From an uncultured Spirochaetia bacterium (GTDB lineage: Bacteria > Spirochaetota > Spirochaetia > CAZBHR01), in NCBI GenBank assembly GCA_964492025.1, contig CAZBHR010000002.1, positions 106,568 to 170,567 of the forward strand: a DNA stretch of 64,000 bases, read 5' to 3'. Every line of letters begins with the position of its first letter. Positions within the stretch are counted from its first letter, which is position 1. Both the position numbers and the translations under genes were made by a program. Positions 1-64,000 of this stretch are shown here, piece after piece. Below the pieces are notes generated by a model. That model saw only the letters and a list, made by a program, of their open reading frames with translations, was not told the origin of the DNA and made no database searches.

Positions 1-342
1 GATCTCTTTTTAGACTTTATTCAAGAAGAGGATAGATCAATTTTGCTCTCATCTCATATTACCAGTGATTTAGAAAAAATTGCGGATTACATAACCTTTA
101 TTCATAAGGGAAAAGTGGCAATATCTACCACAAAAGATGAACTTATCTACAATTACGGTATTGTGCGGGGCTCAAAAGAGGATTTATCTGTGGTAGATCC
201 TGCAGATATTGTAGGGCGACGCACTCGGGAGAACCAAGAGAGCTTGTTGGTGCAAAATAAAGATCAGGTTGCAGAGAAGTACCCAAATCTGTTTATTGAT
301 AATAGTTCGTTAGAAGATATTATGCTTTACGTGCAAGGGTAG
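1..342 (+). CDS. ABC transporter ATP-binding protein, 3' part (gene begins upstream of window)
   Basis: Frame 1 is open from nt 1 to the stop at 340-342. Translation (...DRSILLSSHITSDLEKIADYITFIHKGKV...) matches the H-loop and C-terminal region of an ABC nucleotide-binding domain. Four small permease genes follow immediately. Confidence 0.6.
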   Translation, partial: DLFLDFIQEEDRSILLSSHITSDLEKIADYITFIHKGKVAISTTKDELIYNYGIVRGSKEDLSVVDPADIVGRRTRENQESLLVQNKDQVAEKYPNLFIDNSSLEDIMLYVQG

Positions 343-353
343 AGGAGATTAAT

Positions 354-986
354 ATGTTGGGGTTAATGAAGAATCATCTATATGCAGGTATGTATGGAAT
401 AAAAATAGCATTGGGCACTACCATTCTTCTTGCTGGTGCTGGAGTTGTGTTATTATCAGCTGGAGAAGGTTTACCGATGGATATTTTCTTTGCGTATTCG
501 GTTGTAATGCTTCCCTTTTTAGCTGTTTGCTCTATTAGCCCAGAAAGTGGAGCTAAGTGGAGTAGTTTTGAGTTGACCTTACCTATCTCAAAAAAAGATG
601 CCGTAGGTGCACAATATGTTATGTATTTTTGTTTCATGGTGGTTGGCTTACTGATAAGCTTTGTCTCTTTTGGAGTAAACGATCTTATTAACCCTCAAGT
701 AGTTTCTGTGCCTAAAATGATTTTTTCTTTTGTACTTTCCGTGCAAGAAGCCTTTATTATAGGGAGTGTGGGATTTCTACTTCTGATATTATTTGGACAA
801 GATAAAAGGGAAGTAATGTTTCTTTTAGCCTTCTTTATATCTGTTCCTTTTTCTATTGGATTCAGAATACTATTGGCTATATATGATATTTGGTATTTTC
901 CAATACTTATTGTGGTGAGTAGTGCTTTGTTATACATACTCTCTTATCTAATTTCTGTGGCTATATATAAGAAGAAAGATTTTTAA
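354..986 (+). CDS. ABC-2-type transporter permease, paralog 1 of 4
   Basis: 210 aa, hydrophobic with several predicted TM helices. N-terminus MLGLMKNHLY and C-terminus YKKKDF are shared with the three following ORFs. AGAGGAG ribosome-binding site just upstream. Confidence 0.55.
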   Translation: MLGLMKNHLYAGMYGIKIALGTTILLAGAGVVLLSAGEGLPMDIFFAYSVVMLPFLAVCSISPESGAKWSSFELTLPISKKDAVGAQYVMYFCFMVVGLLISFVSFGVNDLINPQVVSVPKMIFSFVLSVQEAFIIGSVGFLLLILFGQDKREVMFLLAFFISVPFSIGFRILLAIYDIWYFPILIVVSSALLYILSYLISVAIYKKKDF

Positions 987-998
987 AGGGAGGTTAAT

Positions 999-1664
999 AT
1001 GTTGGGGTTACTAAAGTATAATTATCATTCCTCATGGAGCTCTGTTCTTTTATCCTTTATACTGTACTTAACAGTATTATTTTTGGTTGTTATTATTCAG
1101 AGTTCTCTGATGTTTTCTCTTGCTGTATCACTGTCTTCTATGATGTTCTCCTTTTGCATATTTAGTACATCTGACCATGTAGATACCTCTACGTTATGGG
1201 CAAGTTTTGAGTTCTTACTTCCTATTGAAAAGAAAAAAATAATCCTAGCAAGGTATATTACTTTTCTTGTGTTTCTTCTGATGGGAGTTGTTTTAGGTGG
1301 CATTATTGTATGGTTACAGTCTGTTTTACAACCAGCACTACCTCTTCATACTCTCTTACTGGATATGTTCTTAGGTGTTGGATTTGGACTAGGATTTGGT
1401 GCAACTTTGATGGTAGAAACTTCTGCTTCAAAATCAGGTGGCAACCAAGGAATATCTGGATTGGTTTTTCTTGTAGCACCATTTTTGATACTCATCACTG
1501 TGGTGTGGGGAGTTGCAAAATTGTATGAGGTTTCCTTTATACAACTGTTCTTAGATAAGAGTATATATACTGTTGCTCTCTCTATATTTGTTCCTACAAA
1601 TATTCTTTTATGGCTTATTTCGTATCCTGTAAGTGTAAAACTTTACAAAACAAAGGAGTTTTAA
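999..1664 (+). CDS. ABC-2-type transporter permease, paralog 2 of 4
   Basis: 221 aa membrane protein, N-terminus MLGLLKYNYH, C-terminus YKTKEF. AGGGAGG ribosome-binding site upstream. Confidence 0.55.
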   Translation: MLGLLKYNYHSSWSSVLLSFILYLTVLFLVVIIQSSLMFSLAVSLSSMMFSFCIFSTSDHVDTSTLWASFEFLLPIEKKKIILARYITFLVFLLMGVVLGGIIVWLQSVLQPALPLHTLLLDMFLGVGFGLGFGATLMVETSASKSGGNQGISGLVFLVAPFLILITVVWGVAKLYEVSFIQLFLDKSIYTVALSIFVPTNILLWLISYPVSVKLYKTKEF

Positions 1665-2297
1665 ATGTTTGGTTTAATAAAGCATAATATCTATACTGGG
1701 GGCTTCGTTTTTTTTGTTTGGTTTGCACTATGCGCTGCTATTCTTTTTATAACAGGTATTGTGTCTAACCTAGCCAATTTTTCCATAGCTGCTTTTGGGT
1801 TCCTTGTCACTACTCCTATGCTGAGTACTGGAATGGTAAAGAAAGAGATACTCAGTCGTTGGAGTGTACAAGAATCGGTATTACCTATAAGAAAATATCA
1901 AGTTGTGACTACAAAATATATAGTACACTGCATATATTTAATTCCTTGCCTTATAGGAATCTTTGCTATTTTCTTTGTATTACCCTTGAGTAAAAGTGCT
2001 GGAGCTACTGTAGAGATAAGTGTTTTCGTATTTCTAGGAGTTTGTTTATCGTTATTATATGGAGCCCTCTATATACCATTTTTGTATATCTTAAAAGAGG
2101 CGAATCCAGACATTGTATCCCCCCTATGCTCTTTAATTGCAGCGGGACTTTTCGTTCTATCTATGAATATTTTTGATGGATCTTCTCTCTTTGAGGGTTT
2201 TAGTATGCGGGCTGTATATATCGCTCTGTTTATTGGACTTGTCTATGTAGCTTCAAATATACTTTCTTGGTATGTGTACAAGAAACGAGAGTTTTAG
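1665..2297 (+). CDS. ABC-2-type transporter permease, paralog 3 of 4
   Basis: 210 aa membrane protein, N-terminus MFGLIKHNIY, C-terminus YKKREF. ATG directly abuts the stop codon of paralog 2, with AAAGGAG upstream. Confidence 0.55.
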   Translation: MFGLIKHNIYTGGFVFFVWFALCAAILFITGIVSNLANFSIAAFGFLVTTPMLSTGMVKKEILSRWSVQESVLPIRKYQVVTTKYIVHCIYLIPCLIGIFAIFFVLPLSKSAGATVEISVFVFLGVCLSLLYGALYIPFLYILKEANPDIVSPLCSLIAAGLFVLSMNIFDGSSLFEGFSMRAVYIALFIGLVYVASNILSWYVYKKREF

Positions 2298-2363
2298 TTG
2301 TTCAAAAACATGGACGTAGTCCATGAAAAATTAATCGGCCATATTGAGGCAAAGGAGAACAAT

Positions 2364-2969
2364 ATGTTTGGTTTAATAAAAGATGTAATACATGCTCACA
2401 AATCGACAGTAATTATCTATGTCATAGTAGTAGTTCTTATCTCGCTCATTGCAATGTGGATAGAACGCTTTGATTTTCTAGACCTTTTTATTCCTGGGAT
2501 TCCCCCAGTTGCCTGTGTCTTGTTTCTTCCAGAACTCTATGGAAGAGAGACTCATTGGCATAATCAAAAAGCTACGGAAAAGCAGGTTGTTGGGTCTAAA
2601 TATGTGGTATTTCTTATGGTAATTGGGTTATCTTTTTTAGTATCATTACTGTTAACTATGTTTATTTCAGCCTCTGGCGAAAAAATAGTTGAATTTTTCA
2701 GAGCAGAATCTGCTTACATGGGGGTATCTCTTATTCTTGGAGCTACGTTCCTATTGTTGGCACACTTCTTGAATAAATATTCTCATCTCGTAATTATGCT
2801 AGTGAGTATGCTTGTATTGGTGGGTATCCTTGCGCTCATATTTGGTCTCTATAGCATTATATCATTCCCCCAGTCATCAGAAAAATTTATTTTTCTTGCT
2901 ATCAGCTGCGTGTTGTATATTATATCTTATTTTGTGTCAGTAGGTGTGTACAAGAAACGAGAGTTCTAG
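2364..2969 (+). CDS. ABC-2-type transporter permease, paralog 4 of 4
   Basis: The ORF track starts at 2298, but the ATG at 2364 is preceded by AAAGGAGA and gives N-terminus MFGLIKDVIH, matching the other paralogs. C-terminus YKKREF. Confidence 0.55.
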   Translation: MFGLIKDVIHAHKSTVIIYVIVVVLISLIAMWIERFDFLDLFIPGIPPVACVLFLPELYGRETHWHNQKATEKQVVGSKYVVFLMVIGLSFLVSLLLTMFISASGEKIVEFFRAESAYMGVSLILGATFLLLAHFLNKYSHLVIMLVSMLVLVGILALIFGLYSIISFPQSSEKFIFLAISCVLYIISYFVSVGVYKKREF

Positions 2970-2994
2970 AGAATTCTGCTACTGAACTTATAAA

Positions 2995-3026
2995 ACACCA
3001 CCCAAAGTAGGGTGGTGTTTCTTTAT
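2995..3026. terminator. Bidirectional intrinsic terminator between convergent genes
   Basis: Stem ACACCACCC (2995-3003) pairs with GGGTGGTGT (3010-3018) around loop AAAGTA. A-rich 5' flank and T-rich 3' flank (TTCTTTAT). Sits between permease paralog 4 (+) and the aminopeptidase gene (-). Confidence 0.5.
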
Positions 3027-3030
3027 AAAC

Positions 3031-4818
3031 TTATACTTCTGCAGTGGCCTCCGCAAGCCACTCCTGAACCGGTTCTGCTAAAAGGGGAGCCAGTTCTGCA
3101 TACACTCCAGCGTGGTAGTCATTGAGCCAATCTTTCTCCTCTGCGGTGAGGGCATCTGTATTAATCAGTTTTCGCTCAAAGGGTGTTATGGTAAGGGTTT
3201 CAAAACCGAGCCACTGGGCAAACTCTGTTGTTTCGCGTTTCTCTACAAGTACGAGATTTTCCAGTCGTATTCCATGTTTCCCTTCACGGTAAAGTCCTGG
3301 TTCATTGGAAAGGTACTGTCCAGCTTCCAGAGCAACATTAATTCCCTTTGGAGAGATACTCATAGGCCCTTCGTGTACATTCATGAAAAATCCTACTCCG
3401 TGTCCCGTTCCATGGCCGTAGTTCAATCCTACATCCCAGAGTGGTTTTCGTGCCAGTATATCAATCTGGTGTCCAAAGGTTCCTACGGGAAACTGGGCTG
3501 TTGCTAAGGCAATATGCCCTTTGAGTACTGCTGTGTAATCGGAAACCTGCTCCTCTGTGGGCTCTCCAATTAAGAGGGTTCTGGTAATATCGGTGGTTCC
3601 GCAGAGGTACTGTCCTCCTGAATCAAACACCATAAGCCCCTGTCCAGAAAGTGGTGCCGATAGCTCCTTTGATGCATGGTAGTGGTTAAGTACTCCATTC
3701 TCCTGATACCCCGCAATGGTAGCAAAGCTTTCATCAGTAAATCCCTTTTGTGCAGATCGGCACTCCTTAATTTTCTCCATGGTGTCCCACTCTGTAAGGG
3801 TACTTTTATCTTCAATAGAGTCAAACCAGTGTAGAAAGTTTGCCATTGCTACTCCATCAAGCTTATGTGCCTCTCTGAGTTGTGCTTTTTCGGTCTCTGT
3901 TTTTACTGCTTTTCGTGTAGTTATTGGGTGGGGTGTTATCTCCTTACCTACAACACTCTTCTGGAACTTTGTTATGAGTCCATAGGGTGCTGAGGTGGGG
4001 TCAATAATTACAGTTCCCTGAAGGGCTTCTACCTGACCATATACGCTATCGTAGGGGAGGAGTGTTACACTCTCTCCCAGTTCTGCTTGTAGCTCTTTAC
4101 TAAACGCTTCAATATGGGTGCAGAGAATTGCTTGCTTATTTGGGTTTCTAGATATTATCAAAAACCCCTCAAAAACAGGGTTGTACTGTTGCACAGTTCC
4201 TCGCAGGTTTAGGAGGTACCCAATCTCCGCAAGGTTTGTAGAAAGAAGGACATCCGATTTCCGCTCTTCCATATAGGTATACGCCCATGCGAGTCTCTCC
4301 TCTCGGGTCTCTCCTGTGTACGATGAATCAAGCGATACCACTTGCTCTTCTGGTGGGTTTGGTCGGTCTTCCCAGAGGGGAAGAAAGATGTTTTCCATTC
4401 CTTGTAAGGTTATACCTGCTCCTTCCAGCTCTTTTTGTAGGTCTAAAAATCCCTTGAATGAGATAGTCATACTATCAACACCAATAACAGATCCCTTCGG
4501 CATTTCTGCTTTCAGCCAATCTCCGTAGGAGAGTACTTCAGGAAGACCAAATTTATGAATTTCTACAGAAGTGCCTTCAACTTCACGGGCTGCTTGTACA
4601 TAGTATCTGCTGTCCACCCAAAGGTGTATTGCATCTTGGAGAACTACCACGGTTCCGGCAGATCCACTAAAACCAGTAATTCCCTGGCGTTCCATCCAGT
4701 GGGGTGGGAGATATTCGGTCTGATGAGGGTCTGTCCCTGTTATAATCCACCCGTCTATATTCTGCTTTGTAAGCTCCTCTTGAACACGGGAAATGCGGTT
4801 GTTTATGGTACTTTTCAT
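3031..4818 (-). CDS. Xaa-Pro aminopeptidase (M24B, aminopeptidase P family)
   Basis: 595 aa. C-terminal catalytic region with HGTGHGVGFFMNVHEGP and downstream acidic metal-ligand residues typical of M24B. AGGAG ribosome-binding site upstream of the ATG at 4818. Confidence 0.75.
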   Translation of the reverse strand: MKSTINNRISRVQEELTKQNIDGWIITGTDPHQTEYLPPHWMERQGITGFSGSAGTVVVLQDAIHLWVDSRYYVQAAREVEGTSVEIHKFGLPEVLSYGDWLKAEMPKGSVIGVDSMTISFKGFLDLQKELEGAGITLQGMENIFLPLWEDRPNPPEEQVVSLDSSYTGETREERLAWAYTYMEERKSDVLLSTNLAEIGYLLNLRGTVQQYNPVFEGFLIISRNPNKQAILCTHIEAFSKELQAELGESVTLLPYDSVYGQVEALQGTVIIDPTSAPYGLITKFQKSVVGKEITPHPITTRKAVKTETEKAQLREAHKLDGVAMANFLHWFDSIEDKSTLTEWDTMEKIKECRSAQKGFTDESFATIAGYQENGVLNHYHASKELSAPLSGQGLMVFDSGGQYLCGTTDITRTLLIGEPTEEQVSDYTAVLKGHIALATAQFPVGTFGHQIDILARKPLWDVGLNYGHGTGHGVGFFMNVHEGPMSISPKGINVALEAGQYLSNEPGLYREGKHGIRLENLVLVEKRETTEFAQWLGFETLTITPFERKLINTDALTAEEKDWLNDYHAGVYAELAPLLAEPVQEWLAEATAEV

Positions 4819-4946
4819 TCTCTCTACTCCTAAGGGGATTATATTACTCTATGCTAGCAAAAAACATAGAGTTTTTACACCCCTTATTCTCTCTCTATTG
4901 ATTTATTTTTTTATGTGTATTACTTTGTGTATAGGAGTGTGTATAT

Positions 4947-5141
4947 ATGAGAACAAATATCGTACTTAACGATGAATTAATACGAGAAGCCTTTCTCTAT
5001 GCTGGTACTATTAAAACAAAGAGAGAGTTGATTGAAGTTGCGTTGCAGGAGTATGTGGATAATTGTAAACGTAAAAAATTGAGTGATCTTAGAGGGGCGA
5101 TTCAGTTTTTAGATGATTACAATCACAAAGAGATGAGGTAG
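4947..5141 (+). CDS. vapB: Type II antitoxin, VapB-like
   Basis: 64-aa ORF (MRTNIVLNDELIREAF...) sits 4 nt upstream of a PIN-domain gene, the usual antitoxin-toxin arrangement. Confidence 0.6.
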   Translation: MRTNIVLNDELIREAFLYAGTIKTKRELIEVALQEYVDNCKRKKLSDLRGAIQFLDDYNHKEMR

Positions 5142-5145
5142 TCCG

Positions 5146-5565
5146 ATGTTTCTGGTGGATACCTCATTTTTTATTGACTACTTTAAAGGAACCGAAGGCT
5201 CGGAGTTTACTCAGTTTACACACCTTGTAGAGCAGGGAGTTCCCTGTGGAATTAATACATATATTTATCAAGAGTTACTCCAAGGAGCAAAAGACGAAAA
5301 GGAGTACGGTCTTCTTAAAAAGTATCTAAGCTCACTCCCTTTTTACCCTTTGAAGGATAATAAACAGTCTATTGAAGAGGCAGCCGCTCTTTACAGAAGG
5401 TGCCGGAAAAAGGGTGTTACCATAAGGAGCACTATAGACTGCCTTATTGTCCAAACAGCTTTAGAACATAATCTTGTGCTAGCTCATAATGACCGAGATT
5501 TTATTCGAATAGGAGAGGTTGTACCAGCACTGAAGCTCTTTTCTCCCGTAGCCTTTCTCTCCTGA
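5146..5565 (+). CDS. vapC: PIN-domain ribonuclease toxin, VapC-like
   Basis: 139 aa. N-terminus MFLVDTSFFIDYF carries the conserved N-terminal Asp of PIN domains. Tightly coupled to the upstream antitoxin ORF. Confidence 0.65.
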   Translation: MFLVDTSFFIDYFKGTEGSEFTQFTHLVEQGVPCGINTYIYQELLQGAKDEKEYGLLKKYLSSLPFYPLKDNKQSIEEAAALYRRCRKKGVTIRSTIDCLIVQTALEHNLVLAHNDRDFIRIGEVVPALKLFSPVAFLS

Positions 5566-5778
5566 TTCCTCCTCATTTGCACCTATAATCCTGCTTTTAC
5601 AGTTGCTTTTTGCATATTCCCTCGAAAAAGTGTTGCAACGGATATACCCTAGATAATAGAGGGAGATCATGTATAGAAAAGCTACTACCTACGGAAGTAC
5701 TTCTTTTTCTAAGGTCTTGTTGCTCTGTTCTTCCAACACTCTGGGGTGATCTAGTTGGACTCTCTAGGTATTTCTTAC

Positions 5779-5803
5779 AAAAAAAGGGGTTCCGAAGAAC
5801 CCC
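5779..5803 (-). terminator. Intrinsic terminator at the end of the nucleoside operon
   Basis: On the minus strand, stem GGGGTTC / GAACCCC (5786-5803) with a 4-nt loop is followed by a 7-nt U run (complement of the A run at 5779-5785). Lies 23 nt downstream of the phosphorylase stop. Confidence 0.6.
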
Positions 5804-5825
5804 GTGTATCACAAAGGAGAGATAC

Positions 5826-6656
5826 TTACCAAGCTTTGGTAATACCTCGTACTAGGTTAATAAACTGCTCTTTTACCATTGCTCCAACTTCGAGAACCTC
5901 CGCATGATTTAGGGGTTGATCCATAACACCCGCTGCCATATTGGTAATACATGATATTCCGAGTACTTTCATTCCACAGTGGTTTGCCGCAATTACTTCG
6001 GGTACTGTAGACATTCCCACTGCATCGGCACCCAGAATTTGGGCGAGTTTGACCTCTGCTGGGGTTTCATAGGTTGGGCCAGGAAACATCATATACACAC
6101 CCTCTTGGAGTGTGGTTCCTTGGCTCTCTGCAACCTGCTTAGCCATGTTCCGTAGATTTTCTGGGTACGCATACGTCATATCGGGGAACCGAGGGCCTAA
6201 TTCATCAAGATTGAGTCCCCGTAGGGGTGTGTCATCTACAAACTTAATATGGTCTCGAATAAGCATAAGGGTTCCTGGCTTATAGGTAGTGTTTGAGCCA
6301 CCAGCGGCGTTGGTAATAAGTACCTTATCCATTCCAAGCAGTTTCATTACAGGAATAGGGAAGGCAGCCTCTGCCATGGTGTACCCTTCGTAATAGTGAA
6401 AACGCCCCTGCATAACCATAACACTCTTTCCTTCAAGCTCTCCAATTACCAGCTGACCAGCATGATCGGCTACGGTGGATACTGGAAATCCCGGTATATC
6501 TTTGTATGGTATAATAAGAGGATTTTCCACCTCTTCTCCTAATACTCCTAAGCCTGATCCTAGGATCATTCCAATTGATGGGGTAGGAACCCCCGCTTCA
6601 GAAATCCTACTTCTTAAATAATCCGCTGCTCTGTTTAATACTTCCATTCTATTCAT
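5826..6656 (-). CDS. punA: Purine nucleoside phosphorylase (PNP/MTAP family)
   Basis: 276 aa containing GMSTVPEVIAANHCGMKVLGISCITNMAAG, the family signature. Last gene of the BMP nucleoside transporter operon. Confidence 0.7.
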   Translation of the reverse strand: MNRMEVLNRAADYLRSRISEAGVPTPSIGMILGSGLGVLGEEVENPLIIPYKDIPGFPVSTVADHAGQLVIGELEGKSVMVMQGRFHYYEGYTMAEAAFPIPVMKLLGMDKVLITNAAGGSNTTYKPGTLMLIRDHIKFVDDTPLRGLNLDELGPRFPDMTYAYPENLRNMAKQVAESQGTTLQEGVYMMFPGPTYETPAEVKLAQILGADAVGMSTVPEVIAANHCGMKVLGISCITNMAAGVMDQPLNHAEVLEVGAMVKEQFINLVRGITKAW

Positions 6657-6659
6657 TGT

Positions 6660-7610
6660 TTACTCCTGTCCTGGTATATATGGTTCTCCCACAGCCTTTG
6701 GAGCTCGGGATTGTTTTGAAAATAGCACAAGTGCTATAAGGGTTATTACGTAGGGAAAGGTTTTTAGGAACACCGGAGGAATCGCACCTAACTCTGGTAC
6801 TACTTGAGATACGTTTGCTAAAGTTGAGGCGAGTCCAAAAAAGAAGGTTGCCCCTAAAATCCCCAATGGCTTCCACTGTCCAAAAATCAAAGAGGCCAAA
6901 GCTAAGAATCCTAGCCCCGCAACGGTTCCGTTAAACTCTCCTGACTGTGTTACTAAAACTAAAGAACCCCCTAGTCCTGCAAGGGCTCCAGAGATGGTTA
7001 CTGCTAGGTATCGCATTTTGGGGACATGAATACCCGCTGACGCTGCTGCATGGGGATGTTCTCCACAGGATCGTAGCCTTAGCCCAAAGGATGTTTTATA
7101 GAGGAGCCACCAAGAGAACAGGAGAATCCCCAACACAATCCATGTGGTGTAATAGGTGTTTGTAAAGAAGAGGGGACCTATAAAAGGGATGGAACTCAAT
7201 ACCGGAATGTTCGTTCGAATAATTCCCATACGAATTGGAATATTTCCACTTCCCGTAATAGTTCCTGCCAAGTACATTGTGAGAGCTCCCGCAAGCATAT
7301 TAATCGCGGTTCCACTAATTACCTGATTTGCATTCAGGGTAATTGCAGCAAATGCATGGAGAAGGGAGAAGAGTGCCCCTGCTAATACTGCTACAATGAG
7401 CCCTACGTAGATAGCCATAGAGGATCCTAATGGCCCTTGTAAGTAGTAAATTGTTATGGCGGAAGCAAAAAACCCTACTACCATAAGTCCTTCTAGTCCA
7501 ATATTTACTACACCACTTCGCTCACTGTACAGTCCTCCAAGTGCAGTAATAAGAAGGATCATGGTATACGCAACAGCGTAAGGTGCTATTTGTGTGATAA
7601 TCGTAATCAT
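6660..7610 (-). CDS. Nucleoside ABC transporter permease
   Basis: 316 aa polytopic membrane protein, 4-nt overlap with the upstream permease, within the BMP/ATPase operon. Confidence 0.65.
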   Translation of the reverse strand: MITIITQIAPYAVAYTMILLITALGGLYSERSGVVNIGLEGLMVVGFFASAITIYYLQGPLGSSMAIYVGLIVAVLAGALFSLLHAFAAITLNANQVISGTAINMLAGALTMYLAGTITGSGNIPIRMGIIRTNIPVLSSIPFIGPLFFTNTYYTTWIVLGILLFSWWLLYKTSFGLRLRSCGEHPHAAASAGIHVPKMRYLAVTISGALAGLGGSLVLVTQSGEFNGTVAGLGFLALASLIFGQWKPLGILGATFFFGLASTLANVSQVVPELGAIPPVFLKTFPYVITLIALVLFSKQSRAPKAVGEPYIPGQE

Positions 7611-8695
7611 AGATTTTTCTCCTTTGACCCTTTGATTCTGCGTGCAATTTTTGTCCAGTACCGCTCAATAAGAAGACTAATAGCAGTAAAATAGATAATT
7701 GTAGCAATGATAGTATCTGAGATCTGAGTAGGGATATCTGTAATGGCATTCATCAAACCTTTCCCTGTGTGGAGGACTCCAAAGAATAGGGCTGCTGCCA
7801 GTACTCCAAAGGGATTTGTTGCTCCGAGAAGTGCTACAGCAATTCCATCAAACCCTTGGTTTGGAAGTACTCCAATCTGCATGCTTGTGGCAAAACCTGT
7901 ATAAAAGGTGAGTCCCCCAAGACCTGCAAGAGCTCCTGCAATGCCCATAGAAAGAACAATATTTCTCTCTACCTTAACACCGGCATATTCTGCAGCATCT
8001 CTGTTGTGTCCTACCGCTTTTAGCTCAAATCCTAGGGTTGTTTTCTCTAAAATAAACCAGATTAAGAATACCGCACCAATAGCTAAAAAAAGTCCGTAGT
8101 TAATGTATGACCCATTAAAGAGGTTCGTAAGCCAATCAGCCCGTAATGAGGCCTCTAGGGCAATTTTTTTACTTTCTGTCTCTAGGGTAGGTCCCTTGAG
8201 ATAGGATGGTACAAAGTAGTATACCACCCAGTAGGCTATCCAGTTCATCATAATAGTAGAAACTACCTCATGCACATTAAACTTTGCCTTAATGAGTCCT
8301 GGAATAAATCCCCATAGAGCTCCTGCTAGTGCAGCCGCTAAAATCATAGTGGGTAGGAGAATTGCTCTTGGGAGTGGCACCAGTAGGGCGACGGTGGTCG
8401 CAGCTAATCCTCCAGCAAGCATCTGACCAGCTGCTCCAATATTGAAGAGTCCCGTTCTAAATGCGTATGCTACGGAGAGTCCCGTAAAGATAAGGGTGGT
8501 TGCGGTGGCTAGGGAGTTTCCTATACGCTCAATGTTCATAAGGCCACCCTTAAATAGGTTAATATATCCTACAATAGGGTTTGCTCCTACCATAAGAATA
8601 AACACTGCTCCAACGAGAAGCCCTAATACCACAGATATAAGAGAGATAGCCAGGGGTCCTGGTTTTTCGAACCGTTTTTTTCCTAACTCTTTCAT
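7607..8695 (-). CDS. Nucleoside ABC transporter permease
   Basis: 362 aa polytopic membrane protein, 4-nt overlap with the ATPase gene. Confidence 0.65.
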   Translation of the reverse strand: MKELGKKRFEKPGPLAISLISVVLGLLVGAVFILMVGANPIVGYINLFKGGLMNIERIGNSLATATTLIFTGLSVAYAFRTGLFNIGAAGQMLAGGLAATTVALLVPLPRAILLPTMILAAALAGALWGFIPGLIKAKFNVHEVVSTIMMNWIAYWVVYYFVPSYLKGPTLETESKKIALEASLRADWLTNLFNGSYINYGLFLAIGAVFLIWFILEKTTLGFELKAVGHNRDAAEYAGVKVERNIVLSMGIAGALAGLGGLTFYTGFATSMQIGVLPNQGFDGIAVALLGATNPFGVLAAALFFGVLHTGKGLMNAITDIPTQISDTIIATIIYFTAISLLIERYWTKIARRIKGSKEKNL

Positions 8696-10212
8696 GGTTG
8701 CTCCTTTCTAATTCCTGTCATCATAAGACCAATAGCCTCTTCATTTGTTTCCGCTGTTGGAATGGTATTAATCAACTCGCCTTTACAGATTACTGCAATG
8801 TTGTCTGAGAGGTTGAACACCTCATCAAGCTCAAGAGAAACAAGAAGTACTGCACGTCCCTTATCTCGCTGCTCTACTAACCTTTTATGGATAAACTCAA
8901 TTGCCCCAACGTCTAAGCCTCGGGTTGGCTGTACTGCAATAAGGAGTTTGGGGTCTGAATCAATCTCCCTTCCAATAATAACCTTTTGCTGATTACCACC
9001 GGAGAGTGTTTTTGCGGGAGAGAGCTTTCCTTGTCCTGACCGTACATCAAACTCTTCAATAATAGTATCCGCATGTTCATAAATTGTTGAGGTGTTGAGA
9101 ATACCGCCCTTGGAGTAGGGGTGTTGGTAGTAAGATTTGAGTACCATGTTTTGAGCAACCGTATACTCTAATACCAGTCCATGCTTGTGTCGGTCCTCTG
9201 GAATAAGTCCCATGCCAGACTCACTTCTTTCACGAACCGAGAGATTTGTAATATCTATATCTCCCACATGAATAACTCCACTGGTGGTTTTTCTCAATCC
9301 AGCTATTGCTTCAATGAGCTCGGTTTGACCGTTTCCATCAACACCGGCTAATCCTACAATTTCACCTGCTCGCACCTGAAGAGAGAAATCCTTAACCACA
9401 TCCACCTTTCTCTCATCGGTTACCGTAAGATTTTGAATGTTTAGAATAACCTCCTGAGGTTGTGCTGGCGTTTTATCTACTTTGAAGGAGACCTCGCGTC
9501 CTACCATCATTGCGGCCATCTCAGCCTCTGTTGAGTTAGCTACCTCTACAGTTCCAATATATTTACCACGACGAATTACAGTGCAGAGGTCTGCGACCTC
9601 TTTTATCTCCTTCAGCTTGTGAGTAATAAGGATAATTGACTTGCCATCCTCCGTAAGCTTTCTCATAATTGCAATAAGTTCATGGATTTCCTGAGGGGTA
9701 AGTACTGCAGTAGGTTCGTCAAAAATTAAGATATCTGCATCCCGATACAACATCTTAAGTATCTCTACCCGTTGTTGCATTCCTACGGAGATATCCTCAA
9801 TTTTGGCGTAGGGATCTATTTGCAATCCATAGGCCTCTGATAGGGCTGCTACCTTTTCTGCGGTACTCTTTATATCAAGAACAAATTTCCCTTCCATTCC
9901 AAGAATAATATTTTCTGTTACTGTAAAGCTTGTAACCAGTTTAAAGTGCTGGTGTACCATTCCAATTCCTAGGGCAGTAGCAACGTTGGGATTAGTAATA
10001 GATACCTCTTCTCCACGAATTTTAATGGTTCCCGAAGTTGGATGATACAGTCCAAAAAGAATAGACATAAGGGTAGATTTTCCTGCCCCATTCTCACCTA
10101 GGAGTGCTAGAATTTCTCCCTTTTTTAGTTGGATAGTAATATCATCATTAGCTACAATTCCAGGAAACTCTTTGCGGATATGTAACATCTCTACAACATA
10201 ATCGTTTGTCAA
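8692..10212 (-). CDS. Nucleoside ABC transporter ATP-binding protein (two fused nucleotide-binding domains)
   Basis: Two Walker A motifs (GENGAGKST and GVDGNGQT) and two signature motifs ([18 protein letters not shown]). Start reassigned to TTG at 10212, which has AGGAGG 6 nt upstream and gives N-terminus (M)TNDYVVEMLHIRKEFPG. The ORF-track start at 10269 has no ribosome-binding site. Confidence 0.75.
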   Translation of the reverse strand: MTNDYVVEMLHIRKEFPGIVANDDITIQLKKGEILALLGENGAGKSTLMSILFGLYHPTSGTIKIRGEEVSITNPNVATALGIGMVHQHFKLVTSFTVTENIILGMEGKFVLDIKSTAEKVAALSEAYGLQIDPYAKIEDISVGMQQRVEILKMLYRDADILIFDEPTAVLTPQEIHELIAIMRKLTEDGKSIILITHKLKEIKEVADLCTVIRRGKYIGTVEVANSTEAEMAAMMVGREVSFKVDKTPAQPQEVILNIQNLTVTDERKVDVVKDFSLQVRAGEIVGLAGVDGNGQTELIEAIAGLRKTTSGVIHVGDIDITNLSVRERSESGMGLIPEDRHKHGLVLEYTVAQNMVLKSYYQHPYSKGGILNTSTIYEHADTIIEEFDVRSGQGKLSPAKTLSGGNQQKVIIGREIDSDPKLLIAVQPTRGLDVGAIEFIHKRLVEQRDKGRAVLLVSLELDEVFNLSDNIAVICKGELINTIPTAETNEEAIGLMMTGIRKEQP

Positions 10213-10233
10213 ATTAGACCTCCTAAAATAGAG

Positions 10234-10260
10234 AAGGGGCAAGTACAATACCTGCCCCTT
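10234..10260 (-). terminator. Intercistronic stem-loop after the BMP binding-protein gene (possible partial terminator)
   Basis: AAGGGGCA (10234-10241) pairs with TGCCCCTT (10253-10260) around an 11-nt loop. Located between the binding-protein stop (10294) and the ATPase start (10212). Confidence 0.4.
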
Positions 10261-10293
10261 CAAATACAATAAACCAAAAGTTCAGGACACTCT

Positions 10294-11367
10294 TTATTTT
10301 ATAAGATTTCCCTTTTCGCTAGAGACTTTCACACTTCCATTCGCAATGAGTTGAAAGAGTTCTGCAGTTTTTTTCTCAACCTCAGGATCTAGGTTAGGGT
10401 TCTCTTCTGGGAGTCCAACTCCATTGTTTGAAGCATCAAAAGTAAGGACCTGTCCTCCAGGAAATGTTCCATTGAGTTCTGCTTCAATCATATCGTAAGC
10501 TGCAACATCAATACCTTTTACCGCAGAGGTAAGGATAATAGAGTCATTGTTGTTATACAGTCCATCAGCATACTGATCAACATCTACTCCAATAACCCAT
10601 ACTTCGTTACCCTTAGATGCTCGAGCTTTTGCCTCATTAATAACACCAATACCTACACCACCAGCAGCCGCAAAAATCGCATTAACTCCTCGGTCATACA
10701 TGGTTGCAGCAAGCTGTCCTCCAGCTGCTACATTGTCAAAGGACCCTTGGTATACTACATTCTGAGCTTCAATAGTAGCGTTTGTTCCTTCGTTTTCATT
10801 TGCGTAGGCAACACCCTGTTGGAATCCCCAGTTAAACTTCTGTACTGCAGGAATCTCCATTCCTCCAATAAAACCAAGTTTTCCCTCTTGGAGCTGAAGT
10901 GCTGCTGCGTATCCTGCAAGGAATCCAGACTCCTCTTCAGCAAAGAAAATAGCTACAGTGTTATTTTGTACATTAGGAACGTAATCTCCTGCATGAGGGT
11001 TTCCGTCAAGAATAACAAACTTTGCATCTTTATACTTGTCTTGTGCTATGTTTACGGCTGTTTCAAACTTAAATCCAGGAGTGATGATAAATCTATACCC
11101 TCCGTCGTAGAGGTTGCCGATCTCCTGAAGATACTCAGCTTCGGTAGTTCCGTTTGGTTTGAGATATCGAGTGGTAATATCGAGATCTTTCTCAGCCTGT
11201 AGGATACCTTCCCAGGTACCTTGGTTGAAAGATTTATCATCGATAGTTCCCGCATCGGTAACCATACCTACTTTAAGTAGGTCTCCACTGTCTTCATCTC
11301 CAGAACAACTTACAAGAAGTCCTCCTACAAGAAGAAGTGCTGTTAATGCTAATAATATTTTTTTCAT
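10294..11367 (-). CDS. BMP-family (basic membrane protein / PnrA-like) nucleoside-binding lipoprotein
   Basis: 357 aa with signal peptide and lipobox LLVSC. First gene of an operon with two permeases, a tandem-domain ATPase and a nucleoside phosphorylase. GGAGGC ribosome-binding site. Confidence 0.8.
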   Translation of the reverse strand: MKKILLALTALLLVGGLLVSCSGDEDSGDLLKVGMVTDAGTIDDKSFNQGTWEGILQAEKDLDITTRYLKPNGTTEAEYLQEIGNLYDGGYRFIITPGFKFETAVNIAQDKYKDAKFVILDGNPHAGDYVPNVQNNTVAIFFAEEESGFLAGYAAALQLQEGKLGFIGGMEIPAVQKFNWGFQQGVAYANENEGTNATIEAQNVVYQGSFDNVAAGGQLAATMYDRGVNAIFAAAGGVGIGVINEAKARASKGNEVWVIGVDVDQYADGLYNNNDSIILTSAVKGIDVAAYDMIEAELNGTFPGGQVLTFDASNNGVGLPEENPNLDPEVEKKTAELFQLIANGSVKVSSEKGNLIK

Positions 11368-11658
11368 AACTTTATAGCCTCCAGTAAAATTTCAACTCTT
11401 ATTATATCCTAAGGGACAGCAAATAGCAACAAAAAAGGGGAGGCCCTTAGGAATTTCTTCCGATTCTTATACTCCTTTTTGTAAGGGGATTCTTTTCTGA
11501 ATTCATCTGTATTTTTATAAAAAAATTTTTTTCTAGATAAAAATATCCTAAATCTTGTTCAGCCTATTGACATTTGTTCAAAGTTTCACTAATTTATTGA
11601 CATAAAGGTGAAATAAATCACGAAGAATGAAGATGATTACCATAAGAGGAGCAAAAAC

Positions 11659-14223
11659 ATGGATCAAAAAGAACGATTAGATGCAACTATTAGTACTGCA
11701 AAAAAGGCACAAATTGCCTATAGTACTTTTAGTCAGGAGAAGGTGAATGAAATTTTCCGTACCAGTGCACTTGCTGCAAACAACGCAAGAATATCGCTTG
11801 CTAAAATGGCAGTAAAAGAGACGGGAATGGGTATTGTTGAGGATAAGGTAATTAAGAATCACTTTGCTTCAGAGTACATCTATAATAAGTATAAAGATAC
11901 TCCTACCTGTGGTGAAATTGAAAGAGATAACGCCTTTGGTATTATCAAAGTAGCAGAGCCTATTGGAGTTATTGGAGGAGTTGTTCCTACAACAAACCCA
12001 ACTTCAACCGCAATTTTTAAAGCTCTTTTAGCACTTAAAACTCGAAACGCTATCATTTTTTCTCCTCACCCTAGAGCGGTAAAGAGTACTATTGAAGCGG
12101 CAAAAATTGTAAAAGAGGCAGCCGAAGCAGCGGGTGCACCAAAGGGACTTATTGGCTGGATTGATGAGCCATCTGTTGCAGCAAGTCAGCAGCTTATGGG
12201 TCACCCTGATATTAGTATTATTCTTGCTACCGGTGGTCCTGGTATGGTACGTGCTGCTTACAGCTCTGGAAAACCAGCCCTTGGAGTTGGTGCAGGTAAT
12301 ACTCCAGCGGTTATTGATGAAACTGCGGATATTAAAGAGGCTGTAAGTTCTATTCTTATGAGTAAAACCTTTGACAACGGAATGATCTGTGCTTCAGAGC
12401 AGTCTGTTGTGGTATGTGATAAGGTGTATAAAGAGGTAAAAGCGGAGTTTGCCTTACGAGGAGCTCATCTTCTTTCTAAGACAGAACAACCAAAGGTTGC
12501 AAAGATTCTTTTAAAAGATGGCCATTTAAATGGGGCTATTGTTGGTCAGCCTGCATATAAGATTGCAGAGATGGCTGGGGTTACCGTACCTGTAGAAGCG
12601 AAGGTTCTTATTGGTGAGGTTTCAAAAATTGGTGTAGACGAGCCTTTCTCCTTTGAGAAGTTAAGTCCTGTATTAGCAATGTACAAAGCAAAGGATTACA
12701 AAGACGCCTTTGATAAAGCTGCCGCCCTTGTAGAGTTTGGTGGATTAGGACATACCTCTGTTCTTTATACCGATAGAAGTAATACCGATAGGGTAGACGA
12801 GTTTGGATCAAGAATGAAAGCTGGACGAACTCTTATTAATATGCCCTCAAGCCAGGGAGCAATTGGAGATCTCTTTAACTTTAAGTTAGCCCCATCACTT
12901 ACTCTTGGGTGTGGAAGCTGGGGAGGAAACTCCGTAAGTCAGAACGTTGGACCTATGGAATTATTAAATATCAAAACAGTAGCAGAGAGGAGAGAGAATA
13001 TGTTGTGGTTTCGAGTACCTCCAAAGGTATATTTTAAACGAGGTTCTTTGGAGCTTGCACTGGGAGACCTTGCTGATAAAAAGAGAGCTTTTATTGTAAC
13101 CGATCAATTTCTTTACGAAAATGGATACTGTGACGGAGTTACTAAAACATTAAGTAGTATGGGAATACTTTATGATATCTTCCCAGAAGTAAAACCAGAT
13201 CCAACCCTTTCTACTGCATACCGTGGAGTTGAGGCGATGAAAAACGCAAACCCCGATGTTATCATTAGTATTGGTGGTGGTTCTCCAATGGACTGTGCAA
13301 AAATTATGTGGCTTCTGTATGAACACCCAGAGGTGAAGTTTGAGGATCTAGCTCTTCGATTTATGGATATTCGAAAGAGAGTATACACCTTCCCAGAGCT
13401 TGGAGGAAAGGCTTCTTTTGTTGCAATTCCAACTACCAGTGGTACAGGATCAGAAGTTACCCCATTTGCGGTTATTACTGATGACTCAACAGGTATGAAA
13501 TATCCTATTGCGGACTACCAGCTTACCCCTCATATGGCAATTTGTGACCCTAACCTTGTTATGGCAATGCCAAAAGCTCTTACTGCTCACTCAGGGCTTG
13601 ATGTACTTACTCACGCACTGGAAGCTCTTGTTTCTGTACTTGCTACAGAGTTTACCAACTCTATGGCTCTTGAGGCAATTCGACTTACCTTTAAATATCT
13701 TCCTGCTTCATATACAGAGGGAGATCAGAAGGCAAGAGAGAAAATGCACTACGCATCAACCCTTGCGGGAATGGCTTTTGCAAACGCATTCCTAGGTGTG
13801 TGTCACTCTATGGCTCACAAGCTTGGAGCTTTCCATCACCTGCCACATGGGTTATCAAATGCACTTCTCTTAACAGAGGTTATTCGATACAACGCAGATA
13901 ATGCACCAACAAAGCAGGGAGCTTTCTCTCAGTACAAGCACCCAGAAGCGTCTATGCGATACGCACGAGTTGCTGATCTTTTAGGACTTGGTGGTAAAAC
14001 TGAAGAGGAGAAGGTTGAGAAGCTTATTGCTAAGGTTGAAGAACTTAAGGCTATTTGTGAAATCCCAGAAAGTATTTCTGCAGCAGGGATTGATGAAAAG
14101 TCTTTTATGAAGAACCTTGATGAGATGTGTGATGAGGCTTTTGATGATCAGTGTACCAGTGCGAACCCACGGTTCCCATTGATCTCTGAGATTAAGGATC
14201 TTTATCTAAAAGCTTTTAAATAG
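11659..14223 (+). CDS. adhE: Bifunctional acetaldehyde-CoA / alcohol dehydrogenase
   Basis: 854 aa. N-terminal aldehyde dehydrogenase region (...ISLAKMAVKETGMGIVEDKVIKNHFASEYIYNKYKD...) and C-terminal iron-type alcohol dehydrogenase domain. AGGAG ribosome-binding site. Confidence 0.9.
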   Translation: MDQKERLDATISTAKKAQIAYSTFSQEKVNEIFRTSALAANNARISLAKMAVKETGMGIVEDKVIKNHFASEYIYNKYKDTPTCGEIERDNAFGIIKVAEPIGVIGGVVPTTNPTSTAIFKALLALKTRNAIIFSPHPRAVKSTIEAAKIVKEAAEAAGAPKGLIGWIDEPSVAASQQLMGHPDISIILATGGPGMVRAAYSSGKPALGVGAGNTPAVIDETADIKEAVSSILMSKTFDNGMICASEQSVVVCDKVYKEVKAEFALRGAHLLSKTEQPKVAKILLKDGHLNGAIVGQPAYKIAEMAGVTVPVEAKVLIGEVSKIGVDEPFSFEKLSPVLAMYKAKDYKDAFDKAAALVEFGGLGHTSVLYTDRSNTDRVDEFGSRMKAGRTLINMPSSQGAIGDLFNFKLAPSLTLGCGSWGGNSVSQNVGPMELLNIKTVAERRENMLWFRVPPKVYFKRGSLELALGDLADKKRAFIVTDQFLYENGYCDGVTKTLSSMGILYDIFPEVKPDPTLSTAYRGVEAMKNANPDVIISIGGGSPMDCAKIMWLLYEHPEVKFEDLALRFMDIRKRVYTFPELGGKASFVAIPTTSGTGSEVTPFAVITDDSTGMKYPIADYQLTPHMAICDPNLVMAMPKALTAHSGLDVLTHALEALVSVLATEFTNSMALEAIRLTFKYLPASYTEGDQKAREKMHYASTLAGMAFANAFLGVCHSMAHKLGAFHHLPHGLSNALLLTEVIRYNADNAPTKQGAFSQYKHPEASMRYARVADLLGLGGKTEEEKVEKLIAKVEELKAICEIPESISAAGIDEKSFMKNLDEMCDEAFDDQCTSANPRFPLISEIKDLYLKAFK

Positions 14224-14273
14224 GGAGCTGACATAGCAGAGACTATTTAGTTTCTGCTATGATCTCTGATAGA

Positions 14274-14300
14274 GGGCAGTTCTTCAGAACTGCCCTTTTT
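14274..14300 (+). terminator. Intrinsic terminator of adhE
   Basis: Stem GGGCAGTTC / GAACTGCCC (14274-14295) followed by TTTTT (14296-14300). Confidence 0.65.
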
Positions 14301-14327
14301 ATGTGTATGCAGGAATAGTGGTTATAT

Positions 14328-16130
14328 CTATTCCAGTTTACTCTTATACTCTTGGTAAAACTCATCGGGAGTGGTATCCCACTCATGGAGTAGGGTAACC
14401 CCGTCTCGTTTGCAGATGGTATAAAACTCCTCTAACATATTTCTTCTTTCATCTTTTGTTCCATACTCCAATACAAGGCTTACATACATGGTTGATCTAC
14501 TAATACTCTCAACTCGCGCAAGAAGAGTTTTGTTATTGGATACCGCATTTTTTGCACTGGCAAGTATCTCTGTATACCGTGAAATCATACCTTCTGAAAG
14601 ATACCCTTTTTTGTGAGTCTTCGGATGATCAAATATGTATAACTCTTTTCCACTCTCTTTCATGCTTTTCTGCATTTCATCAATATACTGTCTAATAAAA
14701 GGGGCCGCTTCACCGTAATATCCTCCAAGGAAGTCGTTAATAATTTCATCTACATTGGCATCGGGGTTCCATAGGAGTTTTGCTAAAAGGTACGCTCTCA
14801 GTTCTGCAAACTCTCCTCCCACATCTCTGTTCCCCTGTGAAAAAATACCCTTTACATCGTGTTCTATAAAGAATTTGATGTTTTCCTGCTGCACGAAAAA
14901 ATTAGGGAAGGGCATAAGCAGATGGTTAAATCCAATAACGTAGTCCCAAATAAACAGTCTATCACTTACCTCTGACCACCCTTGGATATTTTTGGTGAAT
15001 TTTTGATTTTTTGAGTTTGAAGATTCATAAAGAGGCTGGTCTCGCTTAATACTAATAGGGCAGAGCATAATAGACACATTGTCTGCGGGCTTTACATTTT
15101 TTGGAGGTTCTTCACTGTACCAATACGCAAGGGTTGATATGATTTTATCGGGGAATTCATCTGCAACTCTATTGATAAAAGGGAGAATTGACCCCATAGG
15201 TGTTCCCTCTTTCATATTTAGTTTCATGCAGGAGAAACACTGGCAGGGTTTTGCATTATCCATCTGTGATACATCCCAGTAGGTGCTTTTTTGTTCTGCC
15301 CAAATAGGAAAATCGTAGGTAGGTTCGTTTTCAATATGCTCTCTCAAACTATCAACTGTCTTGAGAAACACCTCCTCATTGGTGAGGCAGAGCTGGGAGT
15401 CCTTTGACCTTGTAAAAAATCGTCTTGAAAAATACTCAGGGTTGCTCTCAAAGTACTCTTCTGGTGGTACGTAGGTGTAAAATGTGTGACACCAAGTACC
15501 GTATCCAGGGTGCCGTCCAGACTGCACATTTCCATTCAACCGAAGTCTTGCGGCTAGCTGGTCATCTTGTAGGTGAGAGTAGAGAACCTCTCGATATCCA
15601 ACAATAGGAATTTGGGTGTTATCTATTTCTGATATATGAATAGTATCCATAGAGGGAATATAACTGGCATCCGCCGTATACCAACGACATCCAAGGTAAT
15701 CTTCGAGAAATCCATAGACACCATAGAGAATCCCACGTATTGGAGATCCATCAATGTAGAGCGTTTGATTCTCTGTTTTGATTCTAAACCCATCTGATTT
15801 AAGATCTGAGGTGTAGTTGAATCCTAAACGAATCTCCTGCTCTTGGGATGAGGTATTCTGAATAATAAGTTTTGCACCACTTATTTGCTCAATAAAAGCT
15901 TGTAGCTCTGATGCAGCTAATATATCTACCTCAGAAGGGTTTTGAGGTAGTACAATCGCATAAGAACTTTTTCCTCCCTCCACTAAAGAGAAGGCAAAGT
16001 CTCCCGTAGGTGAGGGGGAGGAGGTGCTTATATTTTGAGGTATAAATGAACTCCCCTGGTTACTACAACCGAGTACTATAAAAACTAACAGATAGACTCC
16101 AATAAAAAAACGACTAATATGTTTATACAC
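14328..16130 (-). CDS. Secreted lipoprotein, glycoside-hydrolase-like (resembles the DUF4838 / GH20-like family)
   Basis: 600 aa. Signal peptide with lipobox LGCS. The central region (WNPD..., YYGEAA...) resembles DUF4838-type carbohydrate-active proteins from memory; not verified. Confidence 0.45.
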   Translation of the reverse strand: MYKHISRFFIGVYLLVFIVLGCSNQGSSFIPQNISTSSPSPTGDFAFSLVEGGKSSYAIVLPQNPSEVDILAASELQAFIEQISGAKLIIQNTSSQEQEIRLGFNYTSDLKSDGFRIKTENQTLYIDGSPIRGILYGVYGFLEDYLGCRWYTADASYIPSMDTIHISEIDNTQIPIVGYREVLYSHLQDDQLAARLRLNGNVQSGRHPGYGTWCHTFYTYVPPEEYFESNPEYFSRRFFTRSKDSQLCLTNEEVFLKTVDSLREHIENEPTYDFPIWAEQKSTYWDVSQMDNAKPCQCFSCMKLNMKEGTPMGSILPFINRVADEFPDKIISTLAYWYSEEPPKNVKPADNVSIMLCPISIKRDQPLYESSNSKNQKFTKNIQGWSEVSDRLFIWDYVIGFNHLLMPFPNFFVQQENIKFFIEHDVKGIFSQGNRDVGGEFAELRAYLLAKLLWNPDANVDEIINDFLGGYYGEAAPFIRQYIDEMQKSMKESGKELYIFDHPKTHKKGYLSEGMISRYTEILASAKNAVSNNKTLLARVESISRSTMYVSLVLEYGTKDERRNMLEEFYTICKRDGVTLLHEWDTTPDEFYQEYKSKLE

Positions 16131-16355
16131 AGAAAACTCCTTTGCTAAATTATAAGGGTTTGAGTAGCTCCAATGTCAATGAAAAGTTTAGCTTATTGGA
16201 ACTTATGGGTGATAGCCTAGAGATTGCGAAAGGAGGAGGGAGTAGATTTTGAGGGGTGAGAGCTTTGGCTATCTTGAAGCGGCTATATATAATCACTTGA
16301 TGCGCGAGAGTAAAAAACTCTTAAGTTCCTGATAATATTTGTTGATTCTTTTTCC

Positions 16356-16383
16356 TTGACAACCTATTAATCTATGATATACT
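16356..16383 (+). promoter_or_regulatory. Sigma-70-type promoter candidate for the alpha-galactoside ABC operon
   Basis: TTGACA (16356-16361), 16-nt spacer, TATACT (16378-16383), about 45 nt upstream of the ATG at 16429. Confidence 0.35.
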
Positions 16384-16410
16384 TATTTTCGTACACGTGT
16401 ACGAAAATAA
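16383..16410 (+). promoter_or_regulatory. 28-bp perfect palindrome (candidate operator or 5' leader hairpin)
   Basis: TTATTTTCGTACAC|GTGTACGAAAATAA is an exact inverted repeat centred on CACGTG, starting at the last base of the -10 element and ending 6 nt before the ribosome-binding site. Confidence 0.4.
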
Positions 16411-16428
16411 AGGAAAAGGAGATTGAGT

Positions 16429-17706
16429 ATGAGAAACAAGTTGGCTTTAATGATAATAATTATGGTAGTTGTTAGTTTTTTTGGTTGTTCTGAAAAAGAA
16501 AATAGTTCAACAGAAATGGCTTCTTCTAAGGTTGCTCAAGAGGAGACGAAGAGTGTTACTCTTTCTTGGCTCATCTGGGATAAAAACCAGCAGGCTGGTA
16601 TGGAGGCAATTGCAGCAGCCTTTACTGAAAAAAACCCTCATATTACTATCAAAGTAAATGTTACAGGGTGGGGGGAGTATTGGACAAAATTAGAGGCAGC
16701 CGCAACAGGTGGGGCTTTACCAGATATCTTTTGGATGCATATTGCGGAGTTTTATAAGTATGCAGAGCATAACATGCTTTTGGATATTACTAATGAACTA
16801 AGTGCTTCTATCTTTGAGCCATTTCCTGAAGATCTTGTAGACTTATATACTGTTGAAGGGCGTCGATATGGGATTCCTAAAGATTTTGATACTATTGGAG
16901 TTTTTTATAATAAAGAGCTTTTTGATAAAGCTGGAGTTCCATACCCCCAGGGAGGTTGGGATTGGGATGAGTATACGGAAACGGCAAAAAAGCTTACCTC
17001 AAATGATGTATGGGGGACTGCAGCACCCTTAGACCCTCAAAGTGGATATTGGAATGCAATATATCAAAATGGAGGATATGTTATTTCTGAAGATAAGAAA
17101 ACTTCTGGGATGGATAATCCAAAAACTATTGAAGCTCTTGAGTGGTATGTAGGATTAAGTTTAGATGAAAATGTATCTCCTCCTCATGTCTTAATGGAGG
17201 AGAATGGTGTCTTTGAGATGTTCGTTGCAGAGAAGTTAGCTATGGTTATGCTAGGTTCTTGGATGATTCCTGGGCTTACACAAACACCGCAATTACTTGA
17301 AAAATTAGGAGTTGTTGCACTTCCTTCCCAAGAACAAGGTGCCTCTATTTATAATGGTTTAGCATATAGTGCTTCTTCTCAAACCAAGCACAAAAAAGAA
17401 GCTCTTGCTTTTTTAGAGTTTTTAGCAAGTAAAGAGGCTAACTTAATTCAGGCAGAATATGCATCAGCTATTCCTGCATACCGAGGAACCAGTGAATCTT
17501 GGGTGAACCATATTCCAAATCTCGACTTACAGATATTTGTCGATCAGCTGGATGTTGGTATTATTTATCCCACATCAAAGTATGGTTTGCAGTGGGATTT
17601 ATTAAGAAATGATATATTCCCACCTGTTTTCACCGGAAATGTTGATGTCCGTACAGCTTCCGAGGAGTATGCAAATAAAATGAATGCTATTTTGGCATCG
17701 GAGTAG
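16429..17706 (+). CDS. Sugar ABC transporter substrate-binding lipoprotein (MsmE-like)
   Basis: Signal peptide with lipobox FFGCS. Start moved to ATG 16429, preceded by AAGGAG; the ORF track begins at TTG 16423. Followed by two permeases and a GH4 alpha-galactosidase. Confidence 0.7.
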   Translation: MRNKLALMIIIMVVVSFFGCSEKENSSTEMASSKVAQEETKSVTLSWLIWDKNQQAGMEAIAAAFTEKNPHITIKVNVTGWGEYWTKLEAAATGGALPDIFWMHIAEFYKYAEHNMLLDITNELSASIFEPFPEDLVDLYTVEGRRYGIPKDFDTIGVFYNKELFDKAGVPYPQGGWDWDEYTETAKKLTSNDVWGTAAPLDPQSGYWNAIYQNGGYVISEDKKTSGMDNPKTIEALEWYVGLSLDENVSPPHVLMEENGVFEMFVAEKLAMVMLGSWMIPGLTQTPQLLEKLGVVALPSQEQGASIYNGLAYSASSQTKHKKEALAFLEFLASKEANLIQAEYASAIPAYRGTSESWVNHIPNLDLQIFVDQLDVGIIYPTSKYGLQWDLLRNDIFPPVFTGNVDVRTASEEYANKMNAILASE

Positions 17707-17709
17707 GGT

Positions 17710-18600
17710 ATGAACTTAGCCAGACATAAATCTGCATGGTTTTGGGGTTACTTTTTTGTAGCCCCAACTATAATAGGATTATGTATTCTTAATATATATC
17801 CCTTACTCCAAACAATATATTTGAGTTTTACAAAATCTGGAGCTTTTGGCACATCTCAATTTATTGGATTTGAAAATTATAAGATTATTATGAGTGATAC
17901 TCTGATTCTTCGCTCCTTTGTAAATACTGGGTTGTATGCACTGATTGTGGTTCCATCTGTGAGTATTATATCTCTGGTTGTTGCAAGTCTCCTTAATAGT
18001 AAGATTCGGGGATTAACGGTATATCGTGTTATGTTTTTTCTTCCAGTAGTCTCTGCCCCTGCTGCTGTTGCTATGGTGTGGAAATCTCTCTTTAATTCAA
18101 GTTATGGAGTTTTTAATTATTTATTGAGCTTGGTTGGAGTTACTCCCATTCAGTGGTTAACAAATCCTCGGATAGTTATTTTTTCTGTATCAGCAGTTGG
18201 CATTTGGATGGGAATAGGAACCAGTATGATTATTCTTCTTGCGGGATTACAGGAGATTCCTGTAAGTTACTACGAGGCTGCGGATATGGATGGAGCTTCC
18301 TCTGTAAAAAAGTTTTTTGCTATAACTCTTCCTCTTGTAACACCATCACTCTTCTTTGTGACAGTTACGAATCTTATTGGGGCAATGAAAGTTTTTGATA
18401 CCATATATATGATGTTTGGACAGAGTAATCCTGCACTTCCCTATGTTCAGTCAGTGGTGAGCCTATTCTATAAATACTCTTTTGAGCTCAAAATGAAAGG
18501 GATGGGCTCTGCAATCATTACTCTATTATTTTTTGTGATTTTACTTATTACCGCTGTACAGTTAAAGCTTCAAAAAAGGTGGGTGCACTACAATGGATAA
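17710..18600 (+). CDS. Sugar ABC transporter permease (MalF/AmyD-like)
   Basis: 296 aa, six predicted TM helices, conserved EAA-loop region typical of binding-protein-dependent permeases. Confidence 0.75.
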   Translation: MNLARHKSAWFWGYFFVAPTIIGLCILNIYPLLQTIYLSFTKSGAFGTSQFIGFENYKIIMSDTLILRSFVNTGLYALIVVPSVSIISLVVASLLNSKIRGLTVYRVMFFLPVVSAPAAVAMVWKSLFNSSYGVFNYLLSLVGVTPIQWLTNPRIVIFSVSAVGIWMGIGTSMIILLAGLQEIPVSYYEAADMDGASSVKKFFAITLPLVTPSLFFVTVTNLIGAMKVFDTIYMMFGQSNPALPYVQSVVSLFYKYSFELKMKGMGSAIITLLFFVILLITAVQLKLQKRWVHYNG

Positions 18601-19405
18601 AAAGAAATTAATTGTTCATATTGTACTATGTTTAGGATCTTTGGTTATGGTGGCACCCTTTATTTGGATGGTATTAACATCATTTAAAACGCTCTATGAG
18701 GCAATGCTTATTCCTCCTACATTTTTTCCCGAATCATTCTCTTTTGATAATTACAGAAAAGCTTTTATTGCTCTTCCTATTATTCGCCTTTATGCAAACA
18801 CCTTTACAATGATTGGAATTCGACTGCTCACATCCACACTGTTTTCTGCTATGGCGGCATATGCTTTTGCAAGGATCATCTTTCCAGGGAGGACTTTTCT
18901 GTTCTCCATTGTTTTAATGCAGTTAATGGTTCCTGCACAGCTTTTTATCATTCCACAATATCAAATTGTATATACCTTGGGGTTTGTAAATACTATATTT
19001 GCCTTAGCATTCCCTGGGCTAGTAAGTGCCTTTGGGACATTCTTACTTCGTCAATTTGCTATGGGAATCCCGGTGGAGTTAGAGGAGGCTGCAACAATTG
19101 ATGGAGCAAATCGGGGACAAGTTTTTTGGACTATTATTATGCCTCTCATGAGAACTGGATTAGTTTCATTGGGCATATTTACTGCACTCTTTGCATGGAA
19201 AGATCTTATGTGGCCTCTGATTGTAAATACAGATATTACCACTATGACTCTTTCTGCCGGACTTGCCACACTGATGGGGCAGTTTTTAAAAGATTATCCT
19301 GTTCTTATGGCTGGTTCTGTAGTAGCTATTATACCTATGGTTGTAATTTTTATGACCTTTCAAAAATATTTTATACAAGGAATAGCCCTAACAGGGGTTA
19401 AGTAG
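18593..19405 (+). CDS. Sugar ABC transporter permease (MalG/AmyC-like)
   Basis: 270 aa, EAA loop (EEAATIDGANRGQVFWTIIMPL), 8-nt overlap with the upstream permease. Confidence 0.75.
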   Translation: MDKKKLIVHIVLCLGSLVMVAPFIWMVLTSFKTLYEAMLIPPTFFPESFSFDNYRKAFIALPIIRLYANTFTMIGIRLLTSTLFSAMAAYAFARIIFPGRTFLFSIVLMQLMVPAQLFIIPQYQIVYTLGFVNTIFALAFPGLVSAFGTFLLRQFAMGIPVELEEAATIDGANRGQVFWTIIMPLMRTGLVSLGIFTALFAWKDLMWPLIVNTDITTMTLSAGLATLMGQFLKDYPVLMAGSVVAIIPMVVIFMTFQKYFIQGIALTGVK

Positions 19406-19414
19406 GAGGATTAT

Positions 19415-20746
19415 ATGGATAAAATAACATTTATTGGAGCAGGAAGTACGGTATTTGCAAAAAATGTATTAGGAGATTGTCTCCTAACTAGTTCGTTGCA
19501 ACACTTTGAGATTGCTCTGTATGATATTGATGCTCAGAGACTGAAAGACTCTCAAAAAATGTTGGAAAATCTGAAAAAAAATATTCCAGAGTGTCAATCT
19601 AAAATTGTTTCTTATCTTGGAGTGCAAGAGCGAAAAAATGCTTTGCAAGGAGCAAAATACATTATAAATGCTATTCAGGTAGGTGGGTATGAGCCTAGTA
19701 CTGTGATTGATTTTGAGATACCCAAAAAATATAATCTCAGGCAGACTATTGGTGATACTATTGGCATTGGAGGGCTTTTTCGAGCATTGCGAACAGTCCC
19801 TGTACTCTTTGATATAGCCAAAGATATCCATGAAGTGGCACCTGATGCGTGGTTTTTAAATTATACAAACCCTATGTCTGTTCTTACTGGGGCTCTTTTG
19901 AGAAAGGGGGTGAATACTGTTGGGTTATGTCACTCTGTGCAAGTTTGTGCTGACACCCTACTCAAGGGAGTTGGTTTTCGGGACGTTAAAAAATTACGAT
20001 GGGAGATTGCCGGAATCAACCATCAAGGGTGGTTACTTACACTCAAAGAGGGGAGTAAAGACTTATATCCAGAAATAAAAGTTTTAGCAGAAGAGAAAAA
20101 TCGTATTGCCCGTATGCCGGGTAATGAAAAACATGATGATATGATTCGGTTTGAGATGATGAAACAGTTTGGGTACTATCTTACAGAGTCATCTGAACAT
20201 AGTGCTGAATATATGCCATATTGGATCAAGTCAAATTATCCAGAACTTATTGAGGAGTTTAATATACCCTTAGACGAGTATCCGCGCCGCTGTGTGGAAC
20301 AGATTTCAAAGTGGAGTAATCAACGAGAACAGTTGGTTCAAAATAAAAATTTAACTCATGAAAGAACTTCTGAATACGGATCCTACATTTTGGAAGCTAT
20401 GGAAACGAATATCCCGGCATCAATTGGAGGCAATGTACTTAATCAAGGTGTTATCACAAATCTTCCAGATAAAGCCATTGTTGAAGTTTTGTGTACTGTA
20501 GATAGTAATGGTGTTCATCCTACCTATGTTGGAGACTTGCCTGAACAGTGTGCGGCACTCAATAGAACACATGTAAATGTGCATTTATTAACACTTGAGG
20601 CTGCCTTTACTCAAAAGCGAGATTATATTTATCAAGCTGCCATGCTTGACCCTCACACATCAAGTGAGCTTTCTATTGATCATATTAGGTCACTTTGTGA
20701 TGATCTCATTGAAGCACATGGAGATATGTTACCTAGGTATAAATAG
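19415..20746 (+). CDS. melA: Alpha-galactosidase, glycoside hydrolase family 4
   Basis: 443 aa. N-terminal NAD-binding motif KITFIGAGSTVFAKNVLGD; strongly conserved GH4 core (GLCHSVQ, LNYTNPM, EHSAEYMPYWIK, GDLPEQCAALNRT). Confidence 0.85.
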   Translation: MDKITFIGAGSTVFAKNVLGDCLLTSSLQHFEIALYDIDAQRLKDSQKMLENLKKNIPECQSKIVSYLGVQERKNALQGAKYIINAIQVGGYEPSTVIDFEIPKKYNLRQTIGDTIGIGGLFRALRTVPVLFDIAKDIHEVAPDAWFLNYTNPMSVLTGALLRKGVNTVGLCHSVQVCADTLLKGVGFRDVKKLRWEIAGINHQGWLLTLKEGSKDLYPEIKVLAEEKNRIARMPGNEKHDDMIRFEMMKQFGYYLTESSEHSAEYMPYWIKSNYPELIEEFNIPLDEYPRRCVEQISKWSNQREQLVQNKNLTHERTSEYGSYILEAMETNIPASIGGNVLNQGVITNLPDKAIVEVLCTVDSNGVHPTYVGDLPEQCAALNRTHVNVHLLTLEAAFTQKRDYIYQAAMLDPHTSSELSIDHIRSLCDDLIEAHGDMLPRYK

Positions 20747-20754
20747 TTAAAGAG

Positions 20755-20784
20755 GGAAAAGGTCTTTGACCTTTTCCTTTTTCT
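20755..20784 (+). terminator. Intrinsic terminator after melA
   Basis: Perfect 10-bp stem GGAAAAGGTC / GACCTTTTCC (20755-20777) with a 3-nt loop, followed by a T-rich tract (TTTTTCTTCCC). Confidence 0.5.
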
Positions 20785-20807
20785 TCCCATAGAGTATACT
20801 TGCTCCT

Positions 20808-21866
20808 ATGAAGAGTGAGGATATCGCCCGATTAGCTGGCGTTTCAAGAGGCACGGTCTCTCGAGTTATTAATGGCAAACCCGATGTTTCTGAAAAAACG
20901 CGTCAGAAAATTCAGCAGATTATTAAGGAGCATAACTATGTTCCTGATCAGTCTGCTCGTAAGCTAGTTGGAAAAACACCACAGGTATTGGGTCTTTTTA
21001 TTAGAAATAGGATGCCACTGTATAAAGATAACCTTATTCCTTGGAGTAGTCATGAAATTCCTTATTTTGGATCTCTCATTTTATCTGTTATTAGTGAGGC
21101 TAAAGTTCATGGGTATACGGTAATGGTTTCCATTATCAATAGCCATAAGGATAAGGAAGATATGATATCTCTTTTTCGTTCTGGTACAATTGCAGGAGGT
21201 GTGCTCTTAGGGTTTTCTGAGAATGTTTTGCAGGTAGAGCATATTATTCAAGAGGGTTTTCCTGTTGCTTTGATTGACCAAAAGAGAGAAGATGAACATC
21301 CAAATGTTATATTGAGTAATGTGGATGACTTTACAGGTGGCTATATGGCTACAAAGTATTTGATTGATAATGGACATGTTAACATTGCTCATGTGTGTGG
21401 AAATCTTCATATTGTATCAGCTCAACTTCGGAAAGAGGGGTATATTCAGTGCCTTTTAGATCATAATATTGCAGTGTGTGATGAGTGGATTGTAGAGGGG
21501 GAGTATGATGAGCATATGAGTTATGAGGTTTCGAAAGAGCTTTTTATATGCTCTCAGCAAAAAAACACACCGCCACCGACTGCTATATTTTTTGCCAATG
21601 ACATTATGGCTGTTGGTGGGTGTCGTTCTTTCTCTGAATTGGGACTTCGTGTTCCCCAGGATATCTCTTTTATTGGGTATGATGGGTATCCCTTAGATTG
21701 GGTTATGGGTAAAACCTTTAGTTCCGTGAAATCATCTCTTGATAAACTTGGTGCATTTGGCGTACGTGGGTTAGTAGAATATATTCAAAATCGTATATCA
21801 TCTCCTGCACATAAGGAGCAACCAGAGCTCATTTTGGGAGCTTCTGTTAGGAATCTTTCTTTGTAA
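20808..21866 (+). CDS. LacI-family transcriptional regulator
   Basis: 352 aa. N-terminal helix-turn-helix (IARLAGVSRGTVSRVINGKP) and C-terminal periplasmic-binding-protein-like effector domain. Confidence 0.75.
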   Translation: MKSEDIARLAGVSRGTVSRVINGKPDVSEKTRQKIQQIIKEHNYVPDQSARKLVGKTPQVLGLFIRNRMPLYKDNLIPWSSHEIPYFGSLILSVISEAKVHGYTVMVSIINSHKDKEDMISLFRSGTIAGGVLLGFSENVLQVEHIIQEGFPVALIDQKREDEHPNVILSNVDDFTGGYMATKYLIDNGHVNIAHVCGNLHIVSAQLRKEGYIQCLLDHNIAVCDEWIVEGEYDEHMSYEVSKELFICSQQKNTPPPTAIFFANDIMAVGGCRSFSELGLRVPQDISFIGYDGYPLDWVMGKTFSSVKSSLDKLGAFGVRGLVEYIQNRISSPAHKEQPELILGASVRNLSL

Positions 21867-21943
21867 GTTAATCCTCTGTCTTAATATTCTCACTTGAGAC
21901 TTCTTGGAATTCGGAGTATAGTGCCTAAAAGTTGAGGGATAAG

Positions 21944-24900
21944 ATGAGTAAACCACATATACGAGAGGAGTTATCACGGCGAATTTTATTACTTGATGGT
22001 GCCATGGGTACCATGATTCAGGAGTATGCTTTAGAGGAGACAGACTTTCGGAGTGATGATATGCCTCTTCTTGCAGAGAGTGAGATAGACCTTAAGGGGA
22101 ATAATGATCTCCTTTCCCTTACGAGACCCAATGTTATTCAAGGCATTCACGCCCAGTTTCTAGAATCCGGTGCAGATATTATTACTACAAACACCTTCAA
22201 TAGCACTTCCATTGTTCAGAGTGATTATCACACTGAGTCGCTTGTATATGAATTAAACCGATCTTCTGCACACCTAGCTAGGGTTGTAGCAGATAATTTT
22301 ACCCAAAAAAATCCTCAAAAGCCACGGTATGTAGCTGGATCTATTGGGCCTACAAATAAAACACTTTCACTCTCTCCTGATGTGAATGATCCTGGGTATA
22401 GGGCTGTCTCTTTTGTTGAGATGAAGGAGTCATATAGGGAGCAAATTACTGGTTTGCTTGATGGGGGAGTGGATCTTTTTCTTATAGAGACTGTTTTTGA
22501 TACGCTTAATGCTAAAGCTGCCATCTATGCAATACTGGAGGAAGGAGAATGTCGAGGTATAGATATTCCCATTATGGTTTCTGGAACCATTGCCGATGCC
22601 AGTGGGAGAACCCTTGCGGGGCAAACTCTTGAAGCCTTTATTATATCATTAAGTCATGTGAATCTGTTGAGTATTGGACTAAACTGCTCATTAGGAGCAC
22701 AAGAGCTGAGACCCTATGTACAGGAGTTATCTGAAAAAGCTCCTTTTTACACAAGTGTACACCCAAATGCGGGACTTCCTAACCAGTTTGGAGCGTATGA
22801 TGAAACTCCTGAAGAGATGGCTCTTCTGGTAAAGGAGTTTATTGATAACCGGTTTGTGAATATTGTTGGAGGGTGCTGTGGAACTACTCCCGAGCATATT
22901 CGTCAATTCTCACAGCTCCTAGAGGGTTCTTCCCCTCGAATACCCGTAGAGAGGGATGGCTTAACTCGTATAAGTGGGTTGGAACCTCTGGTTATTACTT
23001 CTCAGACAAATTTTGTAAACATTGGAGAGCGATGTAATGTTGCGGGGTCTCGAAAGTTTGCCCGTTTAATTAGGGAAGAGAAATATGAAGAGGCTCTCTC
23101 TATTGCCCGAAGCCAGGTTGAGAATGGTGCTCAGGTGATTGATGTAAATTTAGATGATGGTATGTTGGATGCAAAAAAGGAGATGGGCAAATTTCTGAAT
23201 CTTCTTATGTCGGAACCGGAGATTGCAAAACTCCCTGTTATGATAGACTCATCATCTTGGGATGTTATTGAGTGTGGTCTTCAGTCTATCCAAGGGAAGG
23301 GGATTGTAAATTCCATAAGCCTTAAGGAGGGAGAGTCACGGTTTCTTGAGCTGGGTTCTCTGATTAAGCGATATGGAGCTGCTGTTGTGGTAATGGCATT
23401 TGATGAAGAGGGACAGGCTGACACCTTTGAACGACGTATATCTATCTGTGAACGGGGATATAATCTGTTAACCGATAGCCTTAATTTCCCCCCAGAGGAT
23501 ATTATTTTTGATCCAAATATTTTAGCTATTGGAACTGGTATAGAAGATCATAATGGGTATGGAATAGATTTTATTAAATCTGTTGAGTGGATAAAAAAGA
23601 ATCTTCCCTACGCTAAAACGAGTGGGGGCGTGAGCAATATATCCTTCTCCTTTCGAGGAAATAATCCTATTCGAGAGGCTATTCACTCGGTATTTCTTTA
23701 CCATGCTATTCAGGCTGGTCTTGATATGGGTATAGTGAATCCCGGAATGCTTCAGGTGTATGATGAGATTCCAGCACAGTTTTTAGCGTATACCGAAGAT
23801 CTTGTACTGAATCGCTGTGCCCATGCAACGGAGCAGCTCTTAGACTTTGCAGAACAGCTTGCACCTCAAAGCTCATCAGCAGCTACTGTTGAGGAGTGGA
23901 GAACAGGGAGTGTTGAGAAGCGGTTAGAATACGCCCTTGTGAAAGGGATTGTTGAGCATTTGGAGGAAGACTTACAGGAGGCTCTACCTCTGTATCAGCG
24001 TGGGTTACACATTATTGAGCAACCCCTTATGAGTGGAATGAACCTTGTGGGGGATCTCTTTGGTGAAGGAAAAATGTTTCTCCCCCAGGTGATTAAGTCT
24101 GCTCGGGTTATGAAAAAGGCGGTGGAGTTTTTACTCCCGTATATAGAAAAAGATAAGGAGCTGTATAAACAGCAGGAGAGTGTAAAAAAGAAGGTGCTTC
24201 TGGCCACGGTGAAGGGAGATGTCCACGACATTGGAAAGAATATTATATCCATTGTGTTAGAGTGTAATAATTACACCGTTATTGATATGGGAGTCATGGT
24301 ATCTACACAGGATATTCTTGAAAGAGCGGTTGCAGAGCAGGTTGATATTATTGGACTAAGTGGTCTTATTACCCCATCGCTTGACGTTATGGTAGGCGTT
24401 GCTACAGAGATGGAGCGACGTTCAATTCATATTCCTTTACTCATAGGTGGAGCCACCGCCTCAAAGGTGCATACTGCGGTAAAAATTGCACCCCTCTGCT
24501 CATTTCCTGTGGTATATGTAAAAGATGCTGGGCAGGCGGTATCTGTGGTGACAAAGTTGGTCTCTGGTGATACATCTTTTATTGATGGTCTTAAAGAGGA
24601 GTACCGTGATATAGAGCAGATATATAGCAAAAGAAAGGAACCAACCTATCTATCATTTGAAGAAGCCCAGAGTAAGAAACTTCAGATTGATTGGGATAAC
24701 TATACCATTCCTCAACCTAAGAGAACAGGAGTGTTCTCTATTCATGGTGTAACAGTTAAGGATCTCATTCCCTATATTGATTGGACCTATTTTTTCTCTG
24801 CATGGGAGCTTAGAGGATCCTATCCAGAAATTCTTGAAGATCCTAAACAGGGGGAGCAAGCACGGTCCCTTTTTGCTGATGCCAAAAGAATGCTCACAGA

Positions 24901-25609
24901 TATTACTGAGAAGGATATGTTACAGCCTGCTGGATCCTTTGGTATTTGGTCTGCCCAGTCTGATGGAAATGATATTATTCTCTATGAAGATAACACGTTG
25001 GATGATGAGGTTGGGCGGTTCTACCATATACGACAGCAAGAGCAGCGAGAGAGTGGTTTACCAAACATATCACTTGCGGACTTTGTGTTGCCTAAAAATC
25101 AGGAGAAAACTGATTACTGTGGAGCCTTTGTACTTACCACAGGTGTTGGTATTGAAAAGTGGATAGATACGTACAAGAGTGATGCCGATGATTACGGTGC
25201 TATTATGCTTGAAATTCTTGCAGATAGATTGGTTGAGGCGTTTGCTGAGTTTTTTCATACAACCATATATCCACAATACTGGGAGCCATTGGTACCTGCA
25301 TCCTCAGAAGAGGGTGTTATGGGCATACGTCCCGCTATTGGTTACCCTGTGTGCCCGGATCACTCAGAGAAGGGGAGTATTTTTACTCTTCTTAAGGCCG
25401 AATCCTTAGGTGTGAAGCTTTCAGAACACTACGCGATGCACCCCCATGCTACTGTTTGCGGACAACTCTATATGCACCCGCAGGCTCAGTATTTTACGGT
25501 TGGATCTATATCTCAGGATCAGGTAGAGTCCTATGCTCGGCGGAAGGGTGTTTCTGTTGAGTATGTAGAGAAGTTTTTATCAAAAAACTTGAATTATCGG
25601 AAAAAGTAA
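21944..25609 (+). CDS. metH: Cobalamin-dependent methionine synthase
   Basis: About 1220 aa with homocysteine-binding, pterin-binding, B12-binding (DVHDIGKN) and AdoMet-activation domains. Start set to ATG 21944 (GAGGGA upstream) rather than TTG 21932. Confidence 0.9.
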
Positions 25610-25665
25610 GATCCTAGGGTTTTTCTTAGCAAGAAAAATCGATACCATCTTATAAAGAGAAACAT

Positions 25666-26619
25666 ATGAAAGTAACAGATATTCTTAAAAATAATAATAA
25701 AACGGTATTTTCCTTTGAGCTTCTTCCTCCTCTTAAGGGGAATAATGCGGATAGAATTTATAGAACTATTGAGAGTTTGGTAGATTATGACCCAAAGTAC
25801 ATTAATATTACCACCCACCGAGATGAGGTGGTGTATAAAGAGCTTGAAGGAGGTTCTATTGAGAAGAGGACTGTCCGAAAAAGACCCGGTACCGTAGCAA
25901 TAGCAGCCTCTATTCAGCATAAATATGGTATTCCTGTTGTTCCCCACGTATTGTGTGGCGGTTTTGATAAGAGTGAAACTGAGCATCTTCTCATTGATTT
26001 AAGTTTTCTTGGTGTGAATAATGTGCTTGCTCTTCGGGGAGATGGGGTAAAAACTGATCATGTGTTTCGAGCAAATACCGAGGGTCATGCTCACGCAAAT
26101 GAGTTGGTTGAGCAAATTACCAACCTTGGTTCTGGGAGATACTTAGAGCCAGACTTAAAAAATAATACACCCCTAGACTTCTGTGTTGGTGTTGCTGGGT
26201 ACCCTGAAAAGCACTTTGAAGCCCCCAACCTAGAAAGTGATATGGATTACCTGAAGAAAAAGGTTGATGCCGGAGCTGACTATATTGTAACACAAATGTT
26301 TTTTGATAATCAGGTGTATTACAAGTTTGTAGAAAAGTGTCGGAATGCGGGAATTACGGTACCAATTATTCCAGGAATTAAACCAATTAACTTAAAGAGC
26401 CAACTTACGGTTCTCCCAAAAATCTTTCATATCGATCTACCTCAGGATTTGGTAGTTGAATTAGAGCGATGTAAAAACAATGATGATGCAAGATTGGTGG
26501 GAACAGAGTGGGCTATTTATCAGTCTAAGGATCTTGTAGCAAACCATGCTCCAAGCTTGCATATCTATACCTATGGAGTTTCTGATAACACTCGAAAGAT
26601 TGTTGAGGCCGTTTTTTAG
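25666..26619 (+). CDS. metF: 5,10-methylenetetrahydrofolate reductase
   Basis: 317 aa with the characteristic MetF TIM-barrel sequence; immediately downstream of metH. Confidence 0.85.
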   Translation: MKVTDILKNNNKTVFSFELLPPLKGNNADRIYRTIESLVDYDPKYINITTHRDEVVYKELEGGSIEKRTVRKRPGTVAIAASIQHKYGIPVVPHVLCGGFDKSETEHLLIDLSFLGVNNVLALRGDGVKTDHVFRANTEGHAHANELVEQITNLGSGRYLEPDLKNNTPLDFCVGVAGYPEKHFEAPNLESDMDYLKKKVDAGADYIVTQMFFDNQVYYKFVEKCRNAGITVPIIPGIKPINLKSQLTVLPKIFHIDLPQDLVVELERCKNNDDARLVGTEWAIYQSKDLVANHAPSLHIYTYGVSDNTRKIVEAVF

Positions 26620-26664
26620 TAATTTCTGCTAAGGTTAGATCTTTTTACAACAGGAAGAAACCCT

Positions 26665-27672
26665 ATGAATGAACCCCAACTTACTCCCGAGATGATAGAA
26701 GTGTTGCATATTCAAGAGGGGTTGGCAAAGAAGTACCCCCAAGCACTTGCAATGGATCTTTCAAAAGACCCCTGTGCAATGGAGCCAGAAGAGCTTACTC
26801 AGTACATGGATTCTGTGCGTAAAGACTATGAGGGTGAACGAGCTTACTGGAATCGTGGTGGGGTTCAGGTAGAAAGAATTGAAAAGAGAACCATTGTTAC
26901 CAGATACGGAGATGTTCCTGTTGAAATATTCTATCCAGTGTCCTCGAACCCTAATACCTCTCTTCCTATGATTCTCTATGCCCATGGGGGAGGGTATATT
27001 GTTGGAAGTAATAGGACTCATCATCGAATTTTACGTTCCTTCGCAGTGTATACAGGAATGATTGTTATTGGGATAGAGTACTCCTTAAGCCCTGAGGCTA
27101 AGTTTCCCCTAGCACTACATCAGTGTACCGAAGTTGCCCTTTGGGCAGCGGAAGATGGTAAGGAAATAGGAGGAGATTCCGCGGCTCTTTTTATGGCAGG
27201 AGACTCCTGTGGAGCTTCCTTATCCCTTGGTGTTGCCTTACGGCTCCGAGAGCAGGGGATGGGAAAACTTCTACGTGGCATGCTTTTATTTTACGGAGGC
27301 TATGGGTTAGAACAGTCTGAGTCACGAACATATGGTGGTTCTCAATTTGATGGGATGACACAGGATGATATAGAACTATATAACCGGCTGTTTCTTACAA
27401 AGAAGGAGGATAAGAAGCATAAGTATAACGCACTGCTTGCCAATGATTTTTCCTTAGGGCTACCTCCTGCTTGTATTCTTTGTTCTACCAATGATCCTCT
27501 GATTGATGATAACCTTGCCCTTGTTGCAAAGTATCAAGAGGCTGGTCTTGCTTATGAATACCATGAGTACAAAGGTATACTTCATGGGTTTTTACACTAC
27601 CAAGATGTGCTTCCAGAGTCGGATGATGCCCTAAAAAAAGGAGCTACCTTTTTACGGCAGCTCCTGATATAA
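26665..27672 (+). CDS. Alpha/beta-hydrolase fold esterase (HSL/Aes-like)
   Basis: 335 aa. HGGGY oxyanion-hole motif and GDSCG nucleophile elbow. Confidence 0.65.
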   Translation: MNEPQLTPEMIEVLHIQEGLAKKYPQALAMDLSKDPCAMEPEELTQYMDSVRKDYEGERAYWNRGGVQVERIEKRTIVTRYGDVPVEIFYPVSSNPNTSLPMILYAHGGGYIVGSNRTHHRILRSFAVYTGMIVIGIEYSLSPEAKFPLALHQCTEVALWAAEDGKEIGGDSAALFMAGDSCGASLSLGVALRLREQGMGKLLRGMLLFYGGYGLEQSESRTYGGSQFDGMTQDDIELYNRLFLTKKEDKKHKYNALLANDFSLGLPPACILCSTNDPLIDDNLALVAKYQEAGLAYEYHEYKGILHGFLHYQDVLPESDDALKKGATFLRQLLI

Positions 27673-27684
27673 AGTTGTACTCAT

Positions 27685-28776
27685 CTAGGATTTTTTAAGG
27701 TATTTCTTTGTATCTAGGGATACGGCAGTTACAATAATTACACCCTTAATAATGTACTGAAAGTTCTGGTCTAAACCAATAAAGGTCATTCCATAACTAA
27801 TAATAGTAAACATTAAAACTCCCACAATAGCTCCTGATATTTTCCCAATCCCTCCACTAAAGGATATTCCTCCTACAACACATGCTGCAATAGCATCAAG
27901 TTCATACCCAAAACCGGTTCCATTGTTGGCACTTCCAATTCTGGCGGCTTCAAGAAATCCACCAAGTCCATAAAGAACTCCTGCAAGAATATATACTAGC
28001 ACGGTAACAGTCATAATGTTAATTCCAGAAACCTTTGCTGCCTCTGGGTTGCCTCCTACGGCGTACATATTTTTTCCAAAAACTGTTTTATTCCAAAGTA
28101 CCCACATTACCATGCTGGTTACTGCTGCAATAATAACGAGGTTTGGTATTCCTAGGGTGTTTCCAATTACAAAGTTTGTATAGTTTTCCGCATGTCCCCC
28201 TATTGGTTGTGGTCCTGGAGCTCCAGATGCAAAATAGATAGAGAGAATACCATACAGAGTAATCATCATTCCCATAGTTGCGAGGAATGGGTGAATCTTA
28301 AACTTTGCTACCACAAATCCGTTTATCGCACTAAAGAGTGCACACACCGCCATAGCAATAAGCATGGGAACAATAAGGGGTAGGGCAACAAGGTCTGGGT
28401 AAAACCGTGCTGCGTAGTCTGGTCTCTGTAAAAGGGAGGCCGAAATCACTGCAGCAAACCCAACAGACCGTCCTAGTGAAAGATCTGTTCCTTGCAAAAT
28501 AATAATTCCCGCAACTCCAAGGGCCAAAATAAGACGCACCGAAGATTGGGTTAATATGTTGGTAAATACGGCCCAGTTAAACCCTACCGTAGGCCTTTGT
28601 CGAATAATAAAGGAGGGGTCTTTAATAATAATAGCTAAGATAATAACTGCTAAAACAATATAAATGGCATTTCTGATACCAAATTCCTGCCACTCCACCT
28701 TAGTTTTTGGAGGTTTCCATGTTGGTTTCACTCTCCTCCAGCCTTTCTGTATTATGTTTGAAAAATGTATACTCAT
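27685..28776 (-). CDS. mglC: Galactose/glucose ABC transporter permease
   Basis: 363 aa polytopic membrane protein, 4-nt overlap with the ATPase gene, last gene of a binding-protein/ATPase/permease operon. Confidence 0.7.
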
Positions 28777-30293
28777 GCTTCCGCCTCTTTTGTATTATTA
28801 AGATATTTTGCAGAGAGGTGAAAAATCTCCTCCTGGGTGGTTGAATCGGTATCTACAATACCCGCAATTCTTCCGTTACTCATAGCTATTATTCGGTTGG
28901 TAATTCCTAGAAGTTCTACCATTTCCGAAGATACCACAATAACCGATTTACCACGTTTTGCGAGGTCTATAATCAGTTGATATATTTCGTATTTTGCTCC
29001 CACATCAATTCCTCTCGTAGGTTCGTCAAGAAGAAGAATGTCGGGATCTGTAAGAAGCCAGCGTCCAATAATAACTTTCTGCTGGTTACCTCCACTTAAG
29101 TTTCGAATCTGCTCTTTCTTATGGGGGGTCTTAATTCTCATGTTTTTAATCTGTGTATCGGTATCCCTCTTCATCTTTCTATTCTGAAGGAGCCGTGTGG
29201 GGCCTCTATACGCCTCAATATTGGCTATACATGAGTTAAAGGTAATATCTGCTACGGGATAAATCCCTGTCTCTCTACGCTCCTCAGTTAGTAGGGCAAA
29301 GTGGTTACGAATAGCTTTGTGGGGTTCACTATTATTGATTTTTTTACCGTCAATAAAGATCTCCCCAGAAAGCAAAGTTCTTGCTCCAAAGAGAGCCTCT
29401 ACCATCTCAGTTCGTCCGGCCCCCACTAGCCCTGCAACCCCAAGAATCTCTCCCTTACGGAGATCAAAGGACACATCCTTTACCTGAGGCTCATATTTGG
29501 TAGTAAGGTTTTTTACACGCATGTGAACCTCTCCTGGGGTGTTATCCTTTGGGGGAAACCAGTGACTGAGATCTCTTCCTACCATCATTTGAACAATCTT
29601 TTCCATGGTAAGATTTTCTACGGTATCCGTTCCTATGTACTCTCCATCTCGTAGTACGGTTACCTCATCGGATATGGCAAAAATTTCATCCATTTTGTGG
29701 GATATATACACAATTCCCACACCTTGTCCTTTCAGGACTTCAATAATTTGAAAAAGCTTGGCTACCTCATTTTCTGTTAATGAGGAGGTAGGTTCATCTA
29801 GGACAATAATTTTTGCATCATAAGAGACTGCTCTTGCAATCTCTACCATCTGTCTTTGAGATACCGACAGGTGGTGTAGGGGAGTTTTTGGATCAACCTG
29901 AATATCAAGCTTATCAAAGAGCTCCTGAGTATTTTTGTGCATCTCTGATTCGTTTACAAAGAATCCCTTTTTGGGGTACCGCCCCAGCCAAATGTTATCA
30001 CTAATAGTTCTCTGTACCACCTGATTGAGTTCTTGATGAACCATAGAAACACCCTGCTCAAGGGCGTGCTTTGGATCGGAAAAATTAAACTGTTTTCCAT
30101 TCAGAAAGAATGTTCCCTGATCCTGCTTGTACATTCCAAATAAGCATTTCATAAGAGTGGATTTTCCCGCTCCATTTTCACCCATAAGGGAGTGTACTGT
30201 CCCTGGGCGTACATTTAGTGAGACGTGTTTTAATACCTTTACTCCCGAAAAGGCTTTACAAACATCTTTAATTTCTAAGGCGTATTCTGCCAC
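28773..30293 (-). CDS. mglA: Galactose/glucose ABC transporter ATP-binding protein (tandem nucleotide-binding domains)
   Basis: 506 aa, two Walker A motifs and signature motifs ([17 protein letters not shown]); N-terminus [15 protein letters not shown]. Confidence 0.8.
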
Positions 30294-30344
30294 AATGTTC
30301 TCCTTCTATATGATTGTTCAATAGCTTACACCGCAAAGGGTGAA

Positions 30345-30363
30345 GCCCTGCAAAAAGCAGGGC
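30345..30363 (-). terminator. Intercistronic stem-loop between mglB and mglA
   Basis: GCCCTGC / GCAGGGC with a 5-nt loop, located in the 88-nt gap after the binding-protein gene; no clean U tract follows. Confidence 0.35.
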
Positions 30364-30381
30364 CTGTACCTTTATGTGTTA

Positions 30382-31428
30382 TTAGAAATCTTGATAGTTT
30401 TCAGGAGTTACCGCAACGTAGGGTACTCGAACAGCCTTTGTTTCTGGGCTGTCAATAGTCCATTTGGTTCCAGCGATAGCGTCTTTACCCATAGCTGCAT
30501 TGAGGGCAAGGTCAAGAGTAGCTCGTGCTTGGTTTACTCCATCGTTAAGAACGGTTCCATCTAACTCTCCATCTGCAATATGAGTAAGAGCTTGGGTGAG
30601 TGCATCAACACCATAAATAGGGATTCTTACATTAGCTGCTTTCATAGAAGTGATAGCACCAAATGCCATACCGTCGTTGTTACAGATAACAAGCTCAATA
30701 TCACTTCCAAAGCTAGAGGTTAACCATGCGGCCATTTTATCTGCACCATGGGTTGTTGACCAGTTTGGGTCAGCTTCAATTGCAAGTTGTTGAACACCAA
30801 TACCTGCATCGGTAAAAGCTTTTACCGACTCCGTAGTTCTCGCCTCTGCATCTGGATGTCCAGGCTCTCCTTTGAGCATTACGTATTGAACAGTTCCGTC
30901 TCCATTTTTGTCCCATTCTGGATTTGCTTTCCAGTCTGCAACCATCATTTGACCTTGGATAATTCCAGACTCTGCTGAGTTAGTTCCTACATACCAAACC
31001 TTATCGTAGGTTTTCATAATTCCCTCTTCTGTAGCCTCTTTGTTAAAGAAAATTAAAGGGATCCCAGCTTTTTTTGCTTTTTCAATAATAGAACCAGCAG
31101 ATGCAGGATCTACAAGATTAATAGCCAAAACATCAACACCCTTGGTAATAAATATATCTACCTGATCGTTAAGTTTTGCCTGCTGACCTTCTGAATCTAC
31201 AATAGTAATTTTCATACCTTTTTCCGTTGCGTATCGCTGTAGTTCTGGTTTGATAACTCCATTCATAAAGTTATCTGCAAAACTGTAGATATTTGAACCT
31301 ACAACAATTTCCTGAACCTTAGGGGTGGTAGTTCCTCCTGTGGTTGAGGTTTGCTCATCCTTAGAACATCCTACGATAAAAATCGCAACCATAAGAATTA
31401 AACCTGCTAAAAGTAATGGTTTTTTCAT
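30382..31428 (-). CDS. mglB: Galactose/glucose-binding periplasmic lipoprotein
   Basis: 348 aa with signal peptide and lipobox IVGCS; periplasmic-binding-protein fold; first gene of the mgl operon. Confidence 0.75.
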   Translation of the reverse strand: MKKPLLLAGLILMVAIFIVGCSKDEQTSTTGGTTTPKVQEIVVGSNIYSFADNFMNGVIKPELQRYATEKGMKITIVDSEGQQAKLNDQVDIFITKGVDVLAINLVDPASAGSIIEKAKKAGIPLIFFNKEATEEGIMKTYDKVWYVGTNSAESGIIQGQMMVADWKANPEWDKNGDGTVQYVMLKGEPGHPDAEARTTESVKAFTDAGIGVQQLAIEADPNWSTTHGADKMAAWLTSSFGSDIELVICNNDGMAFGAITSMKAANVRIPIYGVDALTQALTHIADGELDGTVLNDGVNQARATLDLALNAAMGKDAIAGTKWTIDSPETKAVRVPYVAVTPENYQDF

Positions 31429-31652
31429 AATTCTTTCTCCTTAATATGTGTGTAAATATATAAACAGTCTAGCACCGATATGGGGTAAAACAATGTGTTT
31501 TTCTCTTATGAATTTGTAAGGTTTTATAGAATTCTCCATTTTTTATGATGTTTTTATGGATATTCCCCCCATAAAAATTTATACCTATTGCCTCTTGTGT
31601 TTCTCTCAATTCGTGGTATACTCGTCGAAAGAATAGGAAAGAAGGAGCTCAT

Positions 31653-33860
31653 ATGGAGGCTAAGTTTCGATCGGCTTATATTGGAGGGGGTGGATATATC
31701 CCTGGTATTATTCAAAATCAAGAGGACCCAAACATCCTGTACGCCCGATCCGACGTGGGCGGGGTATTTAAGTCAGAAAATGGGGGAAAAAGCTGGAGCC
31801 TCTGTAATAGGGGTTTTACAAAAGCCTTAGATCATTACTCTCAGGATCTTATCCTTGATCCAAAAAATCCACAGGTTCTTTTTCATGCGGCAGGGGAGTT
31901 ACGGGCTCATAAAAAACTTGGACGTATTCACCGATCCCTTGATGGAGGGAGCTCTTGGCAGTTGATGACCGAAGAGGTTGATTTTTTTGGTAATGGACCT
32001 ACAAGAATGAGTGGGCATGTTATGGCTATTCATCCAGAGGATTCCAATATTGTTATAGCCGGAGGATACTCAAAGGGTCTTTGGGTTAGTAGAGATGGAG
32101 GAGAGAGCTGGAAATACCAAGGGTTGGCGGGGAAAAGGATTACCTTTGTACTGTTTGACCCAGACAACTCAAATCACCTTTATATTGGATCAATTGAAGA
32201 TAAGGAGTTACTTATTGTAAAAGGACTCTCCGGAGATGAGAGAACACAGGCCCTTCTTGACTATCAGGATGAGCCACGAGCAGAGCAGAGTGAGCTTTTT
32301 CTGACAACCAATCTTGGTGAAACCTTTGATCAGGTGTATCAATGTGAACACGCAGGTTTTCTTGAGGCAGTTTTTGTACCTCATAGCAATGTTATTCTTA
32401 TAGCAACCTCTACGGGAGTACTTAGAAGTGAGAATAAAGGAAAGTCCTTTCAGATGGTTCCTCATGAGATTCTTCCTCAAGGAGGTTTTTACCAAGCCAT
32501 TGCAATCTCCCCTGTAGATGGAACACTGTATGTAGCTCAAAAGTACTCTGACATAGACTGCCCCATATACACATCACAGGATTTAGGAGTTACCTGGAAT
32601 CTGTTTGCTCCAGAGGTGCAACCATCTCACATGCATGAGTTTCCAGAACACCTCTCTGAACCGAGACATCTGGGTGGAATAGGATCCATTGCATCTCTTA
32701 TGCCAGACTGCAAGGATCCAAATAAGCTGTACTTCTCTAACTTCTGGGGGGTTACAGTTACCTATGATAGGGGTGTAAATTTTTATGGGCATTACTTTAC
32801 AGGGTTAGAAATGACCTGTATTGAGCATGTGATAAAACATCCTACTCAACAGGGGAGGGTGGTTCTCTCCATTGTTGATCACGCCCCTATGGTGAGTGAT
32901 GATTCCGGAGAGAGTTATCACGCCATAACCTTGCCCTTTGATGTGAATAATCAACCATCTCGGTCGGTTGCAGTTTCTCGGCATGATTCGGACTTTCTTA
33001 TCTGGTCTATGGGAAGGGTACATCGAAACCGAGGGCTTGAAGTGTACCGCTCTTTCAAAAGAGGGAAAGATGCGGAGCTGGTGTTTCACAAAGGGGGGCA
33101 ATCCTTTATCTCCTGTTTGTATGAGGATCTTCACAGAAAAGGACGGTTTTGGATGATTAATGAGGGAAGTTTACAAGATCCATCGGAGGATGCCGGGGTG
33201 TTTTGTTCTGATGACTTTGGAGCTTCTTGGCAAAAAGTAACCTCTCCCTATCCTAATTATATGGAGAGAATTCCCCATAAGAAAGAGTTTATAGATAGGG
33301 ATTTCATTACGGTAGTTCCTTATCAATTTCGGAACGGAAGTGGCGCAAATAAGCATCTATGTGGGGATTATAAAAAGCAAGATGTTATCTATGTAGGAGA
33401 GTATAGCGAAGGGCTGTACCGCTCCGATAACGGGGGAGTATCTTGGGTAGACATATCGCAGGGGCTTCCATTTCATGATGACCCTGTTCATCTTCTTTCT
33501 CATGTTGTGGCAGATCCCGATGCCGAGGGAACCGTGTATGCTGGGTTCTGGAAAGCAGGATTATGGCGTTCCCAAGATTTTGGATCCTCTTGGAGTAAGG
33601 TGTTTCCAAAGGGCAATCAGGACTTTAATGCTGTTACGTTATCTATTGATAAGGGAGTAATTGCTGTTGCCTGTGCGGAAAACACCCATAGCCCTGTTCC
33701 CGCAGATCTACATATATCCTATGATAAAGGAGTAAGTTGGCAGACCCTCTATGATGACTCCCTAGGATCATTATCTTTTAACTCCATATCCCTAGATTCT
33801 GATAAACGTAGAATTTATGCGGGTACTTGTGGGAATGGTATTTTTACTATCGACTATTAG
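31653..33860 (+). CDS. BNR/Asp-box repeat protein, GH74-like (putative xyloglucan-active glycoside hydrolase)
   Basis: 735 aa. N-terminal GGGGYIPGI motif and at least eight S-x-D-x-G-x-(S/T)-W Asp-box repeats (e.g. SENGGKSW, SLDGGSSW, SRDGGESW). No signal peptide. Confidence 0.55.
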   Translation: MEAKFRSAYIGGGGYIPGIIQNQEDPNILYARSDVGGVFKSENGGKSWSLCNRGFTKALDHYSQDLILDPKNPQVLFHAAGELRAHKKLGRIHRSLDGGSSWQLMTEEVDFFGNGPTRMSGHVMAIHPEDSNIVIAGGYSKGLWVSRDGGESWKYQGLAGKRITFVLFDPDNSNHLYIGSIEDKELLIVKGLSGDERTQALLDYQDEPRAEQSELFLTTNLGETFDQVYQCEHAGFLEAVFVPHSNVILIATSTGVLRSENKGKSFQMVPHEILPQGGFYQAIAISPVDGTLYVAQKYSDIDCPIYTSQDLGVTWNLFAPEVQPSHMHEFPEHLSEPRHLGGIGSIASLMPDCKDPNKLYFSNFWGVTVTYDRGVNFYGHYFTGLEMTCIEHVIKHPTQQGRVVLSIVDHAPMVSDDSGESYHAITLPFDVNNQPSRSVAVSRHDSDFLIWSMGRVHRNRGLEVYRSFKRGKDAELVFHKGGQSFISCLYEDLHRKGRFWMINEGSLQDPSEDAGVFCSDDFGASWQKVTSPYPNYMERIPHKKEFIDRDFITVVPYQFRNGSGANKHLCGDYKKQDVIYVGEYSEGLYRSDNGGVSWVDISQGLPFHDDPVHLLSHVVADPDAEGTVYAGFWKAGLWRSQDFGSSWSKVFPKGNQDFNAVTLSIDKGVIAVACAENTHSPVPADLHISYDKGVSWQTLYDDSLGSLSFNSISLDSDKRRIYAGTCGNGIFTIDY

Positions 33861-33914
33861 TGGTTACTTAGATATGGGGCTCCTCTTCTGAGGAGCCCCA
33901 GTTATTTTACAGAA

Positions 33915-35090
33915 CTATTTGAGTTTTGCCCAATCACCTCGTAAGAAGTGATCCTGCTTTATATTTCCATGGGTCCATCCTGCAAGGCCCGTCCACTCTT
34001 TGTATGGGGCTTTCCAAAAACGGTGCTTAGGGGGGAGACCAAGTGGCAGAAATGCCATACAGCAGAAGTACTGGCTTCCTATAGAAAGGTAGTACTCTCC
34101 TAGTTTATCTTGCTCACCATATACTCCCATGGTGAGCCATCCATTTGCATCGAAGATATTTGGATTTTCCATGGTCTTTTCTATAACGGCGGTCATTGCC
34201 GAGCGTATTTGATTTGGTGCAAGATTTTTTGGGAGTAATCCATGGAGAGCAAGGTGTCCTAAGTGCTGAAAAGCACCAAACCGATAGGTGAGTGAACGAC
34301 CAATAAGTGGGTAGGTCCCATCGGGACCAATCATTCTTTCAAGTACCTGTGCGTATCGGGAACCTCGTTTGAGCTGTTCTTTATACAGTTTAGTAAAGTA
34401 GGGAAGTTCCTTTTTTACCTGAAACAGAACATCCATCATCATAGGCTGAATTACAAAGCTATTGTAGTAATCCCATGCAAACTCAGGACCATCACCATAA
34501 GCACCATCACCTACATACCAGTCATCGTGGGACCTAAGGGCGTACTCAATTCGTGTAATATCGTAGGCCTCTCCTATGCTACATAAAAAGGTCTCAATGA
34601 TAGCAGAAAAGAGTAACCAGTTACTGTAGTCTGGTCTATGTTTTCTACTCTCTTGAAAAGCAGCTAAAAGTTGCTGTTTTGTTTCCGATGGAAGAGGTTC
34701 CCAAAGCTGCTTTGGAGCTCGATAAAAGGCATTTGCCAAGTATGCAGCATGTACAAGTTGGGTCTTATTACGAAGGAAATCTGCATAATCCTTTGCCTGT
34801 GGGTTTACAAGGTTTATAACTCCCTCTCGAGCCATAACTCTAAATTTTTGCTGAAGATCTTTCTCCTCACCTTGGGGTAACTGAACCTCAAGCCAGGGAG
34901 CAATTCCTGCTAAAACACGACTACACCCCTCTAGATTACTAAAGAAATAGGCTCCCGCTTTTCTTTTTGGGAACACCTCCAAAAGTCTATCCTCTGCTAA
35001 GGCAGATAGAAGTGGCTCCGTGATTTTTACCATGGTGTCAATCCAAAATTGTCGGACTGGTTTTCCTCGTTCCATTGAATACTGCATCAA
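33915..35090 (-). CDS. Conserved hypothetical protein, possibly carbohydrate-active (DUF2264-like)
   Basis: 391-aa soluble ORF with no signal peptide and good coding character; family assignment is from memory only. Confidence 0.4.
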   Translation of the reverse strand: MMQYSMERGKPVRQFWIDTMVKITEPLLSALAEDRLLEVFPKRKAGAYFFSNLEGCSRVLAGIAPWLEVQLPQGEEKDLQQKFRVMAREGVINLVNPQAKDYADFLRNKTQLVHAAYLANAFYRAPKQLWEPLPSETKQQLLAAFQESRKHRPDYSNWLLFSAIIETFLCSIGEAYDITRIEYALRSHDDWYVGDGAYGDGPEFAWDYYNSFVIQPMMMDVLFQVKKELPYFTKLYKEQLKRGSRYAQVLERMIGPDGTYPLIGRSLTYRFGAFQHLGHLALHGLLPKNLAPNQIRSAMTAVIEKTMENPNIFDANGWLTMGVYGEQDKLGEYYLSIGSQYFCCMAFLPLGLPPKHRFWKAPYKEWTGLAGWTHGNIKQDHFLRGDWAKLK

Positions 35091-35186
35091 TTTGTCTCCT
35101 TCCCCCTAGGTTATATCATAACTCTAGAATTATTTAAAGATACTCTTTTATATGAGAAAGGGGTAGAGGATATAGAGTGTAAGTGG

Positions 35187-36245
35187 TTATTCGCCAATCC
35201 TAAACATCTTATAATCCACCAGAGTATGCTGAGCTCTCTTTGGTAACTCCTTCCCCTCAGGACTTTCTGTAAGAAGGTATTGTGCTAACTTGTATATTTC
35301 TTCCGTTTGCTGCACTGAATCATTAATAACCGTTCCATAGAGGTGTCCACTCTTTATATATTCCACCGCTTCTGGAATTCCATCAATCCCAATAACGGGA
35401 ATCCATGTGTCATCATCCTTGTCCAACCGCCCATTGTTATTGGAATCCCTAAAATAGCCCCGTTGCTTAAGTTGGTCAATTGCTCCCAGTGCCATGGCAT
35501 CATTATTTGATATAATGAGTTCTACCTCTTTCATATTGTTATCAAGGAGGGTTCCCATTAACTCGTAAGCCGTTGAGTAACTCCAATTTCCTGATTCCGT
35601 GGCAAGAATGTCTAAGGTGTATCCCATACCCTTTAAGGTTTGGATCACAGTACTTGTTCGAATTTCCGCATCCTGATGTCCCTGTTCCCCTTTAAAAATA
35701 ATAAGTTGTATCTTATTATCTCCATTCTTATCGTAGACTCCAAGTTTATCTTCTTTTAGGAGGAAAAGCTCTGCCACCATCTCTGCTTGAATTCTTCCTG
35801 ATTGATCTGCGAGAGCCCCTACATAGTACGCATGTTCCCATAGATCCATATCTTGAGAGAGTGGTTCTCTATTATAGAAAATAACCGGAATGTTTTCTTC
35901 TTTGAGCCTTTTAATAATTGGATATACCCCCAATCGGTCAACAGGGTTAATAATAAGTAGATTCGCCTTATTATGGATCGCTTCCTCAATAAATTCATTT
36001 TGGATAACCTGAGAGTTCATGGAATCCTCTATGGTAAGTTGATAATTTCCTTCCAGTTTTAGTTCTAGCCGGTCAGTTAGTGTTTGTATAAAAGGATCAT
36101 CTTTGTACAAATATGGGAGAATTACTACCGATGGTTGGTCCTCCTTGCAGCCATATACTAGGGGGAGTATGAGAAATAGTACCAAGAGGAAGAAAAGGGG
36201 TGTATGGGTTTTTATCGGTATTTTGAGTTGGATTATCTGCTTCAT
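35187..36245 (-). CDS. Periplasmic sugar-binding lipoprotein, MglB paralog, sensor-associated
   Basis: 352 aa, lipobox LVYGC. Shares blocks with the MglB at 30382-31428 (KGEQGHQDAEIRT vs KGEPGHPDAEART; NNDAMALGAI vs NNDGMAFGAI). Its start overlaps the histidine kinase gene by 4 nt. Confidence 0.6.
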   Translation of the reverse strand: MKQIIQLKIPIKTHTPLFFLLVLFLILPLVYGCKEDQPSVVILPYLYKDDPFIQTLTDRLELKLEGNYQLTIEDSMNSQVIQNEFIEEAIHNKANLLIINPVDRLGVYPIIKRLKEENIPVIFYNREPLSQDMDLWEHAYYVGALADQSGRIQAEMVAELFLLKEDKLGVYDKNGDNKIQLIIFKGEQGHQDAEIRTSTVIQTLKGMGYTLDILATESGNWSYSTAYELMGTLLDNNMKEVELIISNNDAMALGAIDQLKQRGYFRDSNNNGRLDKDDDTWIPVIGIDGIPEAVEYIKSGHLYGTVINDSVQQTEEIYKLAQYLLTESPEGKELPKRAQHTLVDYKMFRIGE

Positions 36246-38023
36246 AGGGTGCTCTCTTTTGTACTTTCAAATGGAGTATCTATTGATTTCTCTAGGGTAA
36301 ATGGGATTGCTGGAATAATAAGGCTCACCGTAGTGTGGGAGTCTGGCTCACTCATTATGTGTACATCCGCCCCCTCTCCATAGTACAGTTTAATCCGCTT
36401 ATACACATTTTTCATGCCTACACCCTCAAGATTTTCGGAGTCTCTCATATTTTTGTCTATCCTTTGAATCTGTTCATCTGTGAGTCCGTATCCCGTATTG
36501 GTCACTTCAAATATCAGGTTCTCCTCATTACGGTAACCTTTGACGGTAATATGTTCTGTCTCACCGTGAACGCCATGCTCTATCGCATTTTCTACTAATG
36601 GTTGTAAAAGTAGCTTCATAGTAGAGTAGGGGTATATTTCTGGTGATATATCAATAGTATAGTTAAACCGTTGGTCGTATCGGATCTTTTGAATTACCAA
36701 ATAGCTTGTAATATGGGCTACCTCATGTTCCACTGATATAATGCTTTTTCCTCGAGATATACTAATTCTAAAAAATCGAGCCAGTGCGGTAACCATAGTA
36801 ATAACATCTTCCGTTCTACTGTGTTCTGCTAACCACACAATGGAGTCTAGTGTGTTATAAAGAAAGTGTGGATTTATCTGATTTTGAAGAATTCGCAGTT
36901 CTGTTTTTCGCTTTTCTCTCTGTTCCTCTACAACCCGAGACATGAGGAGTTGGATCTCCTCTGCCATGGTGTTAAATGCGTGTGCCACCACCATAAGCTC
37001 TTTTTGTCCTGAGATATGAAGTTTTGTTTTAAAGTGACCCTGCTCAATCTTTGCCATACTTTTTCGGAGTTCTTTGAGAGGACGGGTGATACGAGAGGAT
37101 ACCCCAACGCTTATGCCTACTGTTGCAACCAAGCTTATCAACCCAATAATAAGGATAAGTCTCCAGATAGTGGCAATCGCTATAGGTATAGAGTTTACAT
37201 TATTGACGGTAACAATTCTCCATCGAGTATTATCAAGGGTGTTTATATTTACCATCATAGCAACTCCCTCTACTGAAATAGGGTGGGACCCAAAAAATTT
37301 TGAGACAGCAAATGGGTAAACAACCTCTTGAGAGATTGGTAATTCTGGTGCCGAGTTGTAGATGAGTGCATCCTCCTCATTGATAATGAGAAGGTGTCCA
37401 TTAAGACCTAGATTGGTGAGCTCTGCGAGCCTTGTTAATACTTCAAAATTTAACTCAATAAGAAGAACTCCTTGACGGGTAAATCCACGTTTTTTATATG
37501 AAATAACCTTTGAGACTGAAATAACCTCCTCAGTATGTGTCTGATACATACTCTGGGCATGGGGTGCTGAAAAGTAAAAAATGTTCTCTCTGTATATACT
37601 CTGGTAAAACCACTCTTGTTGCTGAATAGCTTCAGAGTAAGATGTTCCTAGTTCTCTTCCTACTACTCTGTTTCCAGAAAGATCAAAGAGGGTTATCCCA
37701 ACTACATCTTCTTTCATGTCTGAGTTGAGAGAGTAGGCTTGAGAAATAATAGAGTAGTCCGTTTCTGTATCATAAGAACTTGATACTTGTTGCAGGTAGT
37801 TTGATGTTTCTATTACATCGTTTATGTACCGCTGATAATTAAAAATTATCTGCTTATTAATCTCTTTTGATTGACTTTTAATAAGAGTATTTGCCTCTTT
37901 TGAGAATATAGTAGGGTAGATAAGCATGTTTAATCCCAGAACAACAAGGACAATCCCAACAATAGTTATGGTAATAATTGCAGCAATAGAAAGTCTATCT
38001 CTAAGAGTTCTGAATCTGTTCAC
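36242..38023 (-). CDS. Sensor histidine kinase (YesM/LytS-type)
   Basis: N-terminal TM helix, extracytoplasmic region, second TM helix, HAMP, then His-kinase and ATPase domains (QINPHFLYNTLDSI, ENAIEHG). The ORF track extends to 38137, but the GTG at 38023 with AAAGAGG upstream is the more likely start. Confidence 0.75.
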   Translation of the reverse strand: MNRFRTLRDRLSIAAIITITIVGIVLVVLGLNMLIYPTIFSKEANTLIKSQSKEINKQIIFNYQRYINDVIETSNYLQQVSSSYDTETDYSIISQAYSLNSDMKEDVVGITLFDLSGNRVVGRELGTSYSEAIQQQEWFYQSIYRENIFYFSAPHAQSMYQTHTEEVISVSKVISYKKRGFTRQGVLLIELNFEVLTRLAELTNLGLNGHLLIINEEDALIYNSAPELPISQEVVYPFAVSKFFGSHPISVEGVAMMVNINTLDNTRWRIVTVNNVNSIPIAIATIWRLILIIGLISLVATVGISVGVSSRITRPLKELRKSMAKIEQGHFKTKLHISGQKELMVVAHAFNTMAEEIQLLMSRVVEEQREKRKTELRILQNQINPHFLYNTLDSIVWLAEHSRTEDVITMVTALARFFRISISRGKSIISVEHEVAHITSYLVIQKIRYDQRFNYTIDISPEIYPYSTMKLLLQPLVENAIEHGVHGETEHITVKGYRNEENLIFEVTNTGYGLTDEQIQRIDKNMRDSENLEGVGMKNVYKRIKLYYGEGADVHIMSEPDSHTTVSLIIPAIPFTLEKSIDTPFESTKESTL

Positions 38024-39593
38024 GGTACCTCTTTGGGGAAACTCCCTCGTATTTTTTAAAACTGTGGCTAAAGTAATATACGTCACTATATCCACACTTT
38101 TCTGCAATCTCAATAATTCGTTGTGGTGTCCGTGCAAGGAGCTCTTTTGCCTTTTCTATTCTAATTTGCGTAAGGTGTTTTACAAAGGTCATATTCTGCT
38201 GCTTAAAGAGTAGGCTCAGGTATGATTGACTAATCTCTAGGGTATCAGAAATATTAACCATAGCAAGTTTTGGGTTTGCATACTCCATTGTCATAAGGTT
38301 AAGGGCTTTTTTGAAAAGTGCTTCTGCTCTAGAGACGTTGTTTTCTAGGTTCGCCTCACGTATCTGAATAATTCTTTTAAGTCCCCAGTTGAGAGCCTCT
38401 TCTACTCCTTGAAACTGATTAAGCATCTGTAGTGGAGATATTTCCTGCCCGCCCAGAGAGCTTATCCCTAAAGACTCTTCTACAGAAGTTACAATATGAG
38501 CAAGATGAATAAGAAAGTTTTGAAAAGAGAGTTTCGTCATTTTTTTTGTGACTAAGAGATCATTGAGGCCCTTGAATGCTACTGATACCTCTTCTAAGGT
38601 TCCCATTTTGGAGAGGTACTCAAGATTTTGTAGATCCCCTGAAGGAATAACAAAGGTATCTTGTGATGGTTTTTGAAGCTGATGTATGTATACAATATCA
38701 CTGGGACCCAAGTACGATGCATGGTGGAGAGCTCGGTTTGTCTCCTCGTATGGGGTGCTAATATCTAAAATTGAGTGGTACGGGTTACTTACTCCCAGAT
38801 GAATATTTGTAGATAAAACCTTTTCTGATACCTTAATCATTTCAAAAAATATGGTATCCATTCTTTTTGAAAACGTTTCATCATCAATCTGTATTATACA
38901 AAGAATGGACCCCGCAAATTGCAAACTGTGAAATGTTACATTGTGTCGCTCCAGTGTTTTCTCAATAAGTGATCGAAGAGAAATTTTCTGTTTTTCATGC
39001 TCAAGAATGGAAGACTTTCCCTTAGGTATATCAGTTTTCACTTGAACCAGAATATAATCACCATGAACGGTTATACCTATGGGCTCTGGTTGTTGTGACT
39101 TTTTCTCTGAAAAGGGGTTCATAAGAAGTGATATTAAGTAGTTCTCTGTGAGAAGAGGAATAGTTGCCTGATACTGGTCCTGTAACTGCTGTATGTTCTT
39201 CTGTTCCTCAGCCTCTTTGTCAAGCTCCTCTTTTATACGTTTAAGGAATTGAGATATGTCATCCGATGTTACGGGTTTGGTAAGGTAACTTATTACATTT
39301 AGGTTGATCGCTCTCTGGGCATAGTCAAATTCATCGTACCCAGAGAGAAAGGCAACACGAATAGTGGGATAGTCATGCTGAATAATAGATGCAAGTTCTA
39401 ATCCATCAATGTAGGGCATTTTGATATCTGTAAGTACCACATGGGGAGAGAGTTTTTCTATGAGATCTATAGCGTCGTAGCCATTACTGGCAGTTCCAAC
39501 CACCTCAAAACCCTGCTGTGCAGAGATCTTCTCCGTAACTCTTCCCCGAACCTCATTTTCATCGTCTACAATGATTAGCTTGTATCGTTCCAT
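38001..39593 (-). CDS. Response regulator with receiver and AraC-type HTH domains (YesN-like)
   Basis: Receiver domain begins MERYKLIIVDDENEV; C-terminal AraC helix-turn-helix. Start set to ATG 39593; the 39-aa upstream ORF extension has no receiver-like sequence. Confidence 0.75.
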   Translation of the reverse strand: MERYKLIIVDDENEVRGRVTEKISAQQGFEVVGTASNGYDAIDLIEKLSPHVVLTDIKMPYIDGLELASIIQHDYPTIRVAFLSGYDEFDYAQRAINLNVISYLTKPVTSDDISQFLKRIKEELDKEAEEQKNIQQLQDQYQATIPLLTENYLISLLMNPFSEKKSQQPEPIGITVHGDYILVQVKTDIPKGKSSILEHEKQKISLRSLIEKTLERHNVTFHSLQFAGSILCIIQIDDETFSKRMDTIFFEMIKVSEKVLSTNIHLGVSNPYHSILDISTPYEETNRALHHASYLGPSDIVYIHQLQKPSQDTFVIPSGDLQNLEYLSKMGTLEEVSVAFKGLNDLLVTKKMTKLSFQNFLIHLAHIVTSVEESLGISSLGGQEISPLQMLNQFQGVEEALNWGLKRIIQIREANLENNVSRAEALFKKALNLMTMEYANPKLAMVNISDTLEISQSYLSLLFKQQNMTFVKHLTQIRIEKAKELLARTPQRIIEIAEKCGYSDVYYFSHSFKKYEGVSPKRYREQIQNS

Positions 39594-39602
39594 ATAAAAG
39601 AT

Positions 39603-39611
39603 ATTATACCA
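39603..39611 (-). promoter_or_regulatory. Extended -10 promoter element (TGgTATAAT) just upstream of the regulator ATG
   Basis: On the minus strand, TGGTATAAT is followed by 9 nt and then ATG, with no Shine-Dalgarno sequence in between. This predicts a leaderless or near-leaderless transcript. Confidence 0.3.
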
Positions 39612-39741
39612 CAGCTTCAGAAGTGAAACAATTATATTGTTGAAACTATTTTTTCGTCTGGAGAATGGTGCGTATCTGTCGTTAAATGGACAAAAAAAGG
39701 AGCTACCCAAAGGCAGCTCCTACAATATTACAATGCACCAT

Positions 39742-40347
39742 TTATGGGGTGGTACCATCCTCTGGTGGAGTAGGGATATGGGTAATAATAATTTTAGCTA
39801 CCCAAGATTGGTCTGGGTCTCTTTCAATGTAGAAAGGCCTTGTTTCTGAGGGAACAAAAAGGCTATCTGAGGCACTCTCCCAGGTTGTTCCATAGAGGAA
39901 TTTTGAATCCTCAATATAAGGGTTAAAAAAGGTCTCTAAGTCTGCTGAGTAGCTTTTTCTCCTCCCTTCAATAGTTGCACTGAGGTATGTGTAGTCTCCA
40001 ATAAGGTTATACTCTCTTTCATATTCATTTCCCGATGTATATGCTTCATAATCAAAAAATTGTATTGACGAAATTGATCGGACCATCAGGCTTTCTTCCC
40101 CTTCAAAAAGCTCATTGCTGGAGTATGCAGTAGATGACTGGTGGTACCCGTAGGGGATAATATCTGTAAAAGAAAAATCCACTGACCCCAACTGGTAGTT
40201 TGAATCTACCGAAATAACAATGTTTTCTGCTGTTCTATTTTCGATGATAATTGTTGATACGTTTTGGTATCCCCCAACGTAACAGGGTCCACAGCTTATG
40301 ATAAGTGCGAGAATAGGTATGGTAAATAGTAGTAGTTTTTTCATCAT
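39742..40347 (-). CDS. Lipoprotein of unknown function (paralog A)
   Basis: 201 aa, signal peptide with lipobox LIISC. C-terminal block TRPFYIERDPDQSW...IIITHIPTPPEDG is shared with the upstream ORF. Confidence 0.5.
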   Translation of the reverse strand: MMKKLLLFTIPILALIISCGPCYVGGYQNVSTIIIENRTAENIVISVDSNYQLGSVDFSFTDIIPYGYHQSSTAYSSNELFEGEESLMVRSISSIQFFDYEAYTSGNEYEREYNLIGDYTYLSATIEGRRKSYSADLETFFNPYIEDSKFLYGTTWESASDSLFVPSETRPFYIERDPDQSWVAKIIITHIPTPPEDGTTP

Positions 40348-40354
40348 TTTCTCC

Positions 40355-41014
40355 TTAATTGAGTACCGGTATGGTTGGAACTTTAGTAATAATAACTCTC
40401 CCTAAACTGTCATCTTCTGTATCTCGTTGTAGGTAAAAAGGTCTTGAGTCATCGTCAGCTGGAGCAACAAAAAGCCTCTCCGAAAAATTAGGGTCATTTG
40501 TCGCTTCCCAGCTAAGGCCGTAATAAAATATATCATCGGGGTACGCATCCTCATATATCGGGTTTGGAGGACCTATGGAGAGTCTCGCTTGATCATTGAT
40601 TTGACTCGCTCTATTCTGTATAAACTCCCTATCTACCTGAGAGTAGGGGTACATATAATCTGCGATAAACTCCTGTGTTATAGGGTTATATATTTTCAAA
40701 CCACTAAATGCTCTTAGCATGATATTTGGTCTTTCAAAGTCGTTGGAGTGAGCTGAGCTATAGTAGTATGTGAGGTCAATCTTGGTGGACTCTCCCGCAG
40801 GAACAGTCATCTTGGGAGTAGCTTCAACAGGCATGTCATAATAGTAATTTCCAGAGTGGTTCATAAATAGGGTTATTGAAAGATCTTCTGTGGTTGTATT
40901 GTCTATAGATACGGTGTATTCAACGGTTGTCTTTGTTATGGGTACTTTCCCCCAAGGATAGCATCCCACAATAAGCAACAGAGGAACTATGAGCATTAAG
41001 CCATGTTTTTTCAT
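40355..41014 (-). CDS. Lipoprotein of unknown function (paralog B)
   Basis: 219 aa, lipobox LIVGC. C-terminal block SRPFYLQRDTEDDS...VIITKVPTIPVLN. AAAAGGAG ribosome-binding site. Confidence 0.5.
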   Translation of the reverse strand: MKKHGLMLIVPLLLIVGCYPWGKVPITKTTVEYTVSIDNTTTEDLSITLFMNHSGNYYYDMPVEATPKMTVPAGESTKIDLTYYYSSAHSNDFERPNIMLRAFSGLKIYNPITQEFIADYMYPYSQVDREFIQNRASQINDQARLSIGPPNPIYEDAYPDDIFYYGLSWEATNDPNFSERLFVAPADDDSRPFYLQRDTEDDSLGRVIITKVPTIPVLN

Positions 41015-41038
41015 AGATGTACTCCTTTTGTGTATACA

Positions 41039-41066
41039 ATTCTATCACGTATTGCTAAGAAGTCAA
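41039..41066 (-). promoter_or_regulatory. Sigma-70-type promoter candidate for the lipoprotein pair
   Basis: On the minus strand: TTGACT (41066-41061), 16-nt spacer, TAGAAT (41044-41039), about 25 nt upstream of the ATG at 41014. Confidence 0.35.
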
Positions 41067-41130
41067 GGTGAAATTTTTCTCAAAAGTAGATAATTCTAGT
41101 AATGTGTCTGTATGGGGTAGGGGTGTTCCT

Positions 41131-42171
41131 CTATTTTTTTGCTATCCACGCAGCTCTGATTGGTGCGGGGTACCCTTCAATAGTTTTTGATGGATCCAAT
41201 GGGTTGAGAAAATCCTTGAGTGATTCAAACTGCATCCACTCAGTAGCACGCTGTTCTTCGGTGGTTGTGTGCGTTGTATCTAAGAGTGTTATATCTGAAA
41301 ACCCAGCCTCCTTTAGCCACGCTTCAAGTTGAGGGGGCGAGGGTATAGCAAAAACGTTTCTCATCTTTCCGTAACGATCTTTAGGGTGAAGAGATTCAAC
41401 AGCATCACTTTCAATAATAAGGGTTTCAAGAATACAGCTCCCCCCATCTACCAAGAGATCTCTTAGCTGTTTTAGGTGGTCTACCGGTGATTTTTGGTGG
41501 TAGATTACCCCCATGGAAAACACTACATCAAAGGAGTTTGTTATAGGAAGTATATCTGTATCCTTCAGGGGAAGCACTGCCACACGAGGATCTTGTAAAA
41601 AGTGCTGAATTGTTTGAAATTGAAAGTAAGAAACCCAGCTGGGATCAATGCCAGTAACCGACTCTGCCCCCTCTCCTAACATGCGAAGGCAGTGGTATCC
41701 ACTTCCACACCCAAGGTCGAGTATTTTTTTGTTTTTCAAAGAGGGAAGGTTAAGCCTGTCCCACTTCCAGTCAGATCTCCATTCCGTATCAATATCAACA
41801 CCCATAAGAGAAAAAGGACCCTTTCTCCAAGGACGAAGGTTCATAAGGAGTTTTCGGAGTGAATCAACCGATTGAAAATCCTCTGGTGGGGTGAGCCTTA
41901 TTGATCCTGCGGTGAGATCAATCTGTACTGGTTGTATTGCAGGGAGTTCATTGATCACTTGTATCCATTGAGGAACATCTCCATTTTCAGGAAACCGAAG
42001 TTTCTTCTCTATGAGCGGTGCTACTATATCTGCAACTTGGTGTAACCCTATGTTTCTCAGGTGTTCTAAGTGGGGAGTAGGGTCTATTCTTTCTGGAATT
42101 GGTACTCCTGCGGCTAGCTCTTTGAGTCGTTCTTTTTGGAGACGTTTACGACGGTTTCTTCGGGAACCCAC
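41131..42171 (-). CDS. cmoB: tRNA U34 carboxymethyltransferase
   Basis: 346 aa with strongly conserved CmoB blocks (WRKGPFSLMGVDIDTEWRSDWKWDRL, GCGSGYH, TTEEQRATEWM, EGYPAPIRAAWIAKK). GTG start 3 nt after the cmoA stop, with AAAGGAG inside the end of cmoA. Confidence 0.85.
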   Translation of the reverse strand: MGSRRNRRKRLQKERLKELAAGVPIPERIDPTPHLEHLRNIGLHQVADIVAPLIEKKLRFPENGDVPQWIQVINELPAIQPVQIDLTAGSIRLTPPEDFQSVDSLRKLLMNLRPWRKGPFSLMGVDIDTEWRSDWKWDRLNLPSLKNKKILDLGCGSGYHCLRMLGEGAESVTGIDPSWVSYFQFQTIQHFLQDPRVAVLPLKDTDILPITNSFDVVFSMGVIYHQKSPVDHLKQLRDLLVDGGSCILETLIIESDAVESLHPKDRYGKMRNVFAIPSPPQLEAWLKEAGFSDITLLDTTHTTTEEQRATEWMQFESLKDFLNPLDPSKTIEGYPAPIRAAWIAKK

Positions 42172-42174
42172 TGG

Positions 42175-42909
42175 TTACGCTCCTTTGATTGCAAGAAGGG
42201 AGATAAAACTCAGAGACTTCCACCATACATACACTGGAGTAAACCCTATGGTTGTAAGACGTGTCATATGGTCCTCTAGGGTATCTGGTATAAGTACATG
42301 TTCTAGGGCCTTTCTTTTTCGGCTAATCTCTGTTCGTGAGTACCCATTGAGTTCTTTGAAGTTGTGGTACGCTTCCTCTTGAAACTTCTGTTCCTTAGGG
42401 TCTTCAAAGATAATTTTTTCCGAGAGAATGAGAGCTCCCCCAGGGGTAAGGTTCTGATAAATACGTTGAAGGAGGGGTGTCCTTGACTGGGGGGCAAGAA
42501 ACTGTAAGGTAAAGTTCATTGCCACAAGAGAGGCATTCTCTATGGGAGTTTCTAAAATATCACCAAGAACTACAGATATTGGTATTTGCTGTCTCGCTCT
42601 GTCCACATTGGCTTGGCACCGTTGAACCATAGGTTCCGAATTGTCTATGGCAATAATACGGGTTCCTTCGGTAGTTGCACCCTGGGCCATAGATAAGGCT
42701 CCAGCTCCAAGAGAGGTGCCAAGGTCGTAGAGATTTGTGTGAGGTTGTCCGTACTGCTCGGCAAACACCTTTGTCATACCTATTACCTCACGGTATCCAG
42801 GGACGGATCGTTGAATCATATCTTCAAAGACCTCAACAACCTCTTTGTCAAAGCAGAATCCTCCGATACTTCGGGGATTTGTCATAAATATACTGTCTCT
42901 TTGAGCCAT
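42175..42909 (-). CDS. cmoA: Carboxy-S-adenosyl-L-methionine synthase
   Basis: 244 aa class I methyltransferase-fold protein directly upstream of, and translationally coupled to, cmoB. Confidence 0.85.
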   Translation of the reverse strand: MAQRDSIFMTNPRSIGGFCFDKEVVEVFEDMIQRSVPGYREVIGMTKVFAEQYGQPHTNLYDLGTSLGAGALSMAQGATTEGTRIIAIDNSEPMVQRCQANVDRARQQIPISVVLGDILETPIENASLVAMNFTLQFLAPQSRTPLLQRIYQNLTPGGALILSEKIIFEDPKEQKFQEEAYHNFKELNGYSRTEISRKRKALEHVLIPDTLEDHMTRLTTIGFTPVYVWWKSLSFISLLAIKGA

Positions 42910-43025
42910 AGCAACCTCTCTTCACGCAGAGTAATGAAATATATAAAACCTTTCAATATGGGGAGTTTCTCAAAAGTTCCCAATACCATATAGATTTTCC
43001 TTGGTAACTGTTGTAAGGTTGTTAT

Positions 43026-43946
43026 ATGGATAGTGTAGAGTTACGAGGTAATATTCTTAATATACTGAAAAAACAAGGACCCATTTCGGGAGAGTCTCTT
43101 GCCCAGCAACTAGGGTTTTCTCGTGTTGCTCTGTGGAAGCATGTCGAAGCCCTACGTACTATGGGATACAATATAGTAGGATGCAGGGGAGGATATACCG
43201 TATCCGATAGTCAGGACCTTCTTTACCCCTGGGAATTTCCGGGAATGGAACAATATATACATTACTATCCAGAGTGTGGTTCTACCATGGATGAAGCAGA
43301 GTTACTTGTGTCACAAGGGGCTCCAGAGGGTTCTTTGGTTCTTGCGGGTGTCCAAACAAAGGGACGGGGAAGGCTTGGGCGTGTGTGGGAGTCTCCTGTG
43401 GGCGGAATTTATGGAACCCTCATTGTAAGACCAGAGTATCTTCCTTTACAGGAGTTTTGGACAATGCAGTGGAGACTTATCGTTTCCATTGTTCGTGCAG
43501 TACGAGAAATTGGGGTGGATGCATCTATTAAATGGCCAAATGATCTGTTAGTGGGGTCAAAAAAATTGACAGGAGTGATAGCAGAGACTCGATCTTCCGG
43601 TGGGTTTGTTGAGTGGGGGTTACTCGGTTTTGGTATTAACTGCAATAATCAGGTTCCCGAGGTTGGTGTATCCTTAGGATCACTTCTTGGAACACCTATA
43701 GATAGAAAAGCTCTTATTCGTGGAATTCTTACACACTTTCAAGAGGTTAGGGTGCTCTCTATAGAAGAGCTTACCCAACAGTGGAGGAGTTATACCTCAA
43801 CCTTGGGCAGGAAGGTTACTATTGATATGGGTGGTGGAAATACCCTTGAGGGAGTTGCTAAAGAGGTGTTTAGTGATGGGAGTCTTGTTGTTGTAGACAC
43901 CCAAGGAGAGGAGCATCGCTGTTACTCCGGTGATTGTTTGTATTAA
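43026..43946 (+). CDS. birA: Bifunctional biotin-protein ligase / biotin operon repressor
   Basis: 306 aa. N-terminal helix-turn-helix (ISGESLAQQLGFSRVALWKHVEALR), central ligase domain (GRGRLGRVWESP..., KWPNDLL). Ends ...EEHRCYSGDCLY. Confidence 0.8.
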   Translation: MDSVELRGNILNILKKQGPISGESLAQQLGFSRVALWKHVEALRTMGYNIVGCRGGYTVSDSQDLLYPWEFPGMEQYIHYYPECGSTMDEAELLVSQGAPEGSLVLAGVQTKGRGRLGRVWESPVGGIYGTLIVRPEYLPLQEFWTMQWRLIVSIVRAVREIGVDASIKWPNDLLVGSKKLTGVIAETRSSGGFVEWGLLGFGINCNNQVPEVGVSLGSLLGTPIDRKALIRGILTHFQEVRVLSIEELTQQWRSYTSTLGRKVTIDMGGGNTLEGVAKEVFSDGSLVVVDTQGEEHRCYSGDCLY

Positions 43947-43947
43947 G
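43909..43947 (+). repeat. 39-bp direct repeat, copy 1 (covers the last 36 nt of birA plus the base after the stop)
   Basis: AGGAGCATCGCTGTTACTCCGGTGATTGTTTGTATTAAG is identical to 44687-44725. Confidence 0.85.
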
Positions 43948-44068
43948 GGCATAAGTTAAGAACTCTTTCGGCCGTAGCTATAGAAGTGATTTCTATGAAG
44001 ATCTCTTATCATATATTTGACAGGCTGGACTAAATATAGTATCTTTAAAAGACTAGGAGGGGCGCTTT

Positions 44069-44341
44069 ATGAGTATTACAAACCATATAAAACCTATCTC
44101 ATATATTAAATCGCACGCAGCAGAGGTTCTTCAAGATGTTCACGAGACTAAGGTTCCTTATGTTATCACACAACATGGAGAAGCTAAGGCTGTCCTTATG
44201 GATACCTCTTCGTATGACTCTTTAATGGAGTCAATAAAAGTGCTTAAGCTCCTCCAGCAAGGAGAGAAGGATGTGGTTGAGGAGTGTGTTGTTGCTCAAG
44301 ATACTGTTTTTTCTCAGGTAGAGAAGATTTTTGACATATGA
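44069..44341 (+). CDS. Type II antitoxin, Phd/YefM family
   Basis: 90 aa (MSITNHIKPISYIKSHAAEVLQDVHETKVPYVITQHGEAKAVLMDTSSYDSL...). 4-nt overlap with the downstream toxin gene. GGAGG ribosome-binding site. Confidence 0.6.
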   Translation: MSITNHIKPISYIKSHAAEVLQDVHETKVPYVITQHGEAKAVLMDTSSYDSLMESIKVLKLLQQGEKDVVEECVVAQDTVFSQVEKIFDI

Positions 44342-44664
44342 GTAATGGGTTTTCAGTTCTGTGGACAGGTACAGCTGTAGAGGATTTGAAGTCTCTGTGT
44401 GAGTATCTTGCACAAGACTCAATGAATGTTGCTAGAAAGCAGTATAAAAAAATACGAGATAGAGCTAAAACACTTGAAACATTCCCTTTTGAAGGTCGTG
44501 TTATTCCTGAGTTACAGGTTCACAATATTTATACTTACAGAGAGCTTGTAATTTCTCCATGGAGATTGTTCTATCGTATAAGTAAGCAAGAGGTGTATGT
44601 ACTTGCAATAATAGATAGTAGGCGAGATATCCAAGATCTCCTTTTGGATCGTATTTTACGGTAA
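44338..44664 (+). CDS. Type II toxin, ParE/RelE family
   Basis: 108 aa, C-terminal ...YRELVISPWRLFYRISKQEVYVLAIIDSRRD typical of ParE/RelE. ATGA overlap with the antitoxin gene. Confidence 0.6.
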   Translation: MSNGFSVLWTGTAVEDLKSLCEYLAQDSMNVARKQYKKIRDRAKTLETFPFEGRVIPELQVHNIYTYRELVISPWRLFYRISKQEVYVLAIIDSRRDIQDLLLDRILR

Positions 44665-44686
44665 CCCTGTACACCTATCAACTAAT

Positions 44687-44725
44687 AGGAGCATCGCTGT
44701 TACTCCGGTGATTGTTTGTATTAAG
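44687..44725 (+). repeat. 39-bp direct repeat, copy 2 (non-coding duplicate of the birA 3' end)
   Basis: Exact copy of 43909-43947, located 23 nt after the toxin stop and just upstream of the bioY operator and promoter. Confidence 0.85.
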
Positions 44726-44768
44726 ATTATCCTGCATCCACAATTTGAGGTAGACACTCTTTTAGTCT

Positions 44769-44801
44769 TTTGTTAACCTGTATTTATAAATAAGTTAACG
44801 A
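44769..44801 (+). promoter_or_regulatory. Candidate BirA operator overlapping the bioY promoter
   Basis: Half-sites TTGTTAACC (44769-44778) and AGTTAACGA (44793-44801) form an imperfect inverted repeat separated by about 14 nt of AT-rich sequence containing TATAAA. Lies about 30 nt upstream of bioY. Confidence 0.4.
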
Positions 44802-44830
44802 TAATAAAGATTCACTGCAAAGGAGTGTTG

Positions 44831-45385
44831 ATGAACAGAACAAAATCAATTATTTTAATAGCCCTAGGTGTTGCCCTTGTATGGGTTGGGTCGGTTGTCT
44901 CAATTCCTATTGGTCCTGTACCAATAACTCTACAAACTATGATGGTTGTAGTGGTGGGAATGATGTTAGGCCCTACTCGTGGAGGGTTGGCTATTCTTCT
45001 TTACTACCTTTTAGGAGTTATAGGAATTCCGGTTTTTGCTGGATTTAAATCGGGGGTTGCCGTATTTACCACCTCTCCCACAGCAGGGTTTTTATTAGGG
45101 TTTTTTCCCGCTGCTCTTATTTCGGGAATCCTCTTTTCTGTGGCTACATGGTTTAAAGGAGTTGTCCGATATGTTCTGATTGCCGTAGCTGCGGTTGTTG
45201 GAATGGTAGTTCCGTATACTTTGGGGATTCCTCTTTTTATGAGCTATACAGGAAAAACCCTCGCCGAATCGCTTCCCCTTGTATTAACTCCATTTATTGT
45301 AGGAGATGTGATTAAAACATTTGCTGCCACTCTTGTTGGGGGAGCACTTTTACGGTTTCGTAGTGTTGATGGAGAGAACTCCTAA
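44831..45385 (+). CDS. bioY: Biotin transporter S component
   Basis: About 184 aa, multi-TM, with conserved BioY block (PIGPVPITLQTMMVV). Start set to ATG 44831, 5 nt after AGGAG. Confidence 0.75.
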   Translation: MNRTKSIILIALGVALVWVGSVVSIPIGPVPITLQTMMVVVVGMMLGPTRGGLAILLYYLLGVIGIPVFAGFKSGVAVFTTSPTAGFLLGFFPAALISGILFSVATWFKGVVRYVLIAVAAVVGMVVPYTLGIPLFMSYTGKTLAESLPLVLTPFIVGDVIKTFAATLVGGALLRFRSVDGENS

Positions 45386-45430
45386 GGTGAGTTTATATCA
45401 TAATATGAGTGATATACAGAAGGCATACCT

Positions 45431-46186
45431 ATGATACCTCATACAAAACCCATTGTTTCAGTTGAAAATCTTTACTACTCAATTGGGAAAAATCCAATTT
45501 TACAGGGTGTAAATCTCAAGGTAGAACCTGCAGAGATTGTAGTTCTTGCTGGTCGTAATGGGTGTGGGAAAAGTATTTTATCTCGACATATACGAGGGCT
45601 TATTCCTCTAAAAAAAGATCAGGGAGATATTCGTATTGATGGAGTCTCTATGGTTGGTCATAAGGGGGTTTACCCCGATGTGGGGCTTGTATTTCAGGAC
45701 CCTGACTTACAAATTGTGGGTAGTAGTGTAGAGAAAGATATTGCCTTTGGTCCAGAAAACCTAAAAATGGATAGAGAAGAGGTTTCTCGACGAGTTAGGG
45801 CAATTGGGGATCAGTTGGAGCTTACAAAACTTTTTACCCGTCGTCCACATACTCTTTCTGGTGGTGAAAAGCGGCGAGTTGCCATGGCTGGTGTTATGAT
45901 TATGGAGCCTAAGCTTCTCATTTTAGATGAACCCTTTGTAGCCTTGGACTATCCAATGATTAGAGAGATCCTCTCAATTATTGTAGATTTACAAAAGCGG
46001 GGAGTGGCAACACTAATTATTACCCACGATTTAGAAGTGTGTTTAGCCCATGCTGATAGGCTTGCCCTTATGTCTGAAGGAGCGATACTCTCTCAAGCAC
46101 CTCCGCAAGAAAATATCCACAGAATTACCGAAGTAGGGCTTCATCCTCCCCGTTTAGCTGTGGGGGAGTGCACATGGCTGAATTAA
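45431..46186 (+). CDS. ECF transporter ATPase (BioM/EcfA-type)
   Basis: 251 aa with Walker A (GRNGCGKS), signature (LSGGEKRR) and Walker B (ILDEP). Confidence 0.75.
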   Translation: MIPHTKPIVSVENLYYSIGKNPILQGVNLKVEPAEIVVLAGRNGCGKSILSRHIRGLIPLKKDQGDIRIDGVSMVGHKGVYPDVGLVFQDPDLQIVGSSVEKDIAFGPENLKMDREEVSRRVRAIGDQLELTKLFTRRPHTLSGGEKRRVAMAGVMIMEPKLLILDEPFVALDYPMIREILSIIVDLQKRGVATLIITHDLEVCLAHADRLALMSEGAILSQAPPQENIHRITEVGLHPPRLAVGECTWLN

Positions 46187-46905
46187 GGATTCTTCATTAT
46201 CAACCAGGGGAGAGTTGGCTTCATCGACACCACCCTGGAGCAAAGTTTCTCGAGTTTCTGGGAATTAATATTGTATTAGTGTTACTACCTCTCTGGAGTT
46301 CAGCTCTTTTTTTGATACCCCTTGTGGTACTGTTTCCGTTTGTTGGATTTGATCGAAAAACCTTTACATCTCTTGGAATAGCCGTGGTCAGTATGATGGT
46401 ATTCTTTATTTGTATTGGAATGCTCTCTGTGGAGGGGGTTTGGTTCTCTCTTTCTGGATGGAACGTTGGGGTGTTGCAGGGGCTTCGGTTTATTACACTG
46501 ACCCTATGGGCGGTACTTTTTTTGGGAGTAACAGACCCTTGGGATATTGCGGGATGTATCGGTTCGCTCGGAAGAGGACGGGTAAAACTATTCTCCTATT
46601 TAGGTTTTGCTATAGCCTTAGTGTTAAGTTTCTTTCCTATGCTTTTAGATAGGGCTCTTGAACAAGGGGAGGCGTTAAGAAATAGAGGGTTAACCTTTCG
46701 TAATCCGATTAGATACTGTGCCTTTCTTGGGAGTAAACTGGTTATTTCTGTAGAACTTCTTGCGGATGATCTTTCCATGGCTATCGAGTCTCGTTGTTAT
46801 CGACCAGATAGAGCTTGGGGAATTCCTCGTTGGAAGGTTGTTGATATAGTTGGAGTCTTTACTGTTTGGATTGTTCTTGGAGTCTTATTTATTATTTTTC
46901 CATAA
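46174..46905 (+). CDS. ECF transporter transmembrane (T) component (BioN/EcfT-type)
   Basis: About 243 aa polytopic protein, overlaps the ATPase gene; start ATG 46174 or GTG 46168. Confidence 0.7.
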   Translation: MAELRILHYQPGESWLHRHHPGAKFLEFLGINIVLVLLPLWSSALFLIPLVVLFPFVGFDRKTFTSLGIAVVSMMVFFICIGMLSVEGVWFSLSGWNVGVLQGLRFITLTLWAVLFLGVTDPWDIAGCIGSLGRGRVKLFSYLGFAIALVLSFFPMLLDRALEQGEALRNRGLTFRNPIRYCAFLGSKLVISVELLADDLSMAIESRCYRPDRAWGIPRWKVVDIVGVFTVWIVLGVLFIIFP

Positions 46906-46944
46906 AAAAAGACCCGACATGTGCCGGGCCTCATTATGAATTTA

Positions 46945-47853
46945 CTATTTCCAAAGTGGAGTGGGGTAGGTCCCATTGTCCGCAAGCTTCTTCATCTCAT
47001 CCTTTGCTAGTTGTAGGTCCTCTTTATAGGTTACTCCAAACCAGTGAGCAGGAGTTGGTAATACCTTCATTTTTGCAACTCCACGCTTAAGAAGTTTATC
47101 TACCTCTTTTGGAAGGAGGTACTCAGATTTTGGATTATCCTTCTCCTCTTCAAGAAAAGGGATAAATCCCTCTTTTAGGTGAGCGAGTACCGCAGGGGAG
47201 AATCCAAAGAAGTTCATAGAGGTAGGCTCTTTTCCTGTAAGCTCAGTTCCTACACCCTCTGGGTTTGTGGTAATAATCTTATCACCCTCATATCCAATCT
47301 TTAAGTTTTCCTCAATATTTTGAAGCCACCCCTCATTGTTTACGGTACAAATTCCACGAGAAACAGTTCCGTGTGTTGAAAGAGTGTTATCTAACTGGTA
47401 ACCCATCATGGCAAATTCAGTACTTGTGACATCAATGCCCTTCAAATACTCTGCCATGGTATGGAAAGGGTGTGCCCCATAAAAATCATCCGCATTGATA
47501 ACAGCAAATGGTGCATCAATTGCATCGGCAGCACATATAATAGTGTGTGCAGTTCCCAAAGGTTTTACCCTATCCTCAGGAAGCTTAATATGATCAGGAA
47601 CGTGACTATCAATCTCCTGATAACAGTACTCCACAGGGATATCACTTGGGATCTGCTCAGCAATAACCTCTTTAAAGTCTTTCTCAATATCCTTTCGAAT
47701 AATAAAAACAACCTTAGAAAATCCCGCTTGAATAGCATCATAAATAGAGTAGTTAATAATAATCTCTCCATTCTGTCCAACTGGAACAATCTGCTTTATT
47801 CCTCCAAATCGGCTTCCCATTCCAGCTGCCATAACTACAAGTATCGGTTTCAT
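46945..47853 (-). CDS. Sugar-phosphate nucleotidyltransferase family protein
   Basis: N-terminus MKPILVVMAAGMGSRFGG is the nucleotide-binding G-rich loop of NTP-transferase domains. Start set to ATG 47853 with AGGAG 7 nt upstream; the ORF track begins at 47880. Confidence 0.6.
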   Translation of the reverse strand: MKPILVVMAAGMGSRFGGIKQIVPVGQNGEIIINYSIYDAIQAGFSKVVFIIRKDIEKDFKEVIAEQIPSDIPVEYCYQEIDSHVPDHIKLPEDRVKPLGTAHTIICAADAIDAPFAVINADDFYGAHPFHTMAEYLKGIDVTSTEFAMMGYQLDNTLSTHGTVSRGICTVNNEGWLQNIEENLKIGYEGDKIITTNPEGVGTELTGKEPTSMNFFGFSPAVLAHLKEGFIPFLEEEKDNPKSEYLLPKEVDKLLKRGVAKMKVLPTPAHWFGVTYKEDLQLAKDEMKKLADNGTYPTPLWK

Positions 47854-48039
47854 AATCATACTCCTAAAATGTGTTAGCATAGTGTAGCAGAACAGCCGTG
47901 TTCCTGCAATGGTAAAGTGAGAGGTTCTTGTTCTTATCTGGAGTAGGAATCTGATACACTGTATGTCAGGTAGAATTTAGTGAGGTCATACAAATAATAT
48001 GTTCATATTTGCTGAAAAAAAGTTCTTTTTTATTCGTGG

Positions 48040-48067
48040 TTGACAATCAACAAATCTATGCTACTAT
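48040..48067 (+). promoter_or_regulatory. Sigma-70-type promoter candidate for the LplABC-like operon
   Basis: TTGACA (48040-48045), 16-nt spacer, TACTAT (48062-48067). Confidence 0.3.
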
Positions 48068-48128
48068 GATATTACATACTTGGCTTTGGAGGTTAATGAA
48101 TGGTTGATCGTATTGTGAGTTGTAGGGG

Positions 48129-49145
48129 GTGGCGATGAAAATATCCAGTCATCTATCTTTAAAATCTTTAAAAAAAAGAAAATTAGTTATGAAGCTTTGG
48201 CGCATCATTTCCCACGTCATTGCCTTATTTTTAGCAAAAGGAAAATTAATTATGAAGCACAAGGCGTTGTACCTTGTCTTCCTTCTTCCTGCGGTAATAA
48301 CTGCGATTCTTTTCCAGTATAGACCTATGGCAGGTGTGATTATGGCCTTCCAAGACTTTGATATAACCGCAGGATCCTATCTGGCATCTCCCTTTATTGG
48401 GTTTGAAAATTTCAAAACCTTTTTTGCAAATCCAAGGTTCTGGCAAGCTTTGAAAAATACCTTAGGCTTAGGTTTATACTCGCTTCTTGTTGTTTTTCCT
48501 CTTCCTATTATTTTTGCATTGGTCTTAAACGAGGTTCGTTTCCCAGGTTTTAAAAGGACAGTTCAAACTATTACCTATCTTCCTCACTTTCTCTCTTGGG
48601 TTGTAGTTGCCACTATGGTATACCGAATTTTAGATCCCGGTGCGGGTGTCATAAATCAGATAAGGATGTTTTTTGGTGCCGAGGCGCTCCCTTTTATGCG
48701 GGAGCCTGAGTTTTTCTGGCACGTTACCATTATTTCTAGTATCTGGAAAGAGATAGGGTGGAGTGCAATTATTTATATTGCTGCAATATCCTCTATTGAC
48801 CCTCAGTTATATGAGGCAGCAGTTATTGATGGTGCAGGACGATTTAGGAGAATGATGAGTATCACCTTACCTTCAATAGCTTCTACCGTTGCGTTGATGT
48901 TTATTCTAAAAATAAGTTCTATTGTGAGCTCTGGTGGGTTATTTGATGCGGTGTTTAACCTAAGTAATCCAATGGTAAATGAACGATCCTATACTTTAGA
49001 GATGTATGCGTATTATGAAGGAATTGTGTCCGCTAAATACTCCTACGCCACGGCAATTACTCTTACCCAGTCTGTAGTTGGACTTATTGTTGTTATTACG
49101 GCAAATAGTATCTATAAGCGAGTCACCCAGAAGTCGGTTTTTTAA
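48129..49145 (+). CDS. ABC transporter permease (LplB-like)
   Basis: 338 aa, polytopic, with EAA-like loop (YEAAVIDGAGRFRRMMSITLP). Start uncertain; downstream in-frame Met codons exist. Confidence 0.65.
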   Translation: MAMKISSHLSLKSLKKRKLVMKLWRIISHVIALFLAKGKLIMKHKALYLVFLLPAVITAILFQYRPMAGVIMAFQDFDITAGSYLASPFIGFENFKTFFANPRFWQALKNTLGLGLYSLLVVFPLPIIFALVLNEVRFPGFKRTVQTITYLPHFLSWVVVATMVYRILDPGAGVINQIRMFFGAEALPFMREPEFFWHVTIISSIWKEIGWSAIIYIAAISSIDPQLYEAAVIDGAGRFRRMMSITLPSIASTVALMFILKISSIVSSGGLFDAVFNLSNPMVNERSYTLEMYAYYEGIVSAKYSYATAITLTQSVVGLIVVITANSIYKRVTQKSVF

Positions 49146-49154
49146 GGAGAATAC

Positions 49155-50024
49155 ATGAAAAAAAGATTAAAAATATTTGATGTTGTAATTATTCTGGTAA
49201 TGATTCTTATATGTATTGCTACCTTATACCCTTTTATCTATGTAGTATCCTACTCACTCAGTGATGGGCATGCTGTTCTTACAAATCCAGTTAAACTCCT
49301 TCCTGTTGAGTTTACCTTTGATAATTATAGGGCTGCTTTTAATAATGATAGTATTACTCGAGCCTTTGGTATCTCCTTTTTAAGAACAGTTCTGGGAACC
49401 CTTTATACACTGGTTGTTACAGGGTTTGCGGCGTACATGCTATCTAAACGACACCTTCCGGGGAATAGATTTTTCTCTTACTTTTTAATTATTCCTATGT
49501 ATCTAAGTGGAGGAATGATTGCTACATACGTGAATATTGCTCACCTAGGATTAATGAATAGTTTTTGGGTGTATATTTTTCCCTATGGATTCCTCGCTTA
49601 CTACATGCTTATTATGCGAACCTTTTTTGCGGGTATTCCAATAAGCTTAGAAGAGTCTGCTCAGCTTGATGGTGCTGGTGATCTCCGTATCTTTTTCCAG
49701 ATTGTAGCACCTTTGTCAAAACCGGTTTTTGCAACCATTACACTATTTGCAGGTGTTCTTCAGTGGAATATGTGGTTTGATGCTATGTTATATGTTATGA
49801 ATTCAAATCTTCACCCCTTACAGCTTGTATTACAGAATGTACTCAAGCAGTCTGCGGGTCTGGCAAATATAAAAGCTGCTGCTCAAGCGGTAGAGATAAA
49901 AACTACCGCCGAGGCAGTTCAGATGGCAACATTGGTAATTGCAACAGTTCCTATTCTAGTTGTATACCCCTTTGTACAACGTTATTTTGTGAAAGGGGTA
50001 ATGATTGGGGCGGTTAAAGCATAA
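49155..50024 (+). CDS. ABC transporter permease (LplC-like)
   Basis: 289 aa, polytopic, EAA loop (EESAQLDGAGDLRIFFQIVAPL). Confidence 0.7.
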   Translation: MKKRLKIFDVVIILVMILICIATLYPFIYVVSYSLSDGHAVLTNPVKLLPVEFTFDNYRAAFNNDSITRAFGISFLRTVLGTLYTLVVTGFAAYMLSKRHLPGNRFFSYFLIIPMYLSGGMIATYVNIAHLGLMNSFWVYIFPYGFLAYYMLIMRTFFAGIPISLEESAQLDGAGDLRIFFQIVAPLSKPVFATITLFAGVLQWNMWFDAMLYVMNSNLHPLQLVLQNVLKQSAGLANIKAAAQAVEIKTTAEAVQMATLVIATVPILVVYPFVQRYFVKGVMIGAVKA

Positions 50025-50053
50025 ATTGGTTTTCATAAACTAAGGAGGAAATT

Positions 50054-51811
50054 ATGAGAAAGTGGAGTTTACTTTTGCTAGCACTACTAGCATCGGTTCT
50101 GGTTATCGCCTGTGGTGGTAAATCATCAGGGGGCCAGAGTGGTATTAGAGCAGAAGGGAGTCAAGAAAAAGATGTTATTGAGTTAACAATATCTATGATT
50201 CCTAAGTATGAATTGGGAGTTATGAAGCAGTTAAATAATCCTGATAATGTTATAGTTCCATACATTGAGGAGCGTTTTGGTATCCGAGTGAAAGAGGTTA
50301 TGAAGACACCTCCAGACATGACTACTACCCAGGCAGTTTCTATGTGGCGAGCTGCAGGTATGGCCCCTGACCTTATGCATAGTGGAGCAGAGGACTTTGG
50401 TAACTTGGTTGGATCTGGAATATTTGCTCCGTTGGATGAGTACTTAGAAGATATGCCAAACTATGAGAAATATCTACCTCGAAAGTATTGGTCTCGAGAG
50501 GTTGGAGAAGATGGAAGTGTGTACGCTTTTTATAACCTTCCAGGACAACCTTGGCCTCAACAGGAGCCACCTTCTGACGATGTAGTTACTCCAAGTATGC
50601 ATGGGCGAGCATTATGGGTAAGAGAGGATGTTCTTGAAGCTATTGGGTACTCCTTTACTCCTGTTATGGAGCTTAAAGCAGAGACCGTTGATAAAGGTAT
50701 TCGTCCTACCGCTGAGCAGTTAGCTATCTCTCCAGCTATAGACACTCCAGAGGACTTTCTTGAGTTCCTTCGAAAAATCAAAGCTGCAGATCTTAAGGCT
50801 ATGGATGGTTCAGATATGATCCCTTTCTCCATGGTGAGTTGGGAGACTTGGCACCTTGGTGTTATGTTTGACTGGGGATATTGGAGAATAAATGAAGAGG
50901 GTGAGGTTGATGGATACCTCGGTCTTCCTGGTGCAAAGGATTATATGGAGTGGCTCTGGACCGCTTATAGTGAAGGGCTTATTGATCCAGACTACCTTGT
51001 ACATAAGGGTGTTCAGTTACAAGAAAAAATTGCAACTGGTAAGATTGCTGCGGGCGAGTATGTACCAGACTCTATCGGAACCTTTGCTCAGTTAGAGAAT
51101 AATGTTCCTGGAGCTATTCGACACTTTATTCCATTTCCAAAGCAATCACCTGACTACGGATTTTATGATACTTACAATCCCCATCCATACTACAGAACTC
51201 TGATAAATAAAGATCTTTCAGAAGAGGCTAAAAGACGAGTAGCAGCCTTTGCAGATTGGCTTTATAGCGATGAGGGAATATCTATTATGGCGTGGGGACC
51301 AGAAGAGGCAGGACTCTATGAGGTTGTGGACGGAAACCGTCGATTCATTGATCCTCAGGTAGAAGAGGCCATTCTTAGTGGAGATATTGAAGGCGAGGGT
51401 GTGTATAAATGGGGACTATTTGATTCCGTACTTCAGTCTCCCGCTGACCCTCTTGCTCTTATGCTAGGACCAGAAGTACTCAATAGATCTGTATTTCATG
51501 ATTACGATAAGACAGGAAACTACATGTCCTTAATTAGTGGTATTGTTGGAAGTGAACCCAGTAATCTACCATTAGGTACTAAACTGCAGGTAGCAAACTC
51601 TGATCAATCTAAACTTGTACAGGGTGTTGCAGACTGGTACTGGGGTATTTTTCCTCAAACCTATCTACCTCAGTTACTCAAATCTAAGGATAAAGCTCAA
51701 TTTGAAGAAAGGTATGCGAACATGATGGATGCTTTCTATCGAGAAACTTCGTATGATAAAGCAAAAGAAAATATGGTAGAATATTTTAAAAAATATCCTC
51801 CAATGTATTAA
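50054..51811 (+). CDS. Large extracellular solute-binding lipoprotein (LplA-like)
   Basis: 585 aa, signal peptide with lipobox VIACGG; unusually long for a binding protein, as in LplA-type oligosaccharide binders. Confidence 0.65.
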   Translation: MRKWSLLLLALLASVLVIACGGKSSGGQSGIRAEGSQEKDVIELTISMIPKYELGVMKQLNNPDNVIVPYIEERFGIRVKEVMKTPPDMTTTQAVSMWRAAGMAPDLMHSGAEDFGNLVGSGIFAPLDEYLEDMPNYEKYLPRKYWSREVGEDGSVYAFYNLPGQPWPQQEPPSDDVVTPSMHGRALWVREDVLEAIGYSFTPVMELKAETVDKGIRPTAEQLAISPAIDTPEDFLEFLRKIKAADLKAMDGSDMIPFSMVSWETWHLGVMFDWGYWRINEEGEVDGYLGLPGAKDYMEWLWTAYSEGLIDPDYLVHKGVQLQEKIATGKIAAGEYVPDSIGTFAQLENNVPGAIRHFIPFPKQSPDYGFYDTYNPHPYYRTLINKDLSEEAKRRVAAFADWLYSDEGISIMAWGPEEAGLYEVVDGNRRFIDPQVEEAILSGDIEGEGVYKWGLFDSVLQSPADPLALMLGPEVLNRSVFHDYDKTGNYMSLISGIVGSEPSNLPLGTKLQVANSDQSKLVQGVADWYWGIFPQTYLPQLLKSKDKAQFEERYANMMDAFYRETSYDKAKENMVEYFKKYPPMY

Positions 51812-51831
51812 TAGGGAAATTATGTTTGTTT

Positions 51832-51854
51832 CGAGGGTGGCTCTGCCACCCTCG
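51832..51854 (+). terminator. Intercistronic stem-loop after the binding-protein gene
   Basis: Perfect 9-bp stem CGAGGGTGG / CCACCCTCG with a 5-nt loop, followed by TTATTGTATT. Lies 20 nt after the stop and upstream of the 978-aa ORF. Confidence 0.45.
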
Positions 51855-51922
51855 TTATTGTATTAGGGTAGAAAAAAGTTTTAACCATATGCTCGGGTGA
51901 GCAGTATGGAAAATAGAGAGGT

Positions 51923-54859
51923 ATGTTATATATGAAAGAGTTATATAGAGTAGGTGAGTGGGATGAGGAAACATTAGGAAATCATCGGCTTCTTATTCAA
52001 GCTGATGACACGCAACCCGCTGTTCATTGTATGGTTTCGTGGAGGCGATCTGATTTTAATCCAGAAAAGAAGGGTGTCTTTATTCGACCCCAGGGAAAGT
52101 CTAATTTTATTAAGAGGGTACATGTTAAGCATATTTCTCAAGAAGAGTTGGATCTTATTTTTGAGCCGGTACAAGGAGTAACCACCTATGAGGTGTATTA
52201 TATGCGATTCGAGGGTACCACCAGAGCCCCCTATTCTGTGATTAATTACCTTCCTGTACAAATATGTGAAGACGCCTCTTGGGTGAGCCAGTATAACAAA
52301 GTTGCCGAATCACTTCCACAAGCAGAGCTTATAGCTTTTGAATCATGTAGTGATTTTCACTCCTATTTTCCTATGGAAATCCCTGCAGGAACAGGAAGTG
52401 TAAAGGAGTTAACCGCTGCTCATGGTGATAAGAATTTTCTGATATTTCCAGAAGTTCGAGAGAACTCCATAAAAATGAGAAAAGACCTTCCTCATCATTG
52501 GGTTGAGCAAGGCCCTTTTGCCTCTCTTTCTTCTGAGGTTTTTCAAGGGGAGTATTACGTATTTCAACTTGGAGTTTTTGCTCATAGAGAGAATATTACG
52601 ATTAATAGTGTCTCTTTCTCCTTTCCTAAAAGCTCTGGAGCTTCTTCCTGGGATGGAACCTGTTTTAACCTTGAGGGTGTAAGTTATCTGGGAGAATCCT
52701 TTACAAAGGATATTATTCTTGTTAAAGGAGAGGTTCAGGCCTTATGGGCAGGGGTGCAAATTCCTGATGATATATCTCCATCAGTATATACTATCGATGT
52801 AACCGTAGAAACTGTTGAGTGTGGATCTGAAACGGTAACCCTTAAGCTAGACTGCCAAGGTAAGAGTATTGTTGATAAGGGTGATGATGACCCATACAGA
52901 TTATCTCGGCTTCGGTGGTTGAACTCTACCATAGGATCTGAAGATGCGGTTATTAGCCCCTATATTCCGGTTACCAGATCGGGAGATACCTTTGCCATAC
53001 TTGGTAGAGATGTAACTCTTGGAAAGAGTGGTCTTCCTCATGCAATCCACAGCTATTACACTCCAGAGGTTACTAGTGTGGGAGATGAAGCATTTCCTAT
53101 ACTGGGAGCACCTATGGAATTCTCCGTATTGGATCAGAGTGCTAGTGAAGTTCTATGGAGTAGGGAGTCTCTCGTTTTTCAAGATACTCCTGAAGCGACC
53201 CAATCTTTTTCTCAGGTAAGTAGTTCTCCATCTTTAGAGCAAAGGCTATCTGCAACAATTGAACCAGATGGGTGCCTAGAGTACTCCATGGTTCTTTCTG
53301 CAAAAGAGAGAACTGAACTCAAGGATGTTAGCCTCTCTCTCCCTTTTCATAAGAATGTACTCAAGTATATGCTTGGTTTAGGTTTTAAGGGTGGAGCTAT
53401 TCAAGATGACTTTGAGTGGAGTTGGAATACAAAAAAGAAAAATCAAGACTCCCTGTGGATTGGTTGTGAAAGGGGAGGTGTTCAGGTTTTCTTGAGCGAT
53501 GACCATTACAACCGTCCCCTTAACACAAACTTTTACCACCTACAGCCGTTGGTAACTCCCGTTTCTTGGGACAACCAGGGTAAAGGACGAATCACGTTTA
53601 AGAAACATACAGACTATGGTATGGTAACCTGTTCTAGTGGGGATCGAGTTATGGAGAAAGGGGAATCTTTGGTATTTAACTTTCGACTGCTCATAACACC
53701 ATTTCGACCAATTGATACGTATAAACAGTGGAACTCTCGGTTTATCCATGAATTTAAGCCACTGGATGAGGTTAAAGAGAGTAGGGCTAACGTAGTAAAC
53801 ATTCACCATGCGAAACCGGTAAACCCCTTTATTAATTACCCATTTTTGCGAACAAAGGAGCTAAAAGAGTATATTGATGAAGCCCATGATATGGATATGC
53901 GGGTACGACTGTATTACACCATTAGAGAGCTTACGAATCACGCTCCAGAACTGTTTGCCCTACGAAGTTTGGGGCATGAAGTGTTCTCTTCTGGTCCTGG
54001 GGGAGGGCAATCTTGGTTACAGGAACACCTGTATGAAGACTATATTGCGGCGTGGCATGTTTTTGAGTACGGCTGTTGTGCAATTGCCAATACAGGGTCT
54101 TCTCGCTGGACCAACTTTTACCTAGAAGGATTAGATTGGCTTACGCGAAAACTTAAGATTGATGGAGTGTATATTGACGACCTAGCATTTGGACGTGGAA
54201 CCATGAAGAGAATGCGACGAGTATTAGACACCCACCGTACAGATGCACTTATAGACCTTCACTCAGCAAATCAGTTTAACGATAAAGATGGATATGCAAA
54301 TAGTATTAACATGTATATGGAAAACTTACCCTATATTGATAGACTCTGGTTTGGTGAATACTTTGAGTATGATAAAGAACCGGAGTATTGGATGACAGAG
54401 GTTGCGGGGATACCCTTTGGCCTTATGGGCGAAATGTTACAAGATGGGGGGCATATATGGCGAGGAATGCTGTACGGTATGACCAGTCGTTATCCTCATG
54501 AAACAGGAGACCCCAGAAGACTCTGGGAAATCTGGAATGACTTTGGAATTTCCGATACAGAGATGTATGGGTACTGGTCTCCAAATATTCCTGTTGTAAC
54601 ACCCTGTGATGATATACTGACCACCGTATACCTGAAACCAGATGGAGCAGGAGCGATGATTGCAGTTGCTAGTTGGAACGATGAAGATGTATCTGTGACC
54701 TTTGACTATGACTGGGAAAAGCTTGGAATGAACCCTGATAAAGTAATAGTACGATCTCCTTATATTGAAAGAGATCAGGAGGAAGCGGAGTATCAGGTAG
54801 GGGAGAGTATTCCTATTAAGAAAAACCAAGGAGCAATACTTATTATCCAGGAGAAGTAA
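51923..54859 (+). CDS. Large cytoplasmic protein of unknown function, possibly glycoside-hydrolase-like
   Basis: 978-aa uninterrupted ORF with no signal peptide, co-oriented with the LplABC-like transporter. Start may be ATG 51923 or 51932. Function not recognisable by eye. Confidence 0.4.
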   Translation: MLYMKELYRVGEWDEETLGNHRLLIQADDTQPAVHCMVSWRRSDFNPEKKGVFIRPQGKSNFIKRVHVKHISQEELDLIFEPVQGVTTYEVYYMRFEGTTRAPYSVINYLPVQICEDASWVSQYNKVAESLPQAELIAFESCSDFHSYFPMEIPAGTGSVKELTAAHGDKNFLIFPEVRENSIKMRKDLPHHWVEQGPFASLSSEVFQGEYYVFQLGVFAHRENITINSVSFSFPKSSGASSWDGTCFNLEGVSYLGESFTKDIILVKGEVQALWAGVQIPDDISPSVYTIDVTVETVECGSETVTLKLDCQGKSIVDKGDDDPYRLSRLRWLNSTIGSEDAVISPYIPVTRSGDTFAILGRDVTLGKSGLPHAIHSYYTPEVTSVGDEAFPILGAPMEFSVLDQSASEVLWSRESLVFQDTPEATQSFSQVSSSPSLEQRLSATIEPDGCLEYSMVLSAKERTELKDVSLSLPFHKNVLKYMLGLGFKGGAIQDDFEWSWNTKKKNQDSLWIGCERGGVQVFLSDDHYNRPLNTNFYHLQPLVTPVSWDNQGKGRITFKKHTDYGMVTCSSGDRVMEKGESLVFNFRLLITPFRPIDTYKQWNSRFIHEFKPLDEVKESRANVVNIHHAKPVNPFINYPFLRTKELKEYIDEAHDMDMRVRLYYTIRELTNHAPELFALRSLGHEVFSSGPGGGQSWLQEHLYEDYIAAWHVFEYGCCAIANTGSSRWTNFYLEGLDWLTRKLKIDGVYIDDLAFGRGTMKRMRRVLDTHRTDALIDLHSANQFNDKDGYANSINMYMENLPYIDRLWFGEYFEYDKEPEYWMTEVAGIPFGLMGEMLQDGGHIWRGMLYGMTSRYPHETGDPRRLWEIWNDFGISDTEMYGYWSPNIPVVTPCDDILTTVYLKPDGAGAMIAVASWNDEDVSVTFDYDWEKLGMNPDKVIVRSPYIERDQEEAEYQVGESIPIKKNQGAILIIQEK

Positions 54860-54866
54860 TGAGTAG

Positions 54867-54898
54867 GGGGAAGGGCATCAAGCTCTTCCCCTTTTTTT
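54867..54898 (+). terminator. Intrinsic terminator
   Basis: Stem GGGGAAGGGC / GCTCTTCCCC (one mismatch) with loop ATCAA, followed by TTTTTTT (54892-54898). Confidence 0.65.
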
Positions 54899-55122
54899 AT
54901 ATTATAACTTGGGAAGAATACTTCTTTGAGGTGGCTTCTCTGGGGATGTTATCCACTCCAGAGTACTGGCTTATTCTTTAGTGGATATTTGGTAGTTCAT
55001 AATTTTAAAGCACTGTTCAGTATTTCAGATTCCTTTCTCAATATTTTCGAGCTAAAATATATTTTATAGTAGAACCAACCATCCTATTTTAGGTTTGTTG
55101 GTATAAATTTGGAGGTGAAGAT

Positions 55123-56157
55123 ATGAAAAAAATATTAGAACTAGGGTTTATACTTCTTATGAGCCTACTCATTTTAGTTTCTTGTGGAGATTCTGAGCAG
55201 GAAGCATCTGGGTCATATGAGAAAACATCAAATACACTGGTAATTTATAGTCCCCATAAGGCGGATATGATAAACCCAATTATCAAAGAATTTCAGGAAA
55301 CTACAGGCATAAAGGTTGAACTTGTTGCAGCAGGGACAGGAGAGCTTTTAAAACGAATCGAATCAGAGTCTAACAATCCCTTAGGTGATATCATGTGGGG
55401 TGGTGGAGCGGAGTCTCTTAACGCTTTTGGAGATTTTTTTACCGCTTACGAAAGCCCAGAGACTGCATATATTGACTCTAGCTTTATTGGGGCCAATCAT
55501 ATTTGGACAGGAACGAGTCCTCTCCCTATGGTAATAATGTATAACAAAAAACTTGTGAACCCAGAAGACGTTCCTCGTGGTTGGGAAGATTTACTTGATT
55601 CTAAATGGACTGGTAAAATTGCATATGCCGATCCTACACGATCAGGCTCATCCTTTACAATTTTAGCAACTATGCTAGAGGCTTTTAAAGATAGGGGGGA
55701 TGATGGTTGGTTTTTTATTAGAGATTTCTATAAAAATCTTGATGGAAAGCTTATTTCAGGATCTTCTGGTGTATACAAGGGTGTTTCTGATGGTGAGTAT
55801 TCTGTGGGATTAACCCTAGAGAAAGCTGCTATGGAGTATGTAAATGCGGGTGCTGATGTGGGTATTGTGTATCCTAAAGAAGGAACATCCTCTGCTCCCG
55901 ATGGGATTGCAATTATAAAGGGTGCTAAGAACATTAATAATGCAAAGGTGTTTTTTGACTTTGTTCTAAAATCAGAGACACAAAAATACGTATATGAAAA
56001 TTTTGCTTCTCGTCCAGTTCGCAATGATATAGAGCTATCTGAAACCATGTTACCAGTTTCAGATATTAAGCTTGTTGATTATGATCTTGAATGGGTTTCC
56101 GCAAACAAAGAGAGCATTGTTAAAAAGTGGAAAGATATTGTTATTGGAAAATATTAA
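55123..56157 (+). CDS. ABC transporter substrate-binding lipoprotein, iron(III)/cluster-D type, substrate unknown
   Basis: 344 aa, lipobox LVSCGD. The N-terminal pattern (LVIYSPH...TGIKVELVAAGTGELLKRI) resembles FbpA/AfuA-type binding proteins. Confidence 0.6.
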   Translation: MKKILELGFILLMSLLILVSCGDSEQEASGSYEKTSNTLVIYSPHKADMINPIIKEFQETTGIKVELVAAGTGELLKRIESESNNPLGDIMWGGGAESLNAFGDFFTAYESPETAYIDSSFIGANHIWTGTSPLPMVIMYNKKLVNPEDVPRGWEDLLDSKWTGKIAYADPTRSGSSFTILATMLEAFKDRGDDGWFFIRDFYKNLDGKLISGSSGVYKGVSDGEYSVGLTLEKAAMEYVNAGADVGIVYPKEGTSSAPDGIAIIKGAKNINNAKVFFDFVLKSETQKYVYENFASRPVRNDIELSETMLPVSDIKLVDYDLEWVSANKESIVKKWKDIVIGKY

Positions 56158-56220
56158 GATGTGTAGGGGAGACCTTTATGGTTCTTCCCTTACTTGAGCA
56201 TATGAGGAGAGTTTAATCAA

Positions 56221-57297
56221 ATGAGTCATATCAAGATAAGAAATGCTGTAAAAAAATATGGTGATTATAAAGCGGTTAATCATGTAAGTGTTGATATAGA
56301 GGAGGGTGAGCTATTTACGCTTCTCGGACCTTCTGGTTGTGGGAAAACAACCCTTTTAAGAATGATTGCTGGATTTAACTCTATCGATGAAGGTGAGATC
56401 CTCCTTGGAGAGTTGTGTTTGAATAATATTCCTGCCCATAAGCGTAATATTGGAATGGTCTTTCAAAACTATGCAATCTTTCCTCATATGTCAGTTTTTA
56501 AAAATGTAGCCTATGGACTTAAGGCTCGAAAGATTGAACGTGACGAAATTGAAAAACGAGTCATTGAAGCTTTGAAAATGGTTCAAATGGAGAGCTTTAA
56601 GGATAGAAGCCCATCTCAACTTAGTGGGGGTCAGCAGCAGAGGATTGCACTTGCTCGAGCAATTGTGATCCATCCTGATGTTCTTTTAATGGATGAACCT
56701 CTGAGTAATCTTGACGCAAAGTTACGAGTACAAATGAGGACTATTATACGAAAGCTTCAAAAGGATTTAAAGATTACGACTGTTTATGTTACCCATGACC
56801 AAGAAGAGGCCCTTGCAATATCCGATCGAATTGCAGTTATGAAGTTGGGAGAAATTCAGCAAATTGGAACTCCTAAGGAAATTTATGCTCATCCTAAGAA
56901 TACATTTATTGGAGATTTTATTGGAACATCAAATTTTCTTATAGGAGAAGTTACGAATACCAAGGAGGGGGCTACTTCTATTAACGTAGAAGGCTGTCCT
57001 ATCACAGTTCCTTTATCATTAAGTAATGCTCAAAAGGTTACTATTGCGGCTCGTCCAGAGGAGATCTGTCTCTCGGATGATGATTCTAAAGGATTACCAG
57101 CGTCTATTGTGATGAGTACCTTTCTTGGAGATTTTATTAATTATGAAGTTCAGCTTTCAAGTGGTAAAACTATTGAAGTGAACGAGTACACAAAGGATGT
57201 TTCTAGAGTCCGTACTGTGGGAGATCGTGTATTTGTGCATTTTGTGTATGAAAAGATTCATATTTATGATGAAGCAGGACAGGAGGTTCTTTTATGA
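56221..57297 (+). CDS. ABC transporter ATP-binding protein (FbpC/PotA-type, with C-terminal regulatory domain)
   Basis: 358 aa with Walker A (GPSGCGKTT), signature (LSGGQQQRI) and Walker B (LLMDEP). Confidence 0.8.
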   Translation: MSHIKIRNAVKKYGDYKAVNHVSVDIEEGELFTLLGPSGCGKTTLLRMIAGFNSIDEGEILLGELCLNNIPAHKRNIGMVFQNYAIFPHMSVFKNVAYGLKARKIERDEIEKRVIEALKMVQMESFKDRSPSQLSGGQQQRIALARAIVIHPDVLLMDEPLSNLDAKLRVQMRTIIRKLQKDLKITTVYVTHDQEEALAISDRIAVMKLGEIQQIGTPKEIYAHPKNTFIGDFIGTSNFLIGEVTNTKEGATSINVEGCPITVPLSLSNAQKVTIAARPEEICLSDDDSKGLPASIVMSTFLGDFINYEVQLSSGKTIEVNEYTKDVSRVRTVGDRVFVHFVYEKIHIYDEAGQEVLL

Positions 57298-58937
57298 AGT
57301 CCTCTCTTAATTTCTGGAGCGTAACTCGTTTTCTTATTTTTCTCTTACTTATCTTATTTTTGGTATATCCTTTTTCTGCTATGGTAAAGGAAAGCTTTAT
57401 CTCTGTTGAAACCGGTAGGTTTTCCTTTAGAAACTTTATCGATTTCTTCACTTATCCCTATTACTACCAAACTTTGAAGAATAGTTTTTCTGTTGTCTTT
57501 GCAGCAACATTTTTTTCAACTCTTATTGGGCTTCCCATGGCTTTCTTTGTTTCTCGATATAATATTCCCGGTAAGTCTACTCTTAATATGATGATTATTC
57601 TTTCATTACTGTCTCCTCCCTTTATAGGAGCGTACTCGTGGATACTTCTCTTGGGGCGAAATGGAATTGTTACAAGACTTTTTTCAAGTTTAGGGATAAC
57701 TTTACCCACAATATACGGGTGGAGTGGGATTGTTCTTGTTTTTACATTAAAATTCTTTCCATATATTTACTTGTTTGTTTCTGGGGCCCTAAAAAATGTA
57801 GATGCTTCTTTAGAAGAAGCTGCGGAAAACTTGGGCGTTTCTGGTATGAAAAAGTTATTTACCGTGACCTTTCCTCTTATTTTGCCTACAATTTTAGCGG
57901 GGGCACTTATGGTGTTTATGTCATCTTTGGCGGATTTCGGTACACCAATGCTCATAGGTGAGGGGTATAAGGTTCTTCCAGTCCTCATTTATGAGGAGTA
58001 CATGAGTGAGATTGGAGGAAATGCTTCAATTGCTAGTATGCTAAGTGTTGTAACTGTTTTTTGTGCTTTAATAGTATTGGCTATTCAAAAAATGGTTATT
58101 GCTAAAAAGTCATATGTTATGAGTGCTCTTAGGCCTCCTCAGATTGTTGAACTGACTCAAGGAAAGCGATTCTTATGTACTCTGTTCTGCTTTGGAATTG
58201 CTGGGATTGCAATGATTCCTCAGATTGTAGTTATTGTAACATCATTTATTAAAACAAGTGGACCTATCTTTGTAAAGGGATTTAGTCTTGACAGTTATCG
58301 AATGATTATTAATAGACTTTCAACAAATATTATTAACACATATCTCTATTCAACCATTGCCATTGTTATTATGGTTGTCTTGGGACTTCTTGTGTCCTAT
58401 TTGATCGTACGTCGAAAATCAAAGGTTAATAATATGTTAGATCTTCTTATAATGTTTCCCTATGTTATTCCTGGTGCTGTTCTTGGAATAACCTTACTTG
58501 TTGCGTTCAACAAAAAGCCACTACTCCTAAGTGGAACTGCAGCAATTATGATTATTGCCTATGTGATACGAAAGCTCCCTTATACTGTTCGATCAAGTAG
58601 TGCAATTTTGTATCAGATAGATTCAAGTATTGAGGAGGCTTCCATAAATCTAGGTGTTTCTCCGATGAAAACCTTTATAAAGGTTACTGCGGTGCTTATG
58701 GCTCCAGGAGTACTCTCTGGAGCTTTATTGAGCTGGATTACCACTATCAATGAGTTAAGCTCTAGTATTATTCTATACACAGGGCGAACAGGAACTATCT
58801 CTGTTGCGATTTACACGGAGGTGGTGCGAGCAAGCTTTGGTACAGCGGCCGCTTTAGCAACAATCCTTACGGTAACAACAGTTATTTCTATGGTTATATT
58901 TAATAAGTGTTCTGGTGGGAAGGGGATAGCCTTGTAG
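57294..58937 (+). CDS. ABC transporter permease, fused two-domain (FbpB-like)
   Basis: 547 aa with two EAA-loop regions (EEAAENLGVSGMKKLFTVTFPL and EEASINLGVSPMKTFIKVT). 4-nt overlap with the ATPase gene. Confidence 0.7.
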   Translation: MKSSLNFWSVTRFLIFLLLILFLVYPFSAMVKESFISVETGRFSFRNFIDFFTYPYYYQTLKNSFSVVFAATFFSTLIGLPMAFFVSRYNIPGKSTLNMMIILSLLSPPFIGAYSWILLLGRNGIVTRLFSSLGITLPTIYGWSGIVLVFTLKFFPYIYLFVSGALKNVDASLEEAAENLGVSGMKKLFTVTFPLILPTILAGALMVFMSSLADFGTPMLIGEGYKVLPVLIYEEYMSEIGGNASIASMLSVVTVFCALIVLAIQKMVIAKKSYVMSALRPPQIVELTQGKRFLCTLFCFGIAGIAMIPQIVVIVTSFIKTSGPIFVKGFSLDSYRMIINRLSTNIINTYLYSTIAIVIMVVLGLLVSYLIVRRKSKVNNMLDLLIMFPYVIPGAVLGITLLVAFNKKPLLLSGTAAIMIIAYVIRKLPYTVRSSSAILYQIDSSIEEASINLGVSPMKTFIKVTAVLMAPGVLSGALLSWITTINELSSSIILYTGRTGTISVAIYTEVVRASFGTAAALATILTVTTVISMVIFNKCSGGKGIAL

Positions 58938-59007
58938 TTTTTATCTTAAGTGGTTTATGATAATCTTATTCCTCCTAGTAGACTTTGTAGAGGAGAGGGA
59001 GTTTTGA

Positions 59008-60750
59008 GTGTTTCAGAGGTCTGCATTTTTTAATAAGTTGCTTCTCTTTTTTATTTTGATAGGGGTGATCCCCTTAGGGGTTCTTACTTTTCTCGGTTAT
59101 GCTCTTTCCACTCAGATTCTTGAGAAATCTTTGTATCAGGAGACAAGTAGTAATCTACGTAAGCTCACTAGCGATATTGATGGTCTCTTTTTTGAGTATT
59201 CAAATCTTATTCAATTGTTATCAGAAGATCCTACACTTAAACAAGTTTTATCAGATGAGATCTCTCTTCAAGAGGCACACAATAGCATATACGAAAAAAT
59301 ATATTTTCTAACATTAAGTAAAACATATGTTTTTCCTCTCTATATTTTAGATGAAGAGGGTTCTGATCTTTTTGGTACGGCTCCCATGGCAAGTAAGCAT
59401 GTTGAGGATTTCTCAGCCAGCTGGGGAATCTTTAAGCAATTAAAAGGAGGAAACGGAGATATATTTATTATCTCTGAGAGCTTTGTAGATACCCAAGGGA
59501 ATAGTATTATTTTTACCATGGGTAAGAGAATTACAGATGGCTCTGGTGAAACACTTGGATATATTTTGGTAAATATAACAAGGGAAGCTGTCATCTCAAT
59601 TATAAACTCTTTTAGTTTAAGTGTAATTGATAATATTATTATTTCGGATCAGTTTTATTATATAGTGCTTAATATTAAAAACTCTAAAGCTGAAGGTTCT
59701 TTTTACCGAGGAGATTTTATCCATAAAGTTGAGACCTCTGATCATGATGAATTTTATTATAAGTATGGAAAGAATTTACTAGCTTACCATAGAAGCCGTA
59801 ATGCGCCTTTTCAAGTTTTTGCTACAATTCCTCTCGAGTCTATTGATAATAACTTAGGGTATATTAAGAAGCTCATTATACTAAGTCTCATTATTAGTGG
59901 GCTTCTCGCAATTTCTGTTTCTTTTTTTATGGCGAGAAATATAGTAAAGCCGATTAAAGTTTTAGTGAGAGGGATGAAAAGAGTAGAGGAGGGTGACTAT
60001 TCACCTACTATGAATCTCCAGCGTAATGATGAAATTGGTCTATTGGAAGATAGCTATAATAATATGGTAATAAAACTCCAGGAGTCTATCGATACCTTAG
60101 TGGCTAAACAGAGGCAGCTTAGGGAGGCCGAGATTAAAATTCTTCAAGCGCAGATAAACCCTCATTTTCTATATAATACGTTAGATGCGGTCAAATGGAT
60201 GGCAAAACTGAAAAAATTTGATGAGATCACCACAATTGTAACTCAGCTTGGAACACTTCTAAGAAATAGTATTGATAATAATAGGGAATTTCTTACGGTT
60301 AGAGAAAATCTAGAGATTGTAAACAGTTATATAAGAATCCAAAGCATCCGGTCAAATGAGCAGTTTTCTGTAGTGTATAAGATAGATGAAGGGGTGTATG
60401 AATACCAAACCCCTAAGCTTATGCTACAGCCACTGGTAGAGAATGCAATTATTCACGGTCTGATGCACGGAGATATTGGTGGAGTGTTGGTTATTGAAGC
60501 ATGGGTAGATTCAAATAATCTTATATTCGTTGTTCAAGATAATGGAGTAGGAATGAGTAGTGATCAGCTACATCAAGTACTGAATCAATCTGGGAGTGAT
60601 CACATAGGTTTATGTAATGTTGATCATAGGATTAAACTCTACTATGGTGTGGAGTATGGGCTTTCTGTTGAAAGTAAAATAGGAGAGGGGACAAGGGTAA
60701 CTATAAAAATTCCAAAAATTCGTCCATCAATATTGGGAGGTGATTCATGA
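59008..60750 (+). CDS. Sensor histidine kinase (YesM-type)
   Basis: 580 aa: two TM helices flanking an extracytoplasmic domain, HAMP, then His-kinase (QINPHFLYNTLDAV) and ATPase domains. Confidence 0.75.
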   Translation: MFQRSAFFNKLLLFFILIGVIPLGVLTFLGYALSTQILEKSLYQETSSNLRKLTSDIDGLFFEYSNLIQLLSEDPTLKQVLSDEISLQEAHNSIYEKIYFLTLSKTYVFPLYILDEEGSDLFGTAPMASKHVEDFSASWGIFKQLKGGNGDIFIISESFVDTQGNSIIFTMGKRITDGSGETLGYILVNITREAVISIINSFSLSVIDNIIISDQFYYIVLNIKNSKAEGSFYRGDFIHKVETSDHDEFYYKYGKNLLAYHRSRNAPFQVFATIPLESIDNNLGYIKKLIILSLIISGLLAISVSFFMARNIVKPIKVLVRGMKRVEEGDYSPTMNLQRNDEIGLLEDSYNNMVIKLQESIDTLVAKQRQLREAEIKILQAQINPHFLYNTLDAVKWMAKLKKFDEITTIVTQLGTLLRNSIDNNREFLTVRENLEIVNSYIRIQSIRSNEQFSVVYKIDEGVYEYQTPKLMLQPLVENAIIHGLMHGDIGGVLVIEAWVDSNNLIFVVQDNGVGMSSDQLHQVLNQSGSDHIGLCNVDHRIKLYYGVEYGLSVESKIGEGTRVTIKIPKIRPSILGGDS

Positions 60751-61577
60751 TCAAAGTACTTATTGTAGAAGATGAATTATATACTCGAAAAGGGCTTATT
60801 GAAACTACCCCATGGGAAGAGTGTTCCTGTACTGTGGTTGGTGAGGCTCGGGATGGAGCTGAGGGGCTTAGAATGATAGAAGAGTTATCACCAGATTTAG
60901 TAATAACTGATGTGAGAATGCCCCGAATGTCTGGAATAGAGATGATCAAATTCTATAATAGTACACTAAAAGGGAGTATGGGTAATAGAGATATTGCCTT
61001 TATTATTCTGTCTGGGCATGAAGATTTTCATTATGCACAAAAAGCAATATCCCTTGGAGTCAAAGAGTATCTTCTGAAACCCATTGACGATAATATTCTT
61101 ATTCAGTCTTTACAGAAAATGAGTACCACACTCTGCCAAACGAAGACTTCTATAGGATATCAGGGAACGTCTTTGTCTCTCCCCGTAAACCTCAAGGCTG
61201 ATTTGTATCGGGAAATTTCTACTCATGAGTATCATCCTGAGTCTATTACTGGTAAGAGTTTATATCTAAAAAAAGCAATAGCCTATATAGAGAGAAATTA
61301 TATTGAAGGTATCTCCATAAAAGATGTTGCACAGTTACTTGCTATTACAGAGAGTTACTTGAGTCGGATTTTTAAGAGTGAAACTAACCACACTTTTTTG
61401 GAATATCTTTCCTGGTATCGTATTAAAAAAGCTTGTGAGCTTATGAAAGAGGAGGATATTCGCATTTATCAGATTGCAGAGCTTGTAGGATTTGAGGACT
61501 CTTGTTATTTTAGTTCGGTATTCAAAAAATACCTAGGAAAAACCCCAACAGAAGTTCGAAATATTATACTTAGCTAA
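60747..61577 (+). CDS. Response regulator with receiver and AraC-type HTH domains (YesN-like)
   Basis: 276 aa, begins MIKVLIVEDELYTRKG; C-terminal AraC helix-turn-helix. 4-nt overlap with the kinase gene. Confidence 0.75.
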   Translation: MIKVLIVEDELYTRKGLIETTPWEECSCTVVGEARDGAEGLRMIEELSPDLVITDVRMPRMSGIEMIKFYNSTLKGSMGNRDIAFIILSGHEDFHYAQKAISLGVKEYLLKPIDDNILIQSLQKMSTTLCQTKTSIGYQGTSLSLPVNLKADLYREISTHEYHPESITGKSLYLKKAIAYIERNYIEGISIKDVAQLLAITESYLSRIFKSETNHTFLEYLSWYRIKKACELMKEEDIRIYQIAELVGFEDSCYFSSVFKKYLGKTPTEVRNIILS

Positions 61578-61731
61578 TATTGATTTTCCCTTAGAAACTC
61601 ACATTAGCTTTATAGGAATAATGCCTCCTTGCCACCTCTTCGTGTAAAAAAGTACAATAATGTGTTGATACACAGGATTTTTTCATTGACCCAGTTTTAT
61701 ATTGTATTATACTAAAGGCAAGGAGTGTCCC

Positions 61732-63897
61732 GTGTTATATATCATAATTATTGCTATAGTACTTGCATTAATGTTCTCCCTCTACAACTACAAGAGGGTA
61801 GAAAAGTTAGATGGTGGCTCAGAGACTATGCAGGAGATCTCTTCTGCTATACGAATTGGAGCCAGTACCTTTATTAAAAATGAGTATAAGTTAGTTGCGA
61901 TAATCAGTGCCATTATCACAGTTATTCTCATTCTCGTTACCAGTGTATCCACTGCAATAGCATTTTTGCTTGGTGCTACAATGAGTGGAACCGCAGGGTA
62001 TGTTGGCATGAAAATAGCTACCATTACTAACTCTCGTGTAGCCCAGGAGGCAAATACGAGTAGGAGTCTTGGTTCTACCCTTAAGGTTGCCTTTCGTGGA
62101 GGAAGTGTTATGGGGCTTTCGGTTGCCGCTTTTGCACTCCTTGGAATGCTTATTGTCTATGTGGTGTTTGGTAAGATGTTAGGTCAGCTTGATATTGATA
62201 ATATTAATTTTCATACAAACTTTTTAGGAATAGCGGATATACCCTTTACCATGACCGTTTCTGGTTACGCTTTAGGTTGTTCTGTTATTGCAATGTTTAA
62301 CAGAGTTGGCGGTGGTATTTATACAAAGGCCGCAGATATGGGAGCAGATTTAGTTGGTAAAACTGAAGCTGGTATTCCCGAAGATGACCCCCGAAACCCT
62401 GCAACTATTGCGGATAATGTGGGTGATAACGTTGGTGATGTTGCTGGTCTTGGATCAGACCTCCTAGAGAGTTTTGTAGGATCTATGGTATCTGCAATCA
62501 TCTTAGCCAGTTATATATTTTATCATAATACTCGTATGGGTGTAGCTATATCCTATGAGTTATTGCAGAGTTTAATCATTTTTCCTATTCTGTTTGCGAG
62601 TATTGGACTTATTGGGTCTATTGTGGGAATTGGATACCTACTCTTTAAAAAGGTGTCAGATAATCCCCATAAGGAGTTGAATAGATCTATTCAGGCCGCT
62701 GCTTTTTTAACATTAGTAAGCACTGGATTCCTTAGTTATTACACCTTTGCGGGGCAAGATGTGACACCCCTAGGATTTAAGCTTGGGCCATTATCTCCAT
62801 GGATAGCTTCTATTACTGGTATTATAAGTGGTATTGTGATTGGGCACCTTGCGGAACGATACACAAGCTACGACTTTAAGCCTACCAAGAAAATATCTGC
62901 CGCTTCCCAAGAGGGTACTGCCTTAACTATTACCCAAGGGTTGGCTACTGGAATGACCTCGGTATTCTTTCCTGTAGTGGTATTAGCACTGGCTACAATT
63001 GTATCATTCTCCGTATCTGGGTTGTATGGGGTAAGTATGGCAGCCCTTGGAATGTTATCATTTGTTGCGGCCACCGTTTCTGTTGATACCTATGGTCCAA
63101 TTGCGGATAACGCTGGTGGTATTGCAGAGATGTCTAAGTTAGATGGAGAGGTGCGGGAAATTACGGATAAATTAGACTCCGTTGGAAACACCACTGCAGC
63201 GGTTGGTAAGGGGTTTGCCATTGGAAGTGCGGCCTTTGCTGCGTTGTCACTCTTCTCTTCATACCTCTATGCTAAGGCAGGAGCATCTATTGATGAGTCC
63301 TTTGAGCTTGTACTAAATATGATCGATAGCTTTACCCTTGCTGGTGGACTTGTTGGTGCGGCTCTTCCATTTCTCTTTTCAGGGATTCTTATTGAGGCTG
63401 TTGCAAAGGCTGCAAGAAGCATGGTTGATGAAGTACGACGACAGTTTAAAGAGATGCCAGGAATATTAACAGGGGAGGAGAAACCAGACTATACTCGCTG
63501 TATTGAAATATCAACAAAGGGGTCTCTTCGGGAGATGGTACTTCCTGCACTGGTAGCTGTGTTAGTTCCTATTGTTTCAGGACTTCTCTTTGGACCACAG
63601 TTTGTAGGTGGGCTTTTGATTGGAACAACCCTATCTGCTATTATGTTAGCCCTTTTTACCGCCAACTCCGGTGGTGCTTGGGATAATGCGAAAAAGTATA
63701 TAGAACAAGGACACTTTGGGGGGAAAGGTTCAGATTCCCATATTGCGGGTGTTGTAGGAGATACCGTAGGAGACCCTCTTAAAGATACGGTTGGTCCATC
63801 ATTAGATATTCTTATTAAGATTATGGCAGTAATAGCTGTTATTACCGTTTCGATTTTTAGTGAATTTAACCTATTATCTCTATTGGGATTAAACTAG
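61732..63897 (+). CDS. hppA: Membrane-bound pyrophosphatase, K+-dependent type (H+ or Na+ pumping)
   Basis: Conserved motifs (GGGIYTKAADMGADLVGK, DNVGDNVGD, DTVGDPLKD). The GNTTAAVGKG motif carries Ala rather than Lys, the K+-dependent signature. Start set to GTG 61732, 7 nt after AAGGAG; the ORF-track start is TTG 61702. Confidence 0.85.
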   Translation: MLYIIIIAIVLALMFSLYNYKRVEKLDGGSETMQEISSAIRIGASTFIKNEYKLVAIISAIITVILILVTSVSTAIAFLLGATMSGTAGYVGMKIATITNSRVAQEANTSRSLGSTLKVAFRGGSVMGLSVAAFALLGMLIVYVVFGKMLGQLDIDNINFHTNFLGIADIPFTMTVSGYALGCSVIAMFNRVGGGIYTKAADMGADLVGKTEAGIPEDDPRNPATIADNVGDNVGDVAGLGSDLLESFVGSMVSAIILASYIFYHNTRMGVAISYELLQSLIIFPILFASIGLIGSIVGIGYLLFKKVSDNPHKELNRSIQAAAFLTLVSTGFLSYYTFAGQDVTPLGFKLGPLSPWIASITGIISGIVIGHLAERYTSYDFKPTKKISAASQEGTALTITQGLATGMTSVFFPVVVLALATIVSFSVSGLYGVSMAALGMLSFVAATVSVDTYGPIADNAGGIAEMSKLDGEVREITDKLDSVGNTTAAVGKGFAIGSAAFAALSLFSSYLYAKAGASIDESFELVLNMIDSFTLAGGLVGAALPFLFSGILIEAVAKAARSMVDEVRRQFKEMPGILTGEEKPDYTRCIEISTKGSLREMVLPALVAVLVPIVSGLLFGPQFVGGLLIGTTLSAIMLALFTANSGGAWDNAKKYIEQGHFGGKGSDSHIAGVVGDTVGDPLKDTVGPSLDILIKIMAVIAVITVSIFSEFNLLSLLGLN

Positions 63898-63915
63898 GTA
63901 AAAGGGAGGCTTTGT

Positions 63916-64000
63916 ATGTATTTTTATGTGATGATTCATCCAGGAGAGGCTCTTATTGCTTCACAGTTAGATCCAGTACAGTTTGGTGCTTATATGGCTC
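63916..64000 (+). CDS. Hypothetical protein, 5' fragment (continues beyond window)
   Basis: AAAGGGAGG ribosome-binding site at 63901-63909, ATG at 63916, open to the window end (MYFYVMIHPGEALIASQLDPVQFGAYMA...). Too short to assign. Confidence 0.3.
   Translation, partial: MYFYVMIHPGEALIASQLDPVQFGAYMA

What the first reader, a model, noticed from the sequence alone, without database searches (positions are those of the whole stretch)
55123..61577. Iron(III)-type ABC transporter directly followed by a histidine kinase and AraC-type regulator
A cluster-D-type binding lipoprotein, a PotA/FbpC-type ATPase and a fused two-domain permease are immediately followed, 70 nt later, by a second YesM/YesN-type two-component pair. 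Binding proteins of this class bind diverse ligands (ferric iron, polyamines, thiamine, sugar phosphates), so the substrate cannot be inferred from sequence. The physical coupling to a dedicated sensor suggests the system senses and imports a specific nutrient. This window therefore holds two transport-linked AraC-type sensor modules (see 35187-39710).
Basis: partly seen in the sequence, partly recalled or inferred. Interest (0 to 1): 0.4.

Follow-up and report, generated by a model that had tools for sequence, protein, structure and literature searches.

The report
Sugar-phosphate-type importer with own sensor
This five-gene unit, which databases label an "iron(III)" transporter, lacks the iron-binding residues; it looks like an uptake system for a phosphorylated sugar switched on by its own membrane sensor, linking two known systems (AfuABC and HptRSA) in a common but unstudied Firmicutes family.

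Summary
Five co-directional genes at 55123-61577 encode a binding lipoprotein, an ATPase, a fused double permease, a dCache/HAMP histidine kinase and a receiver-AraC regulator. The interpretation can be sharpened. All four iron ligands of ferric FbpA are absent. The anion/phosphate cradle (T72, S174-G175-S176, S214) is invariant in 119 homologues. The closest solved proteins are organophosphate binders: AfuA and VcA0625 (hexose-6-phosphates), P5PA (pyridoxal phosphate) and HptA, the glucose-6-phosphate co-sensor of the AraC-type HptSR system. The family is about 30% identical to both AfuA and HptA, which are only 21% identical to each other. The transporter-kinase-regulator link holds in 56 of 60 adequately covered genome loci across Bacillota. 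The kinase's sensor domain is co-inherited with the transporter. A phosphohexomutase (about 45/80 loci) and a HAD hydrolase (35/80) are recurrent partners, though neither is in this window. A direct repeat (GTTCAnnAT-N11-GTTCAnnAT, 54995-55023), unique in the window and conserved in relatives, lies just upstream of the promoter-like site. Best reading: an autoregulated sugar-phosphate (or related organophosphate) ABC importer. AfuA's sugar-specificity triad is absent, so the exact ligand is unknown. Whether the binding protein also signals to the kinase is untested.

The parts
54865..54893 (+). Intrinsic-terminator-like hairpin plus T-run ending the upstream GH123_N-like gene; the 5' boundary of the unit
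   Evidence: 12-bp stem, 7 GC pairs, T-run; sequence read
54995..55023 (+). Direct repeat GTTCATAAT-N11-GTTCAGTAT (20 bp start to start); candidate binding site of the AraC-type regulator
   Evidence: Phylogenetic footprint with L086, L087 and L006. Single match in the 64-kb window, 0.03-0.05 expected. Same position in L001-L006, L086, L087. The relaxed form is found upstream of the binding-protein gene in 8 loci against 0.02 expected (pattern defined post hoc). Function is inferred, not shown.
55035..55063 (+). Promoter-like site TTCTCA-17-TATATT, immediately downstream of the repeat; GGAGG ribosome-binding site at 55111-55115
   Evidence: 9/12 consensus match, which alone is not above chance; sequence
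55123..56157 (+). Substrate-binding lipoprotein (344 aa) of the AfuA/HptA/P5PA organophosphate-binding clade of cluster-D binding proteins
   Evidence: PDB sequence hits; model pLDDT 88.8; Foldseek top hits AfuA, VcA0625, P5PA, STM0429; pocket columns
56221..57297 (+). ABC ATPase with C-terminal TOBE_2 domain (PotA/UgpC/PhnT2-like)
57294..58937 (+). Fused two-domain ABC permease (2 x BPD_transp_1; best model PhnU2, below cutoff)
59008..60750 (+). Sensor histidine kinase: TM1, extracellular double-Cache domain, TM2, HAMP, His_kinase (H386 in NPHF), HATPase_c
   Evidence: model pLDDT 88.2; dCache fold hits; sensor domain specific to this transporter family
60747..61577 (+). Response regulator, receiver (D55) + AraC-type HTH, 276 aa
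   Evidence: 44-46% identical over full length to the regulators linked to the same transporter in other genera
46945..47880 (-). Tentative accessory gene: sugar-1-phosphate nucleotidyltransferase-like protein (311 aa), 7 kb upstream
   Evidence: Orthologues (34-45% identity) lie within or next to the operon in 12 loci, including all five other loci that share the window's K234/A235/A258 pocket signature. The link to the operon in this window is inferred only.

Best explanation
This is a self-contained, substrate-induced uptake unit for an extracellular organophosphate, most likely a phosphorylated hexose. The lipoprotein captures the ligand. Its phosphate sits in a cradle of three helix N-termini (T72, S174-G175-S176, S214), and the rest of the ligand in a family-specific polar/aromatic site. 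The lipoprotein docks on the fused permease, and the TOBE-type ATPase drives import. The membrane kinase detects the same external compound through its double-Cache domain, either via the ligand-loaded binding protein (as HptA does for HptS) or directly. It then phosphorylates the receiver-AraC regulator. The regulator binds the direct repeat at 54995-55023 next to the -35 region and activates transcription of the operon, including its own genes. In most relatives the imported sugar phosphate is then handled by an operon-encoded phosphohexomutase (6-P/1-P interconversion) and a HAD hydrolase, and sometimes a nucleotidyltransferase. This window carries the trimmed five-gene form. Shown: gene content, homology, pocket residues, conserved synteny, conserved repeat. 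Inferred: ligand class, autoregulation through the repeat, and any contact between binding protein and kinase. Approximate sub-confidences: functional transporter + sensor unit 0.9; phosphorylated sugar as ligand 0.65; regulator acts at the repeat 0.6; binding protein acts as co-sensor 0.4.
For: Closest solved proteins by sequence and fold are AfuA (G6P/F6P/S7P), VcA0625 (G6P), HptA (G6P sensor) and P5PA (PLP), all ahead of ferric binders (identities confirmed in PMC4546632, PMC8427247, PMC8050422). Phosphate-contact residues of AfuA (S37, T150) and P5PA (T37, S147-G148-T149, S183) align with T72, S174-G175-S176 and S214, invariant in 119/119 homologues. FbpA's iron ligands are absent. HptA and AfuA are each about 30% identical to the family but 21% to each other. 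HptSR is an AraC-family two-component system (PMC11019936) with a dCache sensor that reads G6P through HptA (PMC8050422). The kinase and regulator are present in 56/60 adequately covered loci. The sensor domain matches the kinases of 64 other loci but not the window's own paralogue. A catalytically complete phosphohexomutase is adjacent in 45-47/80 loci and a HAD hydrolase in 35/80. L087 (69% identical binding protein) has all seven genes on one strand. L026 has binding protein-kinase-regulator with no ABC genes, an HptA-like layout. The direct repeat is conserved, unique and sited next to the promoter-like site.
Against: AfuA's sugar-specificity triad H205/D206/E229 is replaced by K234/A235/A258, so the ligand is not predicted to be bound as AfuA binds G6P. 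The best NCBIfam models are the putative 2-aminoethylphosphonate PhnS2/T2/U2, though far below cutoffs. The mutase and HAD genes are absent from this 64-kb window. The kinase sensor domain shows no sequence relationship to the HptS sensor domain even at E<=10, and HptS is not in the top 50 fold matches. Double-Cache domains commonly bind small ligands directly. The repeat pattern was defined post hoc and is found in only two clades; Bacilli loci carry a different repeat. The anion cradle is ancestral to the whole fold class, including ferric binders, so on its own it does not prove a phosphate ester. No coordinates were available for a real pocket analysis, and nothing here is experimental.
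Confidence: 0.6

Rival explanations
1. Same importer and same regulatory pair, but the kinase senses the compound directly with its double-Cache domain. The binding protein serves transport only, so this is a plain two-component system and not a three-component one.
For: The sensor domain is a generic dCache most like ligand-binding chemoreceptor domains (PscC, Tlp3, PctA, KinD). It has no detectable similarity to the HptS sensor domain. Conserved W139-G140, Y131, Y185 and D189 lie in the membrane-distal module, where dCache ligands usually bind.
Against: The binding protein is HptA's closest relative among those compared. L026 keeps binding protein + kinase + regulator without a transporter. 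The window's other YesM-type kinase is also paired with a binding protein. Characterised Gram-positive sugar-phosphate sensors (HptRSA, SpsRK-ABC) need the binding protein (PMC8050422, PMC4049939).
Confidence: 0.35
2. The ligand is a non-sugar organophosphorus compound, for example 2-aminoethylphosphonate, a glycerophosphate derivative or a phosphorylated vitamin, imported as a phosphorus or nutrient source.
For: The best NCBIfam models for all three transporter parts are PhnS2/PhnT2/PhnU2. STM0429/PhnS and P5PA are among the top fold matches. The AfuA sugar triad is absent.
Against: All Phn scores are far below the curated cutoffs (144 vs 393, 384 vs 458, 207 vs 593). No phosphonate-catabolism genes appear among recurrent neighbours; the conserved partners are a phosphohexomutase, a small HAD hydrolase whose nearest specific model is glucose-1-phosphatase, and a sugar-1-P nucleotidyltransferase-like protein. 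P5PA's ring contacts Y103/H203 are M136/K234 here.
Confidence: 0.2
3. It is a ferric-iron ABC importer, as the automatic annotations ('iron(III) transport system substrate-binding protein') say.
For: Database names of homologues; ferric FbpA/HitA/FutA proteins share the fold.
Against: All four FbpA iron ligands are missing: H9->K46, E57->invariant G94, and Y195/Y196 correspond to a tyrosine-free segment. The window protein has no Tyr-Tyr pair anywhere. Ferric binders rank below all organophosphate binders. Control is by a sugar-type AraC two-component system, and the neighbours are sugar-phosphate enzymes.
Confidence: 0.03
4. It is a polyamine or thiamine importer (PotD/TbpA-like).
For: Weak NCBIfam and PDB hits to PotD and thiamine-binding proteins; the ATPase scores well on PotA models.
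Against: Binding-protein hits are marginal (E 1e-4 to 1e-11, well below the AfuA/HptA hits). ATPase similarity is generic to the subfamily. No TPP riboswitch or any Rfam family is present in the window.
Confidence: 0.02

Closest known systems
AfuABC hexose/heptose-phosphate ABC importer (Actinobacillus pleuropneumoniae, EHEC, Citrobacter rodentium; PDB 4R72-4R75) and V. cholerae VcA0625 (8X1A)
   Same: Same three-part architecture (binding protein, fused double permease, TOBE-type ATPase). Best sequence and fold match of the binding protein (30% identity, TM 0.77-0.84). Same phosphate-holding Ser/Thr positions. Likewise mis-annotated as an iron transporter.
   Different: The sugar-specificity triad H205/D206/E229, which the authors used to define AfuA homologues, is K/A/A here. 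This is a Gram-positive lipoprotein. It is hard-wired to a kinase/regulator pair and, in relatives, to a phosphohexomutase and a HAD hydrolase. The ligand is unknown.
HptRSA three-component glucose-6-phosphate sensor of Staphylococcus aureus (PDB 6LKG/6LKH)
   Same: HptA is a homologue of the window's binding protein (29% identity; shares E233, Y250, D260, R300, D302, P135, N141, which AfuA lacks). Gene order is binding protein-kinase-regulator. The kinase has a dCache sensor and the regulator is AraC-family. Both regulate sugar-phosphate uptake.
   Different: HptA has no permease or ATPase and is a pure sensor; the regulated transporter is the MFS antiporter UhpT. Here the binding protein belongs to a complete ABC importer. 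The sensor domains show no detectable sequence similarity.
SpsRK-ABC sugar-phosphate sensor/uptake system of Bacillus cereus
   Same: A five-gene Gram-positive cluster with a two-component system plus a lipoprotein binding protein needed for G6P/F6P-induced expression of the uptake genes.
   Different: SpsR is OmpR-type. Uptake is by an MFS antiporter (SpsC). It needs an extra protein of unknown function (SpsA). The two-component genes are a separate, non-induced transcription unit.
P5PAB pyridoxal-5'-phosphate importer (PDB 6WCE)
   Same: Same clade and the same phosphate cradle (T37, S147-G148-T149, S183).
   Different: The ring contacts Y103/H203 are not conserved. P5PA is restricted to Pasteurellaceae and has no linked sensor.
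XylFII-LytS/YesN type three-component sugar sensors of Clostridia
   Same: A YesM/LytS-class kinase plus an AraC-type regulator using a binding protein as the ligand receptor to switch on an ABC importer. The window's second module (35187-39710) looks like this type.
   Different: Those use a dedicated sensor binding protein of the Peripla_BP_4 class, distinct from the transporter's own binding protein, and they sense neutral sugars.
FbpABC/HitABC ferric-iron importers
   Same: Same fold class and operon architecture; the synergistic-anion site is homologous to the phosphate cradle.
   Different: All metal ligands are absent here.

Membership tests
AfuABC sugar-phosphate importer | Binding protein with the AfuA fold, plus fused double permease and ATPase in one operon | tested here: met
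AfuABC sugar-phosphate importer | Phosphate-coordinating Ser37/Thr150 equivalents | tested here: met
   T72 and S176, invariant in 119/119 homologues
AfuABC sugar-phosphate importer | Sugar-specificity triad His205/Asp206/Glu229 (the motif used in PMC4546632 to call AfuA homologues) | tested here: not met
   K234/A235/A258 in the window; K/E, E/A/T/S and V/A/I in the family
AfuABC sugar-phosphate importer | Binds and transports G6P/F6P/S7P | not testable with these tools
   Needs ITC/DSF and uhpT-mutant complementation
HptRSA three-component system | HptA-homologous binding protein encoded with the kinase and regulator | tested here: met
   E 1e-28 (single sequence) and 2e-43 (profile) to 6LKI/6LKG chain A; 117 bits, 29% identity
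HptRSA three-component system | AraC-family regulator and a kinase with an extracellular dCache sensor | tested here: met
   the HptSR family assignment is from PMC11019936 and the dCache assignment from PMC8050422
HptRSA three-component system | Sensor domain homologous to the HptS sensor domain | tested here: not met
   No PDB hit to 6LKG/6LKH kinase chains with a single sequence (E<=1) or with a 24-sequence profile (E<=10); not in the Foldseek top 50
HptRSA three-component system | Binding protein is a pure sensor and the output is an MFS antiporter (uhpT) | tested here: not met
   The binding protein heads a full ABC importer. None of the 50 window ORFs scanned with Pfam (the 5 operon genes plus 45 neighbours; most but not all ORFs of 180 aa or more) matched an MFS family
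HptRSA three-component system | Ligand-dependent physical contact between binding protein and kinase | not testable with these tools
   No complex prediction or experiment was available
Ferric-binding protein (FbpA/HitA) importers | Iron ligands His9, Glu57, Tyr195, Tyr196 | tested here: not met
   K46, G94 (119/119), no Tyr at the aligned segment; reference sequence verified against 1D9V/1MRP
PhnS2T2U2 putative 2-aminoethylphosphonate importer | Scores above the NCBIfam equivalog cutoffs | tested here: not met
   144.1 vs 392.75; 383.9 vs 457.7; 207.1 vs 593.25
PhnS2T2U2 putative 2-aminoethylphosphonate importer | Genomic association with phosphonate catabolism (phnW/phnX or phnA/phnY) | tested here: not met
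   Recurrent neighbour families in 80 loci are a phosphohexomutase, a small HAD, a nucleotidyltransferase, Nudix and PHP. The HAD gave no PhnX-type hit
YesM/YesN-class two-component systems | His_kinase (PF06580) + HATPase_c kinase with HAMP; receiver + AraC HTH regulator | tested here: met
   the catalytic core matches 6SWJ at E 7e-26

The most novel reading that the evidence does not exclude
One lipoprotein serves both as the receptor of an ABC importer and as the ligand-presenting co-sensor of its adjacent dCache kinase. On this reading the family is the ancestral, transporter-attached form from which the sensor-only HptA of S. aureus derived. Its ligand is a phosphorylated sugar other than G6P/F6P (for example a hexose-1-phosphate, mannose phosphate or hexosamine phosphate). 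In relatives that sugar is fed by the operon's mutase and nucleotidyltransferase straight into nucleotide-sugar pools, which would be a salvage route for pre-phosphorylated sugars.
Probability: 0.25. Interest if true: 0.55.

Novelty: new variant of a known kind. Interest (0 to 1): 0.4.

Why it matters
About 1,900 database proteins match this binding protein at E <= 1e-10 (a set that also takes in more distant binding proteins). The family around it spans many Bacillota (Vallitalea, Alkaliphilus, Proteiniclasticum, Ruminiclostridium, Clostridium cadaveris, Erysipelothrix, Bacillus-like genera, Paenibacillus), and those members that carry a database name are labelled 'iron(III)' or generic ABC binding proteins. 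The evidence here re-assigns the family to organophosphate, probably sugar-phosphate, uptake. That would change metabolic reconstructions of gut, rumen, sediment and digester Firmicutes. The family also gives an evolutionary and mechanistic bridge between two separately studied systems: the AfuABC importer of Gram-negative pathogens and the HptRSA sensor that controls fosfomycin susceptibility in S. aureus. It offers a simple test case for whether one binding protein can feed both a transporter and a kinase. The candidate operator and the compact five-gene form make it easy to test experimentally and potentially usable as an inducible expression switch.

Tried and rejected
1. Riboswitch control. 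No Rfam family reaches threshold anywhere in the window, so a TPP or other riboswitch clue to the ligand is ruled out.

2. Functional link to the upstream GH123_N-like glycosidase. Rejected: a strong terminator separates them, and the glycosidase has no relative in any of the 80 genome loci.

3. Specific HptS-like sensor domain. Searched by single sequence, by a 24-member profile and by fold; not found. Only the fold class is shared.

4. The sensor-domain fragment as a homology-search query returned nothing, not even itself. This was treated as a tool limitation, and the full-length kinase was used instead.

5. A k-mer enrichment search for a regulator site across all 81 upstream regions gave only AT-rich background. 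The site emerged only from aligning close relatives.

6. The second SBP-like gene in the Bacilli versions was tested as a possible HptA-type sensor. It is unrelated to HptA and to the family.

7. The primary HptA-HptS structure paper (PNAS 2020) and the HptRS discovery paper (PMC4363416) are not held. The HptA ligand-contact residues therefore could not be compared.

8. One literature query was too loose and uninformative.

9. Model coordinates are not exposed, so the pocket analysis is alignment-based only.

10. The mutase's specificity could not be resolved. Its sugar loop GGESSGG and its best PDB relatives (broad PGM/PMM-type phospho-sugar mutases) do not discriminate between hexoses.


Full report
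**Observation**

Their domain content is as described:
- 55123-56157: a 344-aa binding lipoprotein matching SBP_bac_8/6/11/1.
- 56221-57297: an ABC ATPase with a TOBE_2 tail.
- 57294-58937: a 547-aa permease with two BPD_transp_1 units.
- 59008-60750: a kinase with dCache_1, HAMP, His_kinase (PF06580) and HATPase_c.
- 60747-61577: a 276-aa receiver + AraC regulator.

The spacings are 63 nt, a 4-nt overlap, 70 nt and a 4-nt overlap. No terminator-like site lies inside the cluster. A strong terminator (54865-54893) closes the upstream GH123_N-like gene. The identical locus is present on several metagenome contigs. The nearest named relatives are Vallitalea species (about 68-70% identity for the binding protein).

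**Not an iron binder**

I verified the H. influenzae FbpA sequence against PDB 1D9V/1MRP and aligned it with the window protein, 119 homologues and four organophosphate binders.
- FbpA's iron ligands H9, E57, Y195 and Y196 correspond to K46 (P/K/N in the family), G94 (Gly in 119/119) and a segment with no tyrosine.
- The window protein has no Tyr-Tyr pair at all.
- FbpA's synergistic-anion site (S139-G140-A141, N175) is retained as S174-G175-S176 and S214.

**What the binding protein resembles**

By sequence, the best solved relatives are AfuA (4R72, E 6e-34), VcA0625 (8X1A), HptA (6LKI/6LKG, E 1e-28) and P5PA (6WCE). Ferric proteins rank lower. A family profile scores HptA, AfuA and VcA0625 equally (E about 1e-43). 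A confident model (pLDDT 88.8) finds AfuA with G6P or F6P, the 'periplasmic G6P binding protein VcA0625', P5PA and the PhnS-like STM0429 ahead of all ferric binders.

The literature confirms what these proteins are:
- AfuABC imports G6P, F6P and sedoheptulose-7-P. S37 and T150 hold the phosphate, and H205/D206/E229 set sugar specificity (PMC4546632).
- P5PA holds the phosphate of PLP with T37, S147-G148-T149 and S183 (PMC8427247).
- HptA is the G6P-binding partner of the dCache kinase HptS (PMC8050422, PMC8774646).

Mapping these residues gives three results:
- The phosphate cradle T72, S174-G175-S176 and S214 is invariant in 119/119 homologues.
- The AfuA sugar triad is not conserved (K234/A235/A258).
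- Several invariant family residues (P135, N141, E233, Y250, D260, R300, D302) are shared with HptA but not with AfuA.

HptA and AfuA are only 21% identical (57 bits), but each is about 30% identical to this family (116-149 bits). The family therefore sits between the two characterised systems.

**The sensor coupling is ancient and specific**

A degenerate-pattern scan of one genome per species returned 394 confirmed relatives, of which the best 80 loci were kept. tblastn and ORF clustering gave these counts:

| Gene | Loci (of 80) |
|---|---|
| Binding protein | 78 |
| ATPase | 77 |
| Permease | 74 |
| Kinase | 67 |
| Regulator | 63 |

Of the 60 loci with at least 3 kb on both sides, 56 have the kinase. 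The pair lies downstream in Clostridia and Erysipelotrichia and upstream in Bacilli and Paenibacillus.

The window kinase's sensor domain (residues 1-290) detects the kinases of 64 other loci. It does not detect the sensor domain of the window's own second YesM-type kinase, and that paralogue's sensor domain detects none of the locus kinases. The regulator is 44-46% identical over its full length to the locus-linked regulators but matches the paralogue only in the receiver domain. This is a co-inherited module, not a chance juxtaposition.

**Neighbours point to sugar phosphates**

| Recurrent partner | Loci (of 80) | Notes |
|---|---|---|
| Phosphohexomutase (PGM_PMM_I-IV) | 45-47 | Intact TASHNP, DGDADR, GGESSGG and RFSGTEP motifs. 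Usually divergent from the binding-protein gene or placed between permease and kinase; in L007 between binding protein and ATPase |
| HAD hydrolase, about 200 aa | 35 | Usually directly after the regulator. Nearest specific model is glucose-1-phosphatase, weak |
| Sugar-1-P nucleotidyltransferase-like | 12 | |
| Nudix | 9 | |
| PHP | 3 (clustering) to 4 (tblastn) | |

The mutase's closest solved relatives are broad PGM/PMM-type phospho-sugar mutases. L087 (69% identical binding protein) has binding protein-ATPase-permease-mutase-kinase-regulator-HAD on one strand. L086 (80%) has the same five-gene form as the window. The window itself lacks the mutase and the HAD gene. It does have the nucleotidyltransferase-like gene at 46945-47880.

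The residues aligned with AfuA's sugar contacts define sub-signatures. The window's K/A/A signature is shared only with five Proteiniclasticum-type loci, and all six have that nucleotidyltransferase-like gene nearby.

**Candidate operator**

Aligning the upstream region with those of L086, L087 and L006 shows one conserved island in otherwise diverged sequence: GTTCAnnAT-N11-GTTCAnnAT.
- In the window it lies at 54995-55023, 12 nt upstream of the promoter-like TTCTCA-17-TATATT.
- It is the only match in 64 kb, with 0.03-0.05 expected.
- It sits at the same place in all close relatives.
- A relaxed form (GTnCnnnAT, same spacing) lies 92-170 nt upstream of the binding-protein start in 8 loci. 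Only 3 matches occur elsewhere in 2.7 Mb, and 0.02 are expected.

The pattern is post hoc and covers only two clades. Bacilli loci have a different 21-bp repeat. A 20-bp direct repeat abutting the -35 region is the usual geometry for AraC-type activators (established knowledge). HptR likewise binds -67 to -96 of its target promoter (PMC6291074).

**How the signal is read remains open**

The sensor-domain model (pLDDT 88.2) is a double-Cache domain, like HptS (PMC8050422). However, neither sequence, profile nor fold search recovers HptS specifically.

Three observations favour a binding-protein-dependent (three-component) mechanism:
- The HptA kinship.
- L026, which keeps binding protein-kinase-regulator without ABC genes.
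- The precedent of HptRSA and SpsRK-ABC (PMC4049939).

Direct sensing by the Cache domain cannot be excluded.

**Comparison and novelty**

Both characterised Gram-positive sugar-phosphate sensors (Hpt, Sps) drive an MFS antiporter and use a sensor-only binding protein. AfuABC is not described with a dedicated sensor of its own: the AfuABC paper notes only a fucose-sensing two-component system elsewhere on the same island in EHEC (PMC4546632). Here a complete AfuABC-type importer is fused in one operon with an HptSR-type pair, and the binding pocket differs from AfuA's. Full-text searches found no description of this arrangement. It fails the AfuA motif test and two HptRSA defining features, so I file it as a new variant that works like both, not as a member of either.

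**Verdict**

This is a moderately interesting, testable re-annotation of a widespread family. It is not a fundamentally new kind of system.

Noticed in passing
window 35187-39710 (-) and 27685-31428 (-): The second AraC-type module is regulator (569 aa, receiver + GGDEF_2-like + AraC), kinase (631 aa, dCache-HAMP-His_kinase) and a Peripla_BP_4 binding protein, with no permease or ATPase of its own. A complete CUT2 sugar ABC transporter (Peripla_BP_4, double ATPase, BPD_transp_2) lies about 4 kb away. It looks like a XylFII-LytS-type three-component sensor controlling that transporter.
   Followed up: partly
window 48129-54859 (+): An operon of two LplB/C-like permeases, a 585-aa binding protein and a 978-aa protein that matches the Pfam model GH123_N over its entire 969 positions (1207 bits) but matches no NCBIfam model. 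Its adjacency to the studied operon is lineage-specific: it has no relative in the 80 genome loci.
   Followed up: partly
L028, L040, L045, L048, L053, L055, L057, L059, L060, L062, L063, L065, L066, L070, L073, L076, L078, L079, L081, L084, L085: The Bacilli/Paenibacillus versions of the locus put the kinase/regulator upstream. They add, after the permease, a membrane-anchored SBP_bac_8-like protein (about 387 aa) in all 21 loci listed, and in 16 of these plus L075 a 280-aa protein with no Pfam/NCBIfam hit (motif DGAT[SN]). The extra SBP-like protein is unrelated to HptA. The pair recalls SpsB/SpsA of B. cereus, but this was not tested.
   Followed up: partly
L026:9001-12503: A family binding protein (59% identical) is followed directly by the kinase and regulator, with no ABC ATPase or permease within 9 kb. 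This is an HptA-like sensor-only arrangement inside this family.
   Followed up: partly
window SBP residues 234/235/258; L016, L018, L019, L020, L024: The K/A/A pocket sub-signature co-occurs 6/6 with a nearby nucleotidyltransferase-like gene, and the same two clades share the GTnCnnnAT repeat. This suggests a sub-specificity within the family. The sample is small, and several of the loci are congeners.
   Followed up: partly
window 46945-47880 (-): The nucleotidyltransferase-like protein matches an uncharacterised structural-genomics structure (3PNN, E 7e-75) far better than any named UTP-glucose-1-phosphate uridylyltransferase (E about 1e-6). Its substrate is unknown.
   Followed up: partly
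window 41131-42909 (-): An adjacent pair of methyltransferases: one matches Methyltransf_9/DUF1698 (the CmoB-type family, 367 bits) and the other is a small SAM methyltransferase. A CmoA/CmoB-like tRNA-modification pair, better known from Gram-negatives (own knowledge), may be worth a look in a Clostridia-like genome.
   Followed up: no
window 39742-41014 (-): Two ORFs of 201 and 219 aa between the second sensor module and the methyltransferases have no Pfam match.
   Followed up: no
window 61702-63897 (+): A membrane pyrophosphatase that passes the NCBIfam cutoff for a sodium-translocating pyrophosphatase (1048 bits vs 894) lies directly downstream, with its own promoter-like sites. This neighbour is not conserved in other loci.
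   Followed up: no
window 14328-16130 (-), 31653-35090: Several poorly characterised glycan-related proteins sit among the sugar ABC transporters: DUF4838 (600 aa), a BNR/sortilin-repeat protein (735 aa) and DUF2264 (391 aa). The window as a whole is a carbohydrate-utilisation region.
   Followed up: no
L067, L071: Two loci keep the regulator, and a PHP-domain gene after the permease, but no kinase was detected despite 6 kb of downstream sequence. This could be kinase loss or replacement.
   Followed up: no
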